Shown here: piece after piece, positions 1-64,000 of the stretch
How positions within the stretch are numbered: the first letter of the stretch is position 1
Layout of the letters: each line of letters opens with the position of its first letter
Source: a virus
Lineage: Duplodnaviria; Caudoviricetes
DNA length: 64,000 nucleotides
Strand: one strand, 5' to 3'
Virus record (IMG/VR): IMGVR_UViG_3300001765_000034
Span: 1 to 64,000 of that record
Made by a program: the position numbers and the translations under genes
The notes under the pieces: model-generated
What the model was told of the DNA's origin: nothing
Databases searched by the model: none
What the model saw: the letters and a program-made list of their open reading frames with translations, nothing else

Positions 1-849
1 GCCACTATATCCATTAGTATCAATACCTCTAACTTTACCAAAACTCGTAACAAAACCAAAACTATTATTTGGTATGGTTTGCGTAGCCATACCAAGACTT
101 CTTGGACTCTTGGTGGCATCAGTCAATTCAATTGTAAGTACTTCAACACCACCAAGAATTTTATTATCTACAATACTTACAAGTTGACCATTTAAAATTT
201 CAACACCGCTTTCATTATATGCATTATAAACAAGTTCTTGCCCTATTTGTAACGAAACCTCATCATTAACATCAACCTCAAGTGTTTTATCAAAAGCATT
301 CCAATGAAGTCTACCTACATCATGAGTATGTGTAATTCCAGTGCTCGTATTAAATCTAATTCCATCAAATTGGGGACTACCACCACTAACTATCTGTGGA
401 TTAGTTTGGTCTAGCTTTAGGGTATTTTCTATTTCGGTTTGGGTTGATCCTGTGTATTCATTAAATTGGGTAATTGATAATTTATTATCTGTAATGCCCG
501 AAAGAGTTCCAGGTATTCTTGTTCTTGATAAATTTAATTTATTATCAATATCAAGTATATCGTTATATCCAACGTCTTCATAACTCCACAATATTTCATA
601 TTCAGATGGTGTTGGTTCGTCAGGAATTAATTTAATAATTTCTTCTCTAATCTCAGCACGACTTAACGTTGTTAAAGACCCAAAATTATCCCAGTTAGTG
701 GTTGATGATATGTCAACATAATTTGTTGGAGTACTACCAGTATCACTAATAGTTATGAACGCTGTATTTCCGCTCAACATAGGTTCATCCCATGTTAAAA
801 TGTCAATCCCTATTTTTTGACCTCCAATTGTGTATACTAATAATTTCAT
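1..849 (-). CDS. Putative virion structural/fibre-associated protein, partial (runs off the window start)
   Basis: Hand translation from ATG at 849 is open to position 1 (MKLLVYTIGGQKIGIDILTW...SLGMATQTIPNNSFGFVTSFGKVRGIDTNGYSG); co-directional with the two fibre genes; missing from the supplied ORF track. Confidence 0.75.
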   Translation of the reverse strand, partial: MKLLVYTIGGQKIGIDILTWDEPMLSGNTAFITISDTGSTPTNYVDISSTTNWDNFGSLTTLSRAEIREEIIKLIPDEPTPSEYEILWSYEDVGYNDILDIDNKLNLSRTRIPGTLSGITDNKLSITQFNEYTGSTQTEIENTLKLDQTNPQIVSGGSPQFDGIRFNTSTGITHTHDVGRLHWNAFDKTLEVDVNDEVSLQIGQELVYNAYNESGVEILNGQLVSIVDNKILGGVEVLTIELTDATKSPRSLGMATQTIPNNSFGFVTSFGKVRGIDTNGYSG

Positions 850-860
850 GTTTCTTTATA

Positions 861-3800
861 TTAAGTTATTCTCATTACTTCAATGTATGCATCCGATATA
901 GTGGTTGAACTTCCAACATTCCAATATTCTAAAACTATTGTATTTACCCCAGATAACGTGGTAATTTCAATAATACTATTTGTTTCCACATTAGTGATGT
1001 CTTGTGGCTCAATTGATAATTGTGTTTGTGTTCCAATAGGTGACCCGTTTAATGTTATTCTAAACAATGCCGCGTTAGCAATACTTGAATGAGACCATTT
1101 CCATGTTGCAATAATTTTATATGTTCCCGAAGGTAGATTACTTGTAGTTAACGTCGCTTTTGTTTGTGGAGTTGTTGCTGTTGACGTTGAGTTTCCTACG
1201 GATGAAGTGTATTCATAAACTGATCCAAAGATACCCGAAGTTCCACTTGTACCTGAAGAACCAGATGACCCACTTGATCCAGATGACCCACTTGTACCAT
1301 TAATACCCGATGTACCAGAAGACCCAGAACTACCGCTCGAACCTGATGTTCCACTTGTTCCTGAACTACCTGATGTACCTGAAGTTCCACTTGAACCGGA
1401 TGATCCAGAAGAACCAGATGAACCACTGGTGCCAGATGTTCCATTTATTCCACTAGTACCGCTAGAACCAGAACTACCTGATGTGCCCGCAGTACCACTA
1501 CTTCCGCTTGTGCCAGATGTACCTGAAGAACCACTAGTGCCTGATGTTCCATCAATACCGCTAGAACCCGATGAACCACTTGAACCAGAACTTCCTGATG
1601 TTCCCGATGTTCCGCTACTTCCACTAGTTCCTGATGTCCCACTAGAACCCGATGAACCGGATGTTCCATCAATTCCGCTAGTTCCTGAACTACCAGAAGA
1701 CCCACTAGATCCTGAACTACCACTACTTCCGGACGATCCTGACGAACCCGAACTTCCAGATGTACCACTAGTTCCTGATGTCCCGGAAGAACCAGATGAC
1801 CCTGAGCTTCCAGATGTTCCTGATGTACCTGAACTGCCAGAAGACCCACTCGATCCCGATGTACCACTTGTACCTGATGAACCACTAGTTCCATTCAAAC
1901 CATTTATACCTGATGTTCCAGAAGAACCTGAACTACCAGATGTTCCTGATGTTCCATTTATACCTGAAGTACCGCTAGAACCACTTGTTCCAGATGTACC
2001 ATTAATACCGCTTGTACCCGAGCTTCCACTGGTTCCCGATGACCCAGAACTTCCGCTTGAACCTGAACTACCTGAAGTTCCATCAATACCACTTGTTCCT
2101 GAGCTTCCTGAAGAACCCGATGTTCCCGAAGAGCCAGAGCTTCCACTTGAACCAGATGTTCCTGAAGAACCGCTTGAGCCGGATGTTCCGCTACTTCCAG
2201 AAGATCCTGAACTTCCGCTTGAACCTGAAGAACCAGAACTTCCCGATGACCCAGAACTGCCGCTTGAGCCTGAGCTTCCTGAAGTTCCAGATGAACCAGA
2301 TGTTCCTGAAGAACCGGATGTTCCTGAACTACCAGATGTACCCGAACTTCCGCTTGACCCACTAGTTCCTGATGTACCGCTAGAACCCGATGTTCCATCC
2401 AAACCATTTATACCTGATGTTCCGCTTGTGCCAGAACTACCGGATGTACCCGATGATCCACTTGAACCAGATGTTCCCGAACTACCGCTTGAGCCAGAAG
2501 AACCTGATGTCCCTGAAGATCCCGATGTTCCAGTACTTCCAGAGCTTCCACTTGACCCAGAAGAACCAGATGTGCCCGATGATCCACTTGAACCAGATGT
2601 TCCATCTAAACCGTTTATTCCACTCGTACCTGACGAACCACTAGTTCCATCAATTCCTGATGTTCCACTTGTGCCAGAACTACCTGATGTTCCGTCTAAT
2701 CCATTTATTCCCGATGTTCCTGAACTACCTGATGTTCCTGATGAACCACTTGACCCGGATGTACCACTACTTCCCGAACTTCCACTTGAACCAGAGCTTC
2801 CGGAAGTTCCACTAGAACCAGATGACCCTGAAGTGCCAGAAGTACCGTCTAATCCATTTATACCTGATGTACCACTTGAGCCTGATGTACCTGAAGTTCC
2901 ATCCAATCCGTTTATTCCCGATGTGCCTGAGCTACCAGAAGAACCTGAAGTCCCGGAAGTTCCAGATGAACCACTTGTACCGGAGGTTCCATCCAAACCA
3001 TTTATGCCTGATGTACCAGAAGTTCCTGACGAACCCGAAGTTCCAGATGAACCGCTTGTACCATTTATTCCACTTGTTCCTGAACTACCGCTACTTCCAG
3101 ATGTTCCTGAGCTACCTGAAGTCCCGTTAATACCACTAGTTCCCGAAGAACCTGACGTTCCACTAGAACCGCTAGTTCCAGATGTGCCGGATGTTCCTGA
3201 AGAACCTGATGAGCCACTTGAGCCGGAAGTTCCACTACTTCCACTTGTTCCCGAACTTCCAGAAGACCCACTTGAACCACTTGAACCACTACTACCAGAA
3301 GTACCTGACGTACCGTCCAATCCATTTATTCCCGATGTTCCTGAACTTCCTGATGTACCACTAGAACCTGAAGTTCCATCAACACCGCTTGTTCCCGATG
3401 AACCAGAACTACCAGAAGTACCTGAAGAACCCGAACTTCCACTGGTTCCTGATGAACCACTAGAACCTGAGCTACCGCTCGTTCCCGAACTACCTGAAGT
3501 TCCATCAATACCACTCGTTCCACTCGAACCAGATGTTCCGCTAGAACCAGACGATCCTGAACTTCCACTTGACCCGGATGTACCTGAAGAGCCACTTGAG
3601 CCAGAAGTTCCATCTAAACCATTTATACCTGAAGTACCACTAGAACCCGATGTTCCAGAACTACCTGACGAACCACTCGTTCCGTTAATACCTGAGCTTC
3701 CTGATGTTCCAGAACTTCCTGAAGTTCCACTGGTTCCATCCAAACCGTTTATTCCGGATGTACCGCTACTTCCACTTGAACCAGATGTACCTGAACTACC

Positions 3801-6785
3801 ACTAGTTCCGTCCAATCCGTTTATTCCTGATGTACCGCTACTTCCGCTTGAGCCAGATGAACCCGAAGTCCCAGAAGTTCCAGATGTACCACTTGAGCCA
3901 GAAGTTCCATCTATTCCAGATGTACCTGAACTACCACTTGAGCCACTAGTTCCGTCAATACCGCTCGTACCTGAACTACCCGATGTTCCACTTGAGCCAG
4001 AAGTACCTGAAGAACCTGATGTTCCATCTATTCCTGATGTTCCACTCGAGCCACTAGTTCCTGAAGATCCAGAAGTTCCTGATGTACCACTTGAGCCAGA
4101 TGTTCCTGAAGAACCCGTCCCAATGGGATAATATGTTGCATTTCCACTTTCATCAAATCCCGCTAATTGATTAATCGTACCAATGTGAGCTGAGGATGTC
4201 CAAGTTAAATTCGATAAAGTAGCGTGGTTACTTGAAGATATTCCACCAATTGATACCTGTGATGCTTTGCTACCTTTTAGATATGTTACACCGCCAGTTC
4301 GAATAGTTACTTTACCAATATTTCCGTTGGCGGTAGCTGTAAAATATGTTATTCTTGCATACAATACAAACTCTGCTGAACTATCTGATAATGAACCAAG
4401 ATATAAACCATTTACATCTTCAGCTATTGCCGAAGCCAATGATGTATATGCAACCTGCGGTTGTACCATTATCATCCTATATTTTTGAGAATCACTATCG
4501 GATGTTACAGGTACTAATAATTGATAAACGTTATAATATCTATTATTAATCCCCACTGTTAATGTACCCGTTAACGGATTGTTTAATTGAATAAATGTAT
4601 TGGTAGTACCATAAAATGGAGTTGATCCTGTAAGGTCAAAAATTGATGCAGTATAACCAGAAACATACATTCTTGTATATACACCCTGAGTCCAACCCGA
4701 AATTGTTGTCTGAAGATCTTCATCTTTAATAGTCCCAATGTTAAAACCAGGCGTTGTATCATTATCTGTTGCACTATTAAAATTATATGTTCCAGATGTT
4801 AATCCACATCCACTTTTATGATATGTTCCAATCTTAAAGTGGAATTCTTCATGTGATTCAACATCCATTAATTCGTGTGTCTCTCTAATACAAAAACTTG
4901 AAGCAGATGTTGATTGATAATTTACACTAGCCACTTGAATCTGATCAAAACTCCAAACGGTTTGACTCCAAGTAAATTCAACGCCATCTGTTGATGATAG
5001 ATACCAATTTCCTACTGTATTTGTATGACCTGATGATATCCAAGGAGATGTAAGACCAGTATATATAACTCCTCTCCAATAATATGTTAAATCACCCGTG
5101 AGTGTTACTGTTCTATTTGTCCAGTTATAAGATACATCAATATCACTTCCACTTTTAAATCCTGTATATTGTCCTGCATCGGATACTGCTTTTAATGGTA
5201 AAGCATTTAACGATCCGTCAACCCCTGATGTACCACTAGATCCCGATGTTCCAGAAGAACCAGAACTTCCTGAAGTTCCACTGGTGCCATCTAAACCAGA
5301 TGTCCCCGAGCTACCGCTTGTTCCAGAACTACCTGAAGAACCACTACTACCAGATGTTCCACTTGTCCCTGAAGATCCACTAGTTCCGTCTAATCCATTT
5401 ATTCCAGATGTTCCAGAACTACCACTTGTTCCACTTGAGCCTGAGCTTCCTGATGTACCACTAGAACCAGATGTACCTGAACTGCCAGAAGACCCTGAAG
5501 TTCCATTAATACCACTCGTACCTGAACTACCACTTGAACCAGAACTTCCAGAAGTTCCATCCAAACCATTTATTCCTGAAGTTCCGCTACTTCCTGAGCT
5601 TCCGCTTGTTCCATCAATACCAGAAGTACCTGAAGATCCTGAGCTACCGCTCGATCCAGATGTTCCATCGATACCACTTGTTCCAGAAGAACCGCTACTA
5701 CCAGATGTACCCGAAGATCCACTTGACCCAGAAGTTCCAGATGAACCGCTTGTACCATTTATTCCACTTGTTCCTGAACTACCAGAAGAACCTGATGTTC
5801 CATCAATTCCACTAGTTCCACTTGAACCGGATGTTCCACTTGTTCCATCTATTCCAGATGTACCTGAACTACCAGATGTTCCTGATGTTCCATTTATACC
5901 TGAAGTACCACTAGAACCACTTGAGCCAGATGTACCTGAAGTACCACTTGATCCATCCAAACCATTTATACCTGAAGTTCCAGATGAACCGCTTGTACCA
6001 TTTATTCCACTTGTACCTGAAGAACCGCTACTTCCAGATGTTCCCGAACTGCCAGAAGTACCATCCAGACCATTTATACCTGAAGTTCCGCTACTTCCCG
6101 AGCTTCCACTTGTTCCATCAACGCCAGAAGTGCCTGAAGTTCCGCTCGAACCAGAAGTTCCAGATGAACCGCTTGTACCACTACTTCCAGTTGTTCCCGA
6201 ACTACCCGAAGAACCCGATGTTCCATTTATACCGGATGTACCACTAGAACCACTTGTTCCAGATGTACCATCAACACCACTAGTACCAGAAGAACCGCTA
6301 GAACCTGAAGTTCCACTGGTTCCGTCCAAACCATTTATTCCTGATGTACCAGAACTACCGCTTGTGCCTGAAGTACCACTACTACCAGATGTTCCGCTGG
6401 TTCCGTCTAATCCCGATGTTCCACTAGTTCCTGAACTTCCAGATGTTCCGTTTATTCCTGAAGTTCCGCTAGTGCCTGAAGTTCCGCTCGAACCAGAAGT
6501 TCCACTTACTCCAGGCTCACCCGAACTTAATTTTAATACTAAATCATTATCTGTTATTCCACTATAATACCAGTATTCATATAATGTTCCACCCAACCAT
6601 TGTAATGAAATGTTATCATATGTTGCTCCTGTTATGATACCAACAGTTAATCCCACCGATCTCCATGATCCTACACCACCAGGTATATTGTTATTTGCAT
6701 GGGTTACACCAGTCCAGGGGCCGTATCTCCAATCTAAATGTTTTGGAGACTGGTTTTTAATATTATCGCTAAGGTTAATTGCCAT
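861..6785 (-). CDS. Giant Gly-X-X (GSS/GTS) repeat fibre protein, 1974 aa, with internal globular domain and beta-rich C-terminal domain
   Basis: Two long proline-free G-X-X tracts (GTSGSSGTSGINGLD) flank a non-repetitive ~370 aa domain; ~120 aa beta-rich C-terminal cap; layout resembles collagen-like fibres such as BclA. Confidence 0.85.
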   Translation of the reverse strand: MAINLSDNIKNQSPKHLDWRYGPWTGVTHANNNIPGGVGSWRSVGLTVGIITGATYDNISLQWLGGTLYEYWYYSGITDNDLVLKLSSGEPGVSGTSGSSGTSGTSGTSGINGTSGSSGTSGTSGLDGTSGTSGSSGTSGTSGSSGTSGINGLDGTSGTSGSSGSSGTSGVDGTSGTSGSSGTSGINGTSGSSGSSGTTGSSGTSGSSGTSGSSGTSGTSGVDGTSGSSGSSGTSGINGLDGTSGSSGTSGSSGSSGTSGINGTSGSSGTSGINGLDGSSGTSGTSGSSGSSGTSGINGTSGTSGSSGTSGIDGTSGTSGSSGTSGIDGTSGSSGSSGTSGINGTSGSSGTSGSSGSSGTSGSSGSSGTSGIDGTSGSSGSSGSSGTSGIDGTSGSSGSSGTSGINGLDGTSGSSGSSGSSGTSGINGTSGSSGSSGTSGSSGTSGSSGSSGTSGSSGTSGINGLDGTSGSSGTSGTSGSSGSSGSSGTSGSSGTSGLDGTSGTSGSSGSSGTSGSSGTSGVDGSLNALPLKAVSDAGQYTGFKSGSDIDVSYNWTNRTVTLTGDLTYYWRGVIYTGLTSPWISSGHTNTVGNWYLSSTDGVEFTWSQTVWSFDQIQVASVNYQSTSASSFCIRETHELMDVESHEEFHFKIGTYHKSGCGLTSGTYNFNSATDNDTTPGFNIGTIKDEDLQTTISGWTQGVYTRMYVSGYTASIFDLTGSTPFYGTTNTFIQLNNPLTGTLTVGINNRYYNVYQLLVPVTSDSDSQKYRMIMVQPQVAYTSLASAIAEDVNGLYLGSLSDSSAEFVLYARITYFTATANGNIGKVTIRTGGVTYLKGSKASQVSIGGISSSNHATLSNLTWTSSAHIGTINQLAGFDESGNATYYPIGTGSSGTSGSSGTSGTSGSSGTSGSSGTSGIDGTSGSSGTSGSSGTSGSSGTSGIDGTSGSSGSSGTSGIDGTSGSSGTSGTSGTSGSSGSSGSSGTSGINGLDGTSGSSGTSGSSGSSGTSGINGLDGTSGTSGSSGTSGSSGINGTSGSSGSSGTSGSSGTSGINGLDGTSGSSGSSGTSGSSGSSGSSGSSGTSGSSGTSGIDGTSGSSGTSGSSGSSGSSGTSGSSGSSGTSGSSGSSGTSGVDGTSGSSGTSGSSGTSGINGLDGTSGTSGSSGSSGSSGSSGSSGTSGSSGTSGSSGSSGSSGTSGTSGTSGSSGTSGSSGTSGINGTSGSSGTSGSSGSSGTSGINGTSGSSGTSGSSGTSGTSGINGLDGTSGTSGSSGTSGTSGSSGSSGTSGINGLDGTSGTSGSSGTSGINGLDGTSGTSGSSGSSGTSGSSGSSGSSGSSGTSGSSGSSGTSGSSGTSGINGLDGTSGSSGTSGTSGIDGTSGSSGTSGINGLDGTSGSSGSSGTSGSSGSSGSSGSTGTSGSSGTSGSSGSSGSSGTSGSSGSSGTSGSSGTSGTSGINGLDGTSGSSGTSGTSGSSGSSGTSGSSGTSGSSGTSGSSGTSGSSGSSGSSGSSGSSGSSGSSGSSGSSGSSGTSGSSGSSGTSGSSGSSGSSGTSGSSGSSGTSGIDGTSGSSGSSGSSGSSGTSGSSGTSGINGTSGTSGSSGTSGINGTSGTSGSSGSSGTSGINGLNGTSGSSGTSGTSGSSGSSGSSGTSGTSGSSGSSGSSGTSGTSGTSGSSGSSGSSGSSGSSGSSGSSGSSGTSGIDGTSGSSGSSGTSGTSGSSGTSGTSGSSGSSGSSGSSGIDGTSGTSGSSGTSGTSGSSGTAGTSGSSGSSGTSGINGTSGTSGSSGSSGSSGSSGTSGTSGSSGTSGTSGSSGSSGSSGTSGINGTSGSSGSSGSSGSSGTSGTSGIFGSVYEYTSSVGNSTSTATTPQTKATLTTSNLPSGTYKIIATWKWSHSSIANAALFRITLNGSPIGTQTQLSIEPQDITNVETNSIIEITTLSGVNTIVLEYWNVGSSTTISDAYIEVMRIT

Positions 6786-6790
6786 TTATA

Positions 6791-9700
6791 TTAAGTATTT
6801 CTATATTCAAATGTTGATTTAGTTGTGCCGTATACGCTCCAATGCATTTTATATGTTATTCCTGACCAATAACCATCTGGGCTATTAACATTTCCCGTTG
6901 CTACCGAGGTAATAAAAGTTCCGTCATTAGTTCCATTATCAAATGCGTCTACATACCATTTTGTTTTTGTTGTATAACTATTTTGATATGCAACCCAAAT
7001 ATATTCACTTGACGAATTATATGTTATTGTTAATGTTCCAGATGCTGCAGTTAAAACTTTATTTGCAGTTCCTCCTGAAATTGCAGATGCTATTGACTCA
7101 ACAGTTGGCAACGAACTCATTTTTCCCCAGAAATATGGATAAATTCCTGTTATTGTATATGTTGTAGTTCCAAATGTATTACCTGATAATTGAGGTCCTG
7201 TTGTTGTTCTAAGAGCATAAGCACTAGAATCTGTGTTCCCTTTATTATCTAATTTTTGTAATCCTGAGTCATAATTACCATCTCCTTGATATGTTGTAGA
7301 TCCTCCAGGTATAATGTATGATTCATTATATGGTGTTGGACTAATTGAATATGTATGATTAGGATTATTTGGGTCAGTATACCCGAATTGTGCAGCAATG
7401 TCTGTCGCAGATGATTCGGTTAATGTAGTGTCGGTAAATATTGGTGAACTATTTCGTAAAATTCTTAATTGGGTATATAATCCCGCATCATTTTTAACAC
7501 CTGATAATGTAATATTTGGTGAATATGTTCTACCAATTTCATATGTTTGGTTTGAAACTCCACCTAATGTTATTGTTGGGATAGTATATGTAGGTTCTAC
7601 TGTTGGAAATAATAAATCATTCCAAAGTTGAACATTTGTTTTTCCTGTTAATTGAGAAACCGTTGTTCCTGCTGGTATTCCACCAATAGTTGTCGGGGTC
7701 GCTAATGACGGATCTAATGTTGTATTAAATACGGTATATAATGTATCACCAGTAACACCTGAAATTAACCCTAAACCTGTATTATCACTAACACTAAGGT
7801 TAGTTCCAGTTCCAGATGTTCCCGAACTTCCACTAGTTCCGTCAATTCCTGAAGTGCCTGATGTTCCGTTTATACCTGAAGTACCTGACGAACCATTTAT
7901 TCCAGAAGTACCAGATGATCCACTTGTTCCAGAACTTCCTGAAATCCCGCTAGTTCCAGACGAACCACTGGTTCCATCTAAACCATTTATTCCAGACGTT
8001 CCTGAACTTCCACTTGAGCCAGAAGTTCCATCAATACCACTTGTTCCTGATGAACCAGAACTGCCGGATGTTCCAGAAATACCAGATGAACCACTTGAAC
8101 CTGAAGTTCCAGAAGTACCTGAACTACCTGACGTTCCACTAATACCAGAAGATCCTGATGTTCCATCAATACCAGAAGTACCTGAAGATCCACTTGTTCC
8201 AGAACTACCTGATATACCACTAGTTCCTGATGAACCGTTAGTTCCATCAATTCCTGATGTACCACTAGAACCCGAACTTCCCGATGTACCATTTATTCCC
8301 GAAGTTCCACTTGATCCAGATGTACCCGAAGAACCACTAGCCCCTGATGACCCACTCGTTCCAGAACTTCCAGATAAACCTGAAGTTCCCGATGACCCAC
8401 TAGTGCCGTCTAATCCATTTATACCTGATGTTCCTGATGAGCCAGAACTTCCACTAATTCCAGATGTTCCTGAACTTCCTGATGTTCCATCAATACCGCT
8501 AGTACCACTAGTACCACTTAATCCTGATGACCCACTAGTTCCAGATGTTCCGTCCTGACCGCTTGTCCCTGAAGTTCCGTCCTGACCATCAATTCCTGAT
8601 GTACCACTAGATCCTGAACTACCCGATGTACCATTTATTCCTGATGTACCACTAGATCCGGATGTTCCAGAAGTACCGCTTAACCCAGAGGTTCCTGATG
8701 AACCACTTGACCCTGATGTACCGTCCTGTCCATCTATACCCGATGTTCCACTTGAACCAGATGTTCCGTCAACCCCTGATGTACCACTTGAACCAGAACT
8801 TCCAGACGTTCCATTTATTCCACTTGTACCAGATGACCCTGAAGTTCCTGAAGAACCACTAGTTCCATCTAATCCATCAATTCCTGATGTACCAGAACTT
8901 CCACTGCTTCCGCTTGAGCCAGAAGTTCCTGACGATCCACTAGTTCCGTCAATTCCTGATGTTCCAGAAGTTCCATTTATTCCCGATGTTCCGGAAGTTC
9001 CATCAATCCCTGATGTACCTGATGATCCACTACTTCCAGATGATCCACTAGAACCAGAACTACCTGAGCTTCCGCTTGAGCCCGATGTCCCATCTTGACC
9101 ATCAATACCACTTGTTCCAGAAGTTCCGTTAATACCAGAAGTTCCACTCGAACCTGATGTCCCGTCAATTCCAGATGTTCCACTCGAGCCAGAAGTCCCA
9201 TCTAACCCATTTATTCCTGAAGTCCCTGAACTTCCGCTTGAACCTGATGATCCACTCGATCCGCTTGAACCTGATGAACCACTCGATCCGCTTGACCCCG
9301 ATGAACCACTCGAGCCAGAAGTTCCATCTTGCCCACTTGTTCCCGATGTCCCATTTATTCCAGATGTTCCACTTGAACCAGAGCTCCCAGATGTTCCACT
9401 TGAACCAGAGCTCCCAGATGTTCCACTTGAACCAGAACTTCCAGATGTTCCACTTGAACCAGAACTTCCAGATGTTCCACTTGAGCCAGAAGTACCGTTA
9501 ATTCCTGATGTTCCTGATGTTCCACTAGACCCATCTAACCCTTGAGCCCCACCTATGTTAACATCCCAATTAGAATATGTTCCAGAACCGTAAACTGTAT
9601 CAATATTTCCAACCATATCACCCGTTGATGGGTTATATGAATTAACAGTTCCGGTCATATAATTTGAGCCGTCGTATGCAATAATAAAAGTTTGTCCGGG

Positions 9701-10585
9701 TGTATAATTAAGTCCCGTTTCAACAGTAAAATTTTGTGTTCCTCCACTTATCGTTAAAGAATCAGTTGAGGTAGCTTGATATATATCACCTGAAAGTCCT
9801 GATGTTCCAGAACTTCCGCTAGTTCCGTCAATTCCTGATGTGCCAGATGTGCCTGAGCTTCCAGATGAACCTGAAGTTCCGCTTGTGCCAGATGAACCTG
9901 AAGTTCCGCTTGTGCCAGAACTTCCAGATGTGCCGTTGATACCAGATGTCCCTGATGTTCCATCAATACCAGATGTCCCCGATGTTCCTGAAGACCCGCT
10001 TGTTCCAGAACTTCCTGATGTTCCTGAAGATCCACTTGAACCAGAACTTCCTGATGTTCCTGAAGATCCACTTGAACCAGAACTTCCCGATGTACCGTTA
10101 ATTCCAGAAGTTCCCGATGTACCGTCAATTCCAGAAGTTCCCGATGAACCACTGGTACCAGATGACCCTGATGAACCAGATGACCCTGATGAACCAGATG
10201 ACCCAGATGATCCACTGGTTCCCGATGTTCCTGATGTTCCTGATGATCCACTACTTCCAGAAGTTCCCGATGTCCCATTTATTCCAGATGTACCTGAACT
10301 TCCAGACGTACCAGAAGTACCGCTTGATCCTGAACTTCCGCTAGTACCTGAACTTCCGCTAGTACCCGAACTTCCAGATGTACCTGAACTTCCAGATGTA
10401 CCTGAACTTCCAGATGTACCTGAAGTTGCTGTAACTACGAAATCTTTAAAAGCCCCTAATGTAATAGAATACGTTGTAACACCATCGTCATAAACCGTCC
10501 ATCCAGTTAAAGATAAATCTTGACCCGGAACTAAAGGTAATTCTGGTATGTGTTTTCCGTTACATTTATTTTCTCCTATTGCCAT
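6791..10585 (-). CDS. Second Gly-X-X repeat fibre protein, 1264 aa
   Basis: G-X-X tracts interrupted by an ~80 aa beta module (ATSTDSLTISGGTQNFTVETGLNYTPGQ...GSGTYSNWDVNIG) of a type I recall from phage fibre proteins; C-terminal domain with YPYFWG and YIWVAY motifs. Confidence 0.85.
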   Translation of the reverse strand: MAIGENKCNGKHIPELPLVPGQDLSLTGWTVYDDGVTTYSITLGAFKDFVVTATSGTSGSSGTSGSSGTSGSSGTSGSSGTSGSSGSSGTSGTSGSSGTSGINGTSGTSGSSGSSGTSGTSGTSGSSGSSGSSGSSGSSGSSGTSGSSGTSGIDGTSGTSGINGTSGSSGSSGSSGTSGSSGSSGSSGTSGSSGTSGSSGTSGTSGIDGTSGTSGINGTSGSSGTSGTSGSSGTSGTSGSSGSSGTSGTSGIDGTSGSSGTSGLSGDIYQATSTDSLTISGGTQNFTVETGLNYTPGQTFIIAYDGSNYMTGTVNSYNPSTGDMVGNIDTVYGSGTYSNWDVNIGGAQGLDGSSGTSGTSGINGTSGSSGTSGSSGSSGTSGSSGSSGTSGSSGSSGTSGSSGSSGTSGINGTSGTSGQDGTSGSSGSSGSSGSSGSSGSSGSSGSSGSSGSSGTSGINGLDGTSGSSGTSGIDGTSGSSGTSGINGTSGTSGIDGQDGTSGSSGSSGSSGSSGSSGSSGSSGTSGIDGTSGTSGINGTSGTSGIDGTSGSSGTSGSSGSSGSSGTSGIDGLDGTSGSSGTSGSSGTSGINGTSGSSGSSGTSGVDGTSGSSGTSGIDGQDGTSGSSGSSGTSGLSGTSGTSGSSGTSGINGTSGSSGSSGTSGIDGQDGTSGTSGQDGTSGTSGSSGLSGTSGTSGIDGTSGSSGTSGISGSSGSSGTSGINGLDGTSGSSGTSGLSGSSGTSGSSGASGSSGTSGSSGTSGINGTSGSSGSSGTSGIDGTNGSSGTSGISGSSGTSGSSGTSGIDGTSGSSGISGTSGSSGTSGTSGSSGSSGISGTSGSSGSSGTSGIDGTSGSSGSSGTSGINGLDGTSGSSGTSGISGSSGTSGSSGTSGINGSSGTSGINGTSGTSGIDGTSGSSGTSGTGTNLSVSDNTGLGLISGVTGDTLYTVFNTTLDPSLATPTTIGGIPAGTTVSQLTGKTNVQLWNDLLFPTVEPTYTIPTITLGGVSNQTYEIGRTYSPNITLSGVKNDAGLYTQLRILRNSSPIFTDTTLTESSATDIAAQFGYTDPNNPNHTYSISPTPYNESYIIPGGSTTYQGDGNYDSGLQKLDNKGNTDSSAYALRTTTGPQLSGNTFGTTTYTITGIYPYFWGKMSSLPTVESIASAISGGTANKVLTAASGTLTITYNSSSEYIWVAYQNSYTTKTKWYVDAFDNGTNDGTFITSVATGNVNSPDGYWSGITYKMHWSVYGTTKSTFEYRNT

Positions 10586-10869
10586 TATCTATATAATAAA
10601 TAAAAATTATCATGTGTTTCCAAGACATAATCGTCTTCTGTTTTAAGGAATTTACAATCTTCAACCGGGATACCTCTATAAATATAATCCATAGCGTTAT
10701 CTCCGAGTGCGTAGTCATAAAATTCAGAATAATCTAATACAATATCAATGTGATTTAAAAAATCGTCAATGATGACAACTTCACATAGTCTAAAGTCATA
10801 ATATTCGGAAAAATCAAGGACAGCATCCAATCGAGGTTTCCCGTTACGTAAGATATCCTGAGTGTTCAT
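10585..10869 (-). CDS. Hypothetical acidic protein (probable start MNTQDILR at 10869 rather than TTG 10980)
   Basis: ORF track; the ATG at 10869 avoids overlap with the divergent gene and its promoter region. Confidence 0.55.
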   Translation of the reverse strand: MNTQDILRNGKPRLDAVLDFSEYYDFRLCEVVIIDDFLNHIDIVLDYSEFYDYALGDNAMDYIYRGIPVEDCKFLKTEDDYVLETHDNFYLLYR

Positions 10870-10959
10870 ATTTACATAAATATCCCTTATTAGGTTAACA
10901 TCTATAAATATAATTGAATGCCTTTCATATAAACTGATATTTATATAAAAACTCGAATA

Positions 10960-11739
10960 ATGAATAATTTTATAAAGCAAGTAATAGAAGAAAAATTTGA
11001 GTCAAAAGCTCAACAGAGGTTATTCTTTGCTAAGGGTAAAAACAGTCCAAAATGGAAAAAATGGGCTAATGAATTTGCTGATAAAACTGATTTTAGTAAA
11101 TTACCCGAAAAATCTGAAGGAAAAGAACAAATGACTCTATCAAATACCGTTCATAATGGTAATGCGGAATCCGAGTTTACAGAAATAGTCGATGCTGATG
11201 GTGATATTCAACGTGGTGATATGCCAACTAATCTAAATGGTTATGTTATGTCTAAAAAAACTTCAGACCAAGTTGCAAAAAGTTCTATGGGACAAATGGG
11301 TTCATTTGGTGTTCTTGGCGGAGCAACTGGTGCTAACAAAACATTAAAATATTGGGCTGAATCTGATATGAGTAAAGCGTTAGGTGCCCCAGATACAATT
11401 GGAGAACCCGATACTGATTATGATGAAGCCGTAGAAATATTTCAAGATGAATTAGAAGTTCCTGAAGACGAAGCGAAAGAAAGAGCAAAACAAATGGGAT
11501 ATGATCCAGAATTACCGGATGGAAAACTTAGATTAATTGAAAATCCGGGGAAATATATCGAGGAGTATCTTACGAAAAAAACAAAAAAAAGTGAATTAGT
11601 AAAGAAACAATCGGTTGATACTTTTAAAAAGGATATAAACCCCATTATTAAAAAACAATTAGGTAGTCTTAAACAGTCATTAAAATCTAATGGATTATCA
11701 ATGAGTGACATTACTGAATATTTAGAAGATAATGAATAA
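10960..11739 (+). CDS. Hypothetical protein, probable head-associated
   Basis: 259 aa ORF; ATATTTAT motif at 10937-10944 upstream; several (I/L)xE motifs. Confidence 0.7.
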   Translation: MNNFIKQVIEEKFESKAQQRLFFAKGKNSPKWKKWANEFADKTDFSKLPEKSEGKEQMTLSNTVHNGNAESEFTEIVDADGDIQRGDMPTNLNGYVMSKKTSDQVAKSSMGQMGSFGVLGGATGANKTLKYWAESDMSKALGAPDTIGEPDTDYDEAVEIFQDELEVPEDEAKERAKQMGYDPELPDGKLRLIENPGKYIEEYLTKKTKKSELVKKQSVDTFKKDINPIIKKQLGSLKQSLKSNGLSMSDITEYLEDNE

Positions 11740-12205
11740 AGAACTAGAAAATCGTGTATTTCCAATACCACCCAATGTGTTGGATTTCATAAAACAACAA
11801 CCAAATAATTCTAGCGTTGATAGGAATAAACACCTCATTGCTAACGGAATTGTTACATACGGACAATTGAAAAGAATTTTACACGATATGAAGGTTATGG
11901 ATAAAAAAACTGATCCTCAAAAGTATAATTTATATGGTGGTCAACCTATGGAAGATTGGGGAAAATCAATTTTAAAACAAAATCGTGATACAGTTAAAAA
12001 TAATAAAGAAAGTAAAAAAATTGCCGATGATTTGACGGGTGAAAGAAAAAATTCTTTTAATAAAACCCATTCCACCTCCTTCACTCCAAAAGTAAATGTA
12101 AATGATGTAACGAAAGGTCATGAAAAATGGTCAGGAGCATCAACTTTTTCGGCTAAATCAATGAAATTGACTGAAGAAATAAATAGAATAAAGAAATTAA
12201 TGTAA
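11732..12205 (+). CDS. Hypothetical protein ending in LTEEINRIKKLM motif
   Basis: 157 aa ORF overlapping the upstream stop (operon-like). Confidence 0.7.
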   Translation: MNKELENRVFPIPPNVLDFIKQQPNNSSVDRNKHLIANGIVTYGQLKRILHDMKVMDKKTDPQKYNLYGGQPMEDWGKSILKQNRDTVKNNKESKKIADDLTGERKNSFNKTHSTSFTPKVNVNDVTKGHEKWSGASTFSAKSMKLTEEINRIKKLM

Positions 12206-12206
12206 T

Positions 12207-12890
12207 ATGGCAACAGAATTAGAACTAATTGCAACACGTCTAAGAAAAGAGTCAATTGCTCGTAATGAGTATAACTATACAGATGAATATGGGTCTACAA
12301 ATAAAAACGCCATTTCTGACGGTGATGAAAAAGGTAAAGGGGAATTAAGTGGATCTATTGGATCTTTAACAGATATTAATACTCGAATCTCTAACATTAC
12401 TAAAAATACCTATGATGAAAATAAAGGTTATGGTGTAACAAATCCAAATGCAATTTCCGATGGTGATGAAAAAGGTAAAGGTCAATATAGTGATATGGGT
12501 CAAGTTGGTGGTTTAACAGATATTAACCAACGAGAGGATAATTTAGGCCGAAATGGTTATAACGAAAATAAACCATACGGATCAACCAATCTGAATGCTC
12601 TTTCAGATGGAGACGAAAAAGGTAAAGGTGAGTTGAGTGGATCAATTGGTGGGAAAACCGATATTATTAGAAGAAAAGACAACATGGGTCGAAATATTTA
12701 CAACCCGAATTATGAATATGGGAAAACAAGTGCAAATGCAATATCTGATGGTGACGAAAAAGGAAAAGGTCAACTTAATGAGGATGGAACAATTGGAGGG
12801 TTAACAGATATTAACACAAGGACATCAAACCTTGGTAAAAACAAAACTTACGGTCCCGATAAAAAACAATACCCAGATTTTGTAATTTAA
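12207..12890 (+). CDS. Tandem-repeat protein (4 x ~48 aa, core NA(I/L)SDGDEKGKG...TDI)
   Basis: Four clear repeats visible in the translation. Confidence 0.75.
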   Translation: MATELELIATRLRKESIARNEYNYTDEYGSTNKNAISDGDEKGKGELSGSIGSLTDINTRISNITKNTYDENKGYGVTNPNAISDGDEKGKGQYSDMGQVGGLTDINQREDNLGRNGYNENKPYGSTNLNALSDGDEKGKGELSGSIGGKTDIIRRKDNMGRNIYNPNYEYGKTSANAISDGDEKGKGQLNEDGTIGGLTDINTRTSNLGKNKTYGPDKKQYPDFVI

Positions 12891-13726
12891 TGGATAGACT
12901 ATACTCTATATTACTTGAGCAAGAATCAACCATGTCGACATTAAGAAAGTCGATTGGTGAACGAATTCCAATATCAATATATTATCAAGGACCACCCGAA
13001 GAAGTTCGAACAGGCCAAAGAATAGATATTGAGCCAATAGTTATGGGTAAAAACTCAAAAAGTGGGAATTTAGTAATATGGGCATATGTTTTTAAAGGTG
13101 TTTCAAAAAAAGGTCTTCCGGGATGGAAAATGTTTAGAGTTGATCGAATCAATTCAGCTAAATTAAATCCATCGGGGAATAAGTTTAAACTTGAAGAACT
13201 CCCTGGGTATGTAAAAGGGAAAGCACCCGCAATGATGAAATCATTAAGTAGCGTTGAGATTTTTTCTCCTTATTGGTTTGATAAAGATGAGAAATATACA
13301 CCTCAACCACATCCAACTGACGTTCCTGTTGAACCAGAGATTCCCGTTAAATCTACCCCTAAACCTAATGTAACAAATAATTCCCCCGGAATATTAGCGA
13401 ATAAGGTTTATTCTGAATTACAACCACAAATTCAAAATCAAAATAATCGAAAGATAGTTTCAAGAACAGATTATGAAACCGCATTGAAAAATTTGGCAAA
13501 CTATCAAGAAGATCAATGGAAAGTACATCAAAGAATGATTAGTGGAAATGAAAGACCTGGTACAGGAACCAGAAAAAGGTTTAATGACACATCTAAATTT
13601 GAATTAGACAGAGTTTTAGCTCAAAACAATGTGGATGTTGATAATAACGTGAATATGGGAAACAACGAAATGTTGGCTGAGGGTCGTAGAATACAGACTC
13701 GGATTAAAAGGTTGATAAATTGGTAA
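12890..13726 (+). CDS. WYL-like domain protein (no HTH seen)
   Basis: ISIYY...RIDIEPIVMG...WAY...GWKMFRVDRI matches the WYL pattern (R-x-x-EP ... FR-x-DRI). Confidence 0.65.
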   Translation: MDRLYSILLEQESTMSTLRKSIGERIPISIYYQGPPEEVRTGQRIDIEPIVMGKNSKSGNLVIWAYVFKGVSKKGLPGWKMFRVDRINSAKLNPSGNKFKLEELPGYVKGKAPAMMKSLSSVEIFSPYWFDKDEKYTPQPHPTDVPVEPEIPVKSTPKPNVTNNSPGILANKVYSELQPQIQNQNNRKIVSRTDYETALKNLANYQEDQWKVHQRMISGNERPGTGTRKRFNDTSKFELDRVLAQNNVDVDNNVNMGNNEMLAEGRRIQTRIKRLINW

Positions 13727-13758
13727 TTTAGTGATATATTTTTATAAAATCATAAATA

Positions 13759-14172
13759 ATGGAAAATTTTAAACCAATTCAGTATGAGCCAAAAAGAAAT
13801 AATCGTTTTTTGGTTGAATTTCCAAAACAATTCAATATTGAATCATATGCGGTACGAAAAATAAATAATCCCAAATATACTAATGGTGAATGGGAAGATA
13901 TTAAAATTGAGTTTTTTGATCCAATCGCCCCATCTACATCACAAAGTTTATTTAAGATTATTGAGTTTTTAAAAACAAATGTAAATGATAGTAAAGTATT
14001 ATTTGACATTAAAATTAAATCATTAGACCCAACAGGTGTTGAAGTTGAAGAATGGGTTGTTGAAGTTGAAAAAATGTTAACGATTAACTTTGGCGAACTT
14101 GATTATGGTGATGATAAAATACAACAACCATATTTAATTTTTAAACCATTAAATTGTGTATTAAAGTATTAG
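13759..14172 (+). CDS. Tail-tube (gp19-like) family protein, short paralog
   Basis: YEPKRNNRFLVEF, WEDIKIEFFDPIAPSTSQ, LDPTGVEVEEW and FGELDY motifs are typical of gp19-like tube proteins. Confidence 0.6.
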   Translation: MENFKPIQYEPKRNNRFLVEFPKQFNIESYAVRKINNPKYTNGEWEDIKIEFFDPIAPSTSQSLFKIIEFLKTNVNDSKVLFDIKIKSLDPTGVEVEEWVVEVEKMLTINFGELDYGDDKIQQPYLIFKPLNCVLKY

Positions 14173-14229
14173 GTATGTCGGTAGATAAAATGGTAATTTA
14201 GTAATATATTTATAGTAAATTCGTAAAAA

Positions 14230-14853
14230 ATGGAAAAAGGTAGAATATCAATGGATGAATTGTCACAAAAATTAGTGGCATCTAGAAAGATAATGAAAAA
14301 AGTTGATTCCGGTGACTTTGAAAAAGGAAACATTAATGAAAATATGTTAAAAGCTCCCGAAGAACTTATGGGTGATACGACTCCGTCAACACCTCAAGTA
14401 AATCGATCTATACATAGAGCTCCCCAAACTGCAAATCCCGATAAAATTAGAGAATCTAAATTACCCGATGCAATTAAACAAGCAATGATTGATTCCCCAA
14501 TTCAACAAATTGGATTGGATTCCACGTTAGATATGAATTTTGTTGAAAAAACAAGGAGATTAATGGAAAACGATGGATACGTAACCCCTAAAAAAACAAC
14601 TCAATCTCAACAACAAACAAGAGAAGTACAATCTGAATCAAAAACAGAAAAAATCTCAAGTAGTGAATTAGAAAGACGATTAACTCCGATTATTGAAAAC
14701 GTAATTCGAAAAACATTGGATGAAATTGTTGATAGAAAGTTAAACCAAATTTTATCGGCATCCTTTAACCAATCGATTAACGAAAATCTTGCGATAAAAG
14801 TGGGAGACACAATCTTCTCAGGAAAAATTACCAAAGCAAAAAGTGTAAAATAA
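14230..14853 (+). CDS. Hypothetical protein
   Basis: 207 aa ORF; ATATTTAT at 14206-14213. Confidence 0.7.
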   Translation: MEKGRISMDELSQKLVASRKIMKKVDSGDFEKGNINENMLKAPEELMGDTTPSTPQVNRSIHRAPQTANPDKIRESKLPDAIKQAMIDSPIQQIGLDSTLDMNFVEKTRRLMENDGYVTPKKTTQSQQQTREVQSESKTEKISSSELERRLTPIIENVIRKTLDEIVDRKLNQILSASFNQSINENLAIKVGDTIFSGKITKAKSVK

Positions 14854-14905
14854 TTTGTTTTTTCCATTTTTTTTACTTATACTTTTGGCATAAACATATG
14901 ATTTT

Positions 14906-16138
14906 ATGTCAAAAATACGAATTTTAGCGATACCTCCCGACACACATGGCGTTGGCAAATATCGTATCATTGCTCCTTACACTTATCTCCAAGAGAATTA
15001 CCCAAATGATTTCCATATTGATATTAATCCAAATGTCGTGGATGATGATAAATCATTTGATGATTACGATGTCGTGGTATACCATACATTTATTCATAAT
15101 ACCGCAAACCATGAACGAAATATTGCCCGAGTTGAATGGTTAAATAAAAAGGGTATCATTACAATTGTCGATTTTGACGATTATTGGGAACCTGATTTAC
15201 GACATCCGTTGTTTAGTCAAGTTAAAGCATCCGGTATTGTGCCGTATAAGAAAAATATGATGAAAGCGGCGAAATACATCACCGTAACCACTCCAATTTA
15301 TAGGGATACAATGAAAAAAGTATTTGGTTTAACAAACGTATATGTATTTCCTAATGCCATCGATGAAAACGAACCACAATTTAGAAATAATTTAATTCCA
15401 TCCGATAAGATAAGATTCGGTTGGTTGGGTGGTTCTTCTCATAAACACGACATTGATTTATTGTCAACAGGTTTATCAATTATTTATAACAACTATAAGG
15501 AAAAAGTACAATTTGTTTTATGCGGATTTGACCTTAGAGGTAATGTTACTGAAGTTAATAAACAAACTGGTGAACATAAACAAAGACCAATTAAACCTGA
15601 AGAAACGGTTTGGACTCATTATGAAAAACAGTTTACTTCTAATTACAATAATCTTGATGAGGATTATAAGAAATTCTTACATCTCTATAAAGAAATCCCA
15701 TTTGACGACACTAATAAACCATATATTCGTAGATGGACTAAAAAAATTAACGAATATGCCACGAATTACAATTATTTTGACGTATCACTAGCTCCATTAG
15801 TTCCCTCTATATTCAATGCCAATAAATCTCAGTTAAAAGTTATTGAGGCTGGATTCTTTAAAAAAGCGTTGATTGCCAGTGATACTGATCCATATACAAT
15901 AGATTTGATCGGTGCGACGCTAAAAGGTGGTGGTTTTAATCCCCAAGGAAATGCATTACTTGTTGACCCTTTGAGAAACCATAAGGATTGGACAAAATAT
16001 ATGAAATTACTCATAGAAAATCCAAATATGATTAAGGATCTGGGTGAAAAACTTTATGAAACTGTAAAAGACAAATATTCATTGAAAAAAGTATGTGAAG
16101 ATCGATATCAATTTTTTAAATCAATAATAAACAAATAA
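14906..16138 (+). CDS. Glycosyltransferase, GT-B (GT4-like)
   Basis: GVGKYRI, DFDDYW, FGWLGGSSHKHD and DVSLAPL...FNANKSQLKVIEAG motifs. Confidence 0.8.
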   Translation: MSKIRILAIPPDTHGVGKYRIIAPYTYLQENYPNDFHIDINPNVVDDDKSFDDYDVVVYHTFIHNTANHERNIARVEWLNKKGIITIVDFDDYWEPDLRHPLFSQVKASGIVPYKKNMMKAAKYITVTTPIYRDTMKKVFGLTNVYVFPNAIDENEPQFRNNLIPSDKIRFGWLGGSSHKHDIDLLSTGLSIIYNNYKEKVQFVLCGFDLRGNVTEVNKQTGEHKQRPIKPEETVWTHYEKQFTSNYNNLDEDYKKFLHLYKEIPFDDTNKPYIRRWTKKINEYATNYNYFDVSLAPLVPSIFNANKSQLKVIEAGFFKKALIASDTDPYTIDLIGATLKGGGFNPQGNALLVDPLRNHKDWTKYMKLLIENPNMIKDLGEKLYETVKDKYSLKKVCEDRYQFFKSIINK

Positions 16139-16151
16139 AAAAAGAAAAATT

Positions 16152-16385
16152 ATGTATTATTTAGTAACTATCGGATATGAGTCCGAACAACAAGACAGAA
16201 ACGGTAATCCCCGTTTAGATAAGATAAAATATATCATTGAAGCCGAAAGTGCCGAAGAGGTAATTATCAGATCAGGAAAATATATTGCATCAGGAATGAG
16301 ATCAGGTGAGGTATTAGCGGTTGCTCAACAACCAATTGACTGTATCATTTCCGAAAAAGAAACTCCGGAATATTATAAGAAATAA
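16152..16385 (+). CDS. Small hypothetical protein
   Basis: 77 aa ORF in operon context. Confidence 0.6.
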   Translation: MYYLVTIGYESEQQDRNGNPRLDKIKYIIEAESAEEVIIRSGKYIASGMRSGEVLAVAQQPIDCIISEKETPEYYKK

Positions 16386-16399
16386 TTAAAGCAAAAATT

Positions 16400-16954
16400 A
16401 TGTTAACGATAACACAGTTAGAGAAGAATCAGAAAAGGTTTATTGAAACAAACCAAAAGTATAATATCTTCACAAAAGAGTTAGAGGATTTTTTGGGTGA
16501 GGCGTTTTACACCGCACCCGCTTCCTCTTCTTCAAATATGATTGGGTGTTATCCAGGGGGTTTATTACACTATCTAATTAAAGCGTGTACCTACGCCATA
16601 AAAGTGAATGAAATACTCCCAGATCGATTAAAACAACCCACAGCGGACATTGTACGTACCGTATTCATATCCCAAATCGGGAAGGTTTTCATGTTTGTTC
16701 TAAATGACAACGGAAACCCAGGAAGACCATACGGGTTCAATGACGATATAGTAAGGATGCATGTTAGTGAACGTTCAGTTTACTATGCATTAACCTATGG
16801 TGTGAAATTGTCTGAAAGTGAATATCAGGCAATTATGAACATTGAAAAAGATGGGGACGATAAACAGGCTAAATATTTTTCAGAACCTTTAACACAGGTG
16901 ATAAAACAAGGATTCGCTTTAGCGGCTATGGACGAAAAAAATGGAAAAGAATAA
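16400..16954 (+). CDS. HD-domain-like protein with degenerate metal ligands
   Basis: FYTAPAS...YPGGLLHY resembles the phage HD family, but the expected LHDLGK appears as ISQIGK. Confidence 0.55.
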   Translation: MLTITQLEKNQKRFIETNQKYNIFTKELEDFLGEAFYTAPASSSSNMIGCYPGGLLHYLIKACTYAIKVNEILPDRLKQPTADIVRTVFISQIGKVFMFVLNDNGNPGRPYGFNDDIVRMHVSERSVYYALTYGVKLSESEYQAIMNIEKDGDDKQAKYFSEPLTQVIKQGFALAAMDEKNGKE

Positions 16955-17552
16955 AAAAGAACTTGAAAAATATCTTCGTAAGTTACAAGAAATTGAAAAA
17001 CAAATCGACGGTGGGAGTGATGACTCCGAGTTATTTAATGAAGTAAATAAAATTATTGATGGTTTAACCAATGTAGCTCAAGAGGATATTACAAAAAATT
17101 CCGTTGGAGCTAAATTGAAATTCATCAACCAATCAGAGAATCCAGACCCGTCTTTTTCTAAAGAAGGTGATAGTGGATTTGATATAAGGGCATCAATACC
17201 ATTTGCAGTTCATATTCCCGTAGGAAAAATTAAACTTATCCCCACAGGTCTTTATTTTGAGGTGGATAAAGGATTAGAAATTCAAATACGATCAAGAAGT
17301 GGACTTGCAGCCAATAAAGGGGTGTTTGTTTTAAATAGTCCCGGAACTATTGACTCCGGTTATCGAGGTGAAATTAAAATTATTTTAGCTAATTTTGGGG
17401 ATTTTCCACTATCCGTTGAAAATGGGGATAGGATAGCTCAGGGAGTTGTTTGTCCAGTCTACGGTGAAGGTAATTTATCAATGATGAAAGTTAATAAATT
17501 ATCAAATTCTGAAAGAAATGAAGGCGGTTTCGGACATACTGGCATTGAGTGA
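16941..17552 (+). CDS. dut: dUTPase (trimeric)
   Basis: GDSGFDIRA, RSRSGLAAN, NSPGTIDSGYRGEIKI, DRIAQ and RNEGGFGHTG motifs. Confidence 0.95.
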   Translation: MEKNKKELEKYLRKLQEIEKQIDGGSDDSELFNEVNKIIDGLTNVAQEDITKNSVGAKLKFINQSENPDPSFSKEGDSGFDIRASIPFAVHIPVGKIKLIPTGLYFEVDKGLEIQIRSRSGLAANKGVFVLNSPGTIDSGYRGEIKIILANFGDFPLSVENGDRIAQGVVCPVYGEGNLSMMKVNKLSNSERNEGGFGHTGIE

Positions 17553-17599
17553 TATATTTATAAGTGACACAATAAACACTTATCTAATATAATGTAAAT

Positions 17600-18292
17600 T
17601 TGCAAACCACTAAGATTCTAAAGGGAACAACCAAAGAGCAAATTCGCCAAATTATTAAAAGACCAAAAGAGAAATTCCTAACTACTTCACAAGAACAGTA
17701 TTGGGATGTTTTGGATAAAAATCAAATTACATTTTGTTTCGGACCAGCTGGCGTTGGTAAATCATATATTGCCATGAAAAAGGCAGTTGATTTATTATGG
17801 AACGAAGACAATAAATACGAAAAGATAATCATAGTTCGTCCCGCAGTAGAAGCAGATGAACATTTAGGGGCACTTCCGGGTACATTGGAGGAAAAATTAG
17901 ACCCTTATATCTTTCCATCGTATTATCTTCTCAATAAAATTGTTGGGAAAGAAAATAGGATAAAATTGGAAGGAAGCGGATTTATCGAGAAAGCAGCCTT
18001 AGCATATATGAGAGGTTGGAACGTAGATAATTCAATATTAGTGTTCGAAGAGGCACAGAATGCAACAGTTAGTCAGATTAAGTTGCTGGTAACTCGAATC
18101 GGGTTCAACTCAAAATTTTTCATATCAGGTGACCTTGAGCAATCAGATAAATTTAAGGATAAAACAAAATCCGGTTTATATGATGCGAAAAATAGGTTTG
18201 CAGATATGAAGGATATTGGAATTTATGAATTCGGTATTGAGGATATCGTGCGTAATCCAATTATCACCGATATATTAAATCGGTACAATTAA
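17600..18292 (+). CDS. phoH: PhoH-family ATPase
   Basis: FGPAGVGKS Walker A, IIIVRPAVE, AYMRG, EEAQN, TRIG and GDLEQSD motifs. Confidence 0.95.
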   Translation: MQTTKILKGTTKEQIRQIIKRPKEKFLTTSQEQYWDVLDKNQITFCFGPAGVGKSYIAMKKAVDLLWNEDNKYEKIIIVRPAVEADEHLGALPGTLEEKLDPYIFPSYYLLNKIVGKENRIKLEGSGFIEKAALAYMRGWNVDNSILVFEEAQNATVSQIKLLVTRIGFNSKFFISGDLEQSDKFKDKTKSGLYDAKNRFADMKDIGIYEFGIEDIVRNPIITDILNRYN

Positions 18293-18330
18293 ATATTTAC
18301 TTATAAAGAAAATACTTTTATATTTCATCT

Positions 18331-19020
18331 ATGGATGTAAATATAAGTATTAACGGGCCTTTGCGTAATCTAATTCAAAAATTTGATTACCATTATAATG
18401 CCGAATTTATCGATTCCGAGGTCATAATCGATGATAATAAGGAATCTGAGCCGTTTGTGTATAAAGTATCGGATAAAGTTTTTAATGATAATTTATTAAA
18501 TTATTATACTTTTCAATCAATTGACGAGTATAATAATTTTTTATTTATAGACTTTCCACTTGAAATTTTTGGACACGCCGGAATAAGTTATATGTCGGCA
18601 ATGTCTGATTTAAACAAAATAATTTACGATAACCCAGATATTAATTTTACCGTAGTCGGCCTCGATGAATTGGGTAAAGCTAAATCTTCCACACTATTTT
18701 TCCTTTCCAAACACAGTTATTTAGGAAATAATATAAAATTTATTCGTTCATGTAACATTGATAAAGAATGGAAGAAATGTGACGTTTGGATTACCGATAA
18801 TAAAGAAATAATTGATAAATGTCCGAAAAATAAAACCGTAGTAAAATACTCAACCAATTATAATGATTATTTTACACATAAAAATGAAGTAAAAAACTTA
18901 ACAGAATGCTCGAAGTATTGGGAGAAAAGTACTACATCGATGTTGATGAGATTATTGAAAAATGTCGTCCCATCGGTTCACAAGAAAAACCATCCGATGA
19001 TGGTGAAGAAAAACAACTAG
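18331..19020 (+). CDS. 5'(3')-deoxyribonucleotidase/HAD-like protein with degenerate DxD motif
   Basis: N-terminus VNISINGPLRNL sits where IGIDLDGVLRD is expected; C-terminal DVWITDN resembles HAD motif IV. Confidence 0.45.
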   Translation: MDVNISINGPLRNLIQKFDYHYNAEFIDSEVIIDDNKESEPFVYKVSDKVFNDNLLNYYTFQSIDEYNNFLFIDFPLEIFGHAGISYMSAMSDLNKIIYDNPDINFTVVGLDELGKAKSSTLFFLSKHSYLGNNIKFIRSCNIDKEWKKCDVWITDNKEIIDKCPKNKTVVKYSTNYNDYFTHKNEVKNLTECSKYWEKSTTSMLMRLLKNVVPSVHKKNHPMMVKKNN

Positions 19021-19199
19021 AATTGAACGTATTTAAGTTCGATTGTTATAAAGTGTGTTTAGATAGAGTTTTATCTGAATATCAGGAAGAGGAAGACCAA
19101 GATGTGGCAGCTTTCACAAATAAAGTTAATAGTCCTGGATTTGCAATTGCGTTTAACACATTAGAAAAAAATGAAATATTAAAAAGAGATGAGTCCTAA
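18906..19199 (+). CDS. Hypothetical protein
   Basis: 97 aa ORF overlapping both neighbours. Confidence 0.65.
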   Translation: MLEVLGEKYYIDVDEIIEKCRPIGSQEKPSDDGEEKQLELNVFKFDCYKVCLDRVLSEYQEEEDQDVAAFTNKVNSPGFAIAFNTLEKNEILKRDES

Positions 19200-20259
19200 A
19201 ACTGACAAACAAACCACAATCGACTTCTTAGAAGAAGCATTGGGTCGATTAGAAAATTATGAAAGTGTAATATACTTCTTAGTATATGATACAAAAAACA
19301 ATGCACGAGCCGCTGTAAAGCACATTTACGACATGGCCTCAATTTTAAAGGAATCGGGGTATAATGCAAAAATTCTGGTAGAGGAGAAAGACTATACTGG
19401 CGTTAAAGGATGGCTTGGTGACGCGTACAATCACATTCCCATAATGACAATTAAAGAAGATAAGATTGAAATCCGGGCGGACGACACAATTATTGTTCCC
19501 GAACAATATTCAAATATTTTACCTCAATTGGCCAATATTAAATGTACAAAAATTATGTTGGTGCAACAAACGGATTATATATTTGAAACGCTAGCGATTG
19601 GTAGCAGATGGAGTCAATATGGGTTTGATAAATGTATTACCACGACAGAATCGGCAAAAAAACGAATCTTAGAATATTTCCCTGAAGTATTGGTTTATCT
19701 TATTCCTCCAATCATCGGAGTTCATTTTAAACCAATTGAAACTCCAACAAAACCTTTAGTTGCAATTAGTTGTAAGGATAGGTCAGTTCAAAGAAGAATA
19801 ATTTCAGAATTTTATTTAAAATTCCCCCATTTACGTTGGATTACATTTAGAGATATGGTACAGATGTCATATGGAGAATTTGCGTTGGAATTAAGTGAAT
19901 GTATGGTATCGGTATGGATTGATGACGAATCTACTTTTGGTACATTTCCACTCGAATCAATGAAATGTGGTGTTCCTGTTATAGGAAAAATTCCCGACAC
20001 TGAGCCAGATTGGTTAAGTGACAATGGATTTTGGACATATGATGGAAGTAAAATTGTTGACTTAGTCGGATCCTATGTATTAGCATGGTTAGATGGTGTC
20101 GAACTAGAAGACGAAATAAAACAGAAAATGAAGGACGCACATTCATCATTTACCAAAGACAACCATTCTTTAAACACCATTTCAATTTTCAACACTTTAT
20201 ATAATAAGAAAATTGAATCAATAAAGAAAAGTTTAGAAAGTATTAAATCGGAAAAATAA
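19189..20259 (+). CDS. Glycosyltransferase, GT-B (WsaF-like)
   Basis: ESTFGTFPLESMKCGVPVIG nucleotide-sugar-binding signature; N-terminal AAVKHIYDMASIL...GYNAKIL. Confidence 0.7.
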   Translation: MSPKTDKQTTIDFLEEALGRLENYESVIYFLVYDTKNNARAAVKHIYDMASILKESGYNAKILVEEKDYTGVKGWLGDAYNHIPIMTIKEDKIEIRADDTIIVPEQYSNILPQLANIKCTKIMLVQQTDYIFETLAIGSRWSQYGFDKCITTTESAKKRILEYFPEVLVYLIPPIIGVHFKPIETPTKPLVAISCKDRSVQRRIISEFYLKFPHLRWITFRDMVQMSYGEFALELSECMVSVWIDDESTFGTFPLESMKCGVPVIGKIPDTEPDWLSDNGFWTYDGSKIVDLVGSYVLAWLDGVELEDEIKQKMKDAHSSFTKDNHSLNTISIFNTLYNKKIESIKKSLESIKSEK

Positions 20260-21053
20260 TGAAAAATATTACAGTAATTCTCCCAATATATAAATTGGGA
20301 ATCAACGAAGCATTAATGTTGGATAATGCGTTGAACTCAGTGGACGGGTTTCATGAAGACGTGAAAGTGACCATTGTATGTCCAACAGAACTAATGGTTA
20401 AATTAGATGAGTTTCTTTTAGAAGTTAGCCATAGTACACTGGAGATTAAAAAACTCACAAATGTAGGTGAAACTGATTTCGTGTCACAACTTACATTAGG
20501 AATAGAGAATTGTGATACAGAATGGTTCTCTATCTTAGAAATTGATGACGAATATAAAAAAGTTTGGTTATCATCAATGAAAGAATATTCCGAGGCATAC
20601 ACAAACGCTAACATTCTTTTACCCATTGTTAAAGATGTGAACGTTGAAGGTAAATTCTTGGGTTTTATGAATGAATCTGTATGGGCTTATGGATTTTCAA
20701 CAGACCAAGGTGTGGTTGACAAAGAATTATTAATGGAATTTCAGAATTTTCAAACTAGTGGCGGATTATATCGAACACAAGTCATTAAAGATAATGGTGG
20801 GTTTAAAAATAACATAAAACTCACTTTTTCTTATGAATTTCTTTTACGAATGGCCAATCTCGATGTTGAAATCATTACTGTTCCAAAAGTTGGGTATCAA
20901 CATGTTAATTTAAGAGAGGAATCATTATTTTGGTTATATAAAAATGATGAGAAATGGGCATTATCTGAAAATGAGGTGAAGTTTTGGTTAGAAACCGCGA
21001 AAAAAGAGTTTTATTTTAAAAATAAAAGAGAAATTTTATATAAAGCAGTTTAA
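20259..21053 (+). CDS. Glycosyltransferase, GT2-like
   Basis: ITVILPIY start, TEWFSILEIDD DxD-like motif, YEFLLRM. Confidence 0.7.
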   Translation: MKNITVILPIYKLGINEALMLDNALNSVDGFHEDVKVTIVCPTELMVKLDEFLLEVSHSTLEIKKLTNVGETDFVSQLTLGIENCDTEWFSILEIDDEYKKVWLSSMKEYSEAYTNANILLPIVKDVNVEGKFLGFMNESVWAYGFSTDQGVVDKELLMEFQNFQTSGGLYRTQVIKDNGGFKNNIKLTFSYEFLLRMANLDVEIITVPKVGYQHVNLREESLFWLYKNDEKWALSENEVKFWLETAKKEFYFKNKREILYKAV

Positions 21054-21751
21054 TGCCAAGAAAAAGAACCCAAAAAATGTATTTTGGGGAGGACCAAGAA
21101 CAAGCGGTAATAAGGTATCAATTGACTGAATCCGAAGAAGAACGAAACAAGATATTCAAAGAATATTTAGAAGAGCCTCTCACAATAATGGTCGAAAGTA
21201 TCATTAGAAGGTACAAATTACACAGAAAAGACATGACATTTCAAGAATCACATGTGGATACCACGTCTTTTTTGGCGACAAAAATTCATAAATTTGACCC
21301 ATCAACAAATAATCGAGCATATTCGTATTTTGGTACGATTTGTAAGAACTATTTAATGGGGGCAATCCAAAAAGACAGTAAAGAATTTAATCGAACGGTA
21401 TCATATGAGGATATTTCACCATCTTTAGAAGATAATTTTGAATTTTCATATGAAATGGATGCTTATGAAATAGATTTCCGGGAAATTATCACAAAACTAA
21501 CCATAAAACTAGAAGATTTTATGGAAACCGAGAAACTAAACGAAAATGAAGTCAAGTTAGGCTACGCTCTTCTCGATATTTTCAACAATTTTGATAAAAT
21601 CTTCCAAATTGGTGAGGGGAATAAGTTCAATAAGAACCTTATTCTATTATCTGTTAGGGATATGACCGGATTAAGTACCAAAGAAATAAGGATTGCGATG
21701 AAAAAATACAAAAAACTATACGAAGGTATTCTTGATAAGTTTATAAACTAA
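21053..21751 (+). CDS. Phage RNA polymerase sigma factor (T4 gp55-like late sigma)
   Basis: sigma2-like segment SFLATKIHKFDPSTNNRAYSYFGTICKNYL. Confidence 0.65.
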   Translation: MPRKRTQKMYFGEDQEQAVIRYQLTESEEERNKIFKEYLEEPLTIMVESIIRRYKLHRKDMTFQESHVDTTSFLATKIHKFDPSTNNRAYSYFGTICKNYLMGAIQKDSKEFNRTVSYEDISPSLEDNFEFSYEMDAYEIDFREIITKLTIKLEDFMETEKLNENEVKLGYALLDIFNNFDKIFQIGEGNKFNKNLILLSVRDMTGLSTKEIRIAMKKYKKLYEGILDKFIN

Positions 21752-21784
21752 AAAAAATACTATTTATAGTATAAATGAATAGAT

Positions 21785-22183
21785 ATGGGAAGATACACAA
21801 GAAAAATTATCACGCTAGATACCGATTCGGCTTTAGCTTTGATGCAGGAAATCTACAATGATATTGTGGAACAGAAGAATATCGCTTCTCAAATCACCAA
21901 AAAGATGCTTGTCTTTATGAAGGAACCCGAAGATATGTCAGTAATTGGGTCTGTTATTGATAAGCAACAAAAAATCTTACAAGATTGTACTGAAAAGAAA
22001 ATTTCTTTAGTAAAATTACAAGGTGCTTTGTTAAAACAAGAAGGATCATCTGGTGGTAATGGAAAACAGAATTTTGGGAAAATGGAATTAACCGCAGAAG
22101 ATAGAAAACTTCTTGAAGATATGATTAACGAGAAAGACGGTAATGATGATGATGTTAAACCAGGCGAAAAATACGAAAAATAA
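21785..22183 (+). CDS. Hypothetical coiled-coil protein
   Basis: 132 aa ORF. Confidence 0.65.
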   Translation: MGRYTRKIITLDTDSALALMQEIYNDIVEQKNIASQITKKMLVFMKEPEDMSVIGSVIDKQQKILQDCTEKKISLVKLQGALLKQEGSSGGNGKQNFGKMELTAEDRKLLEDMINEKDGNDDDVKPGEKYEK

Positions 22184-24048
22184 TGGATCAGGGTCTTGAG
22201 TCAAAACGTGAATTTAAGTCAATAGTTACCAGTATTAAGAGGATTAATGATAATTCTAAACCTGTTATTGGAAATTCCTATGACAGTTTTAAAGATGATT
22301 TAAACGTTAAGGGTAATGCAACGAAGAAAACTATTAATGATTTTACCTCCAAAGTAAAAGGTCGAACTCAAAACACAAAAGATATTTTTGGGGATGTTTT
22401 AGAAACAGTTGACGGATTTTTGGGGACAGAAAAAGAAGGACCAAACAACACGTCAATCCGATCAAAAACATTACGATACGCAAAACAAGCTTCAAAGAAA
22501 TCTTTAGAATCCGCCCAAGAAGTTATTACAAGTGCAATAAAAAAAGGTTATTTTGCTGGGCAAGGAACATGTAATCCTGATGATGATTCATTATTATCAA
22601 TCTCAATTTCACCAAAGGAATTTGATTTTATTAATGTACTTAAAGTAAATCCGACGTCAACCACAGGAAAGGTTATGTATGAAACACAGCCGGATCCTGG
22701 ATTAGGAATTCAATTTAATAGAGAATTATACAACGCCTTCGACTCTACACCATACCAATTCAAAGACAATACGGGTTCTGAATTATTTACAATGACTTGG
22801 AGTTCTTCAACACAAAAATATGATCTTACTATACCGTCCGGAATTCCAATTTCAGATTTTATTGACCGATATTATAGTTCAATTGAACAACCGAATATCG
22901 AAAGCGTAATGAAAAATGCAATGTACCTTACTTTACAGGGTGATGGGACGGAAACCACTCTTTTTGAAGGTGGTATTGATTATTTGAATAGGTTATTAAC
23001 AAAATTGTTTTCTTTGTGCGGAAATGCGGGTAATGGCGCGTCTCCATTTATGAATACGGCTCAACAACAATTAAATGAGGATGAGTTCGATGTTCAAGAT
23101 TATTTTAATTTTGATGACGTTGAAGGAATTGATTTAGATGATGAAGATGCTAGACATAGACGTGTTTTAAAATTCACCGATTGTAATAATTTTGAAGTTC
23201 CTATTAACCCAAACCATATGGAGGATTTCGCATATTTGTTGGGTCGAAAAACTATTGATGAAAATGTTAATAATACATTGAAAAAGGCGGCAATTGACGC
23301 ATATGAACAATCTGGAAATTCTATCTATTTTGAAGGAATTAAAACATCGTTATCATTAGATTATGTTAAAGCAATACCAAGGGCAATGATTTCTACTTTA
23401 TTAAGCCCAAAAATGTTGTTTCCGGTTTCCCTATCATATCAAATGGTTTATGGGGAAACTTTAGATGTAAAAGATATGATGAAATCTATGGGAATATCTT
23501 TTTTTGATATTATAAAAACAATGTTTTGGACTTTCATTAAAGAATTTTGGAAACTTGTTAAAAGGGATATTTTAGAATTTGTTAAAGACACAGCTATAAG
23601 AATATTCTTGAATAGTGTAAAAAGGATAAAAAATATTGTGTTGATATTAATTAAATTATTATTGAAGATTTTAGAGTTAAATATTCAATCTTGTGAGGAG
23701 TTGTTTAACGCTTTATTAGGTATAATTAAATCAGCGCTTAATCGTTCCGTAAATATTCCAATTCCCGGGTTGTTACTTGTTCTGTCTGAAGGACTACCAG
23801 GTTTTAGTGCTGACAGGGCATACATGGGAGCAATACAAAGAATGGAAGATTCCGGAATAAATACGGGAGACATTTACGGATCTCCCAACACATTACCAAT
23901 ACATGTGAAATCAATAATTGATGCATATTCGAGTGAAATGGATACAAATTCATATGTGAAAATTGCATTGAAACCATCAATTATTCCCGCAGGACCAGGT
24001 GGGGCGGTAATTTCACCATTAATAACCGGGGCAGGTAAACTGATGTAA
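22183..24048 (+). CDS. Hypothetical, probable tail/baseplate-associated protein
   Basis: 621 aa ORF upstream of the gp5-like gene; assignment from context only. Confidence 0.6.
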   Translation: MDQGLESKREFKSIVTSIKRINDNSKPVIGNSYDSFKDDLNVKGNATKKTINDFTSKVKGRTQNTKDIFGDVLETVDGFLGTEKEGPNNTSIRSKTLRYAKQASKKSLESAQEVITSAIKKGYFAGQGTCNPDDDSLLSISISPKEFDFINVLKVNPTSTTGKVMYETQPDPGLGIQFNRELYNAFDSTPYQFKDNTGSELFTMTWSSSTQKYDLTIPSGIPISDFIDRYYSSIEQPNIESVMKNAMYLTLQGDGTETTLFEGGIDYLNRLLTKLFSLCGNAGNGASPFMNTAQQQLNEDEFDVQDYFNFDDVEGIDLDDEDARHRRVLKFTDCNNFEVPINPNHMEDFAYLLGRKTIDENVNNTLKKAAIDAYEQSGNSIYFEGIKTSLSLDYVKAIPRAMISTLLSPKMLFPVSLSYQMVYGETLDVKDMMKSMGISFFDIIKTMFWTFIKEFWKLVKRDILEFVKDTAIRIFLNSVKRIKNIVLILIKLLLKILELNIQSCEELFNALLGIIKSALNRSVNIPIPGLLLVLSEGLPGFSADRAYMGAIQRMEDSGINTGDIYGSPNTLPIHVKSIIDAYSSEMDTNSYVKIALKPSIIPAGPGGAVISPLITGAGKLM

Positions 24049-24049
24049 T

Positions 24050-24247
24050 ATGGACGTAAAACAAATTGAAGATATTGTAAAAAATGTAAAAGATAAACCA
24101 AACAAAATGTTGGTTGAAAGTCGAAGCATATTAAAATCCGAGTTTGAAAAAACAAAAGATTTAATTCTTGAATTAACAAAACACCTAGATGCTGTACAAG
24201 AATCATATGAAATAATAAACGAAGAAATCGGAAATAGGGTACTATAA
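24050..24247 (+). CDS. Small coiled-coil hypothetical protein
   Basis: 65 aa ORF abutting both neighbours. Confidence 0.6.
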   Translation: MDVKQIEDIVKNVKDKPNKMLVESRSILKSEFEKTKDLILELTKHLDAVQESYEIINEEIGNRVL

Positions 24248-25743
24248 TGCAAATAATTGATATTGGTATATGTGTTAATAACATTGATCCTAAAGGTCTT
24301 GGAAGAATACGATATCGCCCATATAGTTTATATGAAAGTGAAATTAAACTTGCTTTCACTTATGAAGAGTGGGACGAGAACGATCCATTTATAGCAATTC
24401 CATTTTTACCACTTCATATTAATATAGTTCCACACGAAAAACAGTCAGTTAAACTTCTACGATATGACACAGAAAAACAGCAACAAAATGTGGAATATGT
24501 GGCTGGTCCATTTTCATCGCCTCATAATTTAGAATCCCAAACATTTTCGTCCCAACATAAAAACACAACTTATGGTGGGGAAATTGTAAAGGCCACAAAA
24601 GATATCAGAGATAAAAATGGTAACTTTAATAAACCAGCAACACCCGGTGCATTTATTAAAGATACGGATACGGGCTTCCGTGGAAAATATGGTTCTGATA
24701 TAATTTTTACTGAGAACGGATTACAACTTAGAGGCGGAATGTTAAAAGCTAAAGAAGGAAGAAACAAACAAAGTATTATTGATTTCCCTCAATTAGCAAA
24801 AAAAATGGTTCGATTTACAATGAAGAAATTTTCCAAGACTCTTCAATCTGCTCAGGAAATTACTACCACAACAAAAATTGATGCCGCAAGATTAAAGTTT
24901 ATTGTTGAATACGAACTTGACAATCTAACAACCCCAACTGAATTGAAATTGTTTGTTTATAAAGTTCTACCAAATTCAGGTGAACAATTTATGACAAATG
25001 TTTTTTCTAATGAATCAATATTTAACACAAACGATGGAAATATAGTTAAGTTAATAAACACCGGAAACACAGCCACCGATGCAACATATACAGTTTCATT
25101 AGATGGAACAATAAATAGTGGATACATTGAACTTCGTGAAGCTCTTTATTTAATTGATTCCGAAGGTCTAACTTCATTATATCATACATTTCCGAATGAA
25201 ATTGTTTATCCGTTTTATTATAGGCCAACGGCGAGATTAAAACTTGATAATAGTAATAACACGAATAAAACAATTTTCCTAAGCAGAGTTCAAGTTCGAA
25301 ATCTCCAAACTGATGGTGGGTTAATTTTCTCAAGATTATCCGCCAATCCACCTATTGTTAAAAAAGAAAAGGTTCAAAACGTTGCTCGAGAGGTTAAAAA
25401 TGGAGGGGAACAATCATTATCGAATTATAGTGCGGATAAAATTTATATAACAAGTACATCTCCAAATTCGGGTGCAAATGTGAAGAAGATTGATTTTGAT
25501 GCATTGGATCCATATGAATTAACCCAAGATGATTATATAAACAAAATTGACCCAAATACATATGGAATGGTTCGTGGAGAAAACCTATATAATTTGTTAG
25601 TGGCAATGAAAAATTTATTTGATAGTCATATTCATAATATCAATGAACCATTAGTAAAAACAGACCCAAATTGGGTTAAGTTAAATGAATTGATAGAATC
25701 TATGAGGAATGATCTTTTAAATGATTCGCTTAGAATCAACTAA
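24247..25743 (+). CDS. Baseplate hub/spike protein with gp5-like N-terminal OB fold
   Basis: IGICVNNIDPKGLGRIRY matches the gp5/VgrG OB-fold start; C-terminal VRGENL...FDSHIH. Confidence 0.6.
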   Translation: MQIIDIGICVNNIDPKGLGRIRYRPYSLYESEIKLAFTYEEWDENDPFIAIPFLPLHINIVPHEKQSVKLLRYDTEKQQQNVEYVAGPFSSPHNLESQTFSSQHKNTTYGGEIVKATKDIRDKNGNFNKPATPGAFIKDTDTGFRGKYGSDIIFTENGLQLRGGMLKAKEGRNKQSIIDFPQLAKKMVRFTMKKFSKTLQSAQEITTTTKIDAARLKFIVEYELDNLTTPTELKLFVYKVLPNSGEQFMTNVFSNESIFNTNDGNIVKLINTGNTATDATYTVSLDGTINSGYIELREALYLIDSEGLTSLYHTFPNEIVYPFYYRPTARLKLDNSNNTNKTIFLSRVQVRNLQTDGGLIFSRLSANPPIVKKEKVQNVAREVKNGGEQSLSNYSADKIYITSTSPNSGANVKKIDFDALDPYELTQDDYINKIDPNTYGMVRGENLYNLLVAMKNLFDSHIHNINEPLVKTDPNWVKLNELIESMRNDLLNDSLRIN

Positions 25744-25765
25744 ATGATATTTATTAATAAAAACT

Positions 25766-27148
25766 ATGTCATACCACCGATCATACTTCGAAAAAAATAA
25801 CACCATTATAAGATATGGAAGTACAGGTTCAGAGGTTAATACGGCCAAAAATCCTAATACTGAAATATTTTACGGATCTGGGTTTTCAAAATTTATCTTT
25901 AAATTAGATTTAACTGAACTAAAAAATAAAATCTCTTCTGGCGAAAAGGTTCTTAATGAGAATACTCGTCATAATTTACGTTTAACAAACACAATATTTG
26001 GTGATGAAGATTTATTGGGTGCATTAAGAGGTACGGGAAGGCAACGTGCCGTGGCGTTCGATTTAGTATTATTCAGAATTCCCGAAAATTGGGATGAGGG
26101 TGTTGGGTATGATTATGAAGAAGCATATGATTACACCGAGGGTAATTTGACTTTTGATATTAGACCATCAAACTGGAATATGAGAACTTCATTGAGTGGT
26201 TGGACGGAATCGGGTATCTATGCTACGTCTGGCGATACTATTACGAGATTACATTTTGATAATGGGAACGAAAATATTGATGTTGACATAACAGATTATG
26301 TAAATGGTATAATCGTATCGGGACATACTGACCATGGATTGGGTCTTTCGTTCGATTATCCATACCAAGAGGTTGTGAGTGAAATCGATCAATCAGTTAG
26401 TTTCTTTACAAAATATACACAAACATTTTGGGAACCTCATTTAGAAACAGTTTTTGCTGATACTATTGATGATAATCGAGATAATTTCACCATTGATATA
26501 GAAAGAAATCTTTATTTGTATGTGGATTATATGGGTAATAGATATGATTTAGATAACAATCCAACGGTAGATGTTTTAGATTATAATCAACGACCGATTC
26601 CAAGTTTAACAGGACTCACAGCAACCAAAATTAGAAAAGGAGTTTATAAAGTCACTTTTGGTTTATCTGGGCAACTTTGTGATGGAAAACGATTCTATTA
26701 CGATAAATGGTGTGATCTTAATATTCAGACAGTTCCTATTGATTGTGTAACCCAAAAATTTGTTCCAAAACCTTTCGATGCTTTCTTTAGTATTGGAGGA
26801 AATGAGACGGACGCGAGTGATTATGTTATACAATTTGAGGGAGTAAAATTAAACGAGAAAGTAAAAAGAGGATCAACCAGAAAAATAGTTGCGACTTTCC
26901 GTTCAATTTATCATCAAAAAGGCGTATTATTAGATGAAGTTTATTATAGAATTTACGTCAAAGAAGGTAGAACTCAGGTAAATGTCTTCGAATGGACTGA
27001 AATGGATAGAACCAACGAAAATTCATTCCTTTTAGACACATCATATATGATTCCGAGAGAATACCATATTGAAATAAGAGCAAGAATTAATTCTGAAGAC
27101 GTATTTTATAGAGACGAGATAAAATTCGAAATTATTTCAGAAAAATAG
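25766..27148 (+). CDS. Probable virion structural protein (beta-rich)
   Basis: 460 aa ORF; ATATTTAT at 25747-25754. Confidence 0.6.
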   Translation: MSYHRSYFEKNNTIIRYGSTGSEVNTAKNPNTEIFYGSGFSKFIFKLDLTELKNKISSGEKVLNENTRHNLRLTNTIFGDEDLLGALRGTGRQRAVAFDLVLFRIPENWDEGVGYDYEEAYDYTEGNLTFDIRPSNWNMRTSLSGWTESGIYATSGDTITRLHFDNGNENIDVDITDYVNGIIVSGHTDHGLGLSFDYPYQEVVSEIDQSVSFFTKYTQTFWEPHLETVFADTIDDNRDNFTIDIERNLYLYVDYMGNRYDLDNNPTVDVLDYNQRPIPSLTGLTATKIRKGVYKVTFGLSGQLCDGKRFYYDKWCDLNIQTVPIDCVTQKFVPKPFDAFFSIGGNETDASDYVIQFEGVKLNEKVKRGSTRKIVATFRSIYHQKGVLLDEVYYRIYVKEGRTQVNVFEWTEMDRTNENSFLLDTSYMIPREYHIEIRARINSEDVFYRDEIKFEIISEK

Positions 27149-27453
27149 TGAGATATGTTTATTTAATTCGGGGTAATGATGGGAAATATAAAATTGGTAT
27201 AGCTAAAAACCCAACACAAAGAATTAAGCAGTTGCAAACCGGGAATTCCGATACTCTTCAGTTGATAGAAACCTATCAAACCGAAAACGCATCCAAAATA
27301 GAGTCCGCCCTTCATCACCAATATAACTATGTAAGAAACCATGGAGAATGGTTCGATTTATCAATATCGGATGAAGTTTCATTTAAACAAAAATGTGAAC
27401 AAATTGATAAATCTATTACAATATTAAAAAGAATGGGAAATACATTTGTTTAA
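27148..27453 (+). CDS. GIY-YIG-like T5orf172/MUG113 domain protein
   Basis: YVYLI...YKIGIAKNP..RIKQLQTGN...ESALH...GEWF. Confidence 0.85.
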   Translation: MRYVYLIRGNDGKYKIGIAKNPTQRIKQLQTGNSDTLQLIETYQTENASKIESALHHQYNYVRNHGEWFDLSISDEVSFKQKCEQIDKSITILKRMGNTFV

Positions 27454-27476
27454 TAATATTTATTTTATTATATTTG
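27445..27476 (+). promoter_or_regulatory. Bacteroidota sigma70-type promoter
   Basis: TTTG (27445-48), 20 nt spacer, TATATTTG (27469-76). Confidence 0.7.
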
Positions 27477-27524
27477 TGACATGAAAAAAACACTTGACAA
27501 TCTCTAGGTTAAACCTAGAGATAA

Positions 27525-27707
27525 ATGAAAGCAAAAATTCACGAAACAACTTCGAACAGTCGGGTATACAAATATGCTCGATTAGATTCGCTTGGGTTAT
27601 TAAAATGCCCACTATGCAGTCCTCATAAAGGATGCAACAGATTTACATCTCGTAAATCTTTAAGGTCTTGGAAAGACACAACAAAGAGGGGGTCACAATG
27701 GAAATAG
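27525..27707 (+). CDS. Small basic Cys-containing protein (CxxC...HxxC) ending RSWK...QWK
   Basis: 60 aa ORF downstream of a promoter, uORF and hairpin. Confidence 0.6.
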   Translation: MKAKIHETTSNSRVYKYARLDSLGLLKCPLCSPHKGCNRFTSRKSLRSWKDTTKRGSQWK

Positions 27708-27913
27708 ACTTCCCACCAATGAACAATCGTATTTACAAGGTAAAATACGTTTGGGATAACGATCCATATTGGGATGAAGGACTACATCTTTGGCCAAGAT
27801 GCCGTCCACGTTATGATAGCAATTGGAAACGCAGGAAACAATTATTTTCCTATCAGATTAGAATGTATCGGACTTGGAAATATAACAGGAATTCTCAATG
27901 GAAGTCTGAGTAG
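27698..27913 (+). CDS. Small basic Trp/Arg-rich protein ending RTWK...QWKSE (probable start at 27698)
   Basis: Shares NxRxYK and RxWK...SQWK motifs with the upstream ORF. Confidence 0.55.
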   Translation: MEIDFPPMNNRIYKVKYVWDNDPYWDEGLHLWPRCRPRYDSNWKRRKQLFSYQIRMYRTWKYNRNSQWKSE

Positions 27914-27917
27914 TGTT

Positions 27918-28361
27918 TTATTCGTAAAAAACGACTTTAACACCACATTCAAGTAACATCTTGTGAGATATCTCTTGTGATTCTACCCATTTTTCTTTAT
28001 TCTTAGTTGTACATTCTCTTTTACAATATACAACCTTTACTCCTGAATTGATTATTGCACGACCACAATCTGCACATGGTAATCCGGATGTGAGATAAAT
28101 TGATGATCCGTCGATAGGTATTCCTACCCGAGCCGCATTATATATTGCGTTGCGTTCTGCGTGCTCGAAATAGAAGTACTTTATAGGTCTTTCTTGACGC
28201 TCGGGAAGATTATCATCTAAACCCCTAGGGAAAGAGTTATAACCCGTAGAAAGTATCTCCTTGTCCTTCCCAACGATAACTGCGCCTATCTGTGTTGATT
28301 GGTCTTTTGATTTGAGTTTAACTTGTTCTGCAATTCCTAAAAAATAATTATTCCATTCCAT
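27918..28361 (-). CDS. dCMP deaminase
   Basis: KSKD..TQIGAVIV, GYNSFPRG, HAERNAI and PCADC zinc motifs. Confidence 0.93.
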   Translation of the reverse strand: MEWNNYFLGIAEQVKLKSKDQSTQIGAVIVGKDKEILSTGYNSFPRGLDDNLPERQERPIKYFYFEHAERNAIYNAARVGIPIDGSSIYLTSGLPCADCGRAIINSGVKVVYCKRECTTKNKEKWVESQEISHKMLLECGVKVVFYE

Positions 28362-28665
28362 TTTCTATAATATTAATTTTTGATATATAATAATGTCTTC
28401 CGAACGAGAAATGCGATCTTGTAGCATCCCCACTCTCTATTAATTTTCCCATTTGAACCATTAGGTCGTGATGGACGGAATCTATTCCAATTAAAAAATT
28501 ATCACCCTCTTTTTCGACGGTTGTTTTCCGTACATATTTTCCTTCATCGTCTAGTTCAAGTTGACGAATCATATCAGTTTTGGTATCATTACATTCAATC
28601 ATTCTTGAACAAATCAACCCCTCTAATACATCCAACCTCAGTTTTTTATAGTCTATTTTTTCCAT
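28348..28665 (-). CDS. Hypothetical protein
   Basis: 105 aa ORF overlapping the deaminase start. Confidence 0.55.
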   Translation of the reverse strand: MEKIDYKKLRLDVLEGLICSRMIECNDTKTDMIRQLELDDEGKYVRKTTVEKEGDNFLIGIDSVHHDLMVQMGKLIESGDATRSHFSFGRHYYISKINIIENGME

Positions 28666-28694
28666 CTCATAAAATATACGAAAATTTAGGCAAT

Positions 28695-28724
28695 AAAAAA
28701 AGGGACACCGAAATGTCCCTTTTT
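28695..28724 (-). terminator. Intrinsic terminator after the capsid gene
   Basis: Minus strand GGGACAT-TTCG-GTGTCCC followed by a T run. Confidence 0.8.
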
Positions 28725-28744
28725 AGAATATTTGAAATCCAAGA

Positions 28745-30484
28745 TTATCTCAAGGTGTTCATGTCGAAAGTTACAAGACCTTTTACGTCGATAACACCAA
28801 AGTAACGGTTGTTAACCATTTTCTTAGCGTATCTGGTCATGATACCTTTGATCGGAGTCATGTTAAAAGGATTGTACATAGTTGGGGTCAACTGAAGTGG
28901 TACGTAAGGTGCGTATACATAACCTGCGTCAAGTAACGATTTACCTTTGTGTCCAATAAGTACTTTTCCACTTGGGAAGTATGGGTCACGATATACCTGG
29001 TAACGACCAGCTAAAGTACCGATTTTTTCAATACCCATATTATACTGATCCTGTTCAGGAGAAGCGTTTGATACGTGGAAGTATTCAAGGTCATCAAATA
29101 CTGCACTTACTTCAGATGAAATCACGATCCAGTTAGCACCACCTCTAAGAGTAGTTTTGTGGATTTGTGCTGACAACTGGTTAATTTTGGTAACCAATGT
29201 TTGGTTCCAGTCTTTCTGAGTGTAACCCATAAATGCTGAACCAGCGTTTCCATATTTCCATTCGTTATAGTCCCAACGAGCTTTCCAAGCTGCACCTTTT
29301 CTAAGGTCACGAAGAATTTCCCTGTCAACCTCAGCAGCGATTTGTTCTGAAAGAAGAGCTGTTAACTCAGCTTCAGCATCGATGTTGTGGAAAGCAGAAA
29401 CGTCCTGTGCCAATTCAGGTGACCAACTAGCTCTTAGTTTTCTTTCAGTAACCGATACTGTAACACTTGACAAGTCAAATGAAACTTCACCGATTTCTTC
29501 TTCGAATTCTAAGGTGTCGTAGATTCTGTATTGTAATGCGAAATTTGTTAATGCAGGAGCTGCTGAGAAAGTTGTACCACTAAATCCACCTGTTGATGAA
29601 TAGTTAGTTAAATCAACCTGAATGTAGATTGAACCAGTTTGGTCACAGATGTCATGATAACTACCACTTGTCTGTGGAGGGAAAGCTACAGTTGCTTTTG
29701 ATCCGTACTCAACAATACCTTTTCCATATTTCTGAGTTACAACGTTGAAGTTTCTTGAAGCTCCAGTTGCAGGGTAGAAAACTTGTGCTGATGCTAAGAA
29801 GTCTTCAGTATCCATAATCTGACCGTTAGGTCCGATAAGTTTACCTTCTCCACTTGTTGCAAATCCGGTGAATTTAAGGATTAAACTGTTTACAGTTTGA
29901 CCATTAAGGTTTGCTAATGTAACTGAAGTAATGGATCCGTTACTGAAAGTTACGATGTCAGCTGCAGTTTGTCCAGATGTTAAGAATTTACCTTTTGAAT
30001 AGTCAAAAAGACCTTCACTAGGATCGTTACCATCACCATTTTCGTAAAAACGGTCGTAAAGATTTAAACCACTATCAGGATAACCTGCTGTTGCGGCGTC
30101 AGTTGTGTTAGGATATCCATATGGTGCATAGTGTGATCCGACGTTTCTTTCCTGAATTTTAGGAATGAAGAAGAACAATTTACCAATTGGAAGGTTCATT
30201 GCCTGTACAGAAACGATGTCGTTTGCTAACAGTTTAGAGAAAACCCTACGGATGATAGGGAATACAACAGTTTCGAATGACCCTGATGAGTCAGAAACAG
30301 CTGCTTCGTTAATTAAGAAACTCGCTTGGTTTTCATATAACTGTGCGATGTTATCTTTTTGGTGACCGTCTAATCCTTCAAGGAATCCAAGGTCATCCCA
30401 TTTTCTGATGGTATCTTCTTTAATAACGCGAAGGTGCTTAAGACCTATGTTACCTACCATACCTGATTCTAATAATGCTCCCAT
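28745..30484 (-). CDS. gp23: Major capsid protein, T4 gp23-like
   Basis: IIRRVFSKLLANDIVSVQAM, VTERKLRASWSPELAQD, EAELTALLSEQIAAEVDREI, GYVYAPYVPL and GIMTRY motifs. Confidence 0.95.
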   Translation of the reverse strand: MGALLESGMVGNIGLKHLRVIKEDTIRKWDDLGFLEGLDGHQKDNIAQLYENQASFLINEAAVSDSSGSFETVVFPIIRRVFSKLLANDIVSVQAMNLPIGKLFFFIPKIQERNVGSHYAPYGYPNTTDAATAGYPDSGLNLYDRFYENGDGNDPSEGLFDYSKGKFLTSGQTAADIVTFSNGSITSVTLANLNGQTVNSLILKFTGFATSGEGKLIGPNGQIMDTEDFLASAQVFYPATGASRNFNVVTQKYGKGIVEYGSKATVAFPPQTSGSYHDICDQTGSIYIQVDLTNYSSTGGFSGTTFSAAPALTNFALQYRIYDTLEFEEEIGEVSFDLSSVTVSVTERKLRASWSPELAQDVSAFHNIDAEAELTALLSEQIAAEVDREILRDLRKGAAWKARWDYNEWKYGNAGSAFMGYTQKDWNQTLVTKINQLSAQIHKTTLRGGANWIVISSEVSAVFDDLEYFHVSNASPEQDQYNMGIEKIGTLAGRYQVYRDPYFPSGKVLIGHKGKSLLDAGYVYAPYVPLQLTPTMYNPFNMTPIKGIMTRYAKKMVNNRYFGVIDVKGLVTFDMNTLR

Positions 30485-30512
30485 TTTTTTAATATTTTTT
30501 TGAGTTTGTTAT

Positions 30513-32012
30513 TTATTTTATTTTGTTCATCAAATCTTTCATTCTCTTGAACTGAGGATTTTCGTAAGCCTTAGCTTCGGATAATACTTCAGTTGAAGAT
30601 GATGTCTTAGTTGATGTAACCTTTTCAACCACTGATTCAGCAATCGGTTTAGTTGTTTCGAGTTCTGTTCTAATTGTATTGAAAAGTTGTTTTGATTCTG
30701 TTATTGTCGAAATTGAATCGAATCTTTTTAAAATATTCAATTTTTCTTGTTTTGTTGTTGAATGTTCTGTGAACAAACGAGTAGAGTGTGCTAAGTTAGC
30801 GTTGAATAAAGCAACTTCGTTAAGTTTGTCTTTGAAAAGTAAAAGGGCTTTTTTGTATTCACCATTTTGTTTTCTTAAAGTTTCAACTTCTTCATTTATT
30901 GTTGATCCTGCTTTGAAAACTTTTTTGGATTTAATACCAGTACGTCCTTGACCTTCTGGTGCTCCTTTGTCTCCATGAGGATTCCACTTAGTCCTTGCGG
31001 CTTCAGTAGCTTCAACTTTATTATCACCACATTCTTCACATTCTTCCATTCCTTCTTTAGGTTCCTTCATAACTGGGTTACCAGTACCTTTAACGGGAGT
31101 ACCGCTAAATTTTTCTGCTTGAGTTGTTTTGGTTCCGCCTTTACCCGGTTCTTTAGTTTCCGCAGGTTTTGTTCCTTTAACAGGAGTTCCTTCGAATTTT
31201 TCAGCCTGAGTTGTTTTGGTTCCACCTTTACCCGGTTCTTTTGTTACAGGATTACCAGTTCCAGGAACAGGAGTTCCAGGTCTTTTGGTTCCTTCTTGTT
31301 CATTTGCTTGAAGTTTTTTCACTCCTTTACCCACTTGGGCTTCGGATTTCTTTTGGAAAGGATTGTTGTCCCCAACTGTATTGGTTACATTAACGGCTTC
31401 TTTTGGCTCACTTTTTTTAGCTTTTGCTTTTTGTGTGAAAGGTTGATCTTCATCTTCCTCGTCGAGCTCGATTTCGTAAACTGTTTCATCTTCATTAAGA
31501 CCTTCAGGAAGTTCTGGTTCATCCTCTGGGATTTCAGGACTTTCTTCATCGTCGTCTAACTTAATGATATAGTCGTTACCTGCGTCTGAGAACTGAACTG
31601 TGTTTCCGTCTTTTTTTACAACAATTCCGTCTTCAGGTTTCATAGCTTTGAAAACTTTCAAAACTTCGGCTTCTGAAGCGTTAGTCATATCAAGAACGTC
31701 ATCGTCAGAGTCACCATCACCACCTAAACCATCAAGGTCATTAGGAAGTTCAGCTTCAGGTTCATCCTCAAGTTCAGGTTCGTCGAGTTTCGGCTCGTCG
31801 TTTATCGAAGTGTCATCATCATCATCGGGTGCTTCCACACCGTCAACATCTTGTGCTTCTTCTTCAGGATCTTCATCCTCTTGTTCTCTTAGCAAATCGT
31901 TTAGCTCTTGTTTCATAGTTGAAGCAAGTATGCCCTTTGCGTTCGCTTTAACAGCTTCTTCGAGTGTCTCTACTTGAAGCAATGCCTTTTCTAAAATTGA
32001 TTTTTCAGCCAT
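30513..32012 (-). CDS. Prohead core scaffolding protein (gp22-like position)
   Basis: Acidic, low-complexity, coiled-coil C-terminus; lies between protease and capsid genes. Confidence 0.75.
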   Translation of the reverse strand: MAEKSILEKALLQVETLEEAVKANAKGILASTMKQELNDLLREQEDEDPEEEAQDVDGVEAPDDDDDTSINDEPKLDEPELEDEPEAELPNDLDGLGGDGDSDDDVLDMTNASEAEVLKVFKAMKPEDGIVVKKDGNTVQFSDAGNDYIIKLDDDEESPEIPEDEPELPEGLNEDETVYEIELDEEDEDQPFTQKAKAKKSEPKEAVNVTNTVGDNNPFQKKSEAQVGKGVKKLQANEQEGTKRPGTPVPGTGNPVTKEPGKGGTKTTQAEKFEGTPVKGTKPAETKEPGKGGTKTTQAEKFSGTPVKGTGNPVMKEPKEGMEECEECGDNKVEATEAARTKWNPHGDKGAPEGQGRTGIKSKKVFKAGSTINEEVETLRKQNGEYKKALLLFKDKLNEVALFNANLAHSTRLFTEHSTTKQEKLNILKRFDSISTITESKQLFNTIRTELETTKPIAESVVEKVTSTKTSSSTEVLSEAKAYENPQFKRMKDLMNKIK

Positions 32013-32092
32013 TTTTGTTTCCTTTTGTTTTTATAAATATTCCATTATTATTAAAAGTTTATCTTTATGCACTTAAAAACATAAATTTTTTC

Positions 32093-32788
32093 TTATTTTG
32101 AAAGAAAATTATCCAAATTATACATTAATTGAGATGTTCGATTATTATTTTTGGGTTCTTCCTCTTTCACAGATTCTTCGTAATTTACTCTATCTTCTAA
32201 ATCACTGAACACGTACGCGCCAGGAGTTGACGGTGACGATACTAAGTCAAAGCACACTAATTCAAAGTCTTCTTGAACAATATTGTACCCCTTGACATTT
32301 TTTAATGACCCAACACCACGAGATGAAATCCCCAATGTTGCACCATTCATTAATAAATTTGCGGCTTGATCGCCTTTACAACTGATAATTCCAGCTTTTT
32401 TCCATCCAGGAGATGTGAAAATTTTAATTTTTCCGAGTAAGGCGTTTCCTTCCCACCACGTTTCAATAATTGAATGTGAAACTCTATCTAAATCGATAAG
32501 GGAAGATGTTGGGTGGTTGAGTTCATTCAACGCAGACCCGTTTTTAATAAGGATTTGGTATTTGTCGTTTTCCCGTCTTAAAATTGGTTCGGGATAAATT
32601 CTACCATTCTTATTTGGAGTGTCATATTTTTGTAGGACGGCGTACAGAATAAGATCATTCATAAAATCCATATTCCGCATCTCTGCGAGGATCTGTTGAT
32701 TTTTAAGATCTAAAGGGGATATGTGACCAGAATCATATTCTATCAAATATCCCCGTACACCAAAATCGTTTTTACCTAATACCTTCAT
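32093..32788 (-). CDS. gp21: Prohead core protease, T4 gp21-like
   Basis: NKNGRIYP, ELNHP, GISSRGVGSL and FDLVSSPSTPGAY motifs. Confidence 0.92.
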   Translation of the reverse strand: MKVLGKNDFGVRGYLIEYDSGHISPLDLKNQQILAEMRNMDFMNDLILYAVLQKYDTPNKNGRIYPEPILRRENDKYQILIKNGSALNELNHPTSSLIDLDRVSHSIIETWWEGNALLGKIKIFTSPGWKKAGIISCKGDQAANLLMNGATLGISSRGVGSLKNVKGYNIVQEDFELVCFDLVSSPSTPGAYVFSDLEDRVNYEESVKEEEPKNNNRTSQLMYNLDNFLSK

Positions 32789-32822
32789 TTATAGTTTAAC
32801 TATAAATATATAGGTATTAGAA

Positions 32823-33248
32823 CTATTTTTTACTTTTATTAAAATTAAACAACTTTTTGTTATCTAAATCGAAATTTAAAATATCATCGCACAATTTTTC
32901 CATCAGATTTTTAACTTCATCTGAACGTATATCAAAAGGTTTTTCTGTAAAAAAAGTGATTTCGAGATTTAGAAAGGATTTTTTTCCAAGTTTAATACCC
33001 TTTGTCCTAATATCCAGATCGACAATGGATTCTTTTTTAAAAAACTCAGATTGTAAATTACTTATACGTAATTTTATTTTTCTTTTGGATTTTGATATAA
33101 TAGAATCAAACTCATCTTCATCATTTTCGGGTTCCAACCACGAGTTCAATTTTAGATATATCGTTTTTAAATTTTTGTGGTCAACGGTTCCATATCCAAC
33201 TTTCACATTGTTGTAATATCCCAAGGTAATAAATTTCCCTGTTTTCAT
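32823..33248 (-). CDS. Hypothetical protein
   Basis: 141 aa ORF in the head module. Confidence 0.65.
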   Translation of the reverse strand: MKTGKFITLGYYNNVKVGYGTVDHKNLKTIYLKLNSWLEPENDEDEFDSIISKSKRKIKLRISNLQSEFFKKESIVDLDIRTKGIKLGKKSFLNLEITFFTEKPFDIRSDEVKNLMEKLCDDILNFDLDNKKLFNFNKSKK

Positions 33249-33331
33249 TCAAATTCATCATAATATATAATTTTTATGGTGTTATATAAAATATATGAAA
33301 AAGAATCCATAAATCCAAAAAAAAAACGGAC

Positions 33332-34066
33332 TTAAAGTCCGTTTTTCAATTGTTGTAGTTTGTAGTAATTGTATTTGGTTGGTTTTAACTCCTCTGATTC
33401 CTTTTGTACAGAATTTAGTTTAGATTTTAATTCACTATTGTCTTGACATTCGGTTATCATTTTATCGAGTTTTAATGTTACCTCTTCTTTTAACGATTTA
33501 AAATTATTTTCCAGATCGTTAAGGGACATTGTAAGTATCTCTGATAATTTTGTCTTATCTTCTTCGCTCAACATTTGATCAAAATTATTATTAAACCTAT
33601 CAACTAACACAAAATTTAACAAATTTTCATTACTGGTAAATTTGTTAGTAGATTCATTAATTTCTTTTTCCTTTGTTAAGTGTTCAATTAATTTTTTTCT
33701 AGCTGAGATTTTCTTATCAATATTCTTAAAAGTGTCATCTTCTGAGAGAATATCTAAATAATTGTAAACTTCAACTTCATTAACTTCAGCTTTCGGTAGA
33801 CGTTTGGTAATAGATTTACAAAATTCCTCAACTTTTTTAGATTTATCTTTTAACAACCTCTCAAAACTTTCAACAAAAATTTCGGGATGGTCTTCAGTTT
33901 TAAGGTACATACCTTCAATTTCTTCATAAAACAGATATAGTTCTCTAAAATCTTTATTTTCTTTAAGAATTTTTAAGATATCTTTTACTTTGTTCTTATC
34001 ACCAGCTATATACGATTCAGCTAAGTTGTGTAAGATGTTAACTTTTAATGCTCCAATTTTACTCAT
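33332..34066 (-). CDS. Hypothetical helical head-module protein
   Basis: 244 aa ORF overlapping the portal stop. Confidence 0.65.
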   Translation of the reverse strand: MSKIGALKVNILHNLAESYIAGDKNKVKDILKILKENKDFRELYLFYEEIEGMYLKTEDHPEIFVESFERLLKDKSKKVEEFCKSITKRLPKAEVNEVEVYNYLDILSEDDTFKNIDKKISARKKLIEHLTKEKEINESTNKFTSNENLLNFVLVDRFNNNFDQMLSEEDKTKLSEILTMSLNDLENNFKSLKEEVTLKLDKMITECQDNSELKSKLNSVQKESEELKPTKYNYYKLQQLKNGL

Positions 34067-35981
34067 CGGTATGTTCTTTTGTTATTTCAGTTATTACTCT
34101 TTCTATTTCATAAATATTGTTCTGTGCCTTTTCGGTGTCAAATAAATCATTTAAACTAATATCCTCATTTAACATAGATAAAATTTTAGATTTGTTTGAT
34201 GTACTTGCGAATGTTCTTTCCTGTTCTGATAATGGAGCTGCAGGTGCTTCACCACCCAACGGTGGAGCTCCCGCTCCTTCTAATGGGGCACCTAAATCCC
34301 CGCCAGCAGGACTTGCTCCGCCTCCGCCACCACCACCGGATATTCCGCCAGCCATCTGGTCACCGCCAGCTGCTCCACCACCTTGTGCAAGAGCATCCTC
34401 AATTCTTTTTCTTTCTTCTTCAGGAATTCCGTATTTCTTATCAACATCATCAAATACACCTGTACGTCTGATAATTTGTGCGGTTCCCATTAATTCAGCA
34501 CCAATTGCACGTTCCATTCTTTGTTGTTGTAAGTCTAATATTACTTCATTGTCACTCATACCTAAAATATTTTTCTTAGCCCATGTGTGAGATACCGGAA
34601 GAATACCCATTTGAGATTGGTCGGATGTTGCATCCTTATACATTGTAATTTTTTCTTTCCAAGATTCAATTTTCAATAAATCAGACTGACCCGATGGATT
34701 CGTCATCATTAAGGTAAAATTGTTTAATTCATCTTCCATTCCCAAAAGAAATAGATGAACCAATGCGATTTTATTTAATTCCTGAATGATTGATTGTTGA
34801 ATTCTGTTGATTGTTCTAGCAAAACGAATATCAAGTAACGCTAAACCCTTACCATTACCCAATACATCTTCGAATCCTAAGAAAGCTTTCGGAATTCTAA
34901 GGGCTGCTAACATTTTCTTTTGGATGTATTCAATATCAGCAATTTCCCCCAAATTTTGTGCTCCGGGTAACGTCTCTATTGGACTACTTTGAGAAATATC
35001 ACGCATTGGTATAAAATAATCTTGGTCAACAGCCATTTGATTATATCTCATATCAACCTGTCCATTTTTTTGGTCAACAACTTGATCTCTTTTAAATTTA
35101 TTTGCTATTCTTTGTACATACGGTTCAATATCTTTATCATCCATATTTCCAACAAACACTTTGAACACCCTTCTTTCAGGGGCTCTGGATGTTCTATAAA
35201 TCAACATTGCATCTTCAGCAAGAAGTAATTGTTTCCAAATACGTCTGATTTTATCCAACATAGATGTTCCATAAGGAAGTTTTCTGTCATCGCCGAGAAT
35301 TCTAAAATGGGCAATTTCCCATGCTTGGAATTCCATATCTTTATTATTCCATGTAAATCGCAGTTCTCTAGTTGGAAACTTACTACCCACCCTATCACTT
35401 TGATTTGGACTAGATTGTCTAGCTCCTTCTAACCTTTGTATTTCAATGTTAGGTAATTGTTGACACCCTATAATTCCTTTATCAGCATCAATTTTTAAAT
35501 AAACAAAGTTATCACCGTACTTACACATCCCTCTAGTCCACATTTGTAAGTTGGTGTTTACGTCTAACACATTATAAAACAGGTCATCTAACATTGATTT
35601 GATTCGCTTTGAATCAGAGTGTATCGTTAAAATCTGTCCTTTTTCTGATTTAGTTGTGGATTCTTCAGCATAGATATCGAGTGCTGCGGAAACTTCCGGG
35701 GTGAATTCCATACTTTCATAATCATAATAAGCTGATAGTCTATTTGGTTCATAGTAAACCGATTGATTATATAGTGACATATCGAGTTTCGACCATTTGT
35801 CAGCAATATATTGGGTTTGCTTAGCTTGTAGTAATGCCTTTTCGTACTCTTCTTTACTGTCTGTTTTTAATATTTCATCTTTTGAAAACTCAAACGATGG
35901 TGGTGGGGGTGATATAGTATTCCCTTGAAAACCGAAAGTTTTTGTTAATCGTTGAAATATCGTCATTTGTTCTTTTGCCAT
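34059..35981 (-). CDS. gp20: Portal protein, T4 gp20-like
   Basis: YESMEFTPEVSAALDIYAEE, EDAMLIYRTSRAPERRVF, DYFIPMR and IETLPGAQNLGEIADIEY motifs. Confidence 0.93.
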   Translation of the reverse strand: MAKEQMTIFQRLTKTFGFQGNTISPPPPSFEFSKDEILKTDSKEEYEKALLQAKQTQYIADKWSKLDMSLYNQSVYYEPNRLSAYYDYESMEFTPEVSAALDIYAEESTTKSEKGQILTIHSDSKRIKSMLDDLFYNVLDVNTNLQMWTRGMCKYGDNFVYLKIDADKGIIGCQQLPNIEIQRLEGARQSSPNQSDRVGSKFPTRELRFTWNNKDMEFQAWEIAHFRILGDDRKLPYGTSMLDKIRRIWKQLLLAEDAMLIYRTSRAPERRVFKVFVGNMDDKDIEPYVQRIANKFKRDQVVDQKNGQVDMRYNQMAVDQDYFIPMRDISQSSPIETLPGAQNLGEIADIEYIQKKMLAALRIPKAFLGFEDVLGNGKGLALLDIRFARTINRIQQSIIQELNKIALVHLFLLGMEDELNNFTLMMTNPSGQSDLLKIESWKEKITMYKDATSDQSQMGILPVSHTWAKKNILGMSDNEVILDLQQQRMERAIGAELMGTAQIIRRTGVFDDVDKKYGIPEEERKRIEDALAQGGGAAGGDQMAGGISGGGGGGGASPAGGDLGAPLEGAGAPPLGGEAPAAPLSEQERTFASTSNKSKILSMLNEDISLNDLFDTEKAQNNIYEIERVITEITKEHTDE

Positions 35982-36031
35982 ACCTATAAATATTGTTTAT
36001 AATGTAAAGATTTTTTTTTTATAATTGAAGC

Positions 36032-37834
36032 TTATTTGTTTTTATTTATACCTTTAAATAACCACGAATATGTCTCATATTGTTGTTTTTTAGTTATTAA
36101 TTCTTGACTTCTAAATAACGGATTACCTTCAATAGGTTGCCCATCCATTGTCATAGACCCCATTGGGTCGAATGCCCTACCATAAGAATAAAATGATTTA
36201 TTGGGTTCATATGTTCTCTCAGAAATCATCCAAGACTCAATCATCGCTTTATTAACAGAGTCAACCCTTTGAAGTTGTCCAAAACTAACATCTGCAATGT
36301 ATAGGGCGATAGCCATACTCATAATAGCGTCGTCGTGAGTTCCTTTCATATGGTCAGGTCTTCCGTTAATATACACGAATGTGTTTAACTCATTCACCAC
36401 CCTCTGAGACCTAACAATAAATCCATGTCGTAATTGTTCCTCGAAAGCTGCAACAATTTGGGTACGTTTATTATTAAAGTTAATTCCCGGAATTTTTTCC
36501 ATCGCTTTACTATTGTACTCCCAAACATTTTGAGTATTAATTCCTTCAATGTACATATTTTTATATCCCATCTCTTGGAATTTCCTTGCCGTAGCAATTC
36601 CCATACCACCCGTTATATCAATCCCAACAAATGCTTTATATAATACCGCCCATCGATAGGCAACGGAAGCTAAATCATCTGGCGGAATTTTTCCTACATA
36701 TTCAAGAACTTGTTCTCGTTCATCAAAGTCAATTATACAAATGCCTGAAAAGTCTTCACTATCTCCTCTAGAAACATCAATCCCCATTACATAACGGTGT
36801 CCCTCAATAGGATCCTTCCAATGCCAAAGAGTACCACTCATCAGTTTTTCCGTTGGGGCTTTTATCATATTTTTGACGATATTTTCTCTTGTTTCGTAAG
36901 GAATTACACTATCGCCAGATCCTAAAAAGTCACATTCTATCTCCTGAGCAATTTTTCTTGGATCATATTTAAGTTTCTTTGACATTCCTTCAAACCATGG
37001 AGAATATGGCTTATAACCCGCATCAATCGTTTTTTGATAATCTTTCATCGGGATATTACGTAATATGAAATCTTCATTTTCGTTTTCATATAATTCACGG
37101 TTCAACATATAATGAACCATATCTCTTGTTTTAATCCAAATTAAATCTTTTGAATATCTCGGATCTTTGTACCATTGTAAATCACTAATATGGAAATTGT
37201 TAATACCTTTTATTGCTTGGTCAAATACTGTGTAATATATTGGATCAAAACCGTTTGGTGTTGAAATAAGAATAATTTTACCACCTGTTGAAAGGGATGC
37301 CATAGAAGCTGCCCAGAAATCATCTCCAGCTTCAATATATGCGGCCTCATCAAATATAAGAATAGTTGGTGTATAACCCCTTAAAGCATCTTTAGATGTT
37401 GCAACAGCTTTAACTTCACAACCATTATTTAATCTGAATCTACTTTCTGAGTTCTTATCCGGACTAAATCCGACATTCATCCAATCCGGCCACTGCGATA
37501 AGAATCCACGAATTTTATTTGCCATTTCAATCGCGGTGTCTCGTTTATTCGCAACGATAAGGATTTTTTCAGGACTTTCTCTTTTTGCAGTTTGTAGTAC
37601 TTTTGATATCCATGCGGCGGTTACGGTTGTTACACCGGCCTGACGATATTTTCTGGTAATATTTTCATTAAAATTTTCATAATCGCTTAACAATTGTATT
37701 TGATCAGGAAAAAGATCTAACGGAACATTACGACCCTGGGTATTATCAAATGTTTGTAAGTATGTTCGAAGAGCATACGGTGTGTCTTTAATAATTTTAG
37801 CGTATTCTTTTAATTGTTCTATATTTGATGCCAT
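36032..37834 (-). CDS. gp17: Terminase large subunit
   Basis: KYRQAGVTT Walker A variant, LIFDEAA Walker B, ISTPNG, YVMGIDVSRG RNase-H motif, HDDAIMS. Confidence 0.93.
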   Translation of the reverse strand: MASNIEQLKEYAKIIKDTPYALRTYLQTFDNTQGRNVPLDLFPDQIQLLSDYENFNENITRKYRQAGVTTVTAAWISKVLQTAKRESPEKILIVANKRDTAIEMANKIRGFLSQWPDWMNVGFSPDKNSESRFRLNNGCEVKAVATSKDALRGYTPTILIFDEAAYIEAGDDFWAASMASLSTGGKIILISTPNGFDPIYYTVFDQAIKGINNFHISDLQWYKDPRYSKDLIWIKTRDMVHYMLNRELYENENEDFILRNIPMKDYQKTIDAGYKPYSPWFEGMSKKLKYDPRKIAQEIECDFLGSGDSVIPYETRENIVKNMIKAPTEKLMSGTLWHWKDPIEGHRYVMGIDVSRGDSEDFSGICIIDFDEREQVLEYVGKIPPDDLASVAYRWAVLYKAFVGIDITGGMGIATARKFQEMGYKNMYIEGINTQNVWEYNSKAMEKIPGINFNNKRTQIVAAFEEQLRHGFIVRSQRVVNELNTFVYINGRPDHMKGTHDDAIMSMAIALYIADVSFGQLQRVDSVNKAMIESWMISERTYEPNKSFYSYGRAFDPMGSMTMDGQPIEGNPLFRSQELITKKQQYETYSWLFKGINKNK

Positions 37835-37893
37835 ACCTATAAATACAAAAAAAGACGGAAATATCCGTCTTTATGTCAGTTTGATTAGAACAA

Positions 37894-39399
37894 CTATCCT
37901 CGATTACCTTGTTTACGGTCAATCATTTGTTGAATTTTCTGTGCAAGTTCCCAATTTTCATCATCAATTGCTTTATTCATTTCATAGTTCAATTGATTAA
38001 GTCCCATGCTAGCAAGTTTCTTATCATCAACTTGTCCGCCTTGTGGGGCTTGAGCTTGAGGAATGTTACCTTCTGGTTCTTTTGATGATTTAATTCCTAA
38101 ATTTTGTAGGAAATCGTTAAGTTCGTTGTCATCAGTTTCTTCTGCAGCCTCTTCAATTTCTGTGTGTAACTCAGTTACATCAGGTTCGTTTTCTTCGTTA
38201 AAAGAAGCTTTTACACCGTTCATTAAATGAGCCATCATACTTTTCCCTCTTGGGGTTCCTGAAAGAATTTCTTTTACGAAAACTAAGAAATCTTTAGCTT
38301 TTAGTTTGAAAATTGCAACTAATAAGAAATTCTGTAAATGTCTTTGATTTTCATCAAGTAAAATTTCTTCAGGGAATTGTGCTCGGATTCGATTCCATAT
38401 TGATGGACCTAATCTTATATCCCATATTTCTTTTTCTAATGTATCTTCAGACATTCCAACTTCGATTCCCCCAACTTCAGGTTCTCCGTGGATGGCTAAA
38501 AGTTCCATAACGCCTTTAATGAGTTCGTGAACTAAAACAGGGAAAGTAACTCCACGAGCAATAATTGTAGGAGGATCAGTGTTTCTATCAACTTCTTCTT
38601 TTCCTGCCATAGATTGACCTCCACCACCCATTGCCATATCTAAAGATTGGTCGGGTAACTGCCAATATAATGAATCGTTAACAGACATCATTATGCCATA
38701 ATTTCTAATAAGGTCATCTGATCCTGTGATTTGTGCAATTCTGTCAGCCGCGTAATGGTACATATAATAACCTTTCATTGCTGAACCTTGAATAATACTG
38801 TTAATTAATCTTCTCTTTGCTTTTTCTAAATTAAGATGTTCAAGTTCACCCGCAATTTCAACTTCATTGTTGAGATTCATTTCTTCGTCTCCACCTTCTG
38901 GTTGTTCTGGCTGTTCTGGTTGTTCTTCGTCTCTATTCATTCCACCCATATCCATTTCACCTATTCCAACAATTTTTGCATCAAACTGGAAATCTCCCTC
39001 TTGGATACCCATTTCTTTTGTAACTAGCTCGATAGCTAAGTTTTCAAGTTCTTCTCTATGTGCTCTTTCTGTTTGTATAATTCTTTGTAACGATTCACCC
39101 GCTGTTCGCATCAATGGCATTAAACCACGTTCTGCTTTTAATGATATTGGACGACCTAAATATTCTGAAACTTTTTGGATAACATCTCTGTATCTTTCGG
39201 ATGCTAGAAGTTCTTGAAAATTTGATTCAGGTCCTTCAGCCTCTGGTTCAGGAAACTCTACTTTATCAAATGGTGTATTACCTTGTGATAATTTATCGGT
39301 TACATCTGGATGTGGTTCGTTCTCAGGGGGTAGATCCATTGGCATTTCTCTGAGATTTTTTTTAACTGATTCCCTTAAACTTTTATTAGTAATTTTCAT
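37894..39399 (-). CDS. Hypothetical protein with C-terminal UVR-like motif
   Basis: C-terminal LNQLNYEMNKAIDDENWELAQKIQQMI fits the uvrB/uvrC coiled-coil motif. Confidence 0.65.
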   Translation of the reverse strand: MKITNKSLRESVKKNLREMPMDLPPENEPHPDVTDKLSQGNTPFDKVEFPEPEAEGPESNFQELLASERYRDVIQKVSEYLGRPISLKAERGLMPLMRTAGESLQRIIQTERAHREELENLAIELVTKEMGIQEGDFQFDAKIVGIGEMDMGGMNRDEEQPEQPEQPEGGDEEMNLNNEVEIAGELEHLNLEKAKRRLINSIIQGSAMKGYYMYHYAADRIAQITGSDDLIRNYGIMMSVNDSLYWQLPDQSLDMAMGGGGQSMAGKEEVDRNTDPPTIIARGVTFPVLVHELIKGVMELLAIHGEPEVGGIEVGMSEDTLEKEIWDIRLGPSIWNRIRAQFPEEILLDENQRHLQNFLLVAIFKLKAKDFLVFVKEILSGTPRGKSMMAHLMNGVKASFNEENEPDVTELHTEIEEAAEETDDNELNDFLQNLGIKSSKEPEGNIPQAQAPQGGQVDDKKLASMGLNQLNYEMNKAIDDENWELAQKIQQMIDRKQGNRG

Positions 39400-39402
39400 A
39401 GA

Positions 39403-40104
39403 TTATTTTTTTTCTGCTTTTGGTGCTGGGTTTATACCTGGTCCTGGATGTAACGGATTTCTCTTCTTTTCTCTATCAGGATTCCCCGGTCTAGTTGTTG
39501 GTTTTATAGTCGGTTCAGCTGGAGCAGGTGCTCCTGCACTATGAATTGCGTCGTAGGTTAAGAATTTAGGAAGACTTGCTTTAGTTTTAGCTTTAGGTTC
39601 AGCAACATCAGTCTCCTGTTCATTTAATTTCTTATTAATAAGACTTAAAATTTCCGTTTTAGTTGTAAACGGATGAACATTCTTACCAACTAGGTGGTTA
39701 ACCCATTCATTTAATCCAACAGTACTGAATTCACCCATTTTTGACTTAGGAGCTTTTTCACCCATCCTTCTAAGAAGTTCTTTAAGATTTTCTATCTTAG
39801 TTTTATCGGTCTCATGTTCCATTTTGAATTTAATTTTTTTAATGAAATGTGCTTTACTGTTTTCACTATCATTATCTTCTTCTTTCATTTCGCCTTCATA
39901 TGTCGCAAATGGTTTCTTTTGTTGTTTCAAGACATTTTGTGTTGTAATGTCAGTACGTGAAACGTTTGTCACGGGTTGTACTGGTGATTGTTCATTAAGA
40001 ACCCTATCAGCCATTAATTTCAGTTCTTTGTCACTCATTGTAGCGAGTGTCTTTACTGAGAACCCCTCTTTAATTAATTTTGATACTAATTCTTTTCTTT
40101 TCAT
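39403..40104 (-). CDS. Hypothetical protein, probable head-associated
   Basis: 233 aa; several (L/I)xE motifs; Pro-rich C-terminus. Confidence 0.65.
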   Translation of the reverse strand: MKRKELVSKLIKEGFSVKTLATMSDKELKLMADRVLNEQSPVQPVTNVSRTDITTQNVLKQQKKPFATYEGEMKEEDNDSENSKAHFIKKIKFKMEHETDKTKIENLKELLRRMGEKAPKSKMGEFSTVGLNEWVNHLVGKNVHPFTTKTEILSLINKKLNEQETDVAEPKAKTKASLPKFLTYDAIHSAGAPAPAEPTIKPTTRPGNPDREKKRNPLHPGPGINPAPKAEKK

Positions 40105-40505
40105 TTACGTAATTTATATTGAATTTCATCATTTATTAACCTAAGCCCTTTTGTCATTAATTTCTCGGTCACACTTTCTAGGGTGTCACCATAATGGAAA
40201 GATATTCTAATTGGCCTCTCCTCCGATTCTTTATCAAATGGTTCCCATCCCAAAGCTACAATACCATCAGCCGCATCTACTACTCCAAAGTAATCAGAAT
40301 TTTGAACTAAATCAAGTTCTAAATCTGAATTCTTTAATAGACCCACAATGTCAATATTTTTAAGTTCTGGTGGTACTGATTTTCCTGATGAAGGAATTTC
40401 ATACCAATCATCTTCCATTACGTCGTTTTGTTTGCTAAAAATAAACTCGTATTGTCGTTGACCTTTATAGTCTCGTCCAAGTTCGTTAATGTAAACTAAA
40501 AACAT
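40101..40505 (-). CDS. Hypothetical protein
   Basis: 134 aa ORF in operon. Confidence 0.65.
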   Translation of the reverse strand: MFLVYINELGRDYKGQRQYEFIFSKQNDVMEDDWYEIPSSGKSVPPELKNIDIVGLLKNSDLELDLVQNSDYFGVVDAADGIVALGWEPFDKESEERPIRISFHYGDTLESVTEKLMTKGLRLINDEIQYKLRK

Positions 40506-41737
40506 TATTCAAAATATTTTCCTAATGTTGCTTTAACACTATTATTAACCATATTGGTTAACTCATCCAAATCAAGTTCCCTCACATCATCATTTTTGTT
40601 TGTATCACCCATTCCTTGATCTGAAGACGATAATGGAAGTTCTTCTTCTAAATCGGTCTCATCATCGGCATATTTATCTTTATCAAACACATCGTCACCA
40701 AATGAATCATTGCCGAATTCATCATTAGTATTTTCACCAGACTCATCATCACTGTATATTGGAAAACTATCAATTTCAGATTTGTCAAATTTAACGCTAT
40801 CGGTGTTAATACCTTGATCTTTCATTGCCACGTTTTTAGCTCGTTTAACATCATCGTTGTTTAAAAAAGAATCATCAAATCCTTTCAACGCTTCGTCTTC
40901 GTCTTCATCATCAAACTCGTCGAACTCATCTAAAGGTGTGTTTATTAATTCGTCTAAAGACGCAACACCATCCATTTCAGATGCTTCAACAGGTTCAACA
41001 CCGTCTTCCGCAGGTAATGGAGCTTCTCCGGTTGAATCCATTGCGGCTTCATCGTCTTCGAACACCGATATAATTTCTTCGAGATCATCTGGTTCCAATT
41101 TGTCTAAATCGACAGCACTTAAAACTTGTTTGATGATTTCTTTATATTCCGCGCTCTCAAGTTGGTCTTCGTATTTATTAATTTTTTGTTGTAATTTCCC
41201 TGCAAGTTTTTTAAGAACTGACATATAGTCAACCGAATCCTCAGTACCATCGTCAGCCATTTCATCACCGCCTGCAACCGGAGGAATTTCGCCTTCAGGT
41301 TCGACTGGCGCTTCTGCTGGCATCGGTGAAACTGGTTCTTCCGTAGCAGGTGCAACGGGAGGAGCAGCAGGTTTAGATTGTTTCAAAACATATTTGGTAG
41401 CTTCTTTTAAAACCACAGTTTCAGAAACTTCTTGTTCAACAAGAAACTCCATTTTCTTAAAAGCTTCGTTATATGAAGAAAACTTATTCTTGTTTTTCAT
41501 GAATAGGCCGCCTATGTAATCCAAGGAATTTTCATTAAGTCCTTTTTTTACATAGTATCCATCTTTTTCTTTTTGGATTCCGTAAATTCCGGTTTTTCCT
41601 TCTTTAATAACTTCTATTGAACCAGTTTTTGATTCTTTTAGTGAGTTATTGGATTGATAATATGTGAGGTCAAGGATTCGTTTTAATTTTTCATCCCCTT
41701 TTAACTTCTCACTACCTATTGGTTTTAAATCTCCCAT
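40505..41737 (-). CDS. Hypothetical acidic protein, probable prohead core component
   Basis: 410 aa, strongly Asp/Glu-rich C-terminal half. Confidence 0.65.
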   Translation of the reverse strand: MGDLKPIGSEKLKGDEKLKRILDLTYYQSNNSLKESKTGSIEVIKEGKTGIYGIQKEKDGYYVKKGLNENSLDYIGGLFMKNKNKFSSYNEAFKKMEFLVEQEVSETVVLKEATKYVLKQSKPAAPPVAPATEEPVSPMPAEAPVEPEGEIPPVAGGDEMADDGTEDSVDYMSVLKKLAGKLQQKINKYEDQLESAEYKEIIKQVLSAVDLDKLEPDDLEEIISVFEDDEAAMDSTGEAPLPAEDGVEPVEASEMDGVASLDELINTPLDEFDEFDDEDEDEALKGFDDSFLNNDDVKRAKNVAMKDQGINTDSVKFDKSEIDSFPIYSDDESGENTNDEFGNDSFGDDVFDKDKYADDETDLEEELPLSSSDQGMGDTNKNDDVRELDLDELTNMVNNSVKATLGKYFE

Positions 41738-41809
41738 TTGTATAATGTTAAATGTGTTTTATTCTTATCAATAAATACAAGTATATCCATAAAAAATTAT
41801 TGAATACGA

Positions 41810-42574
41810 CTAATCTACTGATAATTTATTATCTACCGCGTCTTTTTTTAGATCTATTAGTTTTTTAATGTACCCGTTTCTTCTGAGTAATTTGAATGTG
41901 AGATTTTCATACGAATATTCACCACCCGTATCTAATCCAGTTTGACGGAATCTTTTTAATTTTCTTTTTATGTCAGTTATATCATCTTCGACATCCTCCC
42001 CATCGGAGTTTCTTTGAATTAAAGAATCTATTAAATTTGCATATTCTTCACCCTTTTCAAGAATACCTCTATCGTCGACATATTTTTTTTCTCTTTTAGG
42101 TTCAACGACCCATAAATCATTTAATATTGAATACACGCCACTTGCAACATGTGGTTCTTTTACATCCTGAACATATATTTCAACCTCAAATTGTTTTATT
42201 TTAATATCGTGTAGTGAATTCCAAACATTTTTCTTCGCATCGAAAAATTGGGATAGGAGAACATTACTGTGTTCACTTTCATCATAATCAATTAAAATGT
42301 GTAAATCAACATCAGAATATTCTGACCAATTGTAGTTCGCTAGAGATCCGGTTAACACCGTGTCGTATATAAAAAAATCGACACCTAAGAAATCCATAAA
42401 TTTTTCGGTGATTAATAATAATCGTTCTCGAACGTCATTATTCATTTTATATGTCCCTTCAGTTTTTTCAAAAATATCTGAAGATAGTTCTTTTTTTGAA
42501 TAAAAAGATTTAATTATCTTTTCATCCTCATCTCTATACTCGGATAATTCGTCAACTAGCGAACGTGTTTTCAT
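41810..42574 (-). CDS. Pol-beta superfamily nucleotidyltransferase
   Basis: LTGSLANYNWSEYSDVDLHIL (GS...DxD) plus third acidic residue in EVEIYVQD. Confidence 0.75.
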   Translation of the reverse strand: MKTRSLVDELSEYRDEDEKIIKSFYSKKELSSDIFEKTEGTYKMNNDVRERLLLITEKFMDFLGVDFFIYDTVLTGSLANYNWSEYSDVDLHILIDYDESEHSNVLLSQFFDAKKNVWNSLHDIKIKQFEVEIYVQDVKEPHVASGVYSILNDLWVVEPKREKKYVDDRGILEKGEEYANLIDSLIQRNSDGEDVEDDITDIKRKLKRFRQTGLDTGGEYSYENLTFKLLRRNGYIKKLIDLKKDAVDNKLSVD

Positions 42575-42843
42575 TTAACTTTCTTATACTTATAAACTTT
42601 AGTTATGTTCGTATTAAGGAATTTTCCTTGTGATTCGGACATTCTTAACTTAGTAAAAATTTCCCAAGGTACCTCATAATACTCATAAATACTTCCATTT
42701 TTGAAAGTAATCGATAATGTCTTCAACTCTGTTTCATATGAAGCAAAGTTTAAATTGGATGAGTTGATTATAACACTAATCGTTGTTCCTGAAATTTGTT
42801 CTGAAATAATTCCCATATTCTTAATTTTTAGTATAATATACAA
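42571..42843 (-). CDS. KTSC domain protein
   Basis: INSSNLNFASYE...LSITFKNGSIYEYYEVP...ESQGKFLNTNI matches the KTSC consensus. Confidence 0.85.
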   Translation of the reverse strand: MYIILKIKNMGIISEQISGTTISVIINSSNLNFASYETELKTLSITFKNGSIYEYYEVPWEIFTKLRMSESQGKFLNTNITKVYKYKKVK

Positions 42844-42902
42844 AAATTAAGCGAAAAAAGAAACCCTTGATTTTGCATCAAGGGTTTCAAAAATGTTATT
42901 AA

Positions 42903-43160
42903 TTATCCCGGAAAAGATGGTAATGTTTGAAGAGCGTCTTGTGGTTCTTCATAACTATTGTCTTCTTCCCTATCTTTCGGTTCGGATTTCGGTAATTCTA
43001 TTAATTTGTCAACAATTTCACCTATGCTAACTCCACTATTAAGTAATTTTTTTGAAAACATTAAAAAATTTCCAAAATCTGGGCGTTCAACTTCTGTTGT
43101 AAAGTTATCTTCACCCCCAGGAGCAACAAATCCACCAACCGTTTGTTCAAGAAGCTTCAT
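42903..43160 (-). CDS. Small hypothetical protein, paralog of 43160-43462
   Basis: PDFGNFLMFSKKLLNSGVSIGEIVDKLIE motif. Confidence 0.6.
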   Translation of the reverse strand: MKLLEQTVGGFVAPGGEDNFTTEVERPDFGNFLMFSKKLLNSGVSIGEIVDKLIELPKSEPKDREEDNSYEEPQDALQTLPSFPG

Positions 43161-43462
43161 TATGCCACCGGCATTTCTGGGTTTTCTTCACCTTCTACTT
43201 CTTCAGGTTCATTTTGGGCTTCAAGAATCTGATCAACTAAATTACCTACGGTAACACCCTGATCGAGTAATCCTTTTGCACAATTAATAAACTCTCCAAA
43301 ATCTGGTCCGTCATTAGTCATAGGTTCACTGTCATCTTGAGTAGAACCAGCCATTTGTTCTGGACTAGGACCTGTATTCATTACTTGTCCTTCTTGTTCT
43401 TTGATTACCTTTTTAATAATGTCGTTAAGCTGACCTTCCGTGATTTTTACAATTTTTTTCAT
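43160..43462 (-). CDS. Small hypothetical protein, probable internal head protein
   Basis: MKKIVKITEGQLNDIIKKVIKEQE N-terminus; PDFGEFINCAKGLLDQGVTVGNLVDQILE motif. Confidence 0.6.
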   Translation of the reverse strand: MKKIVKITEGQLNDIIKKVIKEQEGQVMNTGPSPEQMAGSTQDDSEPMTNDGPDFGEFINCAKGLLDQGVTVGNLVDQILEAQNEPEEVEGEENPEMPVA

Positions 43463-43567
43463 ATTTTATTATTTATATTTCTTTATTACACATATATTGC
43501 ATAAATATCTGTGATGTTTATAAATATACGAAAGGTAAAAAAAACTCCCGATTAACGGGAGTTCCTA

Positions 43568-43954
43568 TTATCGAATCTCAACGACAAAATCTTTAACTTT
43601 TTTCTTATCCTTCGGAATAGTTGCAAATAGTATCCCATTCTCAACAGTAACAGTTATTCCTTTAATATCAGCATCGTCAGGTAACGAATATTCTTTAGTA
43701 AACGAATTGGTAAAATAAAATGTTTTTTCGTCACTCTCTTCTTTTTCATGAGAAATCGTAAGTATGTTATTTTTTACTTTAACACTAACATCTTTTTTAG
43801 AAAGGCCAGGAATGGCAAGTTCAACACGATAATCATCGTCATTGTTAATAATGTTAGTTCTTTTCATTGTTCTCTCAAGGAATCGAGGGGTTTCATAAAA
43901 AAGGTCAACAACATCCGAAAAAAACGGATCATTAAATAATTTTGAATTACTCAT
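43568..43954 (-). CDS. Small heat-shock protein (Hsp20/alpha-crystallin)
   Basis: YRVELAIPGLSKKDVSV, FTKEYSLPDDAD, ENGILFATIPK. Confidence 0.92.
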   Translation of the reverse strand: MSNSKLFNDPFFSDVVDLFYETPRFLERTMKRTNIINNDDDYRVELAIPGLSKKDVSVKVKNNILTISHEKEESDEKTFYFTNSFTKEYSLPDDADIKGITVTVENGILFATIPKDKKKVKDFVVEIR

Positions 43955-44060
43955 AGTTTAAATATTTTTAAAAGGTTTATTATTTTCTATAAAATATACA
44001 AAATTCTTGCCGTTCAATTATAATAGTCATTTTGTCTTTTTAGTCTGTCTTTTTGACACA

Positions 44061-44092
44061 TTTGATTTATTCATTTATTTGTATTATATTTG
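44061..44092 (+). promoter_or_regulatory. Bacteroidota sigma70-type promoter of the clpC-like operon
   Basis: TTTG, 20 nt spacer, TATATTTG (44085-92). Confidence 0.7.
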
Positions 44093-44116
44093 CACCATTA
44101 AATATAAAATAAAAAT

Positions 44117-44368
44117 ATGGAAACAATGGAAACGTTATTAAAGGGATTAGGTGTAGCAATAGGTACCATAGTACTTGTCGGCTTTGTCGCATTATTTGCT
44201 GGTTCACTTGTTTATTGGCTTTGGCCTGTGGCAATACCCGCAGCGTTCCCCGGATTAGTTGATAAGGGAATAATTGCAGGCCAAATTATGTGGTGGCCAT
44301 CTGTATGCCTCACATGGTTGTGTGGAATTCTGATAAAATCCACAATAACAAATAATAATTCTAAATAA
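44117..44368 (+). CDS. Small membrane protein (2 TM)
   Basis: Two hydrophobic stretches. Confidence 0.6.
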   Translation: METMETLLKGLGVAIGTIVLVGFVALFAGSLVYWLWPVAIPAAFPGLVDKGIIAGQIMWWPSVCLTWLCGILIKSTITNNNSK

Positions 44369-44377
44369 CATAGAATT

Positions 44378-44620
44378 ATGTTAATACTTTTGGAGATTAT
44401 CCTTACATTTTTCGTCTGGCAGAATGGTTGGAAATGGCTTTCCCTTTTGCCAATTATGATTGGTATTGGGATTGCAATATTGGTAAGTATCTTTTTTGTG
44501 TTAACGGGTAAAGATTTGGAGGTTCTTAATAAGATATCAATTATATTTGACCTTATAGTAATCGGAATACTTATTGTTATGACAAATAAAGAACCTAAAA
44601 GTAAACAACAACAAAACTAA
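44378..44620 (+). CDS. Small membrane protein (2-3 TM)
   Basis: Hydrophobic stretches, basic C-terminus. Confidence 0.6.
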   Translation: MLILLEIILTFFVWQNGWKWLSLLPIMIGIGIAILVSIFFVLTGKDLEVLNKISIIFDLIVIGILIVMTNKEPKSKQQQN

Positions 44621-44631
44621 AAACTTAAATT

Positions 44632-46635
44632 ATGGGCGTAGATTTTTTTGAAGAACCAGACAGACCAACGAAAGTAAAAAAACCGGGGTCAACAACGCCA
44701 ATACTTGACAATTTTTCGAGAGATTTAACTAAGTTAGCTGAAGAAGGAAAAATTGATCCTGTTGTTGGTAGGGATAAAGAAGTGAGACGGATCGCACAAA
44801 TTCTTTCTCGAAAGAAAAAGAATAATGCCGTAGTAGTCGGTGATGCTGGAGTAGGTAAAACTGCTTTAATTGAAAAACTTGCACAGATAATTGTTAAAGG
44901 TGAATGTCCAACCAGCTTGATGGATAAAAGGATAGTATCACTAGATTTGACATCATTGGTTGCCGGAACAAAATATCGTGGGCAATTCGAAGAAAGGATT
45001 AAAGGAATATTGGTAGAACTCACAGAAAATCCCCAAATTATTTTATTCATCGATGAATTACACATGATGGTTGGGGCTGGAAATGCAAGTGGATCAATGG
45101 ATGCTTCAAATATTTTTAAACCAGCTCTTGCTCGCGGTGAGTTACAATGTATTGGATCAACAACATTTGATGAATATAAAAAACACATCGAAAAAGACTC
45201 GGCATTAACTCGAAGATTTCAGAAGGTAACGTTAAAAGAACCTACACCACAAGAAACAATTGAAATACTTCATAATCTTAGAGATTCATATGAATCCTAT
45301 CATAAGGTGAAATATACTGAGAATGTGATGGAAACAATTGTTTTACTTGCAGGAAAATATATTACCGACAGGTCATTTCCGGATAAAGCAATTGATATTT
45401 TGGATGAACTTGGAGCTGAAAAAAATATTACTATTGAAATGCCAGCATCAATTGAAAATTTAAAAGAGAAAATTGAAGAGGTTAATCAAAAGAAAAGAGA
45501 CGTAGTTAAAAAACAGGACTATGAAGTTGCTGCTCAATTAAGAGATGAAGAAAAGAGATTAGTTAAAAAATTAGAAATAGAAAAACATAAATGGGAAACG
45601 GATAAAGAAACAAATAAGAATCCAATATCCATTGATGATGTTTACTCAGTTGTTACAAGTATTACTGGTGTACCCATAGCAAAACTTGATAAGAATGAAA
45701 CTTCAAGTCTTTTGACCCTTGAAAAACAACTAGGTGAAAAGATCATCGGTCAAGAAGAGGCAATCTCAACCATATCAAAAGCAATAAGGAGAAACCGTGT
45801 TGGTATTAAAGGTTCAAATAAACCGATCGGTTCTTTTATGTTTTTAGGATCAACAGGTGTTGGAAAAACTTATCTTGCAAAAACAATTGCACAACTTTTA
45901 TTTGGATCGTCTGATAATATTATTAGAATTGATATGAGCGAATATATGGAGAAACATAACGTTTCCCGTCTTATTGGCTCTCCTCCAGGTTATGTTGGAT
46001 ATGATGAAGGTGGACAGTTGACCGAAGCCGTAAAAAATAATCCGTTTTCTGTTATCCTATTCGATGAAATTGAGAAAGCTCATAAAGACGTATATAATAT
46101 GTTTTTACAAATATTGGACGAAGGACGATTAACCGATTCGTTTGGAAGAAATGTAAATTTTACCAATTGTCTTATTATCATGACATCCAATATCGGAGCA
46201 CAAAAAGTGTCTGACTTTGGAAGAGGATTGGGATTCACGCAATTAACTAGGAATCAAGAACAGGATAATAAAAAATCTATTATTTTAAAGGAACTTAAAA
46301 AACATTTTAATCCTGAATTCTTAAATCGTCTCGATGGACATATTATGTTTAATCCATTAGGTGACCCCGAATTAAAGAAAATTATCTCTATTGAAATTTT
46401 AAATCTTCAGAAAAGATTATTGGAAAAAGAATACATAGTTGAATTTCATTCATCTGTGGAGGATAGAGTTTTAGGATTAAATACTGAAGAGAATTACGGA
46501 GCGAGACCTGTAAAAAGAATCATTCAAAACCTTTGTGAAGACTTCTTGAGTGACGAAATACTTAAAGGAAACATTTTACCAAAAATACCCATCACAATAA
46601 AATATGATAAAAAAGGTGAGTTATTTATAGAATAA
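44632..46635 (+). CDS. clpC: ClpC-like AAA+ ATPase lacking the N-terminal Clp domain
   Basis: Two AAA modules (GDAGVGKT/FIDELH; GSTGVGKT/LFDEIEKAH), KYRG and GYVG pore loops, UVR-type M-domain, GLGF ClpP-docking-like loop. Confidence 0.88.
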   Translation: MGVDFFEEPDRPTKVKKPGSTTPILDNFSRDLTKLAEEGKIDPVVGRDKEVRRIAQILSRKKKNNAVVVGDAGVGKTALIEKLAQIIVKGECPTSLMDKRIVSLDLTSLVAGTKYRGQFEERIKGILVELTENPQIILFIDELHMMVGAGNASGSMDASNIFKPALARGELQCIGSTTFDEYKKHIEKDSALTRRFQKVTLKEPTPQETIEILHNLRDSYESYHKVKYTENVMETIVLLAGKYITDRSFPDKAIDILDELGAEKNITIEMPASIENLKEKIEEVNQKKRDVVKKQDYEVAAQLRDEEKRLVKKLEIEKHKWETDKETNKNPISIDDVYSVVTSITGVPIAKLDKNETSSLLTLEKQLGEKIIGQEEAISTISKAIRRNRVGIKGSNKPIGSFMFLGSTGVGKTYLAKTIAQLLFGSSDNIIRIDMSEYMEKHNVSRLIGSPPGYVGYDEGGQLTEAVKNNPFSVILFDEIEKAHKDVYNMFLQILDEGRLTDSFGRNVNFTNCLIIMTSNIGAQKVSDFGRGLGFTQLTRNQEQDNKKSIILKELKKHFNPEFLNRLDGHIMFNPLGDPELKKIISIEILNLQKRLLEKEYIVEFHSSVEDRVLGLNTEENYGARPVKRIIQNLCEDFLSDEILKGNILPKIPITIKYDKKGELFIE

Positions 46636-46736
46636 ATTGACTTTTTATCAATTTACCAGTATTTATATTCTTGCAGGTACTCTTTGTCGATTACCTTTCG
46701 TTAAGAAAACTGATGGTTTTGAACCCATCTAGACCT

Positions 46737-46765
46737 AAACCCCGATGATTGTCGGGGTTTTTTTT
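46737..46765 (+). terminator. Intrinsic terminator
   Basis: AAACCCCGA-TGATTG-TCGGGGTTT followed by a T run. Confidence 0.8.
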
Positions 46766-46814
46766 GTTTTGACACTTTTTTTCTTTATATTTATTAAAAA
46801 CTAATAAAAATAAA

Positions 46815-47135
46815 ATGAAACCTAATTTCGAAAAGACAGGGTCAAAAATCTCTTTTACTGACCATTACGGAGATTATAAAACATTTATGGAGATATCCAG
46901 GGATCCAATTTATCGCACAATTTTAAGTGCGTTCGAAGATCTAAAAACAAAAGATTTAGCATTCGTTAATGTAACAGCAAATGTTGAGAATACGGTATTT
47001 GAATCCGAGCTTAGTTTTACAAAGTCAAATTTAGATATACTTAGCGAAGTTCTCAATCCTTATTTCGAAAATATTGAGGAGTATGAAACTTGTGCTAAGG
47101 TAATGAAACTCCTTTCGGAATTACAAAACCATTAA
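46815..47135 (+). CDS. Hypothetical protein with weak UVR-like C-terminus
   Basis: LNPYFENIEEYETCAKVMKLL. Confidence 0.6.
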   Translation: MKPNFEKTGSKISFTDHYGDYKTFMEISRDPIYRTILSAFEDLKTKDLAFVNVTANVENTVFESELSFTKSNLDILSEVLNPYFENIEEYETCAKVMKLLSELQNH

Positions 47136-47470
47136 TCAGTCAAAAGTCGTTTTTTTGAGTTTTTGGCAGTAGGTTTCTTTGACCCTAAAACTGAATCATC
47201 ACCTAATCCAGGTTCTGTATCGGGATCTTGTATTGGATCCGAATTTACAACTCCCGGAGGTGTTTTCCATAACTGAACTCTTTCATATGCACGAACCCCA
47301 AGTAAACCCCCAATAAAGAATAACAATTCATAGTATTCTTTATCAGTAAAAATTACCACATAAACAACTAATAAAGAAAATATATATGAAAGAATTTTTT
47401 TAATTGAATAGTCACAATTTTCTTGAAGTAAGCACGAAGCAAAAATTCCTATTTTTTTTAAAAAGTTCAT
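47132..47470 (-). CDS. Small membrane protein (2 TM)
   Basis: Two hydrophobic helices and a charged tail; holin-like only by inference. Confidence 0.55.
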   Translation of the reverse strand: MNFLKKIGIFASCLLQENCDYSIKKILSYIFSLLVVYVVIFTDKEYYELLFFIGGLLGVRAYERVQLWKTPPGVVNSDPIQDPDTEPGLGDDSVLGSKKPTAKNSKKRLLTD

Positions 47471-47558
47471 TTTATTGGTTTTACGTTAATTTTAAGATTT
47501 ACTGTGTCTTTTTTTTGGGTATCTAGTTGAATACTATCAGTTTTATTAGAATTTATAA

Positions 47559-47951
47559 TTATTTCTCTGAAGTTTGGTATCCCGAAGAGTTTTTTTTTAC
47601 ATCCAAGTTAAGACCTTCCATATATTCGACAAAATCTTCTTTTGTTAATGTTTTATCTCTGGTAAGATATTTCACATATGAATCCTCCAATGATTCAGTT
47701 GTCCCCCGAATACTTTCTAACTGTCTTTTCATTTCTACTTGTTGAAATAAAAGTAATGAATCTGTTTTTCGTTGGGATTCTTGAGATTGAATTATTGTTT
47801 TTACGCTAGACTGAAGAATTTTATTATTATCTTTCCAATTATCATATGCAACAAATACTCCCCATACAACTCCTAAAACGGACACAACAGCGAAATAATA
47901 TGATGAGTATGTTTTAATGCTTTCCAATAATTTTAAAAATCCCGTTTTCAT
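47559..47951 (-). CDS. Membrane-anchored coiled-coil protein
   Basis: One TM segment followed by a coiled coil. Confidence 0.55.
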   Translation of the reverse strand: MKTGFLKLLESIKTYSSYYFAVVSVLGVVWGVFVAYDNWKDNNKILQSSVKTIIQSQESQRKTDSLLLFQQVEMKRQLESIRGTTESLEDSYVKYLTRDKTLTKEDFVEYMEGLNLDVKKNSSGYQTSEK

Positions 47952-47982
47952 TATTTAATTTCTTTTATTATAAATACATCAA

Positions 47983-49233
47983 TTATAGCTTTATTGCTAG
48001 TATAAGCATATCGTCTACTTGGTCAAAATCACCCTGCCATGTGTTTAATTTTTGTTCAAGTAAGTCTTTTTGATATGATAACCCCAAATGTTGAAACGAC
48101 ATTAACATTTCAATAAAATTTTTTTTCATTAATTTTTTATTTTTCGTTCCACCAAATTGGTCAACTACACCGTCACTGAACATATAAATTACGTCGCCAA
48201 TTCGATATGGTATTTCTTGAGTTGCAAAGGTTTTTTTAATTTCTTTGTTAATTCCACCTATATTATATGGTTCGCCTTTGATTTCAACCATATCTTTATC
48301 CCTACTTCTATAAATTAATAATGGGCGGCTACATCCTGAAAAATATAATTTCTTATGATTTTTGTCTATGGTAACGAATGCAATATCGATACCGTCTTGA
48401 TACCCGCTTGAAACACCTTGTTTTAAAAATGTGGTTAGGTTTAAATCGAGTAACGATAACACATCTGTTGGATGGGTGAAATCATTTTCAGCAATTTCAT
48501 TTAAGAAATTCGTACCAATCATAGATAATAATGCACCGGACACCCCATGACCGCTACAATCTGCGGCGGTTACCATTACCTCATCGTCCTTTTTATAAAA
48601 CCAATAGAAGTCACCACTTACAATGTCTTTTGGACGATATATTATAAATGCATCCTTAAAATCTTTTAAAAGTATATCAATTTTTGGTAAAGTTACTTTT
48701 TGGATTCGTTCTGCAAACATAATACTTTGAGTCATTGATTTGTTTTTCTCGTCAATAAGACTATTTGCAGCGATTAACTCGTTGTTTAATTTTTCTAATT
48801 TTTTTGCTTCAGTAATATATTGTCGTTGAAGTTGTGCCGAATTAATAATATGAGGTAAATGAAGTAAATGGTCTTTTAATATGTAATCGTCCATACCTTC
48901 TTTAAGAAGTTCGATTGCAAATTCTTCCGGAATATCACCAGATGAGAGAATAAAAATAACATTAGGATTTATACTTTTTGAATCGGCGAACGATTTAAAC
49001 GAATTATAATTAGGAATAGTGTGTTCCGATATTACAACATCAGGATTAACTCGTGTCAACGCATTTATAAAATCATGTCCAGTTTCACAATGGGTTATAT
49101 GATGTGTATATCCAAAATTAACTAAAACCTCTTTAATTTTTTTCGCGTCTTCTTTAGAATTATCTAATATTATTATTTTTGTATTTGCTTTTACGTCATT
49201 AGTCATATTAATAAATACCATAATTGATGTCAA
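47983..49233 (-). CDS. Receiver-domain plus PP2C/SpoIIE (RsbU/RsbP-like) Ser/Thr phosphatase
   Basis: REC fold N-terminus; PKDIVSGDFY, AADCSGHGVSGA, MFSDGVVDQFGG and DDMLIL motifs. Confidence 0.85.
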   Translation of the reverse strand: MTSIMVFINMTNDVKANTKIIILDNSKEDAKKIKEVLVNFGYTHHITHCETGHDFINALTRVNPDVVISEHTIPNYNSFKSFADSKSINPNVIFILSSGDIPEEFAIELLKEGMDDYILKDHLLHLPHIINSAQLQRQYITEAKKLEKLNNELIAANSLIDEKNKSMTQSIMFAERIQKVTLPKIDILLKDFKDAFIIYRPKDIVSGDFYWFYKKDDEVMVTAADCSGHGVSGALLSMIGTNFLNEIAENDFTHPTDVLSLLDLNLTTFLKQGVSSGYQDGIDIAFVTIDKNHKKLYFSGCSRPLLIYRSRDKDMVEIKGEPYNIGGINKEIKKTFATQEIPYRIGDVIYMFSDGVVDQFGGTKNKKLMKKNFIEMLMSFQHLGLSYQKDLLEQKLNTWQGDFDQVDDMLILAIKL

Positions 49234-49251
49234 AGCAAAATTTATTTTTTT

Positions 49252-49944
49252 TTATTTTCTTCCCCCGGAACTTCTGTTCACAGTTCCGTTAGAATAGGTT
49301 CTACCTGAAGTTGACGAAGTCGGCCTACTATATGATGTTGGTCGGTTTGGGGTTGTATTACTTGATGAAACTCTGTTGGGTGTACTCGTATTTCTGTTTA
49401 TGGTTGGTTGTACAACTCTTGTTGGAGTATTATACACTGGCCGAGTCGATGTTCTTGGAGTATTATATGAAGGCGTATATGAGGATCTTGTTGGATGCAC
49501 TCTAGTTGAAGCGCTAGTTTTATTCACCGACGTTGTATGTCCTCTCGGTCTCGAATAATAGGTATAATGATTATATGGGTGATGGTATTTAAAATAATAT
49601 GAATTATATCCCCAATATGAATAGTAATGGGAAGGATAATATCTATATTCATAATAGAACGGGTCGTAATATGAACGGTAGTAAGACCTATAACCAAATG
49701 TCAATGCATATCGGTAATTTGGAAAATCATCCTCAATGTAATAGTTGTTTATGACAACATCTTTTTGTTTAGTTTGTGATTCAATATAAACGGTATCAGT
49801 CTTATATATCGTATCTGGTGTAATATCAAATCTTTCTGATTCTTGAGCCAATTTATATTTCTCATAGTTTGAAAGTTCGGTTTCTTGAGCAACCGAAACT
49901 AAACTGAAGAGAAATAACATGATAAAGAATAGTATTTTTTTCAT
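49252..49944 (-). CDS. Secreted protein with Tyr-rich core and Ser/Thr/Arg-rich tail
   Basis: Sec signal MKKILFFIMLFLFSLVSVA-Q. Confidence 0.6.
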   Translation of the reverse strand: MKKILFFIMLFLFSLVSVAQETELSNYEKYKLAQESERFDITPDTIYKTDTVYIESQTKQKDVVINNYYIEDDFPNYRYALTFGYRSYYRSYYDPFYYEYRYYPSHYYSYWGYNSYYFKYHHPYNHYTYYSRPRGHTTSVNKTSASTRVHPTRSSYTPSYNTPRTSTRPVYNTPTRVVQPTINRNTSTPNRVSSSNTTPNRPTSYSRPTSSTSGRTYSNGTVNRSSGGRK

Positions 49945-50044
49945 ATTGGAAACTTTTGTTTTTATTATTCGTACATTATACTATTATCGTGCCAAAGTTG
50001 TCTTATTTTAAACAAGTAAATATTTATTTAAAAATATTGATACT

Positions 50045-50551
50045 TTGAGAACACTACGAGAAGAAAGAATTAGGATTATTCAAATTATGGGTCATAACAA
50101 TCGTGCCTTTGAACCAATTCTAACGGAAGCCGAAATTTCCGCCAAGAAATTCCAAAACACCAGAAGTTTTGTTATCAATAATAATATTATGATATTCGGG
50201 ACGCCAAATTCAAATGCTTGGGATGAACAAATTTATGCAATTGCATCAACAGCAGGTAACAGTATTGAAACATTAAACGATTTTTTTGAAAAATTTGATT
50301 ATAACCTTCTTATTAGTCAAAAAATTCTCCCAGTGTTTTATGAGGAGGATGATAGATGTAATTTAGAATATTTTATGTCTTTTGATGAAACAACGATAAA
50401 TGGTGAAAAAATAGTTACATGGCAAAATAATAGATATGAGATGACATTTGAAAAAGATAACGTTTCAAGATCGTCTCGCAAAGATAATCTGACAATTCGT
50501 GATAAGGCTGACCAAATATTGGATAGGCTTGAATACAGTACAGATTTTTAA
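50045..50551 (+). CDS. Hypothetical protein with N-terminal LREERIRIIQIM motif
   Basis: 168 aa (TTG start); ATATTTAT at 50020-50027. Confidence 0.6.
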   Translation: MRTLREERIRIIQIMGHNNRAFEPILTEAEISAKKFQNTRSFVINNNIMIFGTPNSNAWDEQIYAIASTAGNSIETLNDFFEKFDYNLLISQKILPVFYEEDDRCNLEYFMSFDETTINGEKIVTWQNNRYEMTFEKDNVSRSSRKDNLTIRDKADQILDRLEYSTDF

Positions 50552-50564
50552 AAACACAAACTTT

Positions 50565-51290
50565 ATGAAAAAATCGTTAACGGAAGAAGCCCAAAGGATT
50601 ATGGAGATAATGGGAAAAATGAATTTAACTGAATTAAATGTACGATATATGGACCAGTTACTCGATAAAATTAGTAAATCTGGTATGGAATCATTAAGTG
50701 ATTACGAAAAAGAATCGTTACAAAAACTTTCAAGAGGTGAAGATACAAAAGAACCGGAAATCCATTCTCTCGGTAAATCTGAAAACACATTGAGGTTTAC
50801 CACCACCGACCAAAATAATGGCCAACCACTTGCTAGACCAAAAGACGCTGGACAGACATTCGGTAAAGCCGCTCTTAAAAACGCTTATATACATGGTGAA
50901 GCAGCAGAACTTGCTGGATATGATTTACCTGTTTTTATCGATGGTGATTTATCACAATTAGATAAACCCGTAGAAGAACAAGAAATTAGGATGTTAACCA
51001 ATAAAGGTGAATATGAGTGCGTTTCTGAGGTAGGCGAAGATGATGGTCGTCAGGTATATTATCTTGTATTAAAAAAACCAGAAGGTGACGAATCCGATTT
51101 TGATGATGAAGTGATGGGACTTAACGAAAATATGTCACAATATAATGTCTTCAACGATACTGAAATGAGTATTAATGAGGGAAACGCGTTTGTTGGAGCA
51201 GCCAAGAAAGCGAAAGAAGATGGAAAAGATAGTTTTGAATTAAATGGAAAAAAATATAAAGTAACGGTTAAGAAAACCGAACAATATTAA
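50565..51290 (+). CDS. Hypothetical protein (probable start MKKSLTEEAQRIMEIM at 50565)
   Basis: ORF track 50499-51290; the internal ATG avoids overlap and places the shared motif at the N-terminus. Confidence 0.65.
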   Translation: MKKSLTEEAQRIMEIMGKMNLTELNVRYMDQLLDKISKSGMESLSDYEKESLQKLSRGEDTKEPEIHSLGKSENTLRFTTTDQNNGQPLARPKDAGQTFGKAALKNAYIHGEAAELAGYDLPVFIDGDLSQLDKPVEEQEIRMLTNKGEYECVSEVGEDDGRQVYYLVLKKPEGDESDFDDEVMGLNENMSQYNVFNDTEMSINEGNAFVGAAKKAKEDGKDSFELNGKKYKVTVKKTEQY

Positions 51291-51324
51291 AATAACATAT
51301 ATTTATTATATAAAAACCGATAAA

Positions 51325-51681
51325 ATGAAAAAAACGTTAGAAGAACAAAAAAAGAGAATAACTCAACTTATGAGACCTATTAACGAATTAATTCATGTTA
51401 ACGATATGGATTTAGACGGTGAAAATACAAATTTTGATTCGTCTCAAGAATTAAAACCCATTATGGATCAATTAAAAGATGCAATGAGGAAATATCAAGA
51501 ACTATCAAAAAGAACACCTGTTCCAGGAACTGGAAGTCCTTATCCGACTGAAAACCTAAAGGAGTCTTTTTTGAAGTGGATGTCATTTATGTGGGAAAGA
51601 GTTAAAGAAGGTAACGATTCCGTTGAAGGACAGCTCAAGAATTACCCTATTAAACCTAATGATCCAACAGAAATGAATTAA
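51325..51681 (+). CDS. Hypothetical protein with N-terminal LEEQKKRITQLM motif
   Basis: 118 aa; ATATTTAT at 51299-51306. Confidence 0.65.
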   Translation: MKKTLEEQKKRITQLMRPINELIHVNDMDLDGENTNFDSSQELKPIMDQLKDAMRKYQELSKRTPVPGTGSPYPTENLKESFLKWMSFMWERVKEGNDSVEGQLKNYPIKPNDPTEMN

Positions 51682-51728
51682 TTTAGTTCTCAATAAAATA
51701 AAAATAATTAAACATTTTTTAAAAAACA

Positions 51729-51760
51729 TTTGGCAAATCCAAAAAAATGATTTACATTTG
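51729..51760 (+). promoter_or_regulatory. Bacteroidota sigma70-type promoter of tRNA array 1
   Basis: TTTG (51729-32), 20 nt spacer, TACATTTG (51753-60). Confidence 0.75.
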
Positions 51761-51811
51761 TACCATAATTGAGAAAAAACAAAATTTGAACATATTTAAT
51801 ATAAAGAAACA

Positions 51812-51910
51812 ATGAGAAATTTACTCGACATATTATTGGTGGCTGCAGCGGTTGAAGTCCTATTATGGGCTGATGAGGATGCACGAAAAAATGTCGGGTG
51901 TAAAATATAA
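51812..51910 (+). CDS. Leader peptide 1, MRNLLDILLVAAAVEVLLWADEDARKNVGCKI (putative attenuator peptide)
   Basis: Hand-translated 32-codon ORF between promoter and terminator; codons 4-24 are almost all L/D/V/A/E/W. Confidence 0.8.
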   Translation: MRNLLDILLVAAAVEVLLWADEDARKNVGCKI

Positions 51911-51968
51911 CTATTTACATACATGTTCTACTTAAAGAACCCGACATCTACCAAGAGTCGGGTTTTTT
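51891..51968 (+). promoter_or_regulatory. Attenuator 1: antiterminator/terminator pair
   Basis: ATGTCGGGT (51891-99) is complementary to ACCCGACAT (51939-47), the 5' arm of terminator AACCCGAC...GTCGGGTT-TTTT. Confidence 0.8.
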
Positions 51969-51984
51969 GTTTTTAGGTATGTAT

Positions 51985-51996
51985 TGTTCTTTGACA
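51985..51996 (+). promoter_or_regulatory. boxA-like antitermination element
   Basis: TGTTCTTTGACA, similar to rrn boxA TGCTCTTTAACA; recurs at 54737 and 62181. Confidence 0.6.
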
Positions 51997-52008
51997 TGAT
52001 GGAAATTT

Positions 52009-52082
52009 AGTGCGTTAGTTCAGTTGGCTAGAATGCCGCCCTGTCACGGCGGAGGTCACGGGTTCGAGCCCCGTACGCACTG
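52009..52082 (+). tRNA. trnD: tRNA-Asp(GTC)
   Basis: Canonical cloverleaf, CCGCC-CTGTCAC-GGCGG, G73, no encoded CCA. Confidence 0.92.
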
Positions 52083-52193
52083 CAATCTCAACCGAAAGTA
52101 AGTAGGTTACTGGTGAAGCGGGGGTGAGGACCCTAAGCTGATGGGTTCGAAGCCCACCAGCGCATGAAAAGCAAAAAACAGTTTGGGGATTAT

Positions 52194-52266
52194 CGAGGCC
52201 GTCGTATAATGGCTAGTAGTACCGCCCTGTCACGGCGGAGGAGGGGTTCGAATCCCACGGTCTCGG
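52194..52266 (+). tRNA. trnD: tRNA-Asp(GTC), imperfect T-stem
   Basis: Acceptor CGAGGCC/GGTCTCG, same anticodon arm as the first copy, GGTTCGAATCCC. Confidence 0.7.
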
Positions 52267-52603
52267 CTATTCTTTAGTGTAATTGAGTTAGGATTGAAAG
52301 GAGTCATGACCTGGAGATTACTATACGAAGAAACATCAATCCTGTAATCACGGCCGGGGTTATTAGGGGAGATGATTTTTAGTGAGAGCATACCGGGCAT
52401 GCGGCTCGGAGGTGAGGTTAGAGACCTTAAAGAATAAAAAATACTGTGTTAGGTAAATGGTAATAAATGTTAAAACAATGAAGAAGAAAGAAACGTCTGG
52501 AAATTCTAGACAAAAAGTAGATTTCAAAGTAATTCCAAAAGAAGAACTTGAAAAAAATCGAAGTAAGGCATATGATTACTTGATTTAAGTATGGTATTTA
52601 AAC

Positions 52604-52677
52604 GCTGCGTTAGGCAAATTGGTTAAGCCGTCAGACCTTCAATCTGAAGATTAGGGGTTCGACCCCCCTACGCAGTA
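52604..52677 (+). tRNA. trnE: tRNA-Glu(TTC)-like with C at position 33
   Basis: GCTGCGT/ACGCAGT acceptor; TCAGA-CCTTCAA-TCTGA anticodon arm. Confidence 0.65.
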
Positions 52678-52769
52678 CGAGGTTCAGTGTGAAATAGAAA
52701 GGTTTCTGAGGTTTGTTCATACTGAGGTTCAGTATAACCTTGATTATAGGTCAAAAAAAATCTCGCCAC

Positions 52770-52841
52770 GCTCGGTTCGTCTAACGGTCAGGACAAATGG
52801 TTTTCATCCATTAAATAGGAGTTCGATTCTCCTACCGAGTA
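52770..52841 (+). tRNA. trnE: tRNA-Glu(TTC)
   Basis: GTCTAACGGTCAGGAC D-arm; AATGG-TTTTCAT-CCATT. Confidence 0.9.
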
Positions 52842-52884
52842 CTTTAATTTTTTGTATTCTCTTAGTATTTATTTTAAACATTAT

Positions 52885-52969
52885 GCTCCTTTAGCTCAGC
52901 GGTCAAGAGCACCTGTTTTACAAGCAGGAGGCGAATAGTATCACGGTGGTTCGAATCCATCAAGGAGTA
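52885..52969 (+). tRNA. trnV: tRNA-Val(TAC) with 16-nt variable region
   Basis: CCTGT-TTTACAA-GCAGG; acceptor GCTCCTT/AAGGAGT. Confidence 0.82.
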
Positions 52970-53088
52970 CATACGGTTAGGACCGTTATAGCTACGGCTA
53001 TTAGGGGTGGGATGTTCGCTGCTGACCACCCCTTTATTTTAATTATCCCACAAATTTTATAGATAGATGAACAAAGAGATTAAATAAT

Positions 53089-53172
53089 CTCGAAGTGGCG
53101 GAATTGGTAGACGCGCTAGCCTAAGGAGCTAGTTCCCGAAAGGGAGTGTGGGTTCGAGTCCCACCTTCGAGA
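53089..53172 (+). tRNA. trnL: tRNA-Leu(AAG)
   Basis: Leu-type D-loop and variable arm; CTAGC-CTAAGGA-GCTAG gives anticodon AAG. Confidence 0.88.
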
Positions 53173-53313
53173 CAAAAGGTTCATGACGGAACTAAGCAGA
53201 TGTTGACCGCGTAACCTGTGCCGAGTGTTCTTGGATGTGAAGGAGTAATACCTTCAGACTCATTATGTGGATCTGCAAAAGCGTAATGGTTGAACTACTA
53301 AAAAGGCACAAAT

Positions 53314-53397
53314 GCAGACGTGGCGGAATTGGTAGACGCGCCAGACTTAGGATCTGGTGCCCGGAAGGGCGTGTGGGTTCGAGTCCCACCTTCTGTA
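53314..53397 (+). tRNA. trnL: tRNA-Leu(TAG)
   Basis: CCAGA-CTTAGGA-TCTGG; class II variable arm. Confidence 0.92.
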
Positions 53398-53452
53398 CGT
53401 TTAGACCGTTTAGAATTTTTATTAGTACTGAAGTAGCGTAGAAAATTCACTT

Positions 53453-53524
53453 GGGGAATTCGTATAGTGGCTATTATAATTGCCTTGCACGCAATGGACG
53501 GGGTTTCGATTACCCCATTCTCCA
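53453..53524 (+). tRNA. trnA: tRNA-Ala(TGC)
   Basis: ATTGC-CTTGCAC-GCAAT; G3:U70 pair. Confidence 0.88.
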
Positions 53525-53552
53525 CTTTGACGGTTCGGAAAGACGAACAAAC

Positions 53553-53627
53553 GCGGGTGTAGCTCAGCTGGCTAGAGCGTCTGATTTGCAATCAGAAGGT
53601 CGTGGGTTCGAAGCCCACTACTCTGCA
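53553..53627 (+). tRNA. trnA: tRNA-Ala(TGC), bulged acceptor stem
   Basis: TCTGA-TTTGCAA-TCAGA; G3:U70; 3' acceptor strand has one extra nt. Confidence 0.78.
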
Positions 53628-53743
53628 CAGGAGGGGTAGATTTATCAGGAGTCCTATTGATACGGATGAATACCCAGCATGGTGTGGTTACTATTTAAAA
53701 TGAAACCGTCAGCAAAACTACATACGATGAAAAAGTAACAAAT

Positions 53744-53823
53744 GGCTCTGTGGATTATGTAAACTGGCACAGCTAACGGGCTTAAACCCCGATCTTTTGT
53801 GGGTTCGAGTCCCACCAGGGCTA
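53744..53823 (+). tRNA. trnL: Atypical tRNA-Leu(TAA): enlarged D region, no variable arm
   Basis: GGCTCTG/CAGGGCT acceptor, CGGG-CTTAAAC-CCCG, canonical T-arm. Confidence 0.65.
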
Positions 53824-53829
53824 CAATTA

Positions 53830-53963
53830 TATTTCGTGGTGGAATTGGTATACACACCTGACTGAATCCCAAAAATGGATTACCTATATGCGGGCTGGAT
53901 CGGGCGTTTAAGTAGTAAGGTATTCTACGAAAGAAATTGCGGGTTCGAGTCCCGTCGAAATGT
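53830..53963 (+). tRNA. Class II (Leu/Ser-type) tRNA body interrupted by ~47 extra nt in the anticodon loop; anticodon undetermined
   Basis: TATTTCG/CGAAATG acceptor, GTGGAATTGGTATACAC D-arm, variable arm and GCGGG-TTCGAGT-CCCGT T-arm. Confidence 0.55.
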
Positions 53964-53971
53964 AATTATTC

Positions 53972-54051
53972 GGCTCTGTGGATTATGTAAACTGGCACAG
54001 CTAACCGGCTCAAACCCGGATCTTTTGTGGGTTCGATTCCCACCAGGGCTA
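53972..54051 (+). tRNA. trnL: Atypical tRNA-Leu(CAA), paralog of 53744-53823
   Basis: Near-identical body; CCGG-CTCAAAC-CCGG with compensatory stem change. Confidence 0.65.
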
Positions 54052-54093
54052 CTATATTTTTGATTTTTTCCATATTTATAATAAACTGAAAGT

Positions 54094-54270
54094 ATGTGGC
54101 AATATAAACGTATTGGATATCAATTTCATTTATTAAGAGACATGGAAGCTCAACTAAATAAAGATGGTGAGGATGGTTGGGAAATCATCTATTATACCGA
54201 AACAAAACCTGTAAAATTATCTGATTATTATGTCTCAGATATACTTTACAAAAAATACGTCAATTGCTGA
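54094..54270 (+). CDS. Small DUF4177-like protein (58 aa)
   Basis: Hand translation MWQYKRIG...LNKDGEDGWEII; stop overlaps the 5' end of tRNA-Trp. Confidence 0.5.
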   Translation: MWQYKRIGYQFHLLRDMEAQLNKDGEDGWEIIYYTETKPVKLSDYYVSDILYKKYVNC

Positions 54271-54339
54271 GTGGTTAAAAGCGTTGGTCTCCAAAACCAA
54301 TCTCGAAAGAGTTCGTGGGTTCGAATCCTACTTGGCGTG
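54257..54339 (+). tRNA. trnW: tRNA-Trp(CCA) with a variable arm
   Basis: TTGGT-CTCCAAA-ACCAA; variable hairpin CTC-GAAA-GAG; G73. Confidence 0.82.
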
Positions 54340-54455
54340 CAAAAATTTCCATCTAGTCTGTATTAACATTAACTATTAGAAATGAGGAGATTACATTAAG
54401 TTAATAATTAACTTAAATAAAAAATCTTTAATTTAATAAGAAAGTTTAACTTTTA

Positions 54456-54487
54456 CTTGGTATTTATAATTTTATTACATATATTTG
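54456..54487 (+). promoter_or_regulatory. Bacteroidota sigma70-type promoter of tRNA array 2
   Basis: CTTG, 20 nt spacer, TATATTTG (54480-87). Confidence 0.7.
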
Positions 54488-54509
54488 TACAGAATTAATA
54501 TTTGAAACA

Positions 54510-54590
54510 ATGAGAACTTTATTACATCAGCGCCCCCAAGGACAACCACCAGTGGTTGAACGGGAGACTTGTGTTCTAAATTTTTCGTAA
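54510..54590 (+). CDS. Leader peptide 2, MRTLLHQRPQGQPPVVERETCVLNFS (putative attenuator peptide)
   Basis: Hand-translated 26-codon ORF between promoter and terminator; codons 4-14 are L/H/Q/R/P except one Gly. Confidence 0.8.
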   Translation: MRTLLHQRPQGQPPVVERETCVLNFS

Positions 54591-54649
54591 TTCGAGAGTT
54601 TTTAGATTAGACAAAAGAAACCCCGTTCAGTAATGAATGGGGTTTTTTT
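54557..54649 (+). promoter_or_regulatory. Attenuator 2: antiterminator/terminator pair
   Basis: TGAACGGG (54557-64) is complementary to CCCGTTCA in the 5' arm of terminator AAACCCCGTTCA-GTAA-TGAATGGGGTTT-TTTT. Confidence 0.8.
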
Positions 54650-54657
54650 ATTTAAAA

Positions 54658-54732
54658 CTGGGTGTATTGCAGATGGTTATACTACCGTGCCCTGGAAGCA
54701 CGGGTCCGCAGGTTCGAATCCTGCCACCCAGA
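54658..54732 (+). tRNA. trnP: tRNA-Pro(TGG)-like with C33 and weak D-stem
   Basis: CTGGGTG/CACCCAG acceptor; CGTGC-CCTGGAA-GCACG. Confidence 0.65.
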
Positions 54733-54736
54733 CGAT

Positions 54737-54748
54737 TGTTCTTTGACA
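54737..54748 (+). promoter_or_regulatory. boxA-like element
   Basis: TGTTCTTTGACA, identical to 51985-51996. Confidence 0.6.
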
Positions 54749-54754
54749 TTTAAT

Positions 54755-54841
54755 GCACCTGTATCCCCCTAGTCTTCGAAACTTTCGAAACTAGAGAGCG
54801 GTAATTGGATGAGAATATGGGTTCGAATCCCTTCAGGTGTA
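54755..54841 (+). tRNA. Rearranged tRNA-Arg(TCG)-like RNA
   Basis: GCACCTG/CAGGTGT acceptor and T-arm present; no D-arm before the anticodon arm; 9-nt duplication TTCGAAACT. Confidence 0.5.
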
Positions 54842-54847
54842 CAATTC

Positions 54848-54919
54848 GCACCCGTAGTTCAATGGATAGAACACTAGACTACGGATCTTGAGATTGAGGT
54901 TCGAGTCCTCCCGGGTGTA
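54848..54919 (+). tRNA. trnR: tRNA-Arg(ACG)
   Basis: Canonical Arg D-loop AATGGATA; loop CTACGGA. Confidence 0.88.
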
Positions 54920-54977
54920 CAATTATCGGTTAAATAACCTATAAATATAATTTATCGGTTGTGGAGACGATAAATTT

Positions 54978-55062
54978 CGGGATGTGGTGTAGTTGGTAGC
55001 ATACGTGTTTTGGGAACATGGGGGAACGCAAGTCATCGCAGGTTCGAGTCCTGCCATCCCGA
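54978..55062 (+). tRNA. trnP: tRNA-Pro(TGG) with 17-nt variable region
   Basis: CGGGATG/CATCCCG acceptor, A73; CGTGT-TTTGGGA-ACATG. Confidence 0.85.
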
Positions 55063-55220
55063 CTAAAGTTAATCGTCCGTCATATGAAGATTTAATAACA
55101 GAAATAAATATTTTTGGATACTCAGCAACTGGCAGAAAATATGGAGTAAGTGACGTGTCAATAAAAAAATGGAAAGAAAAATATGAAAAAGATTTAATAA
55201 ATGGTGTATGTAGCCGGTAA
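55063..55220 (+). pseudogene. Orphan C-terminal HTH fragment resembling that of phage HNH homing endonucleases
   Basis: RPSYEDL...GYSATGRKYGVSDVSIKKWKEKY with no start codon of its own and no nuclease domain. Confidence 0.5.
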
Positions 55221-55289
55221 TTGGTGTCCGACCAGCCTGTGAAGCTGGAATCTGAAAAGACCATGTGGGTTCAAGTCCCATCATTCACC
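55203..55289 (+). tRNA. trnH: tRNA-His(GTG) with a variable arm
   Basis: G-1:C73 pair; CCAGC-CTGTGAA-GCTGG; variable hairpin TCT-GAAA-AGA. Confidence 0.85.
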
Positions 55290-55331
55290 CAAAAGCGTGA
55301 TATTTTGATTTATCACTTTATTACGCGATAT

Positions 55332-55404
55332 TGTCTCGTAGTGTAATTGGTAACATGTCTGGCTCTGGACCAGAAGACTGGGGAATCGTACTCCTCCGAG
55401 ACAA
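55332..55404 (+). tRNA. trnQ: tRNA-Gln(CTG), non-canonical T-loop
   Basis: TGTCTCG/CGAGACA; TCTGG-CTCTGGA-CCAGA; T-loop AATCGTA. Confidence 0.75.
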
Positions 55405-55413
55405 CAACTATAT

Positions 55414-55487
55414 TGCCCTGTGGTGTAATTGGTTAACATACGGCACTTTGGATGCTGTGACTCAAGGTTCGAACCCTTGCGGGGCAA
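55414..55487 (+). tRNA. trnQ: tRNA-Gln(TTG)
   Basis: Canonical cloverleaf; CGGCA-CTTTGGA-TGCTG. Confidence 0.9.
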
Positions 55488-55493
55488 CAATAT

Positions 55494-55579
55494 TCTCCTC
55501 TGGCAGAATGGACAAATGCGCCAGACTTTGACTCTGGTACCCATATTCGGGTTTGTAGGTTCGAGTCCTACGGGGAGGA
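55494..55579 (+). tRNA. trnQ: tRNA-Gln(TTG) with class II body
   Basis: CCAGA-CTTTGAC-TCTGG; variable arm ACCC-ATATTC-GGGT; Ser/Tyr-like D-loop. Confidence 0.78.
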
Positions 55580-55583
55580 CAAA

Positions 55584-55615
55584 TTTGGAAATGTCAAATA
55601 TTATACTTATCTTTG
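55584..55615 (+). promoter_or_regulatory. Bacteroidota sigma70-type promoter before tRNA-Leu(TAA)
   Basis: TTTG, 20 nt spacer, TATCTTTG (55608-15). Confidence 0.65.
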
Positions 55616-55621
55616 TCAAAT

Positions 55622-55705
55622 GCCGAGATGATGGAATTGGCAGACATGCAGCACTTAAAATGCTGTGGGCATTTGCTCGTGTGGGTTCGAGTCCCATTCT
55701 CGGTA
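55622..55705 (+). tRNA. trnL: tRNA-Leu(TAA), canonical
   Basis: CAGCA-CTTAAAA-TGCTG; class II variable arm. Confidence 0.92.
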
Positions 55706-55724
55706 CAATAATAAATGATTAGAT

Positions 55725-56462
55725 ATGTACATCATTTCAAAAACGAAAGATTATTACGATGGGGTTGTCGGTACAGTGGGTATCGATAAGTCAATTGTAT
55801 ATGATCGCAACACCGTAATTAACGAAAATAGGGAGACATTTATAGATCCATTTTCGGCGAGAAAGGGTTGGCATAAAAGGAATATTACTCCATTTCATAA
55901 CATATGTTCTCACTCAATTAAAAAGGGGTCGAGATATGAAGATGGCTCGCCATTCATTGTTGGGTTTTGTGGAAAATTATACATAGGGTGGAAATTTTAT
56001 AAAGAGGATTTTGATAGTTTTTATGGCACGAAATTCGAAACTTTCATCACTTATGATTTAGAATTCATCAAAAATGAGATAACACATAAGAGTTGGTATG
56101 GTAATTTAATTGATGACATCAATTACATTTTAACATATAATCCATTGGAAATCTTTAGAAAACTAAAAACCCCGATATTTATATACGATAGTGATTATGA
56201 CAGAAAGTTCATTAAAAGATACCACCGTAATGATGTTCTCATTACAAACCCCATACTAAAAGATTATGAGTTTTATAAAGTAATGGATAGCTTTACTGCT
56301 TTCCAAGAAATTCAAATGTTTATGGGTGGAGTATTAGGTATCGGAGAAAAAGAAATCGTTGAAGTTGAGGACAAATATAAAATCTCCCAACATGGATTCA
56401 ACGAATTTAGTTTTCGTAGAGACAAAGCAAATGGAAAAAAAAGACCACAATCCCAAAGATAA
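55725..56462 (+). CDS. Hypothetical protein
   Basis: 245 aa ORF. Confidence 0.7.
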   Translation: MYIISKTKDYYDGVVGTVGIDKSIVYDRNTVINENRETFIDPFSARKGWHKRNITPFHNICSHSIKKGSRYEDGSPFIVGFCGKLYIGWKFYKEDFDSFYGTKFETFITYDLEFIKNEITHKSWYGNLIDDINYILTYNPLEIFRKLKTPIFIYDSDYDRKFIKRYHRNDVLITNPILKDYEFYKVMDSFTAFQEIQMFMGGVLGIGEKEIVEVEDKYKISQHGFNEFSFRRDKANGKKRPQSQR

Positions 56463-56631
56463 TAAACCCCAAATAGGTTTAATGGAGTATGTTCGATTGC
56501 AACAAAATGTGACCGAAGATATTGATATGCTTAAGGCATTATCGCGACCATGGATACCACCCAACACAGATAAAATTTACTGTGGATCAGACCTTGCAGA
56601 CCAACTACAAGGTCTTTTGAATTTAAAATAA
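56431..56631 (+). CDS. Small hypothetical protein (probable start MEKKDH at 56431)
   Basis: 3' part of ORF-track 56359-56631. Confidence 0.45.
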   Translation: MEKKDHNPKDNKPQIGLMEYVRLQQNVTEDIDMLKALSRPWIPPNTDKIYCGSDLADQLQGLLNLK

Positions 56632-56693
56632 TAGGTGATTTTCTTGGAAAATAAGAAAATATTGTTACCTTTGCATTTAATAAATTTTAAACC

Positions 56694-57479
56694 ATGAAAC
56701 AATTATCAAAAAATCAAATTAAAATGAGCGTTGAAGTAATAAAAATTCTTGATAAAATGTGGTCATCGATTCACATGAAGAGGGTTACTTTAATTTCCTT
56801 TTTATTTTTATTTAATATAAGTGTAATTACCCCCGGATCTGTAAGTATTAGTGATTCTCCTATAATTCAAGATAGGACAGAGTCAAAAGAAAAATTGTAT
56901 ATTGAGGCCGTTAAATTAAAAATGGAAAATAGCTTAATATTGGAAGTTGAACGTTATTTTAACGAAGTTGCTCCTGAAACAAAATTATCCGCAAATTGTA
57001 TTGTTGAAAAATGTTTGGAATACAATACTGATATTATTTTTGTACTAGCTCAAGGGTTACTTGAATCTCATTTTGGAACAAAAGGTAAGGCTGTAAACAG
57101 TAATTCGGTTTGGAATGTAGGGACATATGATAATGGACAAGTTCTATATACATATAAAACTCCGAATGAGTCGATAGAACCCTATCTTAAATTAATAAAT
57201 GAGAGATATCTAATAAACATAACATCTAAGGGTGACACCATTTACAAAGATGTATCCCATTTGACATCTGATAAAGGATATGTTAACGATAGTGGAGATA
57301 GATTTGCTTCCGCACGGGGATATGAAAATGCTATGAGAAAGCTTATGATATCTATTGATGCAAAAACATCAATTAAGTTATATCAGGGAATTTTAATGCT
57401 ACCCGACGAAACATTCTTATCTTATTTTAATCCCAACCAAATAGAACCGAATTCAGAAAACTATTTAGCGTATAGATAA
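56694..57479 (+). CDS. Membrane-anchored glucosaminidase-like (GH73/lysozyme-like) protein
   Basis: TM segment, then FVLAQGLLESHFGT...NSVWNVG...Y...ESIEPY; promoter TACCTTTG at 56666-73. Confidence 0.65.
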   Translation: MKQLSKNQIKMSVEVIKILDKMWSSIHMKRVTLISFLFLFNISVITPGSVSISDSPIIQDRTESKEKLYIEAVKLKMENSLILEVERYFNEVAPETKLSANCIVEKCLEYNTDIIFVLAQGLLESHFGTKGKAVNSNSVWNVGTYDNGQVLYTYKTPNESIEPYLKLINERYLINITSKGDTIYKDVSHLTSDKGYVNDSGDRFASARGYENAMRKLMISIDAKTSIKLYQGILMLPDETFLSYFNPNQIEPNSENYLAYR

Positions 57480-57551
57480 AACTCGTTTTTCATACTATTT
57501 ATATGTATCCCTTTCGTAAATAGAAAGGATAAAATATCATATTTATAAGTT

Positions 57552-59060
57552 ATGACATATAGTACTCATATCAACGTTACCGAAGAGGAAAGAAAAAAAA
57601 TACTTAACGAACATAGTTTGACGTTAAATCCTCAAATTATTAGAGAAAATATCCAATCTTTCAGGTTCACCAGTGATATGAAGTATGTTGTTTTTGAAAA
57701 CAATTTTTATTCATGTGAAACTGGTGAGTTAATGCCTTTGACCGAAAAATGGTCAGTAAGTGACATTTTACATACAGTTGGAGATGTGGCATCTTTGGGG
57801 ATGGACTTTATCGTTCCCGGGTCTGGAGCTATTGTTGATGCAGTTAATGGTACAAGTTATTTTATAGAAGCTATTTTTACTAAAGACGCAACCACAAGGA
57901 AAAAATTATTTATTATGGGGGCTATTACTTTGGCTTTTGTAATAATTCCTGGTCCGTTACAAGCGGTAGCAATACCAATGAAACGTTTCGTGAAATATGG
58001 AGCGAAAAAAGCGATGAATAAAACAGTACTTGCTGGTCTTGAAATAATTTACAAAAATTTAAGTAAAATATTATCGTCTATTCCAAGAATGATTCAGAGG
58101 GCAGTTGCCACACCTTTAGGTAAAAAAGTCCTTGGTAAATATAGTAAGACAATAACGACTCAAATGGATACCATTATAACTGGGATCAAATCTTCGTTTG
58201 ATGATTTAATTACTAACGCAAGGAAAGCAGTTCCTGAAGGCCCACAATCAGCAGCATTTAGGAAAAAAGAAGCCGATAAAATCTATAACAAAAAAGTAGT
58301 TAGTAAAACTGGTGGAATTGTAGGAAAAACAGCTCGTAGAGGTGGTAGAATATTACGTTTATTTGGTATCAAAAAATTAGATAACATTCTAAGAGCTGGC
58401 GTACCAGAAGGTCGTTTAACCGGAAAGGCGTTGAGAAATTTAGGAATGGGTGTTGGAGGAAAATATAAGTACGTTGTACCAAAAAGTAATAGGGTTATTA
58501 ATATACAAATTCTTAAAACTACTCCTGATGGGGTAATTTGTAGAAATCTTACCGATGGATCACAATTTTCGGCAACTAACGGTAATTTTATTTTTAACGC
58601 AGTTGCCGCACCGTGGGTAAGAAGAGGTAAGGGTAAATTTGTTCCATTCTTTATAAAAAGATTAACAGATGTAATAACACCTGAAGGTCAATTTGACGAA
58701 CAAGCACTCGCTGAATTACCAGATCTTGATCCGTCCGAAACATCATTAGAATCATTAAACTATATAAGAAGTGATGTTGGAGCAGAATATCAAGGACATA
58801 TTGGTAAATACACAGTAAACCCCGTTGTTCAGGCAGTTCAAAAAGGATTAGTATTATTAGGATATAGTTTACCATCCGGGGAGGACGGAAAATTTGGACC
58901 TGAAACTAAAAAGGCGGTCGAACAATTTCAAACAGATGCAAGTCTTGAATCTTTTGATGGGGCAATTGATAGGTTAACGGCTCGTAAATTAGCTCTTGAA
59001 TTAAGAGCAAGGGGAATCCCAAATTCGGAAGATCTACAAAATGAACTTAATAACATATAA
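57552..59060 (+). CDS. Large protein with pre-toxin-TG-like motif and C-terminal peptidoglycan-binding domain
   Basis: LHTVGDVASLGMDFIVPGSGAIVDAVNGTSYFIE; VQKGLVLLGY...DGKFGPETKKAVEQFQ...DGAIDRLT (PG_binding_1). Confidence 0.7.
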   Translation: MTYSTHINVTEEERKKILNEHSLTLNPQIIRENIQSFRFTSDMKYVVFENNFYSCETGELMPLTEKWSVSDILHTVGDVASLGMDFIVPGSGAIVDAVNGTSYFIEAIFTKDATTRKKLFIMGAITLAFVIIPGPLQAVAIPMKRFVKYGAKKAMNKTVLAGLEIIYKNLSKILSSIPRMIQRAVATPLGKKVLGKYSKTITTQMDTIITGIKSSFDDLITNARKAVPEGPQSAAFRKKEADKIYNKKVVSKTGGIVGKTARRGGRILRLFGIKKLDNILRAGVPEGRLTGKALRNLGMGVGGKYKYVVPKSNRVINIQILKTTPDGVICRNLTDGSQFSATNGNFIFNAVAAPWVRRGKGKFVPFFIKRLTDVITPEGQFDEQALAELPDLDPSETSLESLNYIRSDVGAEYQGHIGKYTVNPVVQAVQKGLVLLGYSLPSGEDGKFGPETKKAVEQFQTDASLESFDGAIDRLTARKLALELRARGIPNSEDLQNELNNI

Positions 59061-59061
59061 C

Positions 59062-59094
59062 AAAAAAGGTCGGAAATATCCGACCTTTCTTTTT
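59062..59094. terminator. Bidirectional intrinsic terminator
   Basis: AAAAAAGGTCGGA-AATA-TCCGACCTTT between convergent genes. Confidence 0.75.
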
Positions 59095-59824
59095 ATTCCT
59101 CAAATGTGGGTTTCATCCACAATTTAGTCTTAGTAAAAATATAATCCCTTAAATACGGGAAAACATTTAATCTGTTCCAAGTCTCCAAGGTGTCATGTTT
59201 AAAACACTTATATAATTCTTCTCTTATACGTTCACCTGAGACCACACCCATTTTTTTCTCATAATCATAGTGATAAATTACATACCACATTTCTTTCGGA
59301 ATGGTAAATCCTTTTGTTATGGAAAACCTAATAGCTCTTAAAATCCTCAACGGATCATCATCAAAGGTAATTGTGCAATCCAATGGCGTTCTTAAAATAC
59401 CATTTTTTAAATCGTTTAACCCATTGAAGAAATCAACAATTTCACCGTCGTCACCTCTTGCTAAAGCGTTAAGGGTAAAGTCACGTCTTTCCAGATCGTC
59501 ATATAACGTCCCTGGCTTAACTATTGGCGTTCGAGTGTTCGGTATATACCCAATTTCTTTTCGAGCCATTACAAAGTCTGCAACACCGACGTATTTGTGT
59601 CCTTCAGGAAATCTTGCCCTGATGGTATAACAATCAGGTGTAATTAAGAAGATTTCAAAATTTTGTTCTTTAAGGTATTTGATTAATACCCCGAACATTT
59701 CTGAAGCTTCAGAATAATTACGTAACAATAACTCGTTTGGAACGGCAACATAATCAACATCCTTAGATTTTAATCCGAGAATTTCATCCCTAATCTTCCC
59801 TCCTACTTCATAAAATGTAAACAT
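59093..59824 (-). CDS. cca: tRNA nucleotidyltransferase (CCA-adding enzyme, class II head domain)
   Basis: YEVGGKIRDEILG...KDVDY, DLERRDFTLNALA, DDPLRILRAIRF and SGERIREEL motifs; none of the tRNAs here encode a full CCA. Confidence 0.9.
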   Translation of the reverse strand: MFTFYEVGGKIRDEILGLKSKDVDYVAVPNELLLRNYSEASEMFGVLIKYLKEQNFEIFLITPDCYTIRARFPEGHKYVGVADFVMARKEIGYIPNTRTPIVKPGTLYDDLERRDFTLNALARGDDGEIVDFFNGLNDLKNGILRTPLDCTITFDDDPLRILRAIRFSITKGFTIPKEMWYVIYHYDYEKKMGVVSGERIREELYKCFKHDTLETWNRLNVFPYLRDYIFTKTKLWMKPTFEE

Positions 59825-59896
59825 ATATTAGACTTTTGTTAATAATACACAAAGATAATTGTTTTTCTCGAAAAAAAAAACTATATTTGTAATATT

Positions 59897-60613
59897 ATGA
59901 AAATAGTTTTTATATCAGACACACACGGATTACATAATTCGATGTTACATCCATTGCCAGAAGGGGATGTCCTCATTCACGCAGGCGACTTAACAAATAT
60001 TGGAAGTAGACCAAATTTAGAACAATTCATTCATTGGTTTATGAATATCAAAGGGTTTGACTCAAAAATTTTTATTGCAGGAAACCACGATTGGTGTTTT
60101 GAAAGAAAACCCGATTGGTTAAGTCAATACATCAATGATGAAAATTTATCACAATCAGATTGTGTATATCTTGAAGATTCTTCATTCACAATTGAGAGTC
60201 CTGAATTTTCACGGCCAATAAAATTTTATGGATCTCCGTGGCAACCAGATTTTATGAATTGGGCATTTAATGTTCCAAGAAGCGAATTGCACACATATTG
60301 GGAAAAAATTCCTGAAGATACCGATGTTTTAATTACTCACGGTCCTCCAGAAGGTATTCTTGATATAAATATGGAAGGTGAACCCTGTGGATGTTCATCT
60401 CTTACATATCACGCGGAAAGAGTTAAACCGTTAATTCACGTCTTCGGGCACATACACGAGCAACACGGATATAAAATACATAACGGAACCACATATATCA
60501 ACGCAACAACGTGTACCCGAAGGTATATACCATCAAATAAACCAATTGTAGCCTCGTTAAAAGAACTCGACGGGGATTTTATTGTAAACATACAAGACCC
60601 ATGGAATTATTAA
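59897..60613 (+). CDS. Calcineurin-like metallophosphoesterase
   Basis: ISDTHG, IHAGDLT, IAGNHD, LITHGPP and FGHIHE motifs. Confidence 0.9.
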   Translation: MKIVFISDTHGLHNSMLHPLPEGDVLIHAGDLTNIGSRPNLEQFIHWFMNIKGFDSKIFIAGNHDWCFERKPDWLSQYINDENLSQSDCVYLEDSSFTIESPEFSRPIKFYGSPWQPDFMNWAFNVPRSELHTYWEKIPEDTDVLITHGPPEGILDINMEGEPCGCSSLTYHAERVKPLIHVFGHIHEQHGYKIHNGTTYINATTCTRRYIPSNKPIVASLKELDGDFIVNIQDPWNY

Positions 60614-62136
60614 CAGTAGTAATATCAACAAGACAAATTGATGAGAAACATATAAACACGGTAAAAAAAGCCTTTTCTCATCCGAAAACTGAATTTCTCA
60701 TTTACGAAAATGACAATAAAATGTCATTATCTGAGGTATATAATAAAGGATTGAAAGAGGCAACTAATAATTATATCGTCTTTATGCACGATGATCTCAT
60801 TATCAACTCAACTAATATGTCAAACAAAATCAATAAATTGTTTGAAAATTTTCCTGAGTATGGTATCATTGGTGTTGCAGGAACTACTGATTTAGTTAAT
60901 GGAACTTGGTGGGATATCCGGAAATCTATGCACGGAAAAATGTCTCATACACAAAATGGAAAAATATGGACTAACAAATACTCATCAGAGTCACTGATTG
61001 ATACATTAAAAGATGTTGTGACTTGTGATGGAGTATTCTTCATTGTTGATAAACGAAAAATTAAACACAATTTTGATGAAGATTTTAAAGGTTTCCACTT
61101 TTATGATATTCCATTCTTTATTAAAAATTATATCGAAGGGGTGAAGATTGGAGTTACTACCAGATTCGATTTGTTACATAAGTCTGTTGGACAAACAAAC
61201 GAACAATGGGAAGAAAATAAAAAACAGTTCGAAGAAAAATTTAAAGACGTTCTTCCTCTTAAAATGACAAGTAATAAAAGTCTTTTTGAAAAGATAAATT
61301 ATACCAAAGATAATATAGGTGTTGGAATGGTAACGTATAAAGCTGAAGATAGGATTAAACAGTCCGCAGCAACGATTCCCGGATGGGTTAAACATTTTGT
61401 TATCGTTAATGACGGTACACCATATGACCCATCATCATATCCTGAACACGCCCACATAATCCAACATGAAACAAATAAATCGGTTGGACAGGCTAAAACG
61501 TCTGCCATCAATTATCTTATGGAACAAGGGTGTGATCATATCTTTATTATAGAAGATGACATCTTAATTCAGGATGAATCCGTATTCGACAAATATATTC
61601 AAACATCTCTTAACACCGGGGTAAAACACTTAAATTACGCGTTACAGGGTCCAGCCAATAAAAAGGGATCCCAAGGATTTAATAATTTAGAAGATAGGGC
61701 AAAACAAGAACATCTTACCGAACCGAATCCAAGACAAATTGTTAAATATCCAAACGGGCATGAGATAGCAATGTATCCAAATTCAGTCGGAGCATTTTCA
61801 TATTATCAACGAGAGGTTCTTGAAAAGATTGGTGGTTTTGATGTTGTTTATAAAAATGCTTGGGAACATGTTGACCATACTATGGATGCGTTTAAAAACG
61901 GATTCACAACTCCTTATTGGTGGTTCGCTGACATCAATGAATCTTGGAAATATATAAAGGACATTGATGGTTGTATAGAAAACTCAACAATTGGACATAC
62001 ACCAGAATGGCAAGAAAATTACCAAAAGGGTTATTTACATTTTAAAAAGAAATACGGATGGGGTCCAACTGAAGTTCCGGATACGTCGCCAGAACACATT
62101 CAGAAGATTTTAACCCATCTTTTCCAAAATAAATAA
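60601..62136 (+). CDS. Two-domain GT2-like glycosyltransferase
   Basis: N-domain IVFMHDD...GIIGVAG...TCDGVF...FHFYD; C-domain VIVNDGT...FIIEDD...GGFD. Confidence 0.8.
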   Translation: MELLTVVISTRQIDEKHINTVKKAFSHPKTEFLIYENDNKMSLSEVYNKGLKEATNNYIVFMHDDLIINSTNMSNKINKLFENFPEYGIIGVAGTTDLVNGTWWDIRKSMHGKMSHTQNGKIWTNKYSSESLIDTLKDVVTCDGVFFIVDKRKIKHNFDEDFKGFHFYDIPFFIKNYIEGVKIGVTTRFDLLHKSVGQTNEQWEENKKQFEEKFKDVLPLKMTSNKSLFEKINYTKDNIGVGMVTYKAEDRIKQSAATIPGWVKHFVIVNDGTPYDPSSYPEHAHIIQHETNKSVGQAKTSAINYLMEQGCDHIFIIEDDILIQDESVFDKYIQTSLNTGVKHLNYALQGPANKKGSQGFNNLEDRAKQEHLTEPNPRQIVKYPNGHEIAMYPNSVGAFSYYQREVLEKIGGFDVVYKNAWEHVDHTMDAFKNGFTTPYWWFADINESWKYIKDIDGCIENSTIGHTPEWQENYQKGYLHFKKKYGWGPTEVPDTSPEHIQKILTHLFQNK

Positions 62137-62145
62137 TATTTATTA

Positions 62146-62192
62146 TTTGGTAATGTAAAATATTTACTTTACATTTGTACTGTTCTTTGAAA
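62146..62192 (+). promoter_or_regulatory. sigma70-type promoter plus boxA-like element before tmRNA
   Basis: TTTG, 20 nt spacer, TACATTTG (62170-77), then TGTTCTTTGAAA (62181-92). Confidence 0.7.
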
Positions 62193-62196
62193 ATAC

Positions 62197-62598
62197 GGGG
62201 GTGAATTGACTTGATTTCAAGTATCAAGGATAAATTGCAAGTAGTCAGATGTCATCTATGACTTTAATACACGGTGGTAACTTTTAGACGGCAACGTTTA
62301 CAAAAACATGGAAATTGCAGGTTTACTTGCAACTTCTAACGTTTCAGTAGCTTAGGCGAACAAACGAGAGGGTCGGGGCACATGTACCTGGTAACAGAAG
62401 TGCTTAAGGTGTAATACAACCATAAAAGTGTTAAGAGTCTCGTTTGGGGTGCTACTTTATTATAAGTGAACCCTCCACAGTTTTTGGTAACGGTGGCAAA
62501 ATAGGAACCGAATATTTGTCCGTTATGAATAACGGAATAAACTTGTAGTAATTTATTGTTGAACAGGAAAGACCGCGAAGCGATATCGCGCACCTCCA
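62197..62598 (+). ncRNA. ssrA: tmRNA (transfer-messenger RNA)
   Basis: GGGGGTG/CACCTCC-A acceptor with G3:U70; T-arm CGCGA-AGCGATA-TCGCG; internal tag ORF 62290-62355 GNVYKNMEIAGLLATSNVSVA*. Confidence 0.88.
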
Positions 62599-62636
62599 CA
62601 AATACTATCGTTCTTTACCATATAGGAGATTAAAAA

Positions 62637-62981
62637 ATGACAGTAGATTTACTATCACTTATTTTAGGTATGGGTCTGGTGTTAGTTATTGCTTTTGCAA
62701 TAGGTGGCGTCGTGGCTCTAGTTAAGGTAATGAGATTAGAACGTAACTCAAATAACATCGATATTGGAACTCAACAGCAACTCGATGATATTAGGAAAAC
62801 TGTTGGTACAGAAATTGGTGAGATAGATCACAAAATCCAAAATCTTTATAGAGATATGGATTCTCGATTCGATAAATTTTATAGTAAGATTATTCAGGAA
62901 ACTAATCCAAAACAGAGGATACTGAATATGATAAATTCCGGTACTTCGTCGGATTCGACGGAAAATAGCCATAAAGAATAA
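62637..62981 (+). CDS. Membrane-anchored coiled-coil protein
   Basis: N-terminal TM segment; followed by a terminator at about 63010-63041. Confidence 0.6.
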   Translation: MTVDLLSLILGMGLVLVIAFAIGGVVALVKVMRLERNSNNIDIGTQQQLDDIRKTVGTEIGEIDHKIQNLYRDMDSRFDKFYSKIIQETNPKQRILNMINSGTSSDSTENSHKE

Positions 62982-63064
62982 ATAAACTTAAAGAACGATA
63001 GTATTAAACAAAAAAGGTACTTTAGTAAAGTACCTTTTTTTATGCTTTAAAAGTTGGTATAACG

Positions 63065-63155
63065 AACAAAGAGGCCGAAGCCTCTTTGTCGAGATAGAAA
63101 CACCTCCTTTTCGTTTGAAAACTTTATCGTGGTATGGGGACCAATCCATACCCTC
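63065..63155 (-). ncRNA. Candidate sRNA carrying an extended Shine-Dalgarno sequence
   Basis: ATATTTAT upstream on the minus strand, 5' hairpin, GAAAAGGAGGTGTTTC, then a C(UUCG)G terminator hairpin; no start codon follows the SD. Confidence 0.45.
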
Positions 63156-63181
63156 TTAGATAAATATCGCGAAGGTTAGTT

Positions 63182-63982
63182 TTATTTGATTCTTCCGAAT
63201 TTTCTGTCAAGTCTTTCTTGTTTATTTTTTCTCCACTGATCTTTATTATTTAAAGATTCATTTACGAACCCCTGAGCCATTTTGTAACCACCAGGTTTAA
63301 TTTCCGGTTTCTTAAACATATCCTCTTTAACTTTAGGATCTGATTCGTTTTGTTGACCGGGTCTTGGTATTGTATTGGCTTTAGGTGCCGATGTGGGAGA
63401 CATTGATCCTATTTTACTTGTATCAATATTTGCTGTTATCGGCTTTGGTGAATCAATATTTGCTACTGGGTTTGGAGTCTCAACATCATTTTTTGCTGGG
63501 GTTAATTTAGCTATAATTGCAGGTACATCTGTATCTGAAAATTGTTTACTAAATTCAGGAGCCACTTGTGACAATTTTGCTTGTGTCTTTTTACCAAACA
63601 TACCATCAGCTTTTAATCCAGCTGCTTGTTGTATCTTAGCAATTGAATCTGATTTACAACCGAATTTATTAATTCCACCTTGACACGGTACGTATGATGC
63701 TGTTTTTGCTACAGGGTCTTTTGTTGGTTCGTTTGTTGGTTGAGCTCCGCCACCACCAAGAAGACTTAGTAATTCTTTTTGTTTTGTTATACCTTTATAA
63801 TTTACTTTTTCACCTTTTTTTGTGATATCGGCAACCAAATCGGTACCATATAATCTTTTATATTCACCCTTTACAACTTCAACAGCATCTTCACCATTGA
63901 TTTTTCTTCCGCTAAGAGTTTTAATCTGATTAAGACTATTGGTCATTTCACCCCCATTAGATCTGAGTAAACGTCCTTCCAT
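63182..63982 (-). CDS. Protein with peptidoglycan-binding-like motif; probably extends upstream of the window
   Basis: IQQAAGLKADGMFGKKTQAKL; the frame stays open to position 64000. Confidence 0.6.
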   Translation of the reverse strand: MEGRLLRSNGGEMTNSLNQIKTLSGRKINGEDAVEVVKGEYKRLYGTDLVADITKKGEKVNYKGITKQKELLSLLGGGGAQPTNEPTKDPVAKTASYVPCQGGINKFGCKSDSIAKIQQAAGLKADGMFGKKTQAKLSQVAPEFSKQFSDTDVPAIIAKLTPAKNDVETPNPVANIDSPKPITANIDTSKIGSMSPTSAPKANTIPRPGQQNESDPKVKEDMFKKPEIKPGGYKMAQGFVNESLNNKDQWRKNKQERLDRKFGRIK

Positions 63983-64000
63983 ATTTTTATGGAGATTTTT

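Follow-up and report, generated by a model that had tools for sequence, protein, structure and literature searches.

In the enterobacterial leader-peptide attenuators (trpL, hisL, leuL, pheL and those of ilvGMEDA and thr), a short ORF lies between a promoter and an intrinsic terminator, the regulatory codons are concentrated in that ORF, and four mutually exclusive RNA segments are arranged so that a stalled ribosome frees an antiterminator. One leader can sense several amino acids, as with Ile/Leu/Val in ilvGMEDA and Thr/Ile in thr. Classical attenuators (trp, his, ilv) answer to the level of charged tRNA, however it has been lowered, and to our knowledge all described leader-peptide attenuators regulate amino-acid biosynthetic enzymes or synthetases. 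In E. coli pheST/pheM attenuation, the leader peptide controls a component of the translation apparatus, a synthetase, through a run of one codon type. T-box riboswitches also sense the supply of a particular tRNA and switch a terminator/antiterminator pair, but they bind uncharged tRNA through a specifier codon, without translation. Large phages such as T4, T5 and vibriophages carry many clustered tRNA genes, which are taken to supplement codon usage or to serve counter-defence and are described as constitutively or temporally expressed; regulation of phage tRNA genes is essentially undescribed, and the arrays are usually viewed as passive supplements.

Here, we describe a fragment of a giant phage with Bacteroidota-type hosts, positions 1 to 64,000 of the IMG/VR record IMGVR_UViG_3300001765_000034 (hereafter the window, 64,000 nucleotides), in which two tRNA blocks each stand behind their own leader and probable attenuator. 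We put the probability at roughly 80% that each tRNA array forms its own transcription unit under a ribosome-mediated attenuator of the trp type, with the leader ORF serving as a multivalent decoding test; a block is probably made only when the codons that its tRNAs read are decoded slowly. This record and its relatives directly show the sequence elements, how these complement each other, are conserved and co-vary, and how leader codons match the arrays. The locus would work like the leader-peptide attenuator family, yet the regulated target is of a new kind and unlike that of all described members, because the genes behind the leaders are tRNA genes. In contrast to the enterobacterial systems, the loop closes on the sensed molecule and not on biosynthetic enzymes, a single leader covers up to 13-14 isotypes, resolved to isoacceptors and mostly with one to three codons per isotype, and the carrier is a phage of a host phylum without Shine-Dalgarno-led initiation. 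It likewise differs from pheST/pheM in having tRNA genes and many codon types, and from the T-box in carrying its signal in a frame that is predicted to be translated. A literature search turned up neither a leader ORF or attenuator reported for phage tRNA arrays nor any publication on tRNA genes controlled in this way, in line with the suspicion of an earlier, sequence-only reading of this DNA that codon-sensing attenuation of phage tRNA arrays had not been described. That reading had likened the first unit to trp/his/pheST attenuation, a logic supported by all the comparative tests it proposed.

If the gating is as we propose, the phage would synthesize its tRNAs on demand and block by block, and leader-peptide attenuation would for the first time be seen to close its loop on tRNA itself. 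It would extend classical attenuation to many isotypes simultaneously and to Shine-Dalgarno-less Bacteroidota. The leaders would also show, from sequence alone, which tRNAs form a functional unit for a phage, among them atypical ones that gene finders miss. The same leader/array units occur in two cultured phages, phi4:1 (Cellulophaga) and Panino (Maribacter), and the idea is therefore directly testable in culture.

Two leaders and their tRNA arrays

All features of the two units lie on the plus strand. Promoter 1 (51729-51760) is of the Bacteroidota sigma-A type, with a -33 TTTG at 51729-51732 and a -7 TAnnTTTG box at 51753-51760; the 20 nt between them fit the sigma-A pattern of that phylum, and both boxes recur at equal spacing ahead of leaders in relatives. 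A sigma-A consensus that promoter 1 matches has been described for Flavobacterium (PMC9723704). Downstream lie leader ORF 1 (51812-51910; 32 codons, of which codons 4-24 are the sensor), which is conserved as an ORF in relatives, there too between promoter and terminator, and a predicted intrinsic terminator consisting of a hairpin and T-run (51939-51968). The order of promoter, 32-codon ORF and terminator ahead of array 1, as first read from the letters, is thus confirmed at 51729-51968. We rejected terminator 1 as the end of the upstream gene (51325-51681) because promoter 1 stands between the two. As had also been claimed, 20 of the 21 codons at positions 4-24 encode Leu, Asp, Val, Ala, Glu or Trp, the sole exception being Ile (ATA), and every synonym listed at the time is present (TTA/TTG/CTC/CTA, GCT/GCA/GCG, GTG/GTT/GTC, GAC/GAT, GAA/GAG and TGG). 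For this leader alone, 20/25 codons before the antiterminator match the array, against a background share of 0.34 (binomial P = 4e-6).

The predicted terminator hairpin, with its T-run, stands 46 nt before the first tRNA of array 1. ARAGORN and Rfam both call tRNA-Asp (GTC, 52009-52083), a weaker second tRNA-Asp (GTC, 52194-52267; Rfam 31 bits), two tRNA-Glu (TTC, 52604-52678 and 52770-52842), an 86-nt tRNA-Val with a long variable region (TAC, 52885-52970), tRNA-Leu (AAG, 53089-53173), tRNA-Leu (TAG, 53314-53398), tRNA-Ala (TGC, 53453-53525) and an 84-nt tRNA-Trp (CCA, 54257-54340). A second tRNA-Ala (TGC, 53553-53627) has an Rfam score of 55.8 bits without an ARAGORN call. The remaining two members of the original list, Leu-TAA (53744-53825) and Leu-CAA (53973-54054), are atypical and receive no ARAGORN or Rfam call at normal thresholds. 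Both align with the Leu-TAA/CAA tRNAs of relatives at the equivalent array position, and their anticodon stems are compensated, that of Leu-CAA relative to 53744-53825. We accept them as probable tRNA-Leu genes on this alignment; the rest of the list stands as called. Between them lies an interrupted tRNA-like gene (53830-53963; Rfam 29.5 bits and alignment). With lowered thresholds and introns allowed, ARAGORN called so many false tRNAs that we used Rfam instead.

A paralogous unit (54510-54649) precedes a Pro/Arg/His/Gln/Leu array and carries a different codon set, matching that array. Its promoter (54456-54487) has a -33-like box and a -7 TAnnTTTG box (54480-54487). Leader ORF 2 (54510-54590) has 26 codons, and 10 of the 11 sensor codons 4-14 encode Leu, His, Gln, Arg or Pro; both Leu codons are TTA, and the array has tRNA-Leu (TAA). 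The first 17 bases, including upstream context, are common to the two leaders. Predicted terminator 2 (54618-54649; hairpin and T-run, -20.1 kcal/mol) stands 15 nt before the first of eight tRNAs, all called by ARAGORN and Rfam: Pro (TGG, 54658-54733), Arg (ACG, 54848-54920), an 86-nt Pro (TGG, 54978-55063), an 87-nt His (GTG, 55204-55290), Gln (CTG, 55332-55405), Gln (TTG, 55414-55488), an 87-nt Gln (TTG, 55494-55580) and Leu (TAA, 55622-55706). A simple terminator scan missed both attenuator terminators, whose loops or stems fall outside its limits; folding and a dedicated scan found both.

Leader codons and array content across relatives

A rule-based scan of this record and its relatives gave 19 distinct leader/array pairs, in which 245/422 sensor codons match the leader's own array (121 expected) and 99/106 array isotypes are present in the leader (65 expected). 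Own arrays give a mean z of 3.4, compared with -0.4 when the array is dissimilar and about -0.5 in the two alternative frames; none of 20,000 leader/array re-pairings attains the observed sum. These statistics are conservative, since one leader of locus L133 was retained although a 'longest ORF' rule had chosen a wrong frame for it. The rest of the 84-kb record holds no further match in the leader/array scan, and a blind scan of a complete 310-kb relative returned exactly one, at its tRNA array. An AT-rich intergenic ORF that is rich in common amino acids and lies beside a terminator by chance could look similar, given that Leu, Ala, Val, Glu and Asp are common and that a codon window chosen after the fact inflates the match. 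However, this is rejected by the permutation, frame and genome-wide controls, and the rare isotypes Trp, Cys, His and Met are matched too, so that we regard chance as hardly credible.

The frame dependence also bears on a ribosome-independent RNA switch, T-box-like or protein-bound, that would read tRNA directly from an untranslated ORF. T-box leaders are generally known to join terminator and antiterminator to tRNA sensing as well. Here, however, the signal is frame-specific, with z near zero on the reverse strand as in the other two frames, and all relatives keep an open frame whose start codon is unpaired in A-rich surroundings. Rfam detects neither a T-box nor any further cis-regulatory family here, even at permissive thresholds; the T-box covariance model has no match at E up to 1 over 51000-57000, nor at its gathering score over the whole window. 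We consider such a switch very unlikely.

Leader codon content co-varies with array content both within and between leader families, as the attenuation logic had predicted. Val codons occur only in leaders whose array has tRNA-Val, Arg codons in the Pro/His/Gln family only where the array includes an Arg tRNA, and Met codons in the Ser/Ile/Asn family accompany Met(CAT) tRNAs. The ORF is kept in relatives, and at variable sensor columns substitutions stay within the isotype set of the array for 101/123 residues, compared with 6/57 outside the sensor. These patterns weigh on the alternative that the ORFs are genes for small peptides with a function of their own, such as membrane peptides, with the terminator as a fixed partial stop that sets tRNA dose and the codon match incidental. 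In its favour, leader 1 is hydrophobic, much like a membrane helix, and both phi4:1 and Panino have small annotated CDSs that overlap their leaders. Against this, the composition always follows the array and changes completely with it (Pro/His/Gln, Tyr/Lys, Ser/Ile/Asn/Arg), substitutions preserve set membership and not residue identity, and the antiterminator always lies inside the ORF. A peptide function of this kind is accordingly given very little weight.

The match extends to isoacceptors. Under strict wobble, the leader's own array has an anticodon that can decode 205 of the 245 matched codons. The complete relative has two leaders that divide Ile ATT/ATC from ATA and Arg CGN from AGA exactly as its two sub-arrays divide the anticodons. 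This resolution helps to separate our reading from one in which the attenuator is ribosome-mediated but responds to amino-acid starvation or poor charging, not to tRNA amount or integrity, with the array co-regulated with translational stress. Sequence does not tell low tRNA from uncharged tRNA, and the structural evidence suits both. However, extra tRNA cannot relieve an amino-acid shortage, so the feedback would bring no benefit, and an isoacceptor match (the Ile and Arg divisions, four Leu codon classes) is superfluous for sensing an amino acid but needed for sensing individual tRNAs. We therefore regard a starvation signal as unlikely, though the strongest of these competitors.

Some leaders fit less well. 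In the longer leader of IMGVR_UViG_3300025140_000001 (locus L228, 17218-17352), roughly half the sensor codons (Asn, Met, His, Tyr, Ile, Ser, Gln, Lys) correspond to no tRNA found in the adjoining array, and the stretch from Asp to Trp in IMGVR_UViG_3300033518_000398 shows few detectable tRNAs. The leaders devote only one to a few codons to each isotype, a smaller number than classical leaders for a single amino acid. Searches of GenBank phages with the leader region (Megablast and blastn) returned tRNA matches only and no leader homologue. The 17-nt start motif common to both leaders was too unspecific for searching IMG/VR (>116 stretches matched, only five with leaders), and a motif from the Asp-family sensor end matched 17 stretches, six of them by chance inside protein genes.

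Antiterminator geometry and a proposed circuit

Folding of leader 1 yields two mutually exclusive structures, as anticipated. Segment 2, the antiterminator in codons 27-30 (51891-51899), is a perfect 9-nt complement of segment 3, the 5' arm of the terminator (51939-51947; folding and complementarity), which confirms the pairing noticed at the outset. Segment 3 alternatively pairs with segment 4, the 3' arm and T-run (51955-51968), in a hairpin followed by six T. In the minimum-energy fold, segment 2 pairs with segment 1, a putative anti-antiterminator inside codons 4-7 (51823-51831). The pairing energies are -23.8 (1:2), -15.4 (2:3) and -18.3 kcal/mol (3:4). In leader 2, the antiterminator segment (54557-54564) is a perfect 8-nt complement of 54622-54629, and the 1:2 pairing is weaker (-10.9 kcal/mol, compared with -23.8 in leader 1). 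Segment 1 and the whole of unit 2 were absent from the sequence-only reading.

Upstream complements of at least 8 nt are found for 14/27 array-start terminators compared with 4/320 other terminators. In the Asp family, the outer 2:3 pairs switch from A-U to U-A and G-C, with a covariation score of 0.167 compared with 0.047 for shuffled alignments (0/500 shuffles attain it), and in one lineage the whole terminator arm and segment 2 have been exchanged together. When a ribosome footprint is masked on leader 1, 2:3 can form with the A site at codons 1-22 but not at 24-33; hence, in this layout a stalled ribosome would leave the antiterminator free and a ribosome at the ORF end would mask it. In 15/18 leaders, no more than 16 nt separate the stop codon from segment 2. 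In leader 2 (23 nt) and two others it lies 23-31 nt past segment 2, and a terminating ribosome would therefore not cover the segment, which makes masking at the leader 2 stop codon doubtful.

From this arrangement we infer that the leader ORF is translated, that its translation is coupled to transcription, and in which direction and how strongly the array responds. Host RNA polymerase would start at the Bacteroidota sigma-A promoter and produce an A-rich 5' leader with an ORF of 22-45 codons, the first two thirds of which would sample the codons of the downstream tRNAs, often one per isoacceptor. Any slow codon would stall the ribosome upstream of segment 2, so that 2:3 pairs, no terminator forms and the polymerase continues; that stalling on sensor codons causes read-through is suggested by the sequence and the folding model. 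The polymerase would then meet a boxA-like element and transcribe the array. With all codons fast, the ribosome would reach or cover segment 2, hairpin 3:4 would form and transcription would stop; it would also stop without translation, with segment 2 sequestered by segment 1. The predicted outcome is negative feedback, in which a tRNA block is made when and only when charged-tRNA supply falls below the demand of its codons. Leader-peptide attenuation and Shine-Dalgarno-less translation have both been reported for Flavobacterium (PMC9723704), and such a host should hence be competent for this attenuator.

A more speculative extension, possible but on balance doubtful, is that the leaders act as isoacceptor-resolved sensors of the host tRNA pool. 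Host anticodon nucleases, the trigger suggested by the sequence-only reading, might deplete or cleave particular tRNAs, or the phage itself might shut off host tRNA; the phage would then transcribe exactly the block that replaces what was lost, which would make the system a self-tuning counter-defence circuit and not mere dosage homeostasis.

boxA-like elements

An exact 12-mer occurs twice in the window, just past terminator 1 (51986-51997) and in unit 2 (54738-54749), and related copies follow the attenuator terminators of most relatives. We take it to resemble bacterial boxA, which by sequence would make it a candidate Nus site. As in boxA/Nus antitermination of rRNA operons, the element heads a long, untranslated, structured transcript, but here it stands behind a leader-peptide attenuator in a phage, and the Nus site is only putative. 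Another boxA-like element lies at 62182-62193, ahead of the tmRNA.

Two leaders ahead of two tRNA arrays

The promoter of unit 1 is of the Bacteroidota sigma-A type, with TTTG at 51729-51732 and TAnnTTTG at 51753-51760, and is followed by an A-rich, unpaired 5' leader, a 32-codon ORF starting with ATG (leader 1, 51812-51910) and a G+C-rich terminator hairpin with a T-run (51939-51968). A sequence-only reading had proposed this order of promoter, ORF and terminator as a codon-matched leader-peptide attenuator of tRNA array 1, and all three parts are found at these positions. Codons 4-24 of the leader all encode Leu, Asp, Val, Ala, Glu or Trp except for one Ile, and each synonymous codon that the reading had named is present. 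In array 1, which extends to 54340, ARAGORN calls two tRNA-Asp, two tRNA-Glu, Val, Leu-AAG, Leu-TAG, Ala and Trp, and Rfam also detects another tRNA-Ala (53553-53627) and, at 53830-53963, a tRNA-like gene that is interrupted. These calls bear out the tRNA list of the reading apart from Leu-TAA (53744-53825) and Leu-CAA (53973-54054), for which neither ARAGORN nor Rfam gives a call; both stretches align with the Leu-TAA/CAA tRNAs of relatives in the equivalent array position, and their anticodon stems differ by a compensated change. These probable tRNA-Leu genes are near-identical to each other and atypical: the D-loop carries 5 extra nt, and the long variable arm is missing. The interrupted gene has a Leu-type D-arm, a break of approximately 60 nt after the anticodon region and an apparent anticodon that is possibly GAA; should it be a working tRNA-Phe, it would lack a codon in leader 1. 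Array 1 also holds small ORFs of 43 codons (52457-52588) and 58 codons (54094-54270), the latter overlapping the start of tRNA-Trp and giving no match in a family search.

The proposed 9-nt antiterminator (segment 2, 51891-51899, codons 27-30) is perfectly complementary to the 5' arm of the terminator (segment 3, 51939-51947). In the minimum-energy fold it pairs instead with a segment missing from the sequence-only reading, a putative anti-antiterminator in codons 4-7 (segment 1, 51823-51831). Folding, suggested at the time as a check, yields the mutually exclusive alternatives 1:2, 2:3 and 3:4 (segment 4 being the 3' arm of the terminator), with energies of -23.8, -15.4 and -18.3 kcal/mol when folded separately. 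We simulated the ribosome on leader 1 by forcing a 30-nt footprint to be unpaired and folding the RNA as if segment 3 had just emerged. In this masked folding the antiterminator forms with the A-site at codons 1-22 and cannot form at codons 24-33; hence, the sensor codons, those ahead of the antiterminator that sample the isotypes of the array, occupy precisely the stretch in which stalling would promote read-through. In the same model, a ribosome that has reached the last codons of the ORF would promote termination.

A second unit follows, with a TAnnTTTG promoter box (54480-54487), a 26-codon leader ORF (leader 2, 54510-54590) and a strong terminator (54618-54649), whose 5' arm is perfectly complementary to an 8-nt segment of the leader (54557-54564). 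The two leaders have their first bases and upstream context in common, a 17-nt motif that occurs only at these two sites in the record. Ten of the 11 codons at positions 4-14 of leader 2 encode Leu, His, Gln, Arg or Pro, and array 2 reads Pro, Arg, Pro, His, three Gln and Leu-TAA. The Leu codons of leader 2 (both TTA) and its Arg codon (CGC) agree with the anticodons of Leu-TAA and Arg-ACG in the array. Paralogous leaders with differing codon sets, each fitting its own array, are hard to explain without the idea of the sequence-only reading. A weak point of the model is that three leaders, leader 2 among them, have their stop codon 23-31 nt past segment 2. Array 2 leads into a same-strand protein gene (55725-56462; phrog_4243, unknown function) with no terminator detected between them, and attenuator 2 may therefore gate protein genes too.

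Leaders and arrays in related phages

The full IMG/VR record has 84,149 bases, and the window covers its first 64 kb. With a CheckV completeness of 27%, the record represents only part of a phage genome of roughly 300 kb. A ClpB/ClpC-like ATPase 5 kb upstream of unit 1 (44632-46635; phrog_4871, E 8e-235) has 571 relatives in IMG/VR and serves well to mark this phage clade; its closest matches among GenBank phage records are LR756502.1 and LR745206.1, uncultured phages of approximately 640 kb, at about 53% identity. We scanned the loci of the best 80 of the 571 relatives, together with loci obtained from DNA motifs and fetched contig stretches, for terminators whose 5' arm has a complement of 6 nt or more no further than 110 nt upstream, with an ATG ORF of 14-60 codons that includes or adjoins this complement. 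Many relatives have such leaders ahead of their tRNA arrays, with a composition that tracks the array each time: Pro/Gln/His ahead of Pro-His-Pro-His-Gln, Tyr/Lys ahead of Tyr-Lys, Ser/Asn/Ile/Thr/Arg/Gly/Cys/Phe ahead of Cys-Ile-Ser-Gly-Ile-Asn-Asn-Thr-Arg, and Ser/Ile/Asn/Arg/His ahead of an array of three Ser, two His, Ile, two Asn, four Arg and Ser. Candidates without downstream tRNAs mostly have complements of just 6-7 nt and unremarkable peptides; the few with 8-9 nt merely extend into the A/T-rich flanks of the terminator. At the same loci, an upstream complement of at least 8 nt is found for 14 of 27 terminators at array starts versus 4 of 320 other terminators.

Across 19 distinct leader/array pairs, with tRNAs taken conservatively from ARAGORN only, 245 of the 422 codons preceding the antiterminator are for isotypes found in the leader's own array, versus 121 expected from the proteome composition of the loci. 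Leaders score a mean z of 3.4 against their own array, versus -0.4 against dissimilar arrays and -0.6 and -0.5 in the two other frames, and none of 20,000 random re-pairings reaches the observed sum. Conversely, 99 of 106 array isotypes are present in their own leader (65 expected). Under strict wobble, 205 of the 245 matched codons are readable by an anticodon of the own array, the exceptions being mostly four-fold boxes served by a U34 tRNA.

Co-variation of leader and array among relatives, a further check put forward with the original idea, is seen in the Asp/Glu/Leu/Ala/Trp (Asp), Pro/His/Gln and Ser/Ile/Asn families. In the Asp family, sensor Val codons and an array tRNA-Val occur together in the window and in L134, L140, L226 and L228, and both are lacking in L133 and L135. 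An Arg codon accompanies an Arg tRNA in the Pro/His/Gln units of the window, L133 and L195, both being absent in L126, and internal Met codons accompany Met(CAT) tRNAs in the Ser/Ile/Asn family (L225 versus L127). When nine Asp-family leaders are aligned, 101 of 123 residues in variable sensor columns stay inside the six-isotype set, compared with 6 of 57 outside the sensor. In the same family the terminator core is invariant, and the pairs flanking the invariant core of the antiterminator helix alternate between A-U, U-A and G-C (covariation score 0.167 versus 0.047 shuffled; 0 of 500 shuffles as high). One lineage has replaced segment 2 and the whole terminator arm jointly. The Asp-family leader of L228 (IMGVR_UViG_3300025140_000001, 17218-17352) is approximately 15 codons longer, adding Asn, Met, His, Tyr, Ile, Ser, Gly, Gln and Lys codons, and the adjoining array yields no tRNA for most of these; either two leaders may have fused, or the array may have undetected tRNAs.

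A complete genome and cultured phages

Both strands of IMGVR_UViG_3300017917_001524 (310,542 bases, terminal repeats, 100% complete) were scanned blind, giving a single candidate, immediately 5' of the main tRNA array. All 25 sensor residues of its leader are among the 13 isotypes of the first sub-array, and none is among the 7 isotypes exclusive to the second. A second leader with the complementary codon set lies ahead of the second sub-array; its shorter complement kept it out of the scan result. The division extends to synonymous codons: ATT/ATC with tRNA-Ile(GAT) and CGC/CGA with Arg(ACG) in the first leader and sub-array, ATA with a CAT tRNA and AGA with Arg(TCT) in the second.

Among cultured phages, reached through tRNA matches, Cellulophaga phage phi4:1 (NC_021788.1) and Maribacter phage Panino (PP540027.1) each have two similarly built units, with leaders at about 87065-87133 and 88025-88108 in phi4:1 and about 25321-25401 and 26342-26416 in Panino. 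One leader is rich in Gln, Arg, Leu, His, Glu and Pro ahead of Pro-Glu-Gln-His-Leu-Leu-Arg, and the other in Ala, Thr, Gly, Ile, Lys, Asp, Val, Arg and Tyr ahead of Ala-Lys-Ile-Gly-...-Asp-Thr-Val. A TAnnTTTG promoter precedes every leader, all four terminators are strong, with fold z-scores of -3.6 to -6.3, and three of the four leaders lie within short CDSs annotated "hypothetical protein". The Panino paper names 20 tRNAs and a tmRNA and describes no such tRNA control.

Proposed mechanism and accompanying elements

Judged from sequence, trp-type attenuation acting as a multivalent decoding test is the most likely reading. A ribosome stalled on sensor codons would let the antiterminator (2:3) form, and one at the end of the ORF would lead to termination, so that slow decoding of any sampled codon would give read-through and production of the tRNA block. 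The trigger may be a shortage of tRNA, its cleavage by defence nucleases or its poor charging. Flavobacteria initiate translation without SD sequences, and signs of leader-peptide attenuation have been seen at their amino-acid operons (PMC9723704); the host machinery should therefore allow the mechanism. Full-text literature searches returned leader-peptide attenuation for amino-acid and synthetase operons only, and none for tRNA genes or phage tRNA arrays. The mechanism is of a known kind and resembles that of trp; the target (tRNA genes), the breadth (many isotypes per leader) and the carrier (a phage) are new.

A 12-nt boxA-like element follows terminator 1 (51986-51997) and is repeated exactly at 54738-54749, and most relatives have related copies after their attenuator terminators. 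By analogy with rRNA operons, we infer that polymerase moving past the attenuator would become termination-resistant over the long untranslated array. A third copy (62182-62193) heads a phage tmRNA gene (62197-62601), which scores 50.1 bits in Rfam under permissive filters only and is undetected by ARAGORN and by Rfam at default filters. The tmRNA region (62130-62601) has its own TAnnTTTG promoter; in the relative L126 a tmRNA (8940-9304, 97 bits) lies within a tRNA array.

The variable loop of Val, Trp, Pro, His and Gln tRNAs is normally short. In the window, tRNAs of these isotypes measure 84-87 nt with an extended variable region (52885-52970, 54257-54340, 54978-55063, 55204-55290 and 55494-55580) and often adjoin a normal-length copy of the same isotype, as also seen in relatives such as L140. 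The arrays of the window (52009-54340 and 54658-55706) and of relatives are partly sorted by first codon base, with G-starting codons (Asp, Glu, Val, Ala) in one array, C-starting codons (Pro, His, Gln, Arg-CGN) in another and A-starting codons (Ile, Met, Thr, Asn, Ser-AGY, Arg-AGR) in a third. HNH-type endonuclease-like ORFs lie between tRNA genes in L126 (9700-10300) and L127 (6200-6740), and L177 carries a group I intron (20776-20988; Rfam 68.8 bits).

Follow-up and report, generated by a model that had tools for sequence, protein, structure and literature searches.

Five tRNA genes with the anticodons of Val, Trp, Pro, His and Gln carry long variable regions in a window of 64,000 nucleotides (the whole stretch of DNA that was analysed), the carrier of which is a giant T4-like phage. 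In textbooks, long variable arms of bacterial tRNAs are confined to Leu, Ser, Tyr and Sec. The five are probably working elongator tRNAs with a class-II-like frame in which the identity of the anticodon type is kept and, judging from their sequences, they would most likely be charged with the normal amino acid by host enzymes.

Long-armed tRNA genes and their folds

ARAGORN and Rfam RF00005 (gathering score, 29 bits) agreed on the five genes, at the positions of the original prediction (Table 1). All five scored 38.7-61.6 bits against RF00005 across the full model (1-71). The genes are 84-87 nt long, with variable regions of 13-17 nt in every ARAGORN structure, and in the RF00005 covariance-model alignments 12-13 extra nt were placed as a variable-region insertion with high posterior probability; the predicted lengths of roughly 10-17 nt were thus borne out by two callers. 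The features needed for translation are retained, namely the 7/5 acceptor and T stems, the T loop and an anticodon loop of 7 nt that includes U33. Each gene has a cognate sense anticodon, and the arm loops (GAAA, GCAA, GAAUA or AUAUUC) hold no copy of an anticodon. The five genes sit in the same arrays as ordinary phage tRNAs and share their 3′ context; all 17 tRNA genes called by ARAGORN in the window, long and short, end in N73-C without an encoded CCA. The long and the normal-length Gln(UUG) genes are dissimilar in sequence, which makes them a pair of long standing and not the product of a recent duplication.

Table 1. Coordinates of the long-armed tRNA genes and associated features in the window
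Feature	Position	Strand	Length	RF00005 score (bits)	Variable region or remark
tRNA-Val(UAC)	52885..52970	+	86 nt	61.6	variable region 52929-52944 (16 nt)
tRNA-Trp(CCA)	54257..54340	+	84 nt	55.0	variable arm 54302-54314 (13 nt)
tRNA-Pro(UGG)	54978..55063	+	86 nt	55.2	variable region 55021-55037 (17 nt)
tRNA-His(GUG)	55203..55290	+	87 nt (55204-55290) plus encoded G-1 at 55203	38.7	variable arm 55249-55264 (16 nt)
tRNA-Gln(UUG)	55494..55580	+	87 nt	48.2	variable arm 55539-55554 (16 nt)
normal-length tRNA-Pro(UGG)	54658..54733	+		39.7	paralogue of long Pro
normal-length tRNA-Gln(UUG)	55414..55488	+			5 nt upstream of long Gln
phage tRNA nucleotidyltransferase	59093..59824	-	243 aa		CCA-adding type head domain

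The minimum free energy (MFE) structure computed by RNAfold was the five-arm cloverleaf for Trp, His and Gln. The arm of Trp is CUC-GAAA-GAG followed by three unpaired bases, that of His is UCU-GAAA-AGA, and that of Gln has a 4-bp stem, a 6-nt loop and two unpaired bases. The Val variable region has the conserved sequence AGGCGAAUAGUAU, with a 2-bp stem and a GAAUA loop (GNRNA-type). For Pro, the MFE fold was not a cloverleaf and the best hairpin was the weak AC-GCAA-GU; the body of this tRNA is 94% identical to that of L009:21669-21754, whose loop is GAAA. Class II architecture (a variable region of at least 10 nt with a stem-loop) was thus found with clear hairpins in Trp, His and Gln, with 2 bp in Val and weakly in Pro, so that the earlier count of four hairpins is roughly right.

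A 3-bp D stem with an 11-nt loop, like that of the window's own Leu tRNAs, was found in Trp and Gln, which agrees with the Ser/Tyr-like D-loops that had been claimed for these two. The D arm of His has a shifted 3-bp stem and a longer connector, and those of Val and Pro have an ordinary 4-bp stem with loops of 8-9 nt. Of the five genes His is the weakest, at 38.7 bits, with one U·U mismatch in its acceptor stem.

Conservation, spread and constraint on the arm

The long-armed tRNAs are not chance products. Of 121 Bacteroidota genomes, 92 have a Trp tRNA that fits the same flanks, with normal spacing in all but the seed genome, and the DNA of the long His and Trp genes recurs letter-identical in metagenome contigs from two other studies. 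No RNA run containing the stretch was found. Among six Val orthologues, compensatory change was seen in 18 of the 23 consensus pairs, and the variable-region sequence was kept while the stems diverged. Six Gln sequences gave 24 consensus pairs with compensatory change in 19, the extra stem included. The extra stem of 68 unique long Trp tRNAs was 89% paired, versus 34-42% for slid controls, and each of its pairs occurs in all four Watson-Crick types across relatives. No orthologue of the long His was found in the closest relatives.

The long-armed design is a trait of the lineage. Among 277 tRNAs from 87 related records, long forms were found for Asp, Cys, Gln, Glu, His, Lys, Met, Phe, Pro, Thr, Trp and Val, and the complete relative G001 adds long Asn and Ile, giving 14 normally short-armed types in all. 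Of 55 long forms of the clade, 26 are accompanied at the same locus by a copy of normal length that shares their anticodon. Long Trp tRNAs number at least 110 in viral contigs and 69 in 185,579 prokaryote species genomes, 37 of the latter lying inside dense tRNA arrays; at phage loci, 91 of 96 have no short Trp partner within the fetched stretch. The same arrays also contain Leu tRNAs without a long arm, the reverse oddity (55 unique), and several degenerate tRNA-like pieces. In the literature, no paper describing such long-armed phage tRNAs was found.

It is rather unlikely that the extra arm is tolerated as a nearly neutral feature, doing little harm under a loose constraint on phage tRNAs and being kept by descent. 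Long forms are gained and lost between close relatives, as would be expected of such an arm, and the reverse oddity in Leu together with the degenerate pieces suggests a loose tRNA architecture. The pairing and co-variation of the stem, and the conservation of the Val variable region despite the divergence of its stems, argue against neutrality. The D arms are also shifted towards class II, with a D stem of 3 bp or less in 55% of 184 unique long-armed tRNAs whose anticodon is of class I versus 26% of short forms. Finally, the long Trp is usually the sole Trp tRNA of a phage locus, and the design is over-represented in viral DNA.

Amino acid identity and possible function

The same 184 long-armed tRNAs were compared with normal-length tRNAs of the same anticodon, and the discriminator base and the 1:72 pair of the long forms agreed with those of the normal-length tRNAs type by type. 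The long forms had A73 in Val (7/7), A73 with C1:G72 in Pro (4/4), C73 with G-1 in His (9/9), U1:A72 in Gln (6/7), G73 in Trp (85/96) and U73 in Cys (10/10). In the window, Val has A73, Trp has A1:U72 and G73, Pro has C1:G72 and A73, and His has G-1:C73; Gln has U1·G72 and A73, and its U at position 1 and its A73 are as in the window's normal Gln tRNAs. Together with the anticodons, these acceptor-end marks appear to fit the cognate identity sets of ValRS, TrpRS, ProRS, HisRS and GlnRS.

Chimeras charged by SerRS, LeuRS or TyrRS, which would serve as a mistranslation or recoding device like nev-tRNAs or some allo-tRNAs, are improbable. SerRS relies mainly on a long arm, and the long Trp shares G73 with Ser tRNAs. 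In the same data, however, Ser tRNAs have G1:C72 (91%), G2:C71 (96%) and A3:U70 (85%), and arms of 5-6 bp with one unpaired 3′ base, whereas this acceptor signature is absent from the long forms, and the five long arms have 2-4 bp and 2-4 unpaired 3′ bases in a Tyr/Leu-like geometry. A tRNA-Ser identity was rejected on the different acceptor stems and the short arms; G73 stands in Trp alone and is also a Trp identity base, and A73 in Val, Pro and Gln and C73 in His differ from the G73 of Ser tRNAs. For seryl-tRNA synthetase, the extra arm seems too short and its setting wrong.

As for LeuRS, the His-long body is nearest to a Leu(AAG) tRNA (0.76), and the enzyme ignores the anticodon: Leu identity lies in A73 and in core D-loop/T-loop elements (A14, A15:U48 and the placing of G18G19), the anticodon and the arm being dispensable (PMC9976931). 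Leucylation is abolished by C73 in E. coli (PMC9976931), and His (C73) and Trp (G73) were excluded as LeuRS substrates. In Val and Pro, A73 is combined with the usual D arm of class I tRNAs. The long Gln has A73 with a Leu-like D loop and arm geometry, yet a Gln-type U at position 1, and some leucylation of it by LeuRS may be possible on this sequence pattern. Keeping U1:A72 in Gln and G-1:C73 in His would be pointless in mischarged tRNAs, and mistranslation at up to 14 amino acids would ruin the phage proteome.

The four synthetase families PF00587, PF00133, PF00579 and PF00749, which cover the enzymes for Val, Trp, Pro, His and Gln as well as Ser, Leu and Tyr, had no match in G000-G004 (four complete or near-complete relatives). 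Since the identity marks follow the anticodon, the arms are Tyr/Leu-like and none of these four families matched in the relatives searched, cognate charging by the host is probable, against mischarged chimeras. The original prediction had offered remodelled tRNAs that evade defences or chimeras charged with a wrong amino acid; conservation and co-variation support remodelled, functional tRNAs, and the chimera is disfavoured by the cognate N73 and 1:72 and by the non-Ser arms.

Non-translational roles are improbable; in these the long forms would be sponges for defence nucleases or toxins, or mimics of uncharged tRNA feeding leader-peptide switches before the arrays. Long forms often adjoin a normal copy of the same anticodon, which would fit a division of labour, and certain irregular tRNAs are charged yet unused in translation (PMC5389517), but the complete set of translation features and the cognate identity marks are retained here, and most phage loci have no Trp tRNA besides the long one. 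Decaying pseudogenes are very improbable: His-long, with its low score, its mismatch and its lack of close orthologues, and the other degenerate pieces in the array would fit decay, but four of the five score 48-62 bits and orthologues preserve all stems through compensatory change.

As working cognate tRNAs, the five would mature as other phage tRNAs do, with the CCA completed by a host enzyme or by the phage nucleotidyltransferase. They would then be charged by the host cognate synthetases through the anticodon, the discriminator base and the first pair, and, at the ribosome, would decode GUA, UGG, CCN, CAY and CAA. Several class II synthetases, those for Pro, His, Asp and Lys, come to the tRNA from its variable-region side, where an arm might hinder charging. 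The arm is a short Tyr/Leu-type hairpin of 2-4 bp with mostly GNRA-type loops. Our leading guess is that it reshapes the tRNA core, so that shape-reading nucleases or tRNA-modifying toxins aimed at class I tRNAs would fit poorly, and that the result may be a second tRNA pool, harder to hit, beside the ordinary copies of the phage.

Escape from tRNA-cutting defences is a plausible hypothesis for the role of the remodelling. That the arm is an immunity device is doubtful but conceivable, either as a class-II-like parallel pool on which the tRNA weapons of phage-host or phage-phage conflict could not dock, or as a 'self' mark by which a phage nuclease would destroy host class I tRNAs and spare its own. 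It counts against evasion that a long arm is itself a handle for some toxins, as with MenT3, which reportedly acts on tRNA-Ser, and as with Septu, which acts on tRNA-Tyr (PMC13096335). Countering of tRNA-cutting defences by phage tRNAs is documented (PMC10264068, PMC11555353, PMC11464382), and some tRNA-targeting defences cut the variable loop (PMC13096335, PMC13273310). The known evasion acts through changes in the anticodon loop (PMC10264068), which also counts against arm-based evasion.

The textbook rule on long arms, on which tRNA identity models and gene callers are based, is systematically broken here, with long-armed forms for 14 amino acids in one phage lineage that keep the normal acceptor and anticodon marks. 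Should the predicted charging hold, a class-II core would be tolerated by many synthetases from both classes, which would bear on the evolution of tRNA identity and give tRNA engineering natural scaffolds. Phage tRNAs would then be under-counted by pipelines in which such genes are marked 'pseudo' or 'other' (CcrColossus record), and the carriage of tRNAs by phages would gain a structural angle, that of shape change against tRNA-targeting immunity. Cultured systems exist in Caulobacter with CcrColossus and in a Limosilactobacillus reuteri plasmid.

Comparison with known tRNAs

The five share with ordinary class I Val, Trp, Pro, His and Gln tRNAs the anticodon, the discriminator, the first pair, the G-1:C73 of His, the 7/5 stems and the T loop, and the bodies of long Val and Pro, with their ordinary 4-bp D stem, are closest to short Val and Pro tRNAs. 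They differ in having a variable region of 13-17 nt, usually with a hairpin, instead of 4-5 nt, and in the class II-type D arm (3-bp stem, large loop) of Trp, Gln and His. The five-arm fold is shared with bacterial class II tRNAs (Leu, Tyr, Ser); the Trp arm is of the Tyr type (3 bp, 3 unpaired 3′ bases) and the Gln arm of the Leu type (4 bp, 2 unpaired), as in the same phages, whereas the anticodons and acceptor marks are those of other amino acids and the arms are shorter than those of Ser and set differently.

The tRNA-Trp of the cultured Caulobacter phage CcrColossus (JX100810; 86 nt) has the same build as the window Trp, with A1:U72, G73, a 3-bp D stem and the arm GGC-GCAA-GCC followed by three unpaired bases. 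Its array also contains a long tRNA-Lys(CUU), annotated at 88 nt and called at 90 nt by ARAGORN. In the record the two genes are plainly named tRNA-Trp and tRNA-Lys, and long arms go unmentioned in the genome paper (PMC3556154). CcrColossus differs in that it is a siphophage infecting an alphaproteobacterium, its GC content is 62% and CCA is encoded.

Allo-tRNAs and (8/4) tRNA-Ser/tRNA-His have been described from bacteria and from phages of alpha-proteobacteria (Mukai et al. 2017, PMC5389517). Like the present tRNAs, they are irregular, partly phage-borne and found in tRNA clusters, with long arms and non-Ser anticodons (PMC5389517). Allo-tRNAs, however, have 8/4 or 9/3 stems and D arms of the Sec kind, and their identity is mostly Ser (G73/U73), whereas the five here have 7/5 stems and cognate marks. 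Membership in the allo-tRNAs was rejected, both callers giving the 7/5 split in all five.

Nematode nev-tRNAs and the eukaryotic noncanonical V-arm tRNAs have the body of a Leu or Ser tRNA and carry Leu, a mismatch. Both join class II architecture to a class I anticodon, as do the five here (nev-tRNAs, PMC3333845; V-arm tRNAs, Hamashima et al. 2016, via PMC5389517). Both are eukaryotic, whereas here the carriers are phages and the acceptor identity follows the anticodon.

Architecture and surroundings of the long-armed tRNAs

The window spans the initial 64 kb of a viral contig of 84 kb from IMG/VR (completeness estimate, 27%). Genes for a major capsid protein of T4 type, a portal and a large terminase identify it as a fragment of a giant T4-like phage genome. 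Nearly all of two giant ORFs consists of collagen triple-helix repeats, and these ORFs are probably fibres. A tRNA gene island is located at 52.0-55.7 kb on the plus strand, where 17 genes were called by ARAGORN and 18 by Rfam at the gathering score. The tRNA island had no megablast match among records of cultured phages, and tblastn with a ClpB-like protein returned distant huge-phage records only, by which a host is not indicated. A look-up for RNA runs containing this DNA gave none.

The tRNAs for Val-UAC, Trp-CCA, Pro-UGG, His-GUG and Gln-UUG were 84-87 nt in length and scored 38.7-61.6 bits (Rfam, threshold 29), and their added bases were assigned with high confidence to the variable region by covariance-model alignments. 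The long variable regions reported for these class I tRNAs in the original prediction were confirmed with ARAGORN and Rfam at 13-17 nt; the long arms are real and far beyond chance. A hairpin had been claimed for four of them, which was slightly generous: the best unaided fold by RNAfold was a five-arm cloverleaf for Trp, His and Gln (3/5), but the extra stem of Val was merely 2 bp and the best fold of Pro differed from the five-arm cloverleaf. The class II-like D loops claimed for Trp and Gln were recovered as a 3-bp D stem with an 11-nt D loop, the same as in the window's own Leu tRNAs; the D stem of His was 3 bp and shifted, and the D arms of Val and Pro were ordinary.

Metagenome contigs were mapped to the window, and the DNA of the long His and Trp tRNAs was found unaltered in samples of other studies; this mapping was noisy because of cross-mapping tRNAs of other organisms and was of use only for showing this recurrence. 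In contigs of two metagenomes, both sides of the extra stem of Trp were shorter by one base (window positions 54303 and 54310), a compensatory deletion by which the 3-bp stem becomes the 2-bp CC-GAAA-GG, a form known from other phages.

CCA was encoded in none of the 17 ARAGORN-called tRNA genes (0/17), and both long and short forms ended with N73-C followed by a non-C base. A phage tRNA nucleotidyltransferase is encoded 3.4 kb downstream of the island, adjoined by a calcineurin-like metallophosphoesterase, and the two are possibly a tRNA end-repair pair. Homologues of the nucleotidyltransferase were present in 3/3 complete or near-complete relatives with long tRNAs and absent from one without them, a hint, from four genomes only, that this gene tracks the long tRNAs. 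The RNA-ligase family search gave a single match over the curated cut-off, in the complete 364.7-kb relative, which is too little as a basis for a tRNA repair pathway.

Other unusual tRNA genes were recorded in the window and its relatives (see the table). In the 134-nt match, the acceptor stem and T arm are good, the D arm resembles those of Leu and long Gln, and about 60 bases are added mid-gene; the match could be an intron-bearing tRNA, a giant-armed tRNA or a wreck. The tRNA-Leu(AAG) carries A34, which is rare in bacteria, and good reading of CUC and CUU would need its deamination to inosine. The reverse oddity was also observed, namely Leu-anticodon tRNAs of 74-77 nt with a variable region of 4-6 nt (55 unique in the data), all with A73 and most with an ordinary Leu D arm (3-bp stem, 11-nt loop); in phage arrays, the long arm seems to be both acquired and shed. 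Relatives also have a phage-encoded tmRNA directly downstream of the tRNA arrays, the tag peptide of which ends in ELAMAA or ELAIAA.

Positions of tRNA genes and other features in the window and in fetched records (L-numbers; L087 is a piece of the complete 364.7-kb relative, and L261 is LN906635.1)
Feature	Record	Position	Strand	Description
Collagen-repeat ORF	window	861-6785	-	1974 aa
Collagen-repeat ORF	window	6791-10585	-	1264 aa
tRNA-Val, long	window	52885-52970	+	variable region 16 nt
tRNA-Leu(AAG)	window	53089-53173	+	
tRNA-like unit	window	53744-53825	+	one of two near-identical 80-nt units; T arm perfect; accepted by neither caller
tRNA-model match	window	53830-53963	+	134 nt; 29.5 bits, relaxed filters
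tRNA-like unit	window	53973-54053	+	second of the two units; likewise
tRNA-Trp, long	window	54257-54340	+	variable region 13 nt; CUC-GAAA-GAG
tRNA-like piece	window	54755-54841	+	87 nt; 25.5 bits, under threshold
tRNA-Pro, long	window	54978-55063	+	variable region 17 nt
tRNA-His, long	window	55203-55290	+	variable region 16 nt; UCU-GAAA-AGA
tRNA-Gln, long	window	55494-55580	+	variable region 16 nt; 4-bp stem
tRNA nucleotidyltransferase	window	59093-59824	-	phrog_24229; PF01743 head domain only; 243 aa
Metallophosphoesterase	window	59897-60613	+	calcineurin-like
Short-armed tRNA-Leu	L001	9110-9184		
Short-armed tRNA-Leu	L005	9162-9237, 9592-9666		
Short-armed tRNA-Leu	L016	15715-15790		
Short-armed tRNA-Leu	L031	18053-18126		
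Short-armed tRNA-Leu	L089	12143-12342		
tmRNA	L002	11032-11400		
tmRNA	L003	4031-4390		
tmRNA	L004	11033-11392		
tmRNA	L039	15712-16120		
tRNA with CUA anticodon	L087	12037-12111		75 nt; second tRNA region; candidate amber suppressor
tRNA-Trp, long	L261	7701-7785		85 nt; five-tRNA cluster

Spread and conservation of the long arm

Two neighbouring proteins served to fetch 86 related viral loci as well as sections of four relatives whose genomes are complete or almost so (288-365 kb). In the 87 records (86 loci and the window), 277 tRNAs were called by ARAGORN, and long forms (variable region of 10 nt or more) were found for Asp, Cys, Gln, Glu, His, Lys, Met, Phe, Pro, Thr, Trp and Val; Asn and Ile were supplied by the complete 364.7-kb relative, giving 14 of the 17 class I amino acids in the lineage, and no long form for Ala, Arg or Gly was found in these records and genome parts. 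A normal-length tRNA of the same anticodon was present in the same locus for 26/55 long forms, at a distance of 300 nt or less for 19, and within the window for Pro and Gln. Only ordinary tRNAs were called in one relative of 288 kb, so the long-arm trait has been gained and lost. Compensatory change was detected in 18/23 consensus pairs of the long Val tRNA and in 19/24 of the long Gln tRNA, including the Gln extra stem, and every stem was kept in the orthologues; the Val variable region was near-invariant in sequence while the acceptor and anticodon stems diverged.

A search pattern for Trp-CCA tRNAs only, with a long spacer from the anticodon arm to the T arm, matched at least 118 viral contigs, in which at least about 110 long Trp tRNAs were confirmed by ARAGORN. 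The same pattern gave 111 matches in 185,579 prokaryote species (one genome each, 596 Gb), 69 of them long Trp tRNAs, and 37 of these 69 were situated in dense tRNA arrays like those borne by phages or other mobile elements. The pattern was calibrated by leaving the spacer free between unchanged flanks; this matched 92/121 Bacteroidota genomes, with normal spacing in all but the seed genome. In the Trp-pattern loci, long forms accounted for 42/550 non-Trp class I tRNAs among the matches listed and included Arg, Asn, Cys, His, Ile, Lys, Met, Pro, Thr and others.

A covariance model was built from 11 long Trp tRNAs, and 68 unique Trp sequences were aligned to it. At the three extra-stem pairs in the model, standard pairing was present in 89% of cells versus 34-42% with the partner slid by 1-2 columns, an effect size far above the bias of such an alignment towards the structure of its model. 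Every extra-stem pair showed all four Watson-Crick types, and the extra loop was GAAA in 27/68, with further GNRA loops present. Misaligned arms in a MAFFT alignment of 36 long Trp tRNAs hid the D and extra stems from RNAalifold, a problem fixed by the covariance-model alignment. Comparison of body sequences gave no clear source for Trp or Gln, and His was nearest to Leu, which is suggestive only; single-linkage clustering of Trp bodies placed nearly all sequences in one group because the anticodon and T arms were fixed by the search pattern.

Long-armed tRNAs were also found in cultured material. The cultured Caulobacter phage CcrColossus has a tRNA-Trp of 86 nt with the same build as that of the window and a long tRNA-Lys (88 nt annotated, 90 nt by ARAGORN); neither gene carries a remark in the annotation, and both go undiscussed in the genome paper (PMC3556154). 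Long-armed tRNAs are thus directly testable in a cultured phage. A second culturable handle is the long-armed tRNA-Trp on the 138-kb plasmid p53608_1 of Limosilactobacillus reuteri ATCC 53608, the chromosome of which has a normal Trp tRNA.

Amino acid identity and possible role of the arm

Amino acid identity was judged from identity-element tables, in which long and short tRNAs of the same anticodon in the same data were compared. The discriminator base and first acceptor pair of the long forms agreed with those of the short forms in every anticodon type compared: Val, A73 (7/7); Trp, G73 (85/96) and A1:U72 (50/96; short, 9/11); Pro, A73 and C1:G72 (4/4); His, C73 (9/9) and G at -1 (9/9); Gln, U1:A72 (6/7); Cys, U73 (10/10); Asn, G73 (7/7); Lys, A73 (12/13); and Glu, A73 (7/7) and G1.U72 (6/7). 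Among the window's tRNAs, His alone has a G immediately upstream. In these phages, Ser tRNAs carry G1:C72 (91%), G2:C71 (96%) and A3:U70 (85%), marks that are not shared by the long Trp tRNAs.

SerRS recognises the length and orientation of the arm. Ser arms were mostly of 5-6 bp with one unpaired base ahead of the T stem, Leu arms of 3-5 bp with two and Tyr arms of 3 bp with three, and those of the long Trp and other long class I tRNAs were mostly of 3-4 bp with three or four; within the window, the geometry was Tyr-like for Trp and Leu-like for Gln. Arm geometry and identity tables, both read from sequence, argue against Ser-type mischarging. LeuRS requires A73 and core elements, the arm being dispensable, and leucylation is abolished by C73 (PMC9976931); the long Gln tRNA may be partially leucylated, the sole such case among the five. 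Neither the window's record nor any of the four relatives with complete or near-complete genomes gave a match to the synthetase families Ser/Thr/Pro/His/Gly, Ile/Leu/Val/Met, Trp/Tyr and Glu/Gln, so that charging would fall to host enzymes. The five tRNAs are probably functional and charged with their normal amino acid. The original prediction, which offered remodelled tRNAs or chimeras charged with an amino acid mismatching the anticodon, was half right: the compensatory change bears out remodelling, but the identity marks follow the anticodon and charging is very probably cognate.

Recent papers describe many defences that act on tRNAs by cleavage or modification, and phage tRNAs with a countering role (PMC10264068, PMC11555353, PMC11464382, PMC13056530, PMC12445682), and the variable loop is the cut site for some of the defences (PMC13096335, PMC13273310); it is hence a sensible guess that an altered core shape would spoil the docking of tRNA-targeting enzymes. 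The normal and long copies of one anticodon, often paired, would fit a 'second pool'. Against a protective role, published evasion acts via anticodon-loop changes (PMC10264068), and some toxins use the long arm itself as a handle (PMC13096335). Protection by the extra arm against such defences is accordingly a tentative proposal of rather low probability, and a nearly neutral origin of the arm is a somewhat less likely alternative. The arm as a decoy copy of the anticodon hairpin, as in suppressor tRNAs, was rejected on the GNRA type of the arm loops.

Comparison with known tRNAs

Nematode nev-tRNAs, which reportedly are Leu bodies charged with Leu, are unlike the window's five. Allo-tRNAs were likewise rejected as an assignment, since their stems are 8/4 or 9/3 and their identity is mostly that of Ser (PMC5389517), from which the five differ. 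A full-text literature search, covering part of the journals, gave no description of long variable arms in tRNAs of phages or other viruses; the variable region goes unmentioned in an eLife paper on evasion by phage tRNAs, and a paper on tRNA-dependent DNA modification had no bearing on the arms. The window's array contributes the widest set of long-armed forms, Val, Pro and Gln among them, and long-armed forms affecting 14 amino acids in one phage lineage are added here.

Follow-up and report, generated by a model that had tools for sequence, protein, structure and literature searches.

A probable ribosome-mediated attenuator in front of a Pro/Arg/His/Gln tRNA array of an uncultured T4-like phage

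Introduction

Why does a short open reading frame (ORF), followed by an intrinsic terminator, stand immediately in front of an array of viral tRNA genes? tRNA genes are generally regarded as promoter-controlled and, to our knowledge, descriptions of the known phage tRNA clusters speak of promoter-driven arrays and of no leader that senses anything. The arrangement considered here lies in a window of 64,000 nucleotides (positions 1 to 64,000 of IMG/VR record IMGVR_UViG_3300001765_000034), which belongs to a contig of 84 kb carrying T4-type capsid, portal and terminase genes. The original prediction, made from the letters alone, was that the element is a codon-matched attenuator, the second in this DNA. 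A promoter-like site, an ORF, alternative helices, a terminator and a directly adjoining tRNA gene are all present (Table 1). We hold, with a probability of roughly 0.8, that the unit is a ribosome-mediated (leader-peptide) transcription attenuator that gates the Pro/Arg/His/Gln tRNA array and would raise tRNA transcription when the isotypes of that array are short. The computational tests favour this codon-matched, ribosome-mediated reading, with a less clear-cut picture for the geometry at the stop codon and for the 1:2 hairpin.

Table 1. Features of the array-2 unit, of the tRNA genes behind it and of the sister unit before array 1 (positions in the window).
Feature	Positions	Strand	Remarks
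Promoter-like site, Bacteroidota type, before leader 2	54456-54487	+	read from the sequence; putative function
Leader ORF of array 2	54510-54590	+	26 codons; peptide as quoted in the original prediction
Regulatory run (leader codons 6-14)	54525-54551	+	His, Gln, Arg, Pro, Gln, Gly, Gln, Pro, Pro
Segment 1:2 hairpin	54543-54558	+	6 bp, -6.2 kcal/mol; 5' arm in Gln-Pro codons
Segment 2 (5' strand of the antiterminator)	54556-54564	+	inside leader codons 16-19
Inner stem-loops within the 2:3 helix	54568-54617	+	constrained fold; leader stop codon on the 5' side
Intrinsic terminator (segments 3 and 4)	54618-54645, T-run to 54649	+	12-bp stem, 4-nt loop, 7 T
Controlled tRNA array 2	54658-55580	+	Pro, degenerate UCG-like, Arg(ACG), Pro, His, Gln(CTG), Gln(TTG) x2
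tRNA-Pro(TGG)	54658		ARAGORN
tRNA-Arg(ACG)	54848		ARAGORN
tRNA-Pro(TGG)	54978		ARAGORN
tRNA-His(GTG)	55204		ARAGORN
tRNA-Gln(CTG)	55332		ARAGORN
tRNA-Gln(TTG)	55414 and 55494		ARAGORN
Promoter-like motif before tRNA-Leu(TAA)	55584-55615	+	Bacteroidota type
tRNA-Leu(TAA)	55622-55706	+	ARAGORN
Sister unit of array 1	51729-51965	+	promoter-like 51729-51760; leader ORF 51812-51910; terminator 51937-51965

The arrays and their upstream sites

All tRNA genes of the contig lie within 52009-55706, and a search of the contig for leader units beyond the two before arrays 1 and 2 found none; no other terminator precedes tRNA genes. The tRNAs originally listed downstream of leader 2 are all called by ARAGORN except the 'TCG-like' Arg, which corresponds to a tRNA-like stretch below the Rfam threshold (54755-54841) with UCG in its anticodon loop. 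The Leu(TAA) gene had been credited with its own promoter; indeed, a Bacteroidota-type motif precedes it, and transcription of this gene, the last of the array, probably starts separately. In relatives, Leu(TAA) is located in the Asp-type array.

The terminator of array 2 has a predicted stability of -17.9 kcal/mol, or -21.6 kcal/mol if the A/U extension is included, and similarly built intrinsic terminators are found at the ends of ordinary genes in the contig. Its T-run ends 8 nt ahead of the first tRNA, a tRNA-Pro. Array 2 therefore needs read-through, and this distance leaves no room for a promoter belonging to the tRNA itself.

The promoter-like site before leader 2 is composed of a CTTG element, a 20-nt spacer and a TAnnTTTG element, and a sigma-70 scan likewise lists 54457-54485. 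The TAnnTTTG element also precedes leader 1 and the leaders of relatives. Six copies of the promoter motif were observed in the window against 3.0 expected from shuffles, a marginal excess only. The ORF begins 23 nt past the promoter-like -7 element. Its start context falls in the 97th percentile of all ATGs, near the median of real gene starts, and Shine-Dalgarno sites are absent from the genes of this phage. The two leaders had been said to share one geometry. This is correct for 13 nt of start context, which are common to both, but an exact gap of 27 nt is not supported as a design rule. Between the stop codon and the terminator arm, one uniform definition gives 26 nt for leader 1 and 27 nt for leader 2; in relatives the gap spans 26-49 nt.

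Codon content of the leader

Eight of the nine codons in the regulatory run specify His, Gln, Arg or Pro, isotypes of the downstream array. Codons 4-14 had been listed exactly in the original prediction, which counted ten matches in 11; the codons are correct, but the specific core is 8/9, because TTA at codon 4 is common in the leaders of relatives whose Pro-type arrays lack Leu(TAA). A specific role for the TTA pair is not supported, and the pair is no family trait of these cassettes. The supposed reciprocity of the two leaders is likewise limited to Asp, Ala and Trp, since the second half of leader 2 contains codons for the array-1 isotypes Val, Glu, Cys and Leu(CTA).

The null set consisted of all ATG ORFs of 15-45 codons in the six frames of the contig (n = 591). 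Leader 2 is the single top scorer for array-2 codons (score 10; next 8) and leader 1 the single best for array-1 codons (14/15). With each leader the unique best of 591 for its own array, the argument that two such matches are unlikely to be accidental is upheld. Array-2 codons make up 14% of the codons in the long ORFs of the phage, and a 10/11 stretch has P ~4e-7. Taken together, the six-frame null and the conservation described below rule out a chance ORF as the explanation of leader 2. A link to Pro demand by the window's two giant proteins with collagen repeats was considered and rejected; these proteins are rich in Gly, Ser and Thr and contain about 1% Pro.

Alternative RNA structures

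The antiterminator pairing with the 5' arm of the terminator is present as originally proposed: TGAACGGG, within 54556-54564, forms 9 bp with 54622-54630 (duplex -14.7 kcal/mol). In a constrained fold, the inner stem-loops enclosed by this 2:3 helix shift the antiterminator from -10.4 to -23.2 kcal/mol. A conserved block is found 3' of the leader stop codon in the homologue alignment. The 1:2 structure reaches -10.9 kcal/mol with its CCC:GGG closure and sequesters part of segment 2. In the same alignment, one relative (L117) retains the 1:2 hairpin by a change on both sides, and the register differs in other relatives; a role of this hairpin as protector of segment 2 is only partly supported. 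The unit before array 1 has clear 1:2, 2:3 and 3:4 alternatives, with duplexes of -13.5 (1:2) and -15.7 kcal/mol (2:3) and a terminator of -19.2 kcal/mol.

The probability (P) of 2:3 pairing was modelled by folding the RNA with a ribosome footprint placed according to the codon in the A site. With codons 6-12 of leader 2 in the A site, P is ~1; it falls to 0.43 at codon 14, where part of segment 2 is covered, and is 0 with the ribosome on codons 15-23. A ribosome waiting at the stop codon leaves segment 2 free, and P is then 0.97 versus 0-0.03 in five relatives. In most relatives the stop codon is reached four codons earlier than in leader 2. A truncated leader 2 transcript without a ribosome prefers the antiterminator (P = 0.97), so that the 1:2 hairpin is a weak protector here and termination would hinge on the timing of a moving ribosome. 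A coupling of the pyrBI type, in which the ribosome melts the terminator directly, was rejected, the ORF stopping 27 nt before the terminator arm.

The events envisaged for the array-2 unit comprise leader translation, ribosome stalling and conditional read-through, all of which we infer from the sequence. Transcription would start at the host-type promoter at ~54456-54487, and the 26-codon ORF, on a short mRNA, would be translated at once. Were charged tRNA-His, -Gln, -Arg or -Pro scarce, the ribosome would linger on codons 6-13 and melt the small 1:2 hairpin, freeing segment 2 to pair with the terminator 5' arm once that arm emerges. The 2:3 helix and its inner stem-loops would then act as the antiterminator, and the polymerase would continue into tRNA-Pro, 8 nt on. 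Under fast decoding, the ribosome would advance across segment 2 and onto the inner stem-loops during synthesis of segments 3 and 4; these would fold into the 12-bp terminator and the transcript would stop in the T-run. Because the products of array 2 would speed decoding of the leader, the unit would regulate the supply of precisely those isotypes by negative feedback. It is probable that this uncultured T4-like phage makes its Pro/Arg/His/Gln tRNAs only when the matching leader codons are read slowly.

Conservation and isotype matching in relatives

The cassette family is widespread in environmental viral contigs: strict pattern scans of related viral and metagenome contigs returned 40 distinct cassettes of the Pro-type class, with leaders of Pro/His/Gln type. 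Other leader classes in relatives are of the Asp/Glu/Val/Leu/Ala/Trp type and the Lys/Tyr type, each placed before a matching array. In all six related IMG/VR loci examined, the arrays are sorted by isotype and follow a matching leader and a terminator. The match of a leader to its own array averages 0.49 versus 0.07 to the remaining arrays of that locus. The true assignment of leaders to arrays is the unique best of 1728, with three leader classes involved and with cassettes that share descent. The enrichment of leader codons for array isotypes that had been anticipated is thus found both against the 591 small ORFs and by permuting the assignments.

In the regulatory run, the entropy at codon positions 1, 2 and 3 is 0.15, 0.17 and 0.77, respectively. 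Third positions drift while the amino acids remain constant, and most of these codons lie outside the helices. The regulatory codons hence carry a coding signature, which indicates that the leader is translated.

Pairing is conserved as well. Among 21 homologues, 93% of the antiterminator cells in the alignment are paired, with one pair being U-A in 17 and C-G in 4; this compensatory pair was outside the search pattern. For the terminator of the same 21, 99% of cells are paired and three pairs show compensatory change. A separate observation is that the C-rich leader codons also serve RNA pairing, which could account for part of the codon conservation.

The presence of Arg codons in the leader goes together with that of tRNA-Arg(ACG) downstream. 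Where the regulatory run includes an Arg codon (nine leaders), this tRNA is found in 7/9 arrays, compared with 0/24 arrays whose leaders lack such a codon (Fisher P = 8e-6, ignoring shared descent); the two exceptions, L136 and L153, have Arg-codon leaders without a detectable tRNA-Arg. All the regulatory Arg codons (14/14) are CGC or CGA, which together account for 16% of Arg codons in the phage genes. The anticodon ACG (read as ICG) decodes CGC and CGA. Since homologous cassettes share descent, the counts for pairing, matching and Arg co-occurrence are not independent events. His was considered as a second co-varying isotype and proved uninformative, as the three arrays seemingly without tRNA-His do contain one, atypical and overlooked by ARAGORN.

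A blastn search of GenBank phage records for a consensus-like cassette found no cultured phage carrying one. The nearest cultured relative by capsid is Flavobacterium phage immuto (40% identity), which has three tRNAs; it was rejected as a cultured model, its tRNAs lacking such a leader or terminator. The sole match in a genome contig is a scaffold filed as a Paceibacterota MAG, which is uninformative on the host.

Alternative explanations

The element could be a constitutive, partial terminator that sets a low fixed tRNA level or insulates the array from upstream transcription, its ORF sensing nothing and being either a conserved gene for a micropeptide or a side effect of RNA structure. The terminator is strong and is placed where array-1 transcripts would also arrive, no terminator lying between tRNA-Trp and leader 2. 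Moreover, the folding of ribosome-free leader 2 into the antiterminator means that the switch logic is not clean, and RNA pairing dictates part of the peptide, segment 2 being inside codons 16-19. Such a terminator is nevertheless an unlikely explanation, for it does not account for three leader classes written in the isotypes of their own arrays, for Arg codons of the right family alongside tRNA-Arg(ACG), or for amino acids that are kept, mostly outside helices, while third positions drift.

The Pro- and Gln-rich nascent chain might itself arrest ribosomes and report EF-P activity or translation stress instead of the supply of specific tRNAs. EF-P is known to influence the coupling of transcription and translation in E. 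coli (PMC5021804), codons 13-14 of leader 2 encode Pro-Pro, and Pro is a common residue in every leader of the Pro type. Yet Pro-Pro occurs in only 3/21 of the first homologues, where alternating Gln and Pro are usual, so that the suggested link between this pair and EF-P is not a family trait, and the two other leader classes have the same architecture without Pro. Furthermore, a stall on Pro-Pro would, in the model, favour termination over read-through, since a ribosome at codon 14 already masks some of segment 2. We consider an arrest peptide very improbable. Scarcely credible is a direct, T-box-like sensing of uncharged tRNA by the leader RNA, with the ORF irrelevant. As with a T-box, translation-related genes follow the unit, and its outcome is a choice between terminator and antiterminator. 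However, an Rfam cmscan of 50000-58000 with E up to 1 gave only tRNAs and weak unrelated matches, with no T-box, no His, Leu, Thr or Trp leader and no other cis-regulatory family; the leader measures only ~110 nt from start codon to terminator and lacks a specifier-loop architecture; and several isotypes are represented, with a codon-position entropy that indicates translation.

Relation to known systems

Leader-peptide attenuation is the textbook control of amino-acid operons. Enterobacterial examples are trpL, hisL, leuL and pheL, and multivalent leaders serve ilvGMEDA and ilvBN (Ile/Leu/Val) and thr (Thr/Ile). The phage unit, as read here, resembles these in its promoter-proximal short ORF rich in the sensed codons, in the representation of several amino acids in one leader, in mutually exclusive antiterminator and terminator helices that share the terminator 5' arm, and in the putative read-out of ribosome position. 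It differs in being viral and in controlling tRNA genes rather than biosynthetic enzymes, so that its output would feed straight back on the quantity sensed. It also lacks a Shine-Dalgarno site, has segment 2 inside the ORF, matches no Rfam leader and possesses a 1:2 protector that is weak or variable in register.

The nearest logic is that of the E. coli pheST attenuator, whose pheM leader responds to charged tRNA-Phe: a translation-apparatus gene is under leader-peptide attenuation and decoding speed sets the supply of a decoding component. That attenuator is cellular, controls a synthetase and senses one amino acid, whereas the phage units would control whole tRNA arrays of 4-6 isotypes, with parallel units for different isotype sets. 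T-box riboswitches (RF00230) recognise uncharged tRNA by direct binding, independently of translation. Their response to tRNA status is one that the phage element would share, as is the terminator/antiterminator alternative ahead of translation-related genes; the phage element, in contrast, is a translated ORF by its substitution pattern and has no T-box match. Full-text literature searches turned up no paper describing an attenuator upstream of tRNA genes. As a large myovirus carrying tRNA gene arrays, the present phage resembles the T4-like and jumbo phages whose tRNA gene clusters are among the subjects surveyed in PMC6409571.

Biological meaning

The virus appears to measure the reading speed of particular codons and to produce the cognate tRNAs as they are needed, each isotype set having its own sensor. 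A tentative suggestion, which we think possible rather than probable, is that isotype-sorted arrays with their own decoding-speed sensors serve counter-defence, sensing isotype-specific loss of host tRNAs and replacing only the tRNAs hit, rather than housekeeping control of codon supply. Such loss, occurring during infection, could be due to anticodon nucleases of the host, to other tRNA-targeting defences or to the phage's own shut-off of the host. If the attenuator reading is true, it would explain directly why large phages express tRNAs and when they do so, and would supply a natural set of compact, codon-specific decoding-speed sensors working without Shine-Dalgarno sites. It would also provide a testable link between phage tRNA arrays and the depletion of host tRNAs.

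Leader 2 and its codon match

Array 2 (Pro, Arg, His and Gln tRNAs) is probably under codon-matched leader-peptide attenuation, a reading that comparative sequence evidence supports. As originally predicted, the tRNAs are preceded by a short leader ORF (leader 2) and a terminator, with an 8-9-nt complement of the terminator 5' arm inside the ORF. The T-run lies 8 nt from the start of the first tRNA, so that transcription of the array from the leader side is possible only by read-through.

Codons decodable by array-2 tRNAs make up 14% of those in the long ORFs of the phage, and from this background a stretch matching in 10 of 11 codons has a probability of ~4e-7. With every ATG ORF of 15-45 codons in the six frames of the contig (591 in total) as an empirical null, leader 2 was the single top scorer for array-2 codons and leader 1, the ORF before array 1, the single top scorer for array-1 codons. 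The 10/11 match initially claimed holds for a core of 8/9 codons but not for TTA at codon 4, since this codon is also common in the leaders of relatives whose Pro-type arrays lack Leu(TAA). A strict reciprocity with leader 1 does not extend to the second half of leader 2, which has Val, Glu, Cys and Leu(CTA) codons. The start context common to both leaders and the promoter motif before Leu(TAA) were found as described. The gap between stop codon and terminator arm is indeed near-equal in the two leaders, but it is not a fixed rule because relatives span 26-49 nt. As a trait of the family, reporting on EF-P by the Pro-Pro pair finds no support: among the first 21 homologues 3 have the pair, and a ribosome stalled on it would cover part of segment 2, the 5' strand of the antiterminator.

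Positions of features in the window and in related loci
Feature	Locus	Position	Remarks
Leader 2 ORF	window	54510-54590	26 codons
Segment 2	window	54556-54564	3' partner, 54622-54630
Terminator	window	54618-54645	7 T
tRNA of 84-87 nt	window	52885-52970
tRNA of 84-87 nt	window	54257-54340
tRNA of 84-87 nt	window	54978-55063
tRNA of 84-87 nt	window	55204-55290
tRNA of 84-87 nt	window	55494-55580
tRNA-Cys (GCA)	window	53553-53627	Rfam 55.8 bits (strong); missed by ARAGORN
tRNA-like element, ~80 nt, copy 1	window	53745-53825	no ARAGORN call
tRNA-like element, ~80 nt, copy 2	window	53972-54052	no ARAGORN call
tRNA-like stretch, 134 nt	window	53830-53963	29.5 bits
Degenerate tRNA-like gene	window	54755-54841	Rfam 25.5 bits, sub-cut-off; no ARAGORN call
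Spacer, tRNA-Pro to tRNA-His	window	55069-55200	short open stretch
Giant protein	window	861-6785	minus strand; 1974 aa
Giant protein	window	6791-10585	minus strand; 1264 aa
Atypical tRNA-His(GTG)	L002	2699-2769	Rfam 36-42 bits; missed by ARAGORN
Atypical tRNA-His(GTG)	L097	12549-12619	Rfam 36-42 bits; missed by ARAGORN
Atypical tRNA-His(GTG)	L125	10305-10375	Rfam 36-42 bits; missed by ARAGORN
Single Leu(TAA), Leu(CAA) and Met tRNAs	L001	13460-14704	no leader ORF or terminator
Single Leu(TAA), Leu(CAA) and Met tRNAs	L004	12680-13897	no leader ORF or terminator
tmRNA gene	L002	11032-11400	ARAGORN; Rfam 119 bits
tmRNA gene	L003	4031-4390	ARAGORN; Rfam 119 bits
tmRNA gene	L004	11033-11392	ARAGORN; Rfam 119 bits

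Predicted alternative structures

In the window, folding energies are -6.2 kcal/mol for the 1:2 hairpin (-10.9 with a CCC:GGG closure), -10.4 for the 2:3 antiterminator alone, -23.2 when its inner stem-loops are included, and -17.9 to -21.6 for the terminator (3:4). With a 28-nt ribosome footprint masked on transcripts ending before segment 4, the probability of 2:3 pairing is ~1 when the A site is on codons 6-12, 0.43 at codon 14 and 0 over codons 15-23. These modelled positions are consistent with classical attenuation logic, in which slow decoding of the His, Gln, Arg and Pro codons would lead to read-through into the array, and fast decoding to termination.

In models of five relatives, segment 2 stays covered while a ribosome waits at the stop codon. 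The window stop codon lies four codons further, and a ribosome placed there leaves segment 2 free (0.97); with no ribosome, the window leader is predicted to favour the antiterminator. Because of these two departures from the classical scheme, termination in the window would hinge on a ribosome in motion that melts the inner stem-loops. A pyrBI-type mechanism was excluded, the leader ORF ending 27 nt short of the terminator arm.

Pro-type cassettes and sorted arrays in relatives

Scanning viral contigs for a terminator pattern, and metagenome contigs for a stricter pattern in three parts, gave a total of 40 Pro-type cassettes distinct at the DNA level. Their leaders share one plan: a Met-Lys start, an alternating Gln/Pro run with one His, and codons that spell segment 2. 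Among 15 gap-free homologues the amino acids of the regulatory codons (6-14 in leader 2) are conserved while the third base drifts (entropy 0.15, 0.17 and 0.77 at codon positions 1, 2 and 3), which argues that the regulatory run is translated. In an alignment of 21 cassettes, pairing is kept at 99% in the terminator helix, where three pairs show compensatory change, and at 93% in the helix that segment 2 forms with the terminator 5' arm. A single pair of the latter helix reads U-A in 17 cassettes and C-G in 4, including the window. The search pattern by which these cassettes were collected did not include segment 2.

Seven IMG/VR loci, on contigs of ~10 to 365 kb, were found via array-flanking proteins. 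Their tRNAs are sorted as in the window: Pro/His/Gln with or without Arg, Asp/Glu/Val/Leu/Ala/Trp, and Lys/Tyr. At the six loci with examinable array heads, the isotype sets lie downstream of a short ORF composed of codons for their own set and of a conserved terminator; there are thus three leader classes, two of them on the window contig. The mean match of a leader is 0.49 to its own array and 0.07 to the other arrays within loci, and the true leader-to-array assignment is the unique best of 1728 possible. Leu(CAA) and Met tRNAs of relatives sit among protein genes without a leader/terminator unit (see table; equivalents also occur), so gating is not universal within one phage. At three loci a full tmRNA gene adjoins the arrays. 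A Pro-type cassette is also present on L131 (JBAZIW010000001.1), deposited as a Candidatus Paceibacterota MAG scaffold; it probably represents a huge phage whose genome was binned as bacterial, since its 362,763 bp are exactly those of IMG/VR contig UViG_3300029288_000055.

tRNA-Arg co-occurs with leader Arg codons. tRNA-Arg(ACG) is found in the arrays of 7/9 leaders whose regulatory run includes an Arg codon vs 0/24 of those whose run has none (Fisher P = 8e-6, kinship among leaders ignored), and the window falls in the Arg-bearing group. The exceptions, L136 and L153, have the codon with no tRNA-Arg detected in the array. All 14 regulatory Arg codons are CGC or CGA, which are read by anticodon ACG (as ICG) and account for only 16% of Arg codons in phage genes, where AGA is dominant. 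Three arrays seemingly devoid of tRNA-His hold an atypical one, so that tRNA counts from ARAGORN only are too low for these arrays.

Unusual tRNA-like elements

In the degenerate gene between tRNA-Pro and tRNA-Arg the acceptor stem is intact, and ~9 nt surrounding the UCG anticodon are duplicated in tandem in the anticodon loop region; the gene is possibly a broken tRNA-Arg(UCG), or else a tRNA carrying a short insert. The five tRNAs of 84-87 nt belong to isotypes that are usually short-armed (Val, Trp, Pro, His, Gln), and their variable regions seem to be long. Leader 1 has one Cys codon, and a tRNA-Cys is present in the window. The two ~80-nt elements are near-identical, with a T-arm and acceptor end, and match only weakly, to the tmRNA 3' end, in Rfam; the stretch between them is read by the ARAGORN intron mode as a tRNA with an insertion. 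The short open stretch in the spacer between tRNA-Pro and tRNA-His resembles a protein-gene tail and may be the remnant of a mobile endonuclease gene.

The virus and its likely host

The record (84,149 bp, 34.7% G+C; the window is its first 64 kb) is probably a partial genome because it lacks a terminal repeat. The major capsid, portal and large terminase proteins encoded on it are of T4 type, and the tRNA genes of the whole contig are confined to 52009-55706. Shine-Dalgarno sites are seen in only 6/75 genes, start regions are A-rich, several units are preceded by TAnnTTTG-type promoter motifs, and the closest cultured relative by capsid is a Flavobacterium-infecting phage (40% identity), all of which points to Bacteroidota as the likely host. 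Two giant proteins built of collagen triple-helix repeats (~26% Gly, 29-34% Ser, 14-15% Thr, Pro almost absent) may be fibre proteins.

Relation to known attenuators

Rfam leader families and T-box gave no match to the leader-2 unit, and, older subscription literature aside, full-text searches turned up no account of tRNA genes under leader-peptide attenuation. The unit would work in the same way as the multivalent leader-peptide attenuators of amino-acid operons, and the pheST attenuator is nearest to it in logic. Unlike either, it would control tRNA genes, in a virus, and in parallel isotype-specific units.

Follow-up and report, generated by a model that had tools for sequence, protein, structure and literature searches.

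A probable non-coding RNA gene with an rpsU-class Shine–Dalgarno sequence and no start codon in bS21-type Bacteroidota jumbo phages

The minus strand of an intergenic gap in an uncultured giant lake phage very probably carries a real, conserved and independently organized non-coding RNA gene of bS21-type Bacteroidota jumbo phages, with an extended Shine–Dalgarno (SD) sequence of the rpsU class and no start codon behind it. The sequence indicates that the product is most likely an RNA of ∼95–105 nt. This RNA could well act as a non-translatable decoy for the free 3′ tail of 16S rRNA, a tentative reading that is weighed here against several others. The gene, its conservation, structure and strand, the complementarity to the 16S tail and the genomic associations are direct observations.

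Layout of the locus

The window, the whole 64,000-nucleotide stretch of DNA analysed, comprises bases 1–64000 of an 84,149-bp IMG/VR virus record with a GC content of 35% and an estimated completeness of 27% (CheckV). The element sits in a 200-bp gap separating two convergent genes, which encode proteins of 114 residues (62637–62981, plus strand) and 345 residues (63182–64219, minus strand). Its unit spans 63167–63058 of the minus strand and starts 14 nt past the stop codon of the 345-residue gene. Read in that direction, the order is the stop codon, GATATTTAT, hairpin 1, a linker, AAACGAAAAGGAGGTGTT, a spacer, ATCTCG, hairpin 2 and a U-rich tail; the SD, hairpin 1, the UUCG terminator and the other elements noted in a first-pass annotation of this DNA are all present at their minus-strand places. 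The features of this locus, together with two RNA genes that are discussed with it, are as follows.

63160–63168, minus strand: late-promoter-like motif GATATTTAT, its core TATTTAT unchanged in 62 of the 65 distinct members
63167–63160, minus strand: ATATTTAT, as read in the sequence
63131–63152, minus strand: hairpin 1, a 7-bp stem of GGTATGG (63152–63146) and CCATACC (63137–63131) with compensatory changes
63138–63145, minus strand: loop of hairpin 1, ATTGGTCC, also written AUUGGUCC; family consensus (A/U)UUGGUCN
63117–63130, minus strand: A/U-rich linker, poorly conserved in sequence and predicted to be unpaired
63099–63116, minus strand: extended SD mimic AAACGAAAAGGAGGTGTT, with 12 nt perfectly complementary to 16S AACACCUCCUUU
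63110–63099, minus strand: 12-mer AAAGGAGGTGTT, present as a single copy in the window
63096–63101, minus strand: variable spacer, 6 nt here and 5–10 nt in the family, differing in length and sequence
63090–63095, minus strand: ATCTCG, invariant in the family as AUCU(C)G, which could pair with GAGGU of the SD
63089–63066, minus strand: hairpin 2, ACAAAGAGGC-TTCG-GCCTCTTTGT, 10–11 bp with a UUCG loop, followed by TCGTTAT
63058–63089, minus strand: hairpin 2 with the U-rich tail, the probable intrinsic terminator of the sRNA
63010–63040, both strands: second, bidirectional terminator, common to the convergent 114-residue gene
62197–62601, plus strand: phage tmRNA gene (Rfam RF00023, 50.1 bits against a gathering score of 47, in E-value mode only)
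46660–46767, plus strand: candidate partner sRNA with a late promoter motif (GTATTTAT) and a U8-run terminator

The motif at the start of the unit recurs through the record. ATATTTAT occurs 39 times, with 26 of these occurrences within the intergenic 11% of the sequence (a six-fold intergenic enrichment), and 18 of the sites are followed within 40 nt by an ATG on the same strand; the shorter core TATTTAT has 26 such sites, compared with six in the reverse orientation. As the motif is found upstream of the portal, large terminase and head protease genes and of endolysin-like genes, it has the behaviour of a late promoter, and its placement implies a putative phage-specific late promoter with very short leaders. 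Within the RNA family TATTTAT is held at a fixed distance from hairpin 1 in the 62 members that keep it, and the full GATATTTAT is found in most but not all of them. The divergent members L211–L213 lack TATTTAT and may be made from an upstream transcript.

The form (A/G)TATTTAT(A) stands 5–20 nt before the ATGs of portal, terminase, protease and lysis genes (e.g. record positions 35986, 32802, 57539 and 66303). The motif is unlike the host TAnnTTTG −7 element that is seen on host rpsU. One copy of ATATTTAT, at 62136, lies 61 nt upstream of the tmRNA, and in relatives the motif also precedes the phage bS21 gene. The tmRNA gene was missed by a whole-window scan at the gathering score and by ARAGORN. 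In many relatives it adjoins the sRNA tail to tail, with its 3′ end 20–70 nt from the sRNA terminator.

The RNA family and its complementarity to the 16S tail

The syntenic contigs L004, L005–L008 and L009 were reached through homologues of the upstream protein. In these contigs that protein is only 35–52% identical, but the ∼130-nt element is nearly unchanged. A family search was then based on a pattern from the 3′ half only, ATCTCGRCAAAGRG-N11-TTTGTTYGTT, with no requirement for the SD, hairpin 1 or the promoter. It matched 20 IMG/VR contigs and 60 metagenome contigs, and the whole unit was present in every match. Covariance models R1 and R2, used to search the whole records of relatives, added the divergent members L211–L213 and L215. 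The resulting alignment comprises 81 copies (65 distinct) from related uncultured jumbo-phage contigs. The similarity between relatives starts exactly at GATATTTAT. At the other end, a clear U-run follows hairpin 2 in divergent members, and in several relatives the promoter of the next gene lies directly 3′ of hairpin 2.

Other searches were unproductive. Scans of IMG/VR with each of the two flanking gene products singly gave no matches, and neither did a DNA pattern that required the hairpin 1 loop and the linker. The sole match of the first DNA pattern (L003) was a chance match within a GC-rich coding region, and L214 (G003) was a false hit of the covariance model to the terminator only. No covariance model of Rfam 15 matched at its gathering score, and E-value mode returned only chance-level sRNA matches of at most 22 bits. 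Full-text literature searches found no paper describing the SD-mimic RNA family. The element has no DNA match among the INPHARED phages, in which the neighbouring glycosyltransferase (511 residues) has only remote mycobacteriophage matches; the phage therefore appears to have no cultured relative.

Both hairpins are supported by covariation. Among the 65 sequences, compensatory changes occur at seven of the eight pairs of hairpin 1 and at five of the 11 pairs of hairpin 2, in which 100% of the cells are paired. None of 500 shuffles reached the observed covariation, and the signal collapses when the registers are slid. The alignment used was fitted to the model, which favours the structure of the model, but plain MAFFT alignments show these compensatory changes too. 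G·U and U·G pairs are frequent (for example, G·U in 55–65 of the 65 sequences at three positions), and because these would become A·C mismatches on the other strand the RNA is read from the minus strand of the window. The loop of hairpin 1 is nearly invariant although its stem covaries. No complement to this loop was found in tmRNA or in the sRNA itself, and none that is conserved was found in 16S rRNA. A pseudoknot between the loop (UUGGU) and a downstream ACCAA was considered and rejected, as ACCAA is missing from many copies or is occupied by the next promoter.

The 16S genes of five Flavobacteriales genomes end in ...GGAACACCTCCTTT|CT, which confirms the GGAACACCUCCUUUCU tail that the first-pass annotation had given for Bacteroidota. 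The 12-mer AACACCTCCTTT occurs 11 times in these five genomes, at least eight of these occurrences being mapped 16S ends, and the 16S tail is essentially its only perfect target there. A 12-mer match is not significant alone (39 of 100 shuffles give at least one match at no more than one mismatch). The complementarity here extends over 12 contiguous Watson–Crick pairs, or 14 with G·U, and gives the best 16S-tail duplex on either strand of the 84-kb record (−22.5 kcal/mol, the next best being −18.5 kcal/mol). The ∼12 bp of anti-SD complementarity originally noted is thus present and is the strongest in the whole record, and the accompanying claim that the phage genes here lack SDs was borne out.

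The decisive evidence that the match exceeds chance is its conservation: each of the 65 distinct copies in the family has GG(A/G)GGU and, 5′ of it, an A-rich flank. The predicted pairing to Flavobacteriales 16S nucleotides 1532–1544 has an energy of −13.6 to −17.7 kcal/mol in every copy, compared with a 0.1-percentile of −13.2 kcal/mol for the genome background. All 65 copies therefore lie below the −13 kcal/mol that marks the rpsU class (PMC9976891), with the reservation that our energies come from the ViennaRNA duplexfold model, which may differ from the model used in that work. In L211–L213 and L215 both hairpins differ in sequence, and the extended complementarity is kept but continues in a different direction (AAGGAGGUGUUC and GGGGGUGUUCC). 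The SD is the best-conserved part of the element even in these divergent members, which is the opposite of the pattern (SD lost, hairpins kept) that the first-pass annotation had named as contrary to its proposal. With the A-to-G variant of the core, seen in L239, L267 and the model hit L215, pairing to the U of CCUCC is retained; some members of the family have an A directly after GGAGGU, which is a mismatch to the 16S C.

Two metagenome relatives, L239 and L267, have a duplicated ATCT (ATCTATCTCG) and the SD core GGGGGG, and L268 has a 10-nt spacer, a natural spacing variant. All three are natural variants that would be useful for testing the spacing and the short helix discussed below.

The closest known counterpart is the translation initiation region of rpsU, which encodes bS21, in Flavobacteriales and other Bacteroidia (Jha et al. 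2021, PMC7797042; McNutt et al. 2023, PMC9976891). Bacteroidota ribosomes hide the anti-SD, and in Flavobacteriales essentially only the rpsU mRNA uses it, by way of ribosomes lacking bS21 (PMC9976891). In Flavobacterium johnsoniae no gene except rpsU has such an SD, the hallmark being an SD stronger than −13 kcal/mol (McNutt et al. 2023, PMC9976891), and rpsU is preferentially translated by ribosomes without bS21 (PMC9976891). Host rpsU and the phage RNA share an extended SD that pairs with up to 12–13 nt of the 16S tail at less than −13 kcal/mol, an A-rich 5′ flank (AAACGAAAGGAGGUGU) and the position of a unique such site in a genome otherwise without SDs. Examples of rpsU leaders (aaacGAAAGGAGGTGT in Capnocytophaga, and aaacGAAAGGAGGTGTatagattATG) are, the start codon aside, very like the phage RNA. 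Unlike host rpsU, the element is encoded by the phage, has no start codon or ORF and carries a terminator hairpin behind the SD; in no copy does the SD stand at SD spacing upstream of an rpsU start codon. The phage SD is also somewhat weaker than most host rpsU leaders, 16 of 17 of which fall at −16.5 to −21.4 kcal/mol with one outlier (L106) at −11.4 kcal/mol.

Sites of the form AAGGAGGTRT in a more distant phage, G035 (L216, L219, L221 and L222), which has a partial homologue of the 511-residue glycosyltransferase, were set aside as ordinary strong SDs before start codons, and the host of this phage therefore presumably uses SDs. The glycosyltransferase family is found in phages whose hosts belong to different phyla.

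Host, bS21 and possible functions

The host was sought by comparing the phage bS21 proteins of relatives with one genome per GTDB species. The best matches are almost all Bacteroidota (Flavobacteriaceae, Saprospiraceae, Chitinophagales and Bacteroidales), with one metagenome-assembled genome labelled Oxalobacter, in agreement with the prediction that bS21 phages infect Bacteroidetes (Chen et al., PMC9723584). Through these matches of its relatives, and so indirectly, the present uncultured giant lake phage is assigned Bacteroidota as its probable hosts.

Whether the genome encodes bS21, a check proposed in the first-pass annotation, gives a divided answer. The gene is present in 10 of the 13 records that carry the RNA, the three exceptions being fragments of 12–39%, and in 11 of the 35 records without it. 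Searches of the present record with Pfam PF01165 and with a phage bS21 profile did not find it. The bS21 gene of G001 lies between homologues of window genes 32823–33248 and 33332–34066, and the syntenic slot here (33248–33332, between the neighbour of the head protease gene and the gene before the portal gene) is an 83-bp spacer with a bidirectional terminator and no bS21. The phage seems to have lost, never gained or relocated the gene. Conversely, the bS21 phages G002, G004 and G036 have no detectable RNA, G004 and G036 being near-complete. The association between the RNA and bS21 is real, but it is not obligatory and is confounded by phylogeny.

In the preferred reading, the RNA would be made from the phage late promoter motif, with termination at hairpin 2. 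Its SD would pair with the host 16S 3′ tail on those 30S subunits whose tail is left free by bS21, bS18 and bS6, with the unpaired AAAAG as a toehold that opens a weak GAGGU/AUCUC helix. As the terminator hairpin just downstream could not enter the mRNA channel, the complex formed would be unproductive. The decoy would compete with host rpsU mRNA and disturb the feedback of host bS21 late in infection, a stage at which the phage, in most relatives, would make its own bS21.

Comparable titrating RNAs are CsrB and RsmZ, which are SD mimics, and the prophage anti-sRNAs AgvB and AsxR. They follow the same logic as that proposed for the phage RNA, in that an abundant untranslated RNA displays a site copied from mRNAs. 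The phage RNA differs in having a single site rather than many GGA loops and in that its proposed target is rRNA rather than CsrA or an sRNA; no homology to CsrB/RsmZ or AgvB/AsxR was detected with Rfam. If the decoy reading is correct, the anti-SD of rRNA would be a new target class for RNA decoys. bS21 is the ribosomal protein that phages carry most often, and the takeover of host ribosomes by phage bS21 is an open question (PMC9723584). McNutt et al. speculated that products of bS21 phages interfere with the rpsU loop (PMC9976891). A conserved phage RNA that has a late promoter motif and reproduces the docking site of rpsU, minus the start codon, is a tangible candidate for a product of this kind, and F. 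johnsoniae offers established assays of wild-type and bS21-deficient ribosomes as well as rpsU′-gfp reporters.

Several observations count against the decoy reading. The SD core is paired with AUCUC in ViennaRNA predictions, the present record lacks bS21 and the three bS21 phages named above lack the RNA. Replete Bacteroidia ribosomes hide the anti-SD, so that only a subpopulation would be accessible to a decoy. Moreover, a candidate partner RNA would cover half of the SD, and the real target may be that partner.

The predicted intramolecular pairing is also the basis of another reading. RNAalifold and partition-function folding (ViennaRNA) give a 5-bp GAGGU/AUCUC helix, a junction closed by AACG/CGUU and an unpaired AAAAG. 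This helix is possible in all 65 copies and is invariant, apart from the loss of its first pair in L211–L213. Because its bases never vary, covariation neither supports nor refutes it, and because it is weak compared with the intermolecular duplex it does not exclude pairing with 16S rRNA. The helix might imitate the SD/anti-SD duplex and make the RNA a sponge or chaperone for host or phage bS21. P6 of OLE RNA, a stem that mimics the SD/anti-SD duplex and to which bS21 binds (PMC12054373), would be the model for such a role. OLE RNA and the phage RNA are both non-coding and linked to bS21, and the pairing of an SD-like with an anti-SD-like sequence in OLE has its predicted counterpart in the phage RNA; OLE is a Bacillota RNA of ∼600 nt with a perfect copy of the anti-SD, in contrast to the phage RNA, in which the anti-SD-like strand is just AUCUC and the helix has no covariation support. 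The paired state of the helix in the predicted ensemble, the change of its sole variable pair from A–U to G·U and the association of the RNA with bS21-encoding phages are consistent with binding of bS21. Against it, the helix is only 5 bp long including a G·U pair and has lost its first pair in L211–L213, bS21 is absent from the present record, and binding of bS21 would not account for the conserved AAA(A/G) and GU(U) flanks, which lengthen the match to the 16S tail. We consider this role for the RNA unlikely.

A regulator acting on other RNAs without ribosome contact is about as improbable. The conserved segment would then be a seed for the candidate partner sRNA at 46660–46767, or for other host or phage mRNAs, and its likeness to an SD would be secondary. 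The partner emerged from an intergenic duplex scan of the record, which singled out position 46678 on the plus strand, and in its unit the promoter motif recurs together with a terminator. Its blocks CTCTTTGTCGA, ACCTTTCGTT and GAAAAC are complementary, in collinear order, to UCGACAAAGAG, AACGAAA(A)GG and GUUUUC of the SD-bearing RNA (two blocks of 9–11 nt and one of 6 nt), the UCGACAAAGAG block being the 5′ arm of hairpin 2. Homologues of the partner with 73–78% identity occur in six relatives, all of which also carry the SD-bearing RNA; where measured, the two genes are ∼25–26 kb apart on opposite strands. The duplexes have z-scores of −2.1 to −3.2, and their energies are better than those of 292–300 of 300 shuffles. 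The complementary blocks in the relatives measure 11 + 11 nt and would leave AGGU and the spacer looped out and unpaired, so that the invariance of GGAGGU is not explained by this pairing. No compensatory change between the two RNAs was seen, only differences tolerated through G·U, and in the present record the A4/U3 blocks need a bulge to pair. The pairing itself is plausible on these data, and if it takes place half of the SD would be masked.

Other targets of the same segment were sought as well. No phage mRNA in the record stands out as a target of the SD seed; one candidate, at 47246, lies inside a coding ORF and was rejected. Pairing of the SD with the 3′ end of tmRNA (CACCUCC) was likewise discarded, as it involves only 7 nt inside the acceptor stem and shows no covariation.

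The decoy reading can be extended into a scheme that brings in the partner and the phage bS21. Expressed late, the three would together capture the single circuit of Bacteroidota that depends on an SD: the decoy would seize the sequestered 16S 3′ tail of 30S subunits without bS21, or pull it free, and would block the rpsU feedback of the host, and the partner would switch the decoy on or off by covering half of its SD. This scheme is more doubtful than the decoy alone. If true, this would be the first demonstrated case of a ribosomal anti-SD as the target of a trans-acting RNA and would offer a direct handle on the reprogramming of ribosomes by bS21 phages.

Coding capacity and neighbouring genes

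No ATG, GTG or TTG lies 3–14 nt after GGAGG, either here or in any of the 66 distinct copies, so that the initial remark that no start codon follows the SD applies to the family as a whole. The family contains no conserved ORF, and no bS21 ORF lies behind the SD. A 53-codon ORF at 62988–63149 was dismissed, since its ATG lies inside the loop of hairpin 1 and is missing from relatives. The only candidate start is AUC, which occurs 7–8 nt past GGAGG in 60 of the 66 copies.

Such an AUC would be needed if the element were instead a small mRNA whose extended SD loads ribosomes on a tiny ORF, with a start–stop arrangement in L211–L213. The precedent is rreB, an mRNA of 165 nt that binds 30S subunits, co-sediments with them through its 17-nt SD and is weakly translated (Hahn et al. 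2016, PMC5711450). Like rreB and rreR of Alphaproteobacteria, the putative phage transcript is short, conserved and marked by an unusually long SD, and its AUC stands at the optimal spacing for an SD. The differences are that rreB and rreR are cellular, have 16–17 nt of complementarity and a real small ORF with a GTG start, and belong to hosts that use SDs and have a free anti-SD. The phage RNA has 12 Watson–Crick pairs (14 with G·U) where at least 16 nt of 16S complementarity characterizes rreB/rreR, and in place of a conserved small ORF with a start codon it offers AUC only, a very poor start codon. The frame that begins there crosses the terminator hairpin and runs for one to 68 codons with no conserved stop, and the changes in hairpin 2 are compensatory at the RNA level and alter the amino acids. 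Translation of this kind is very unlikely.

Least probable of all is that the element is a passive 3′ UTR or terminator region of the upstream 345-residue gene without a trans function, as its position in a convergent intergenic region just past the stop codon and the missing promoter motif of L211–L213 might suggest; the element is much better conserved than the upstream protein, has a nearly invariant promoter motif and is followed by a separate downstream terminator, and its upstream neighbour varies. A homologue of the 345-residue protein lies upstream in only six of 68 copies, the upstream gene differs between lineages and in 31 of the 68 copies the 300 nt upstream contain no ORF on the same strand. 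The 3′ UTR alternative offered in the first-pass annotation is therefore rejected for the family, and its description of a discrete unit without an ORF is upheld: the unit is conserved and non-coding and, as judged by sequence, has a late-type promoter motif and a terminator of its own. A putative promoter and terminator, a conserved structure, no ORF and variable neighbours are together the marks of an independent trans-acting sRNA gene.

Among the relatives, L009 alone has a GIY-YIG/NUMOD3 homing-endonuclease gene (8814–9452), which lies between its glycosyltransferase and metallophosphatase genes.
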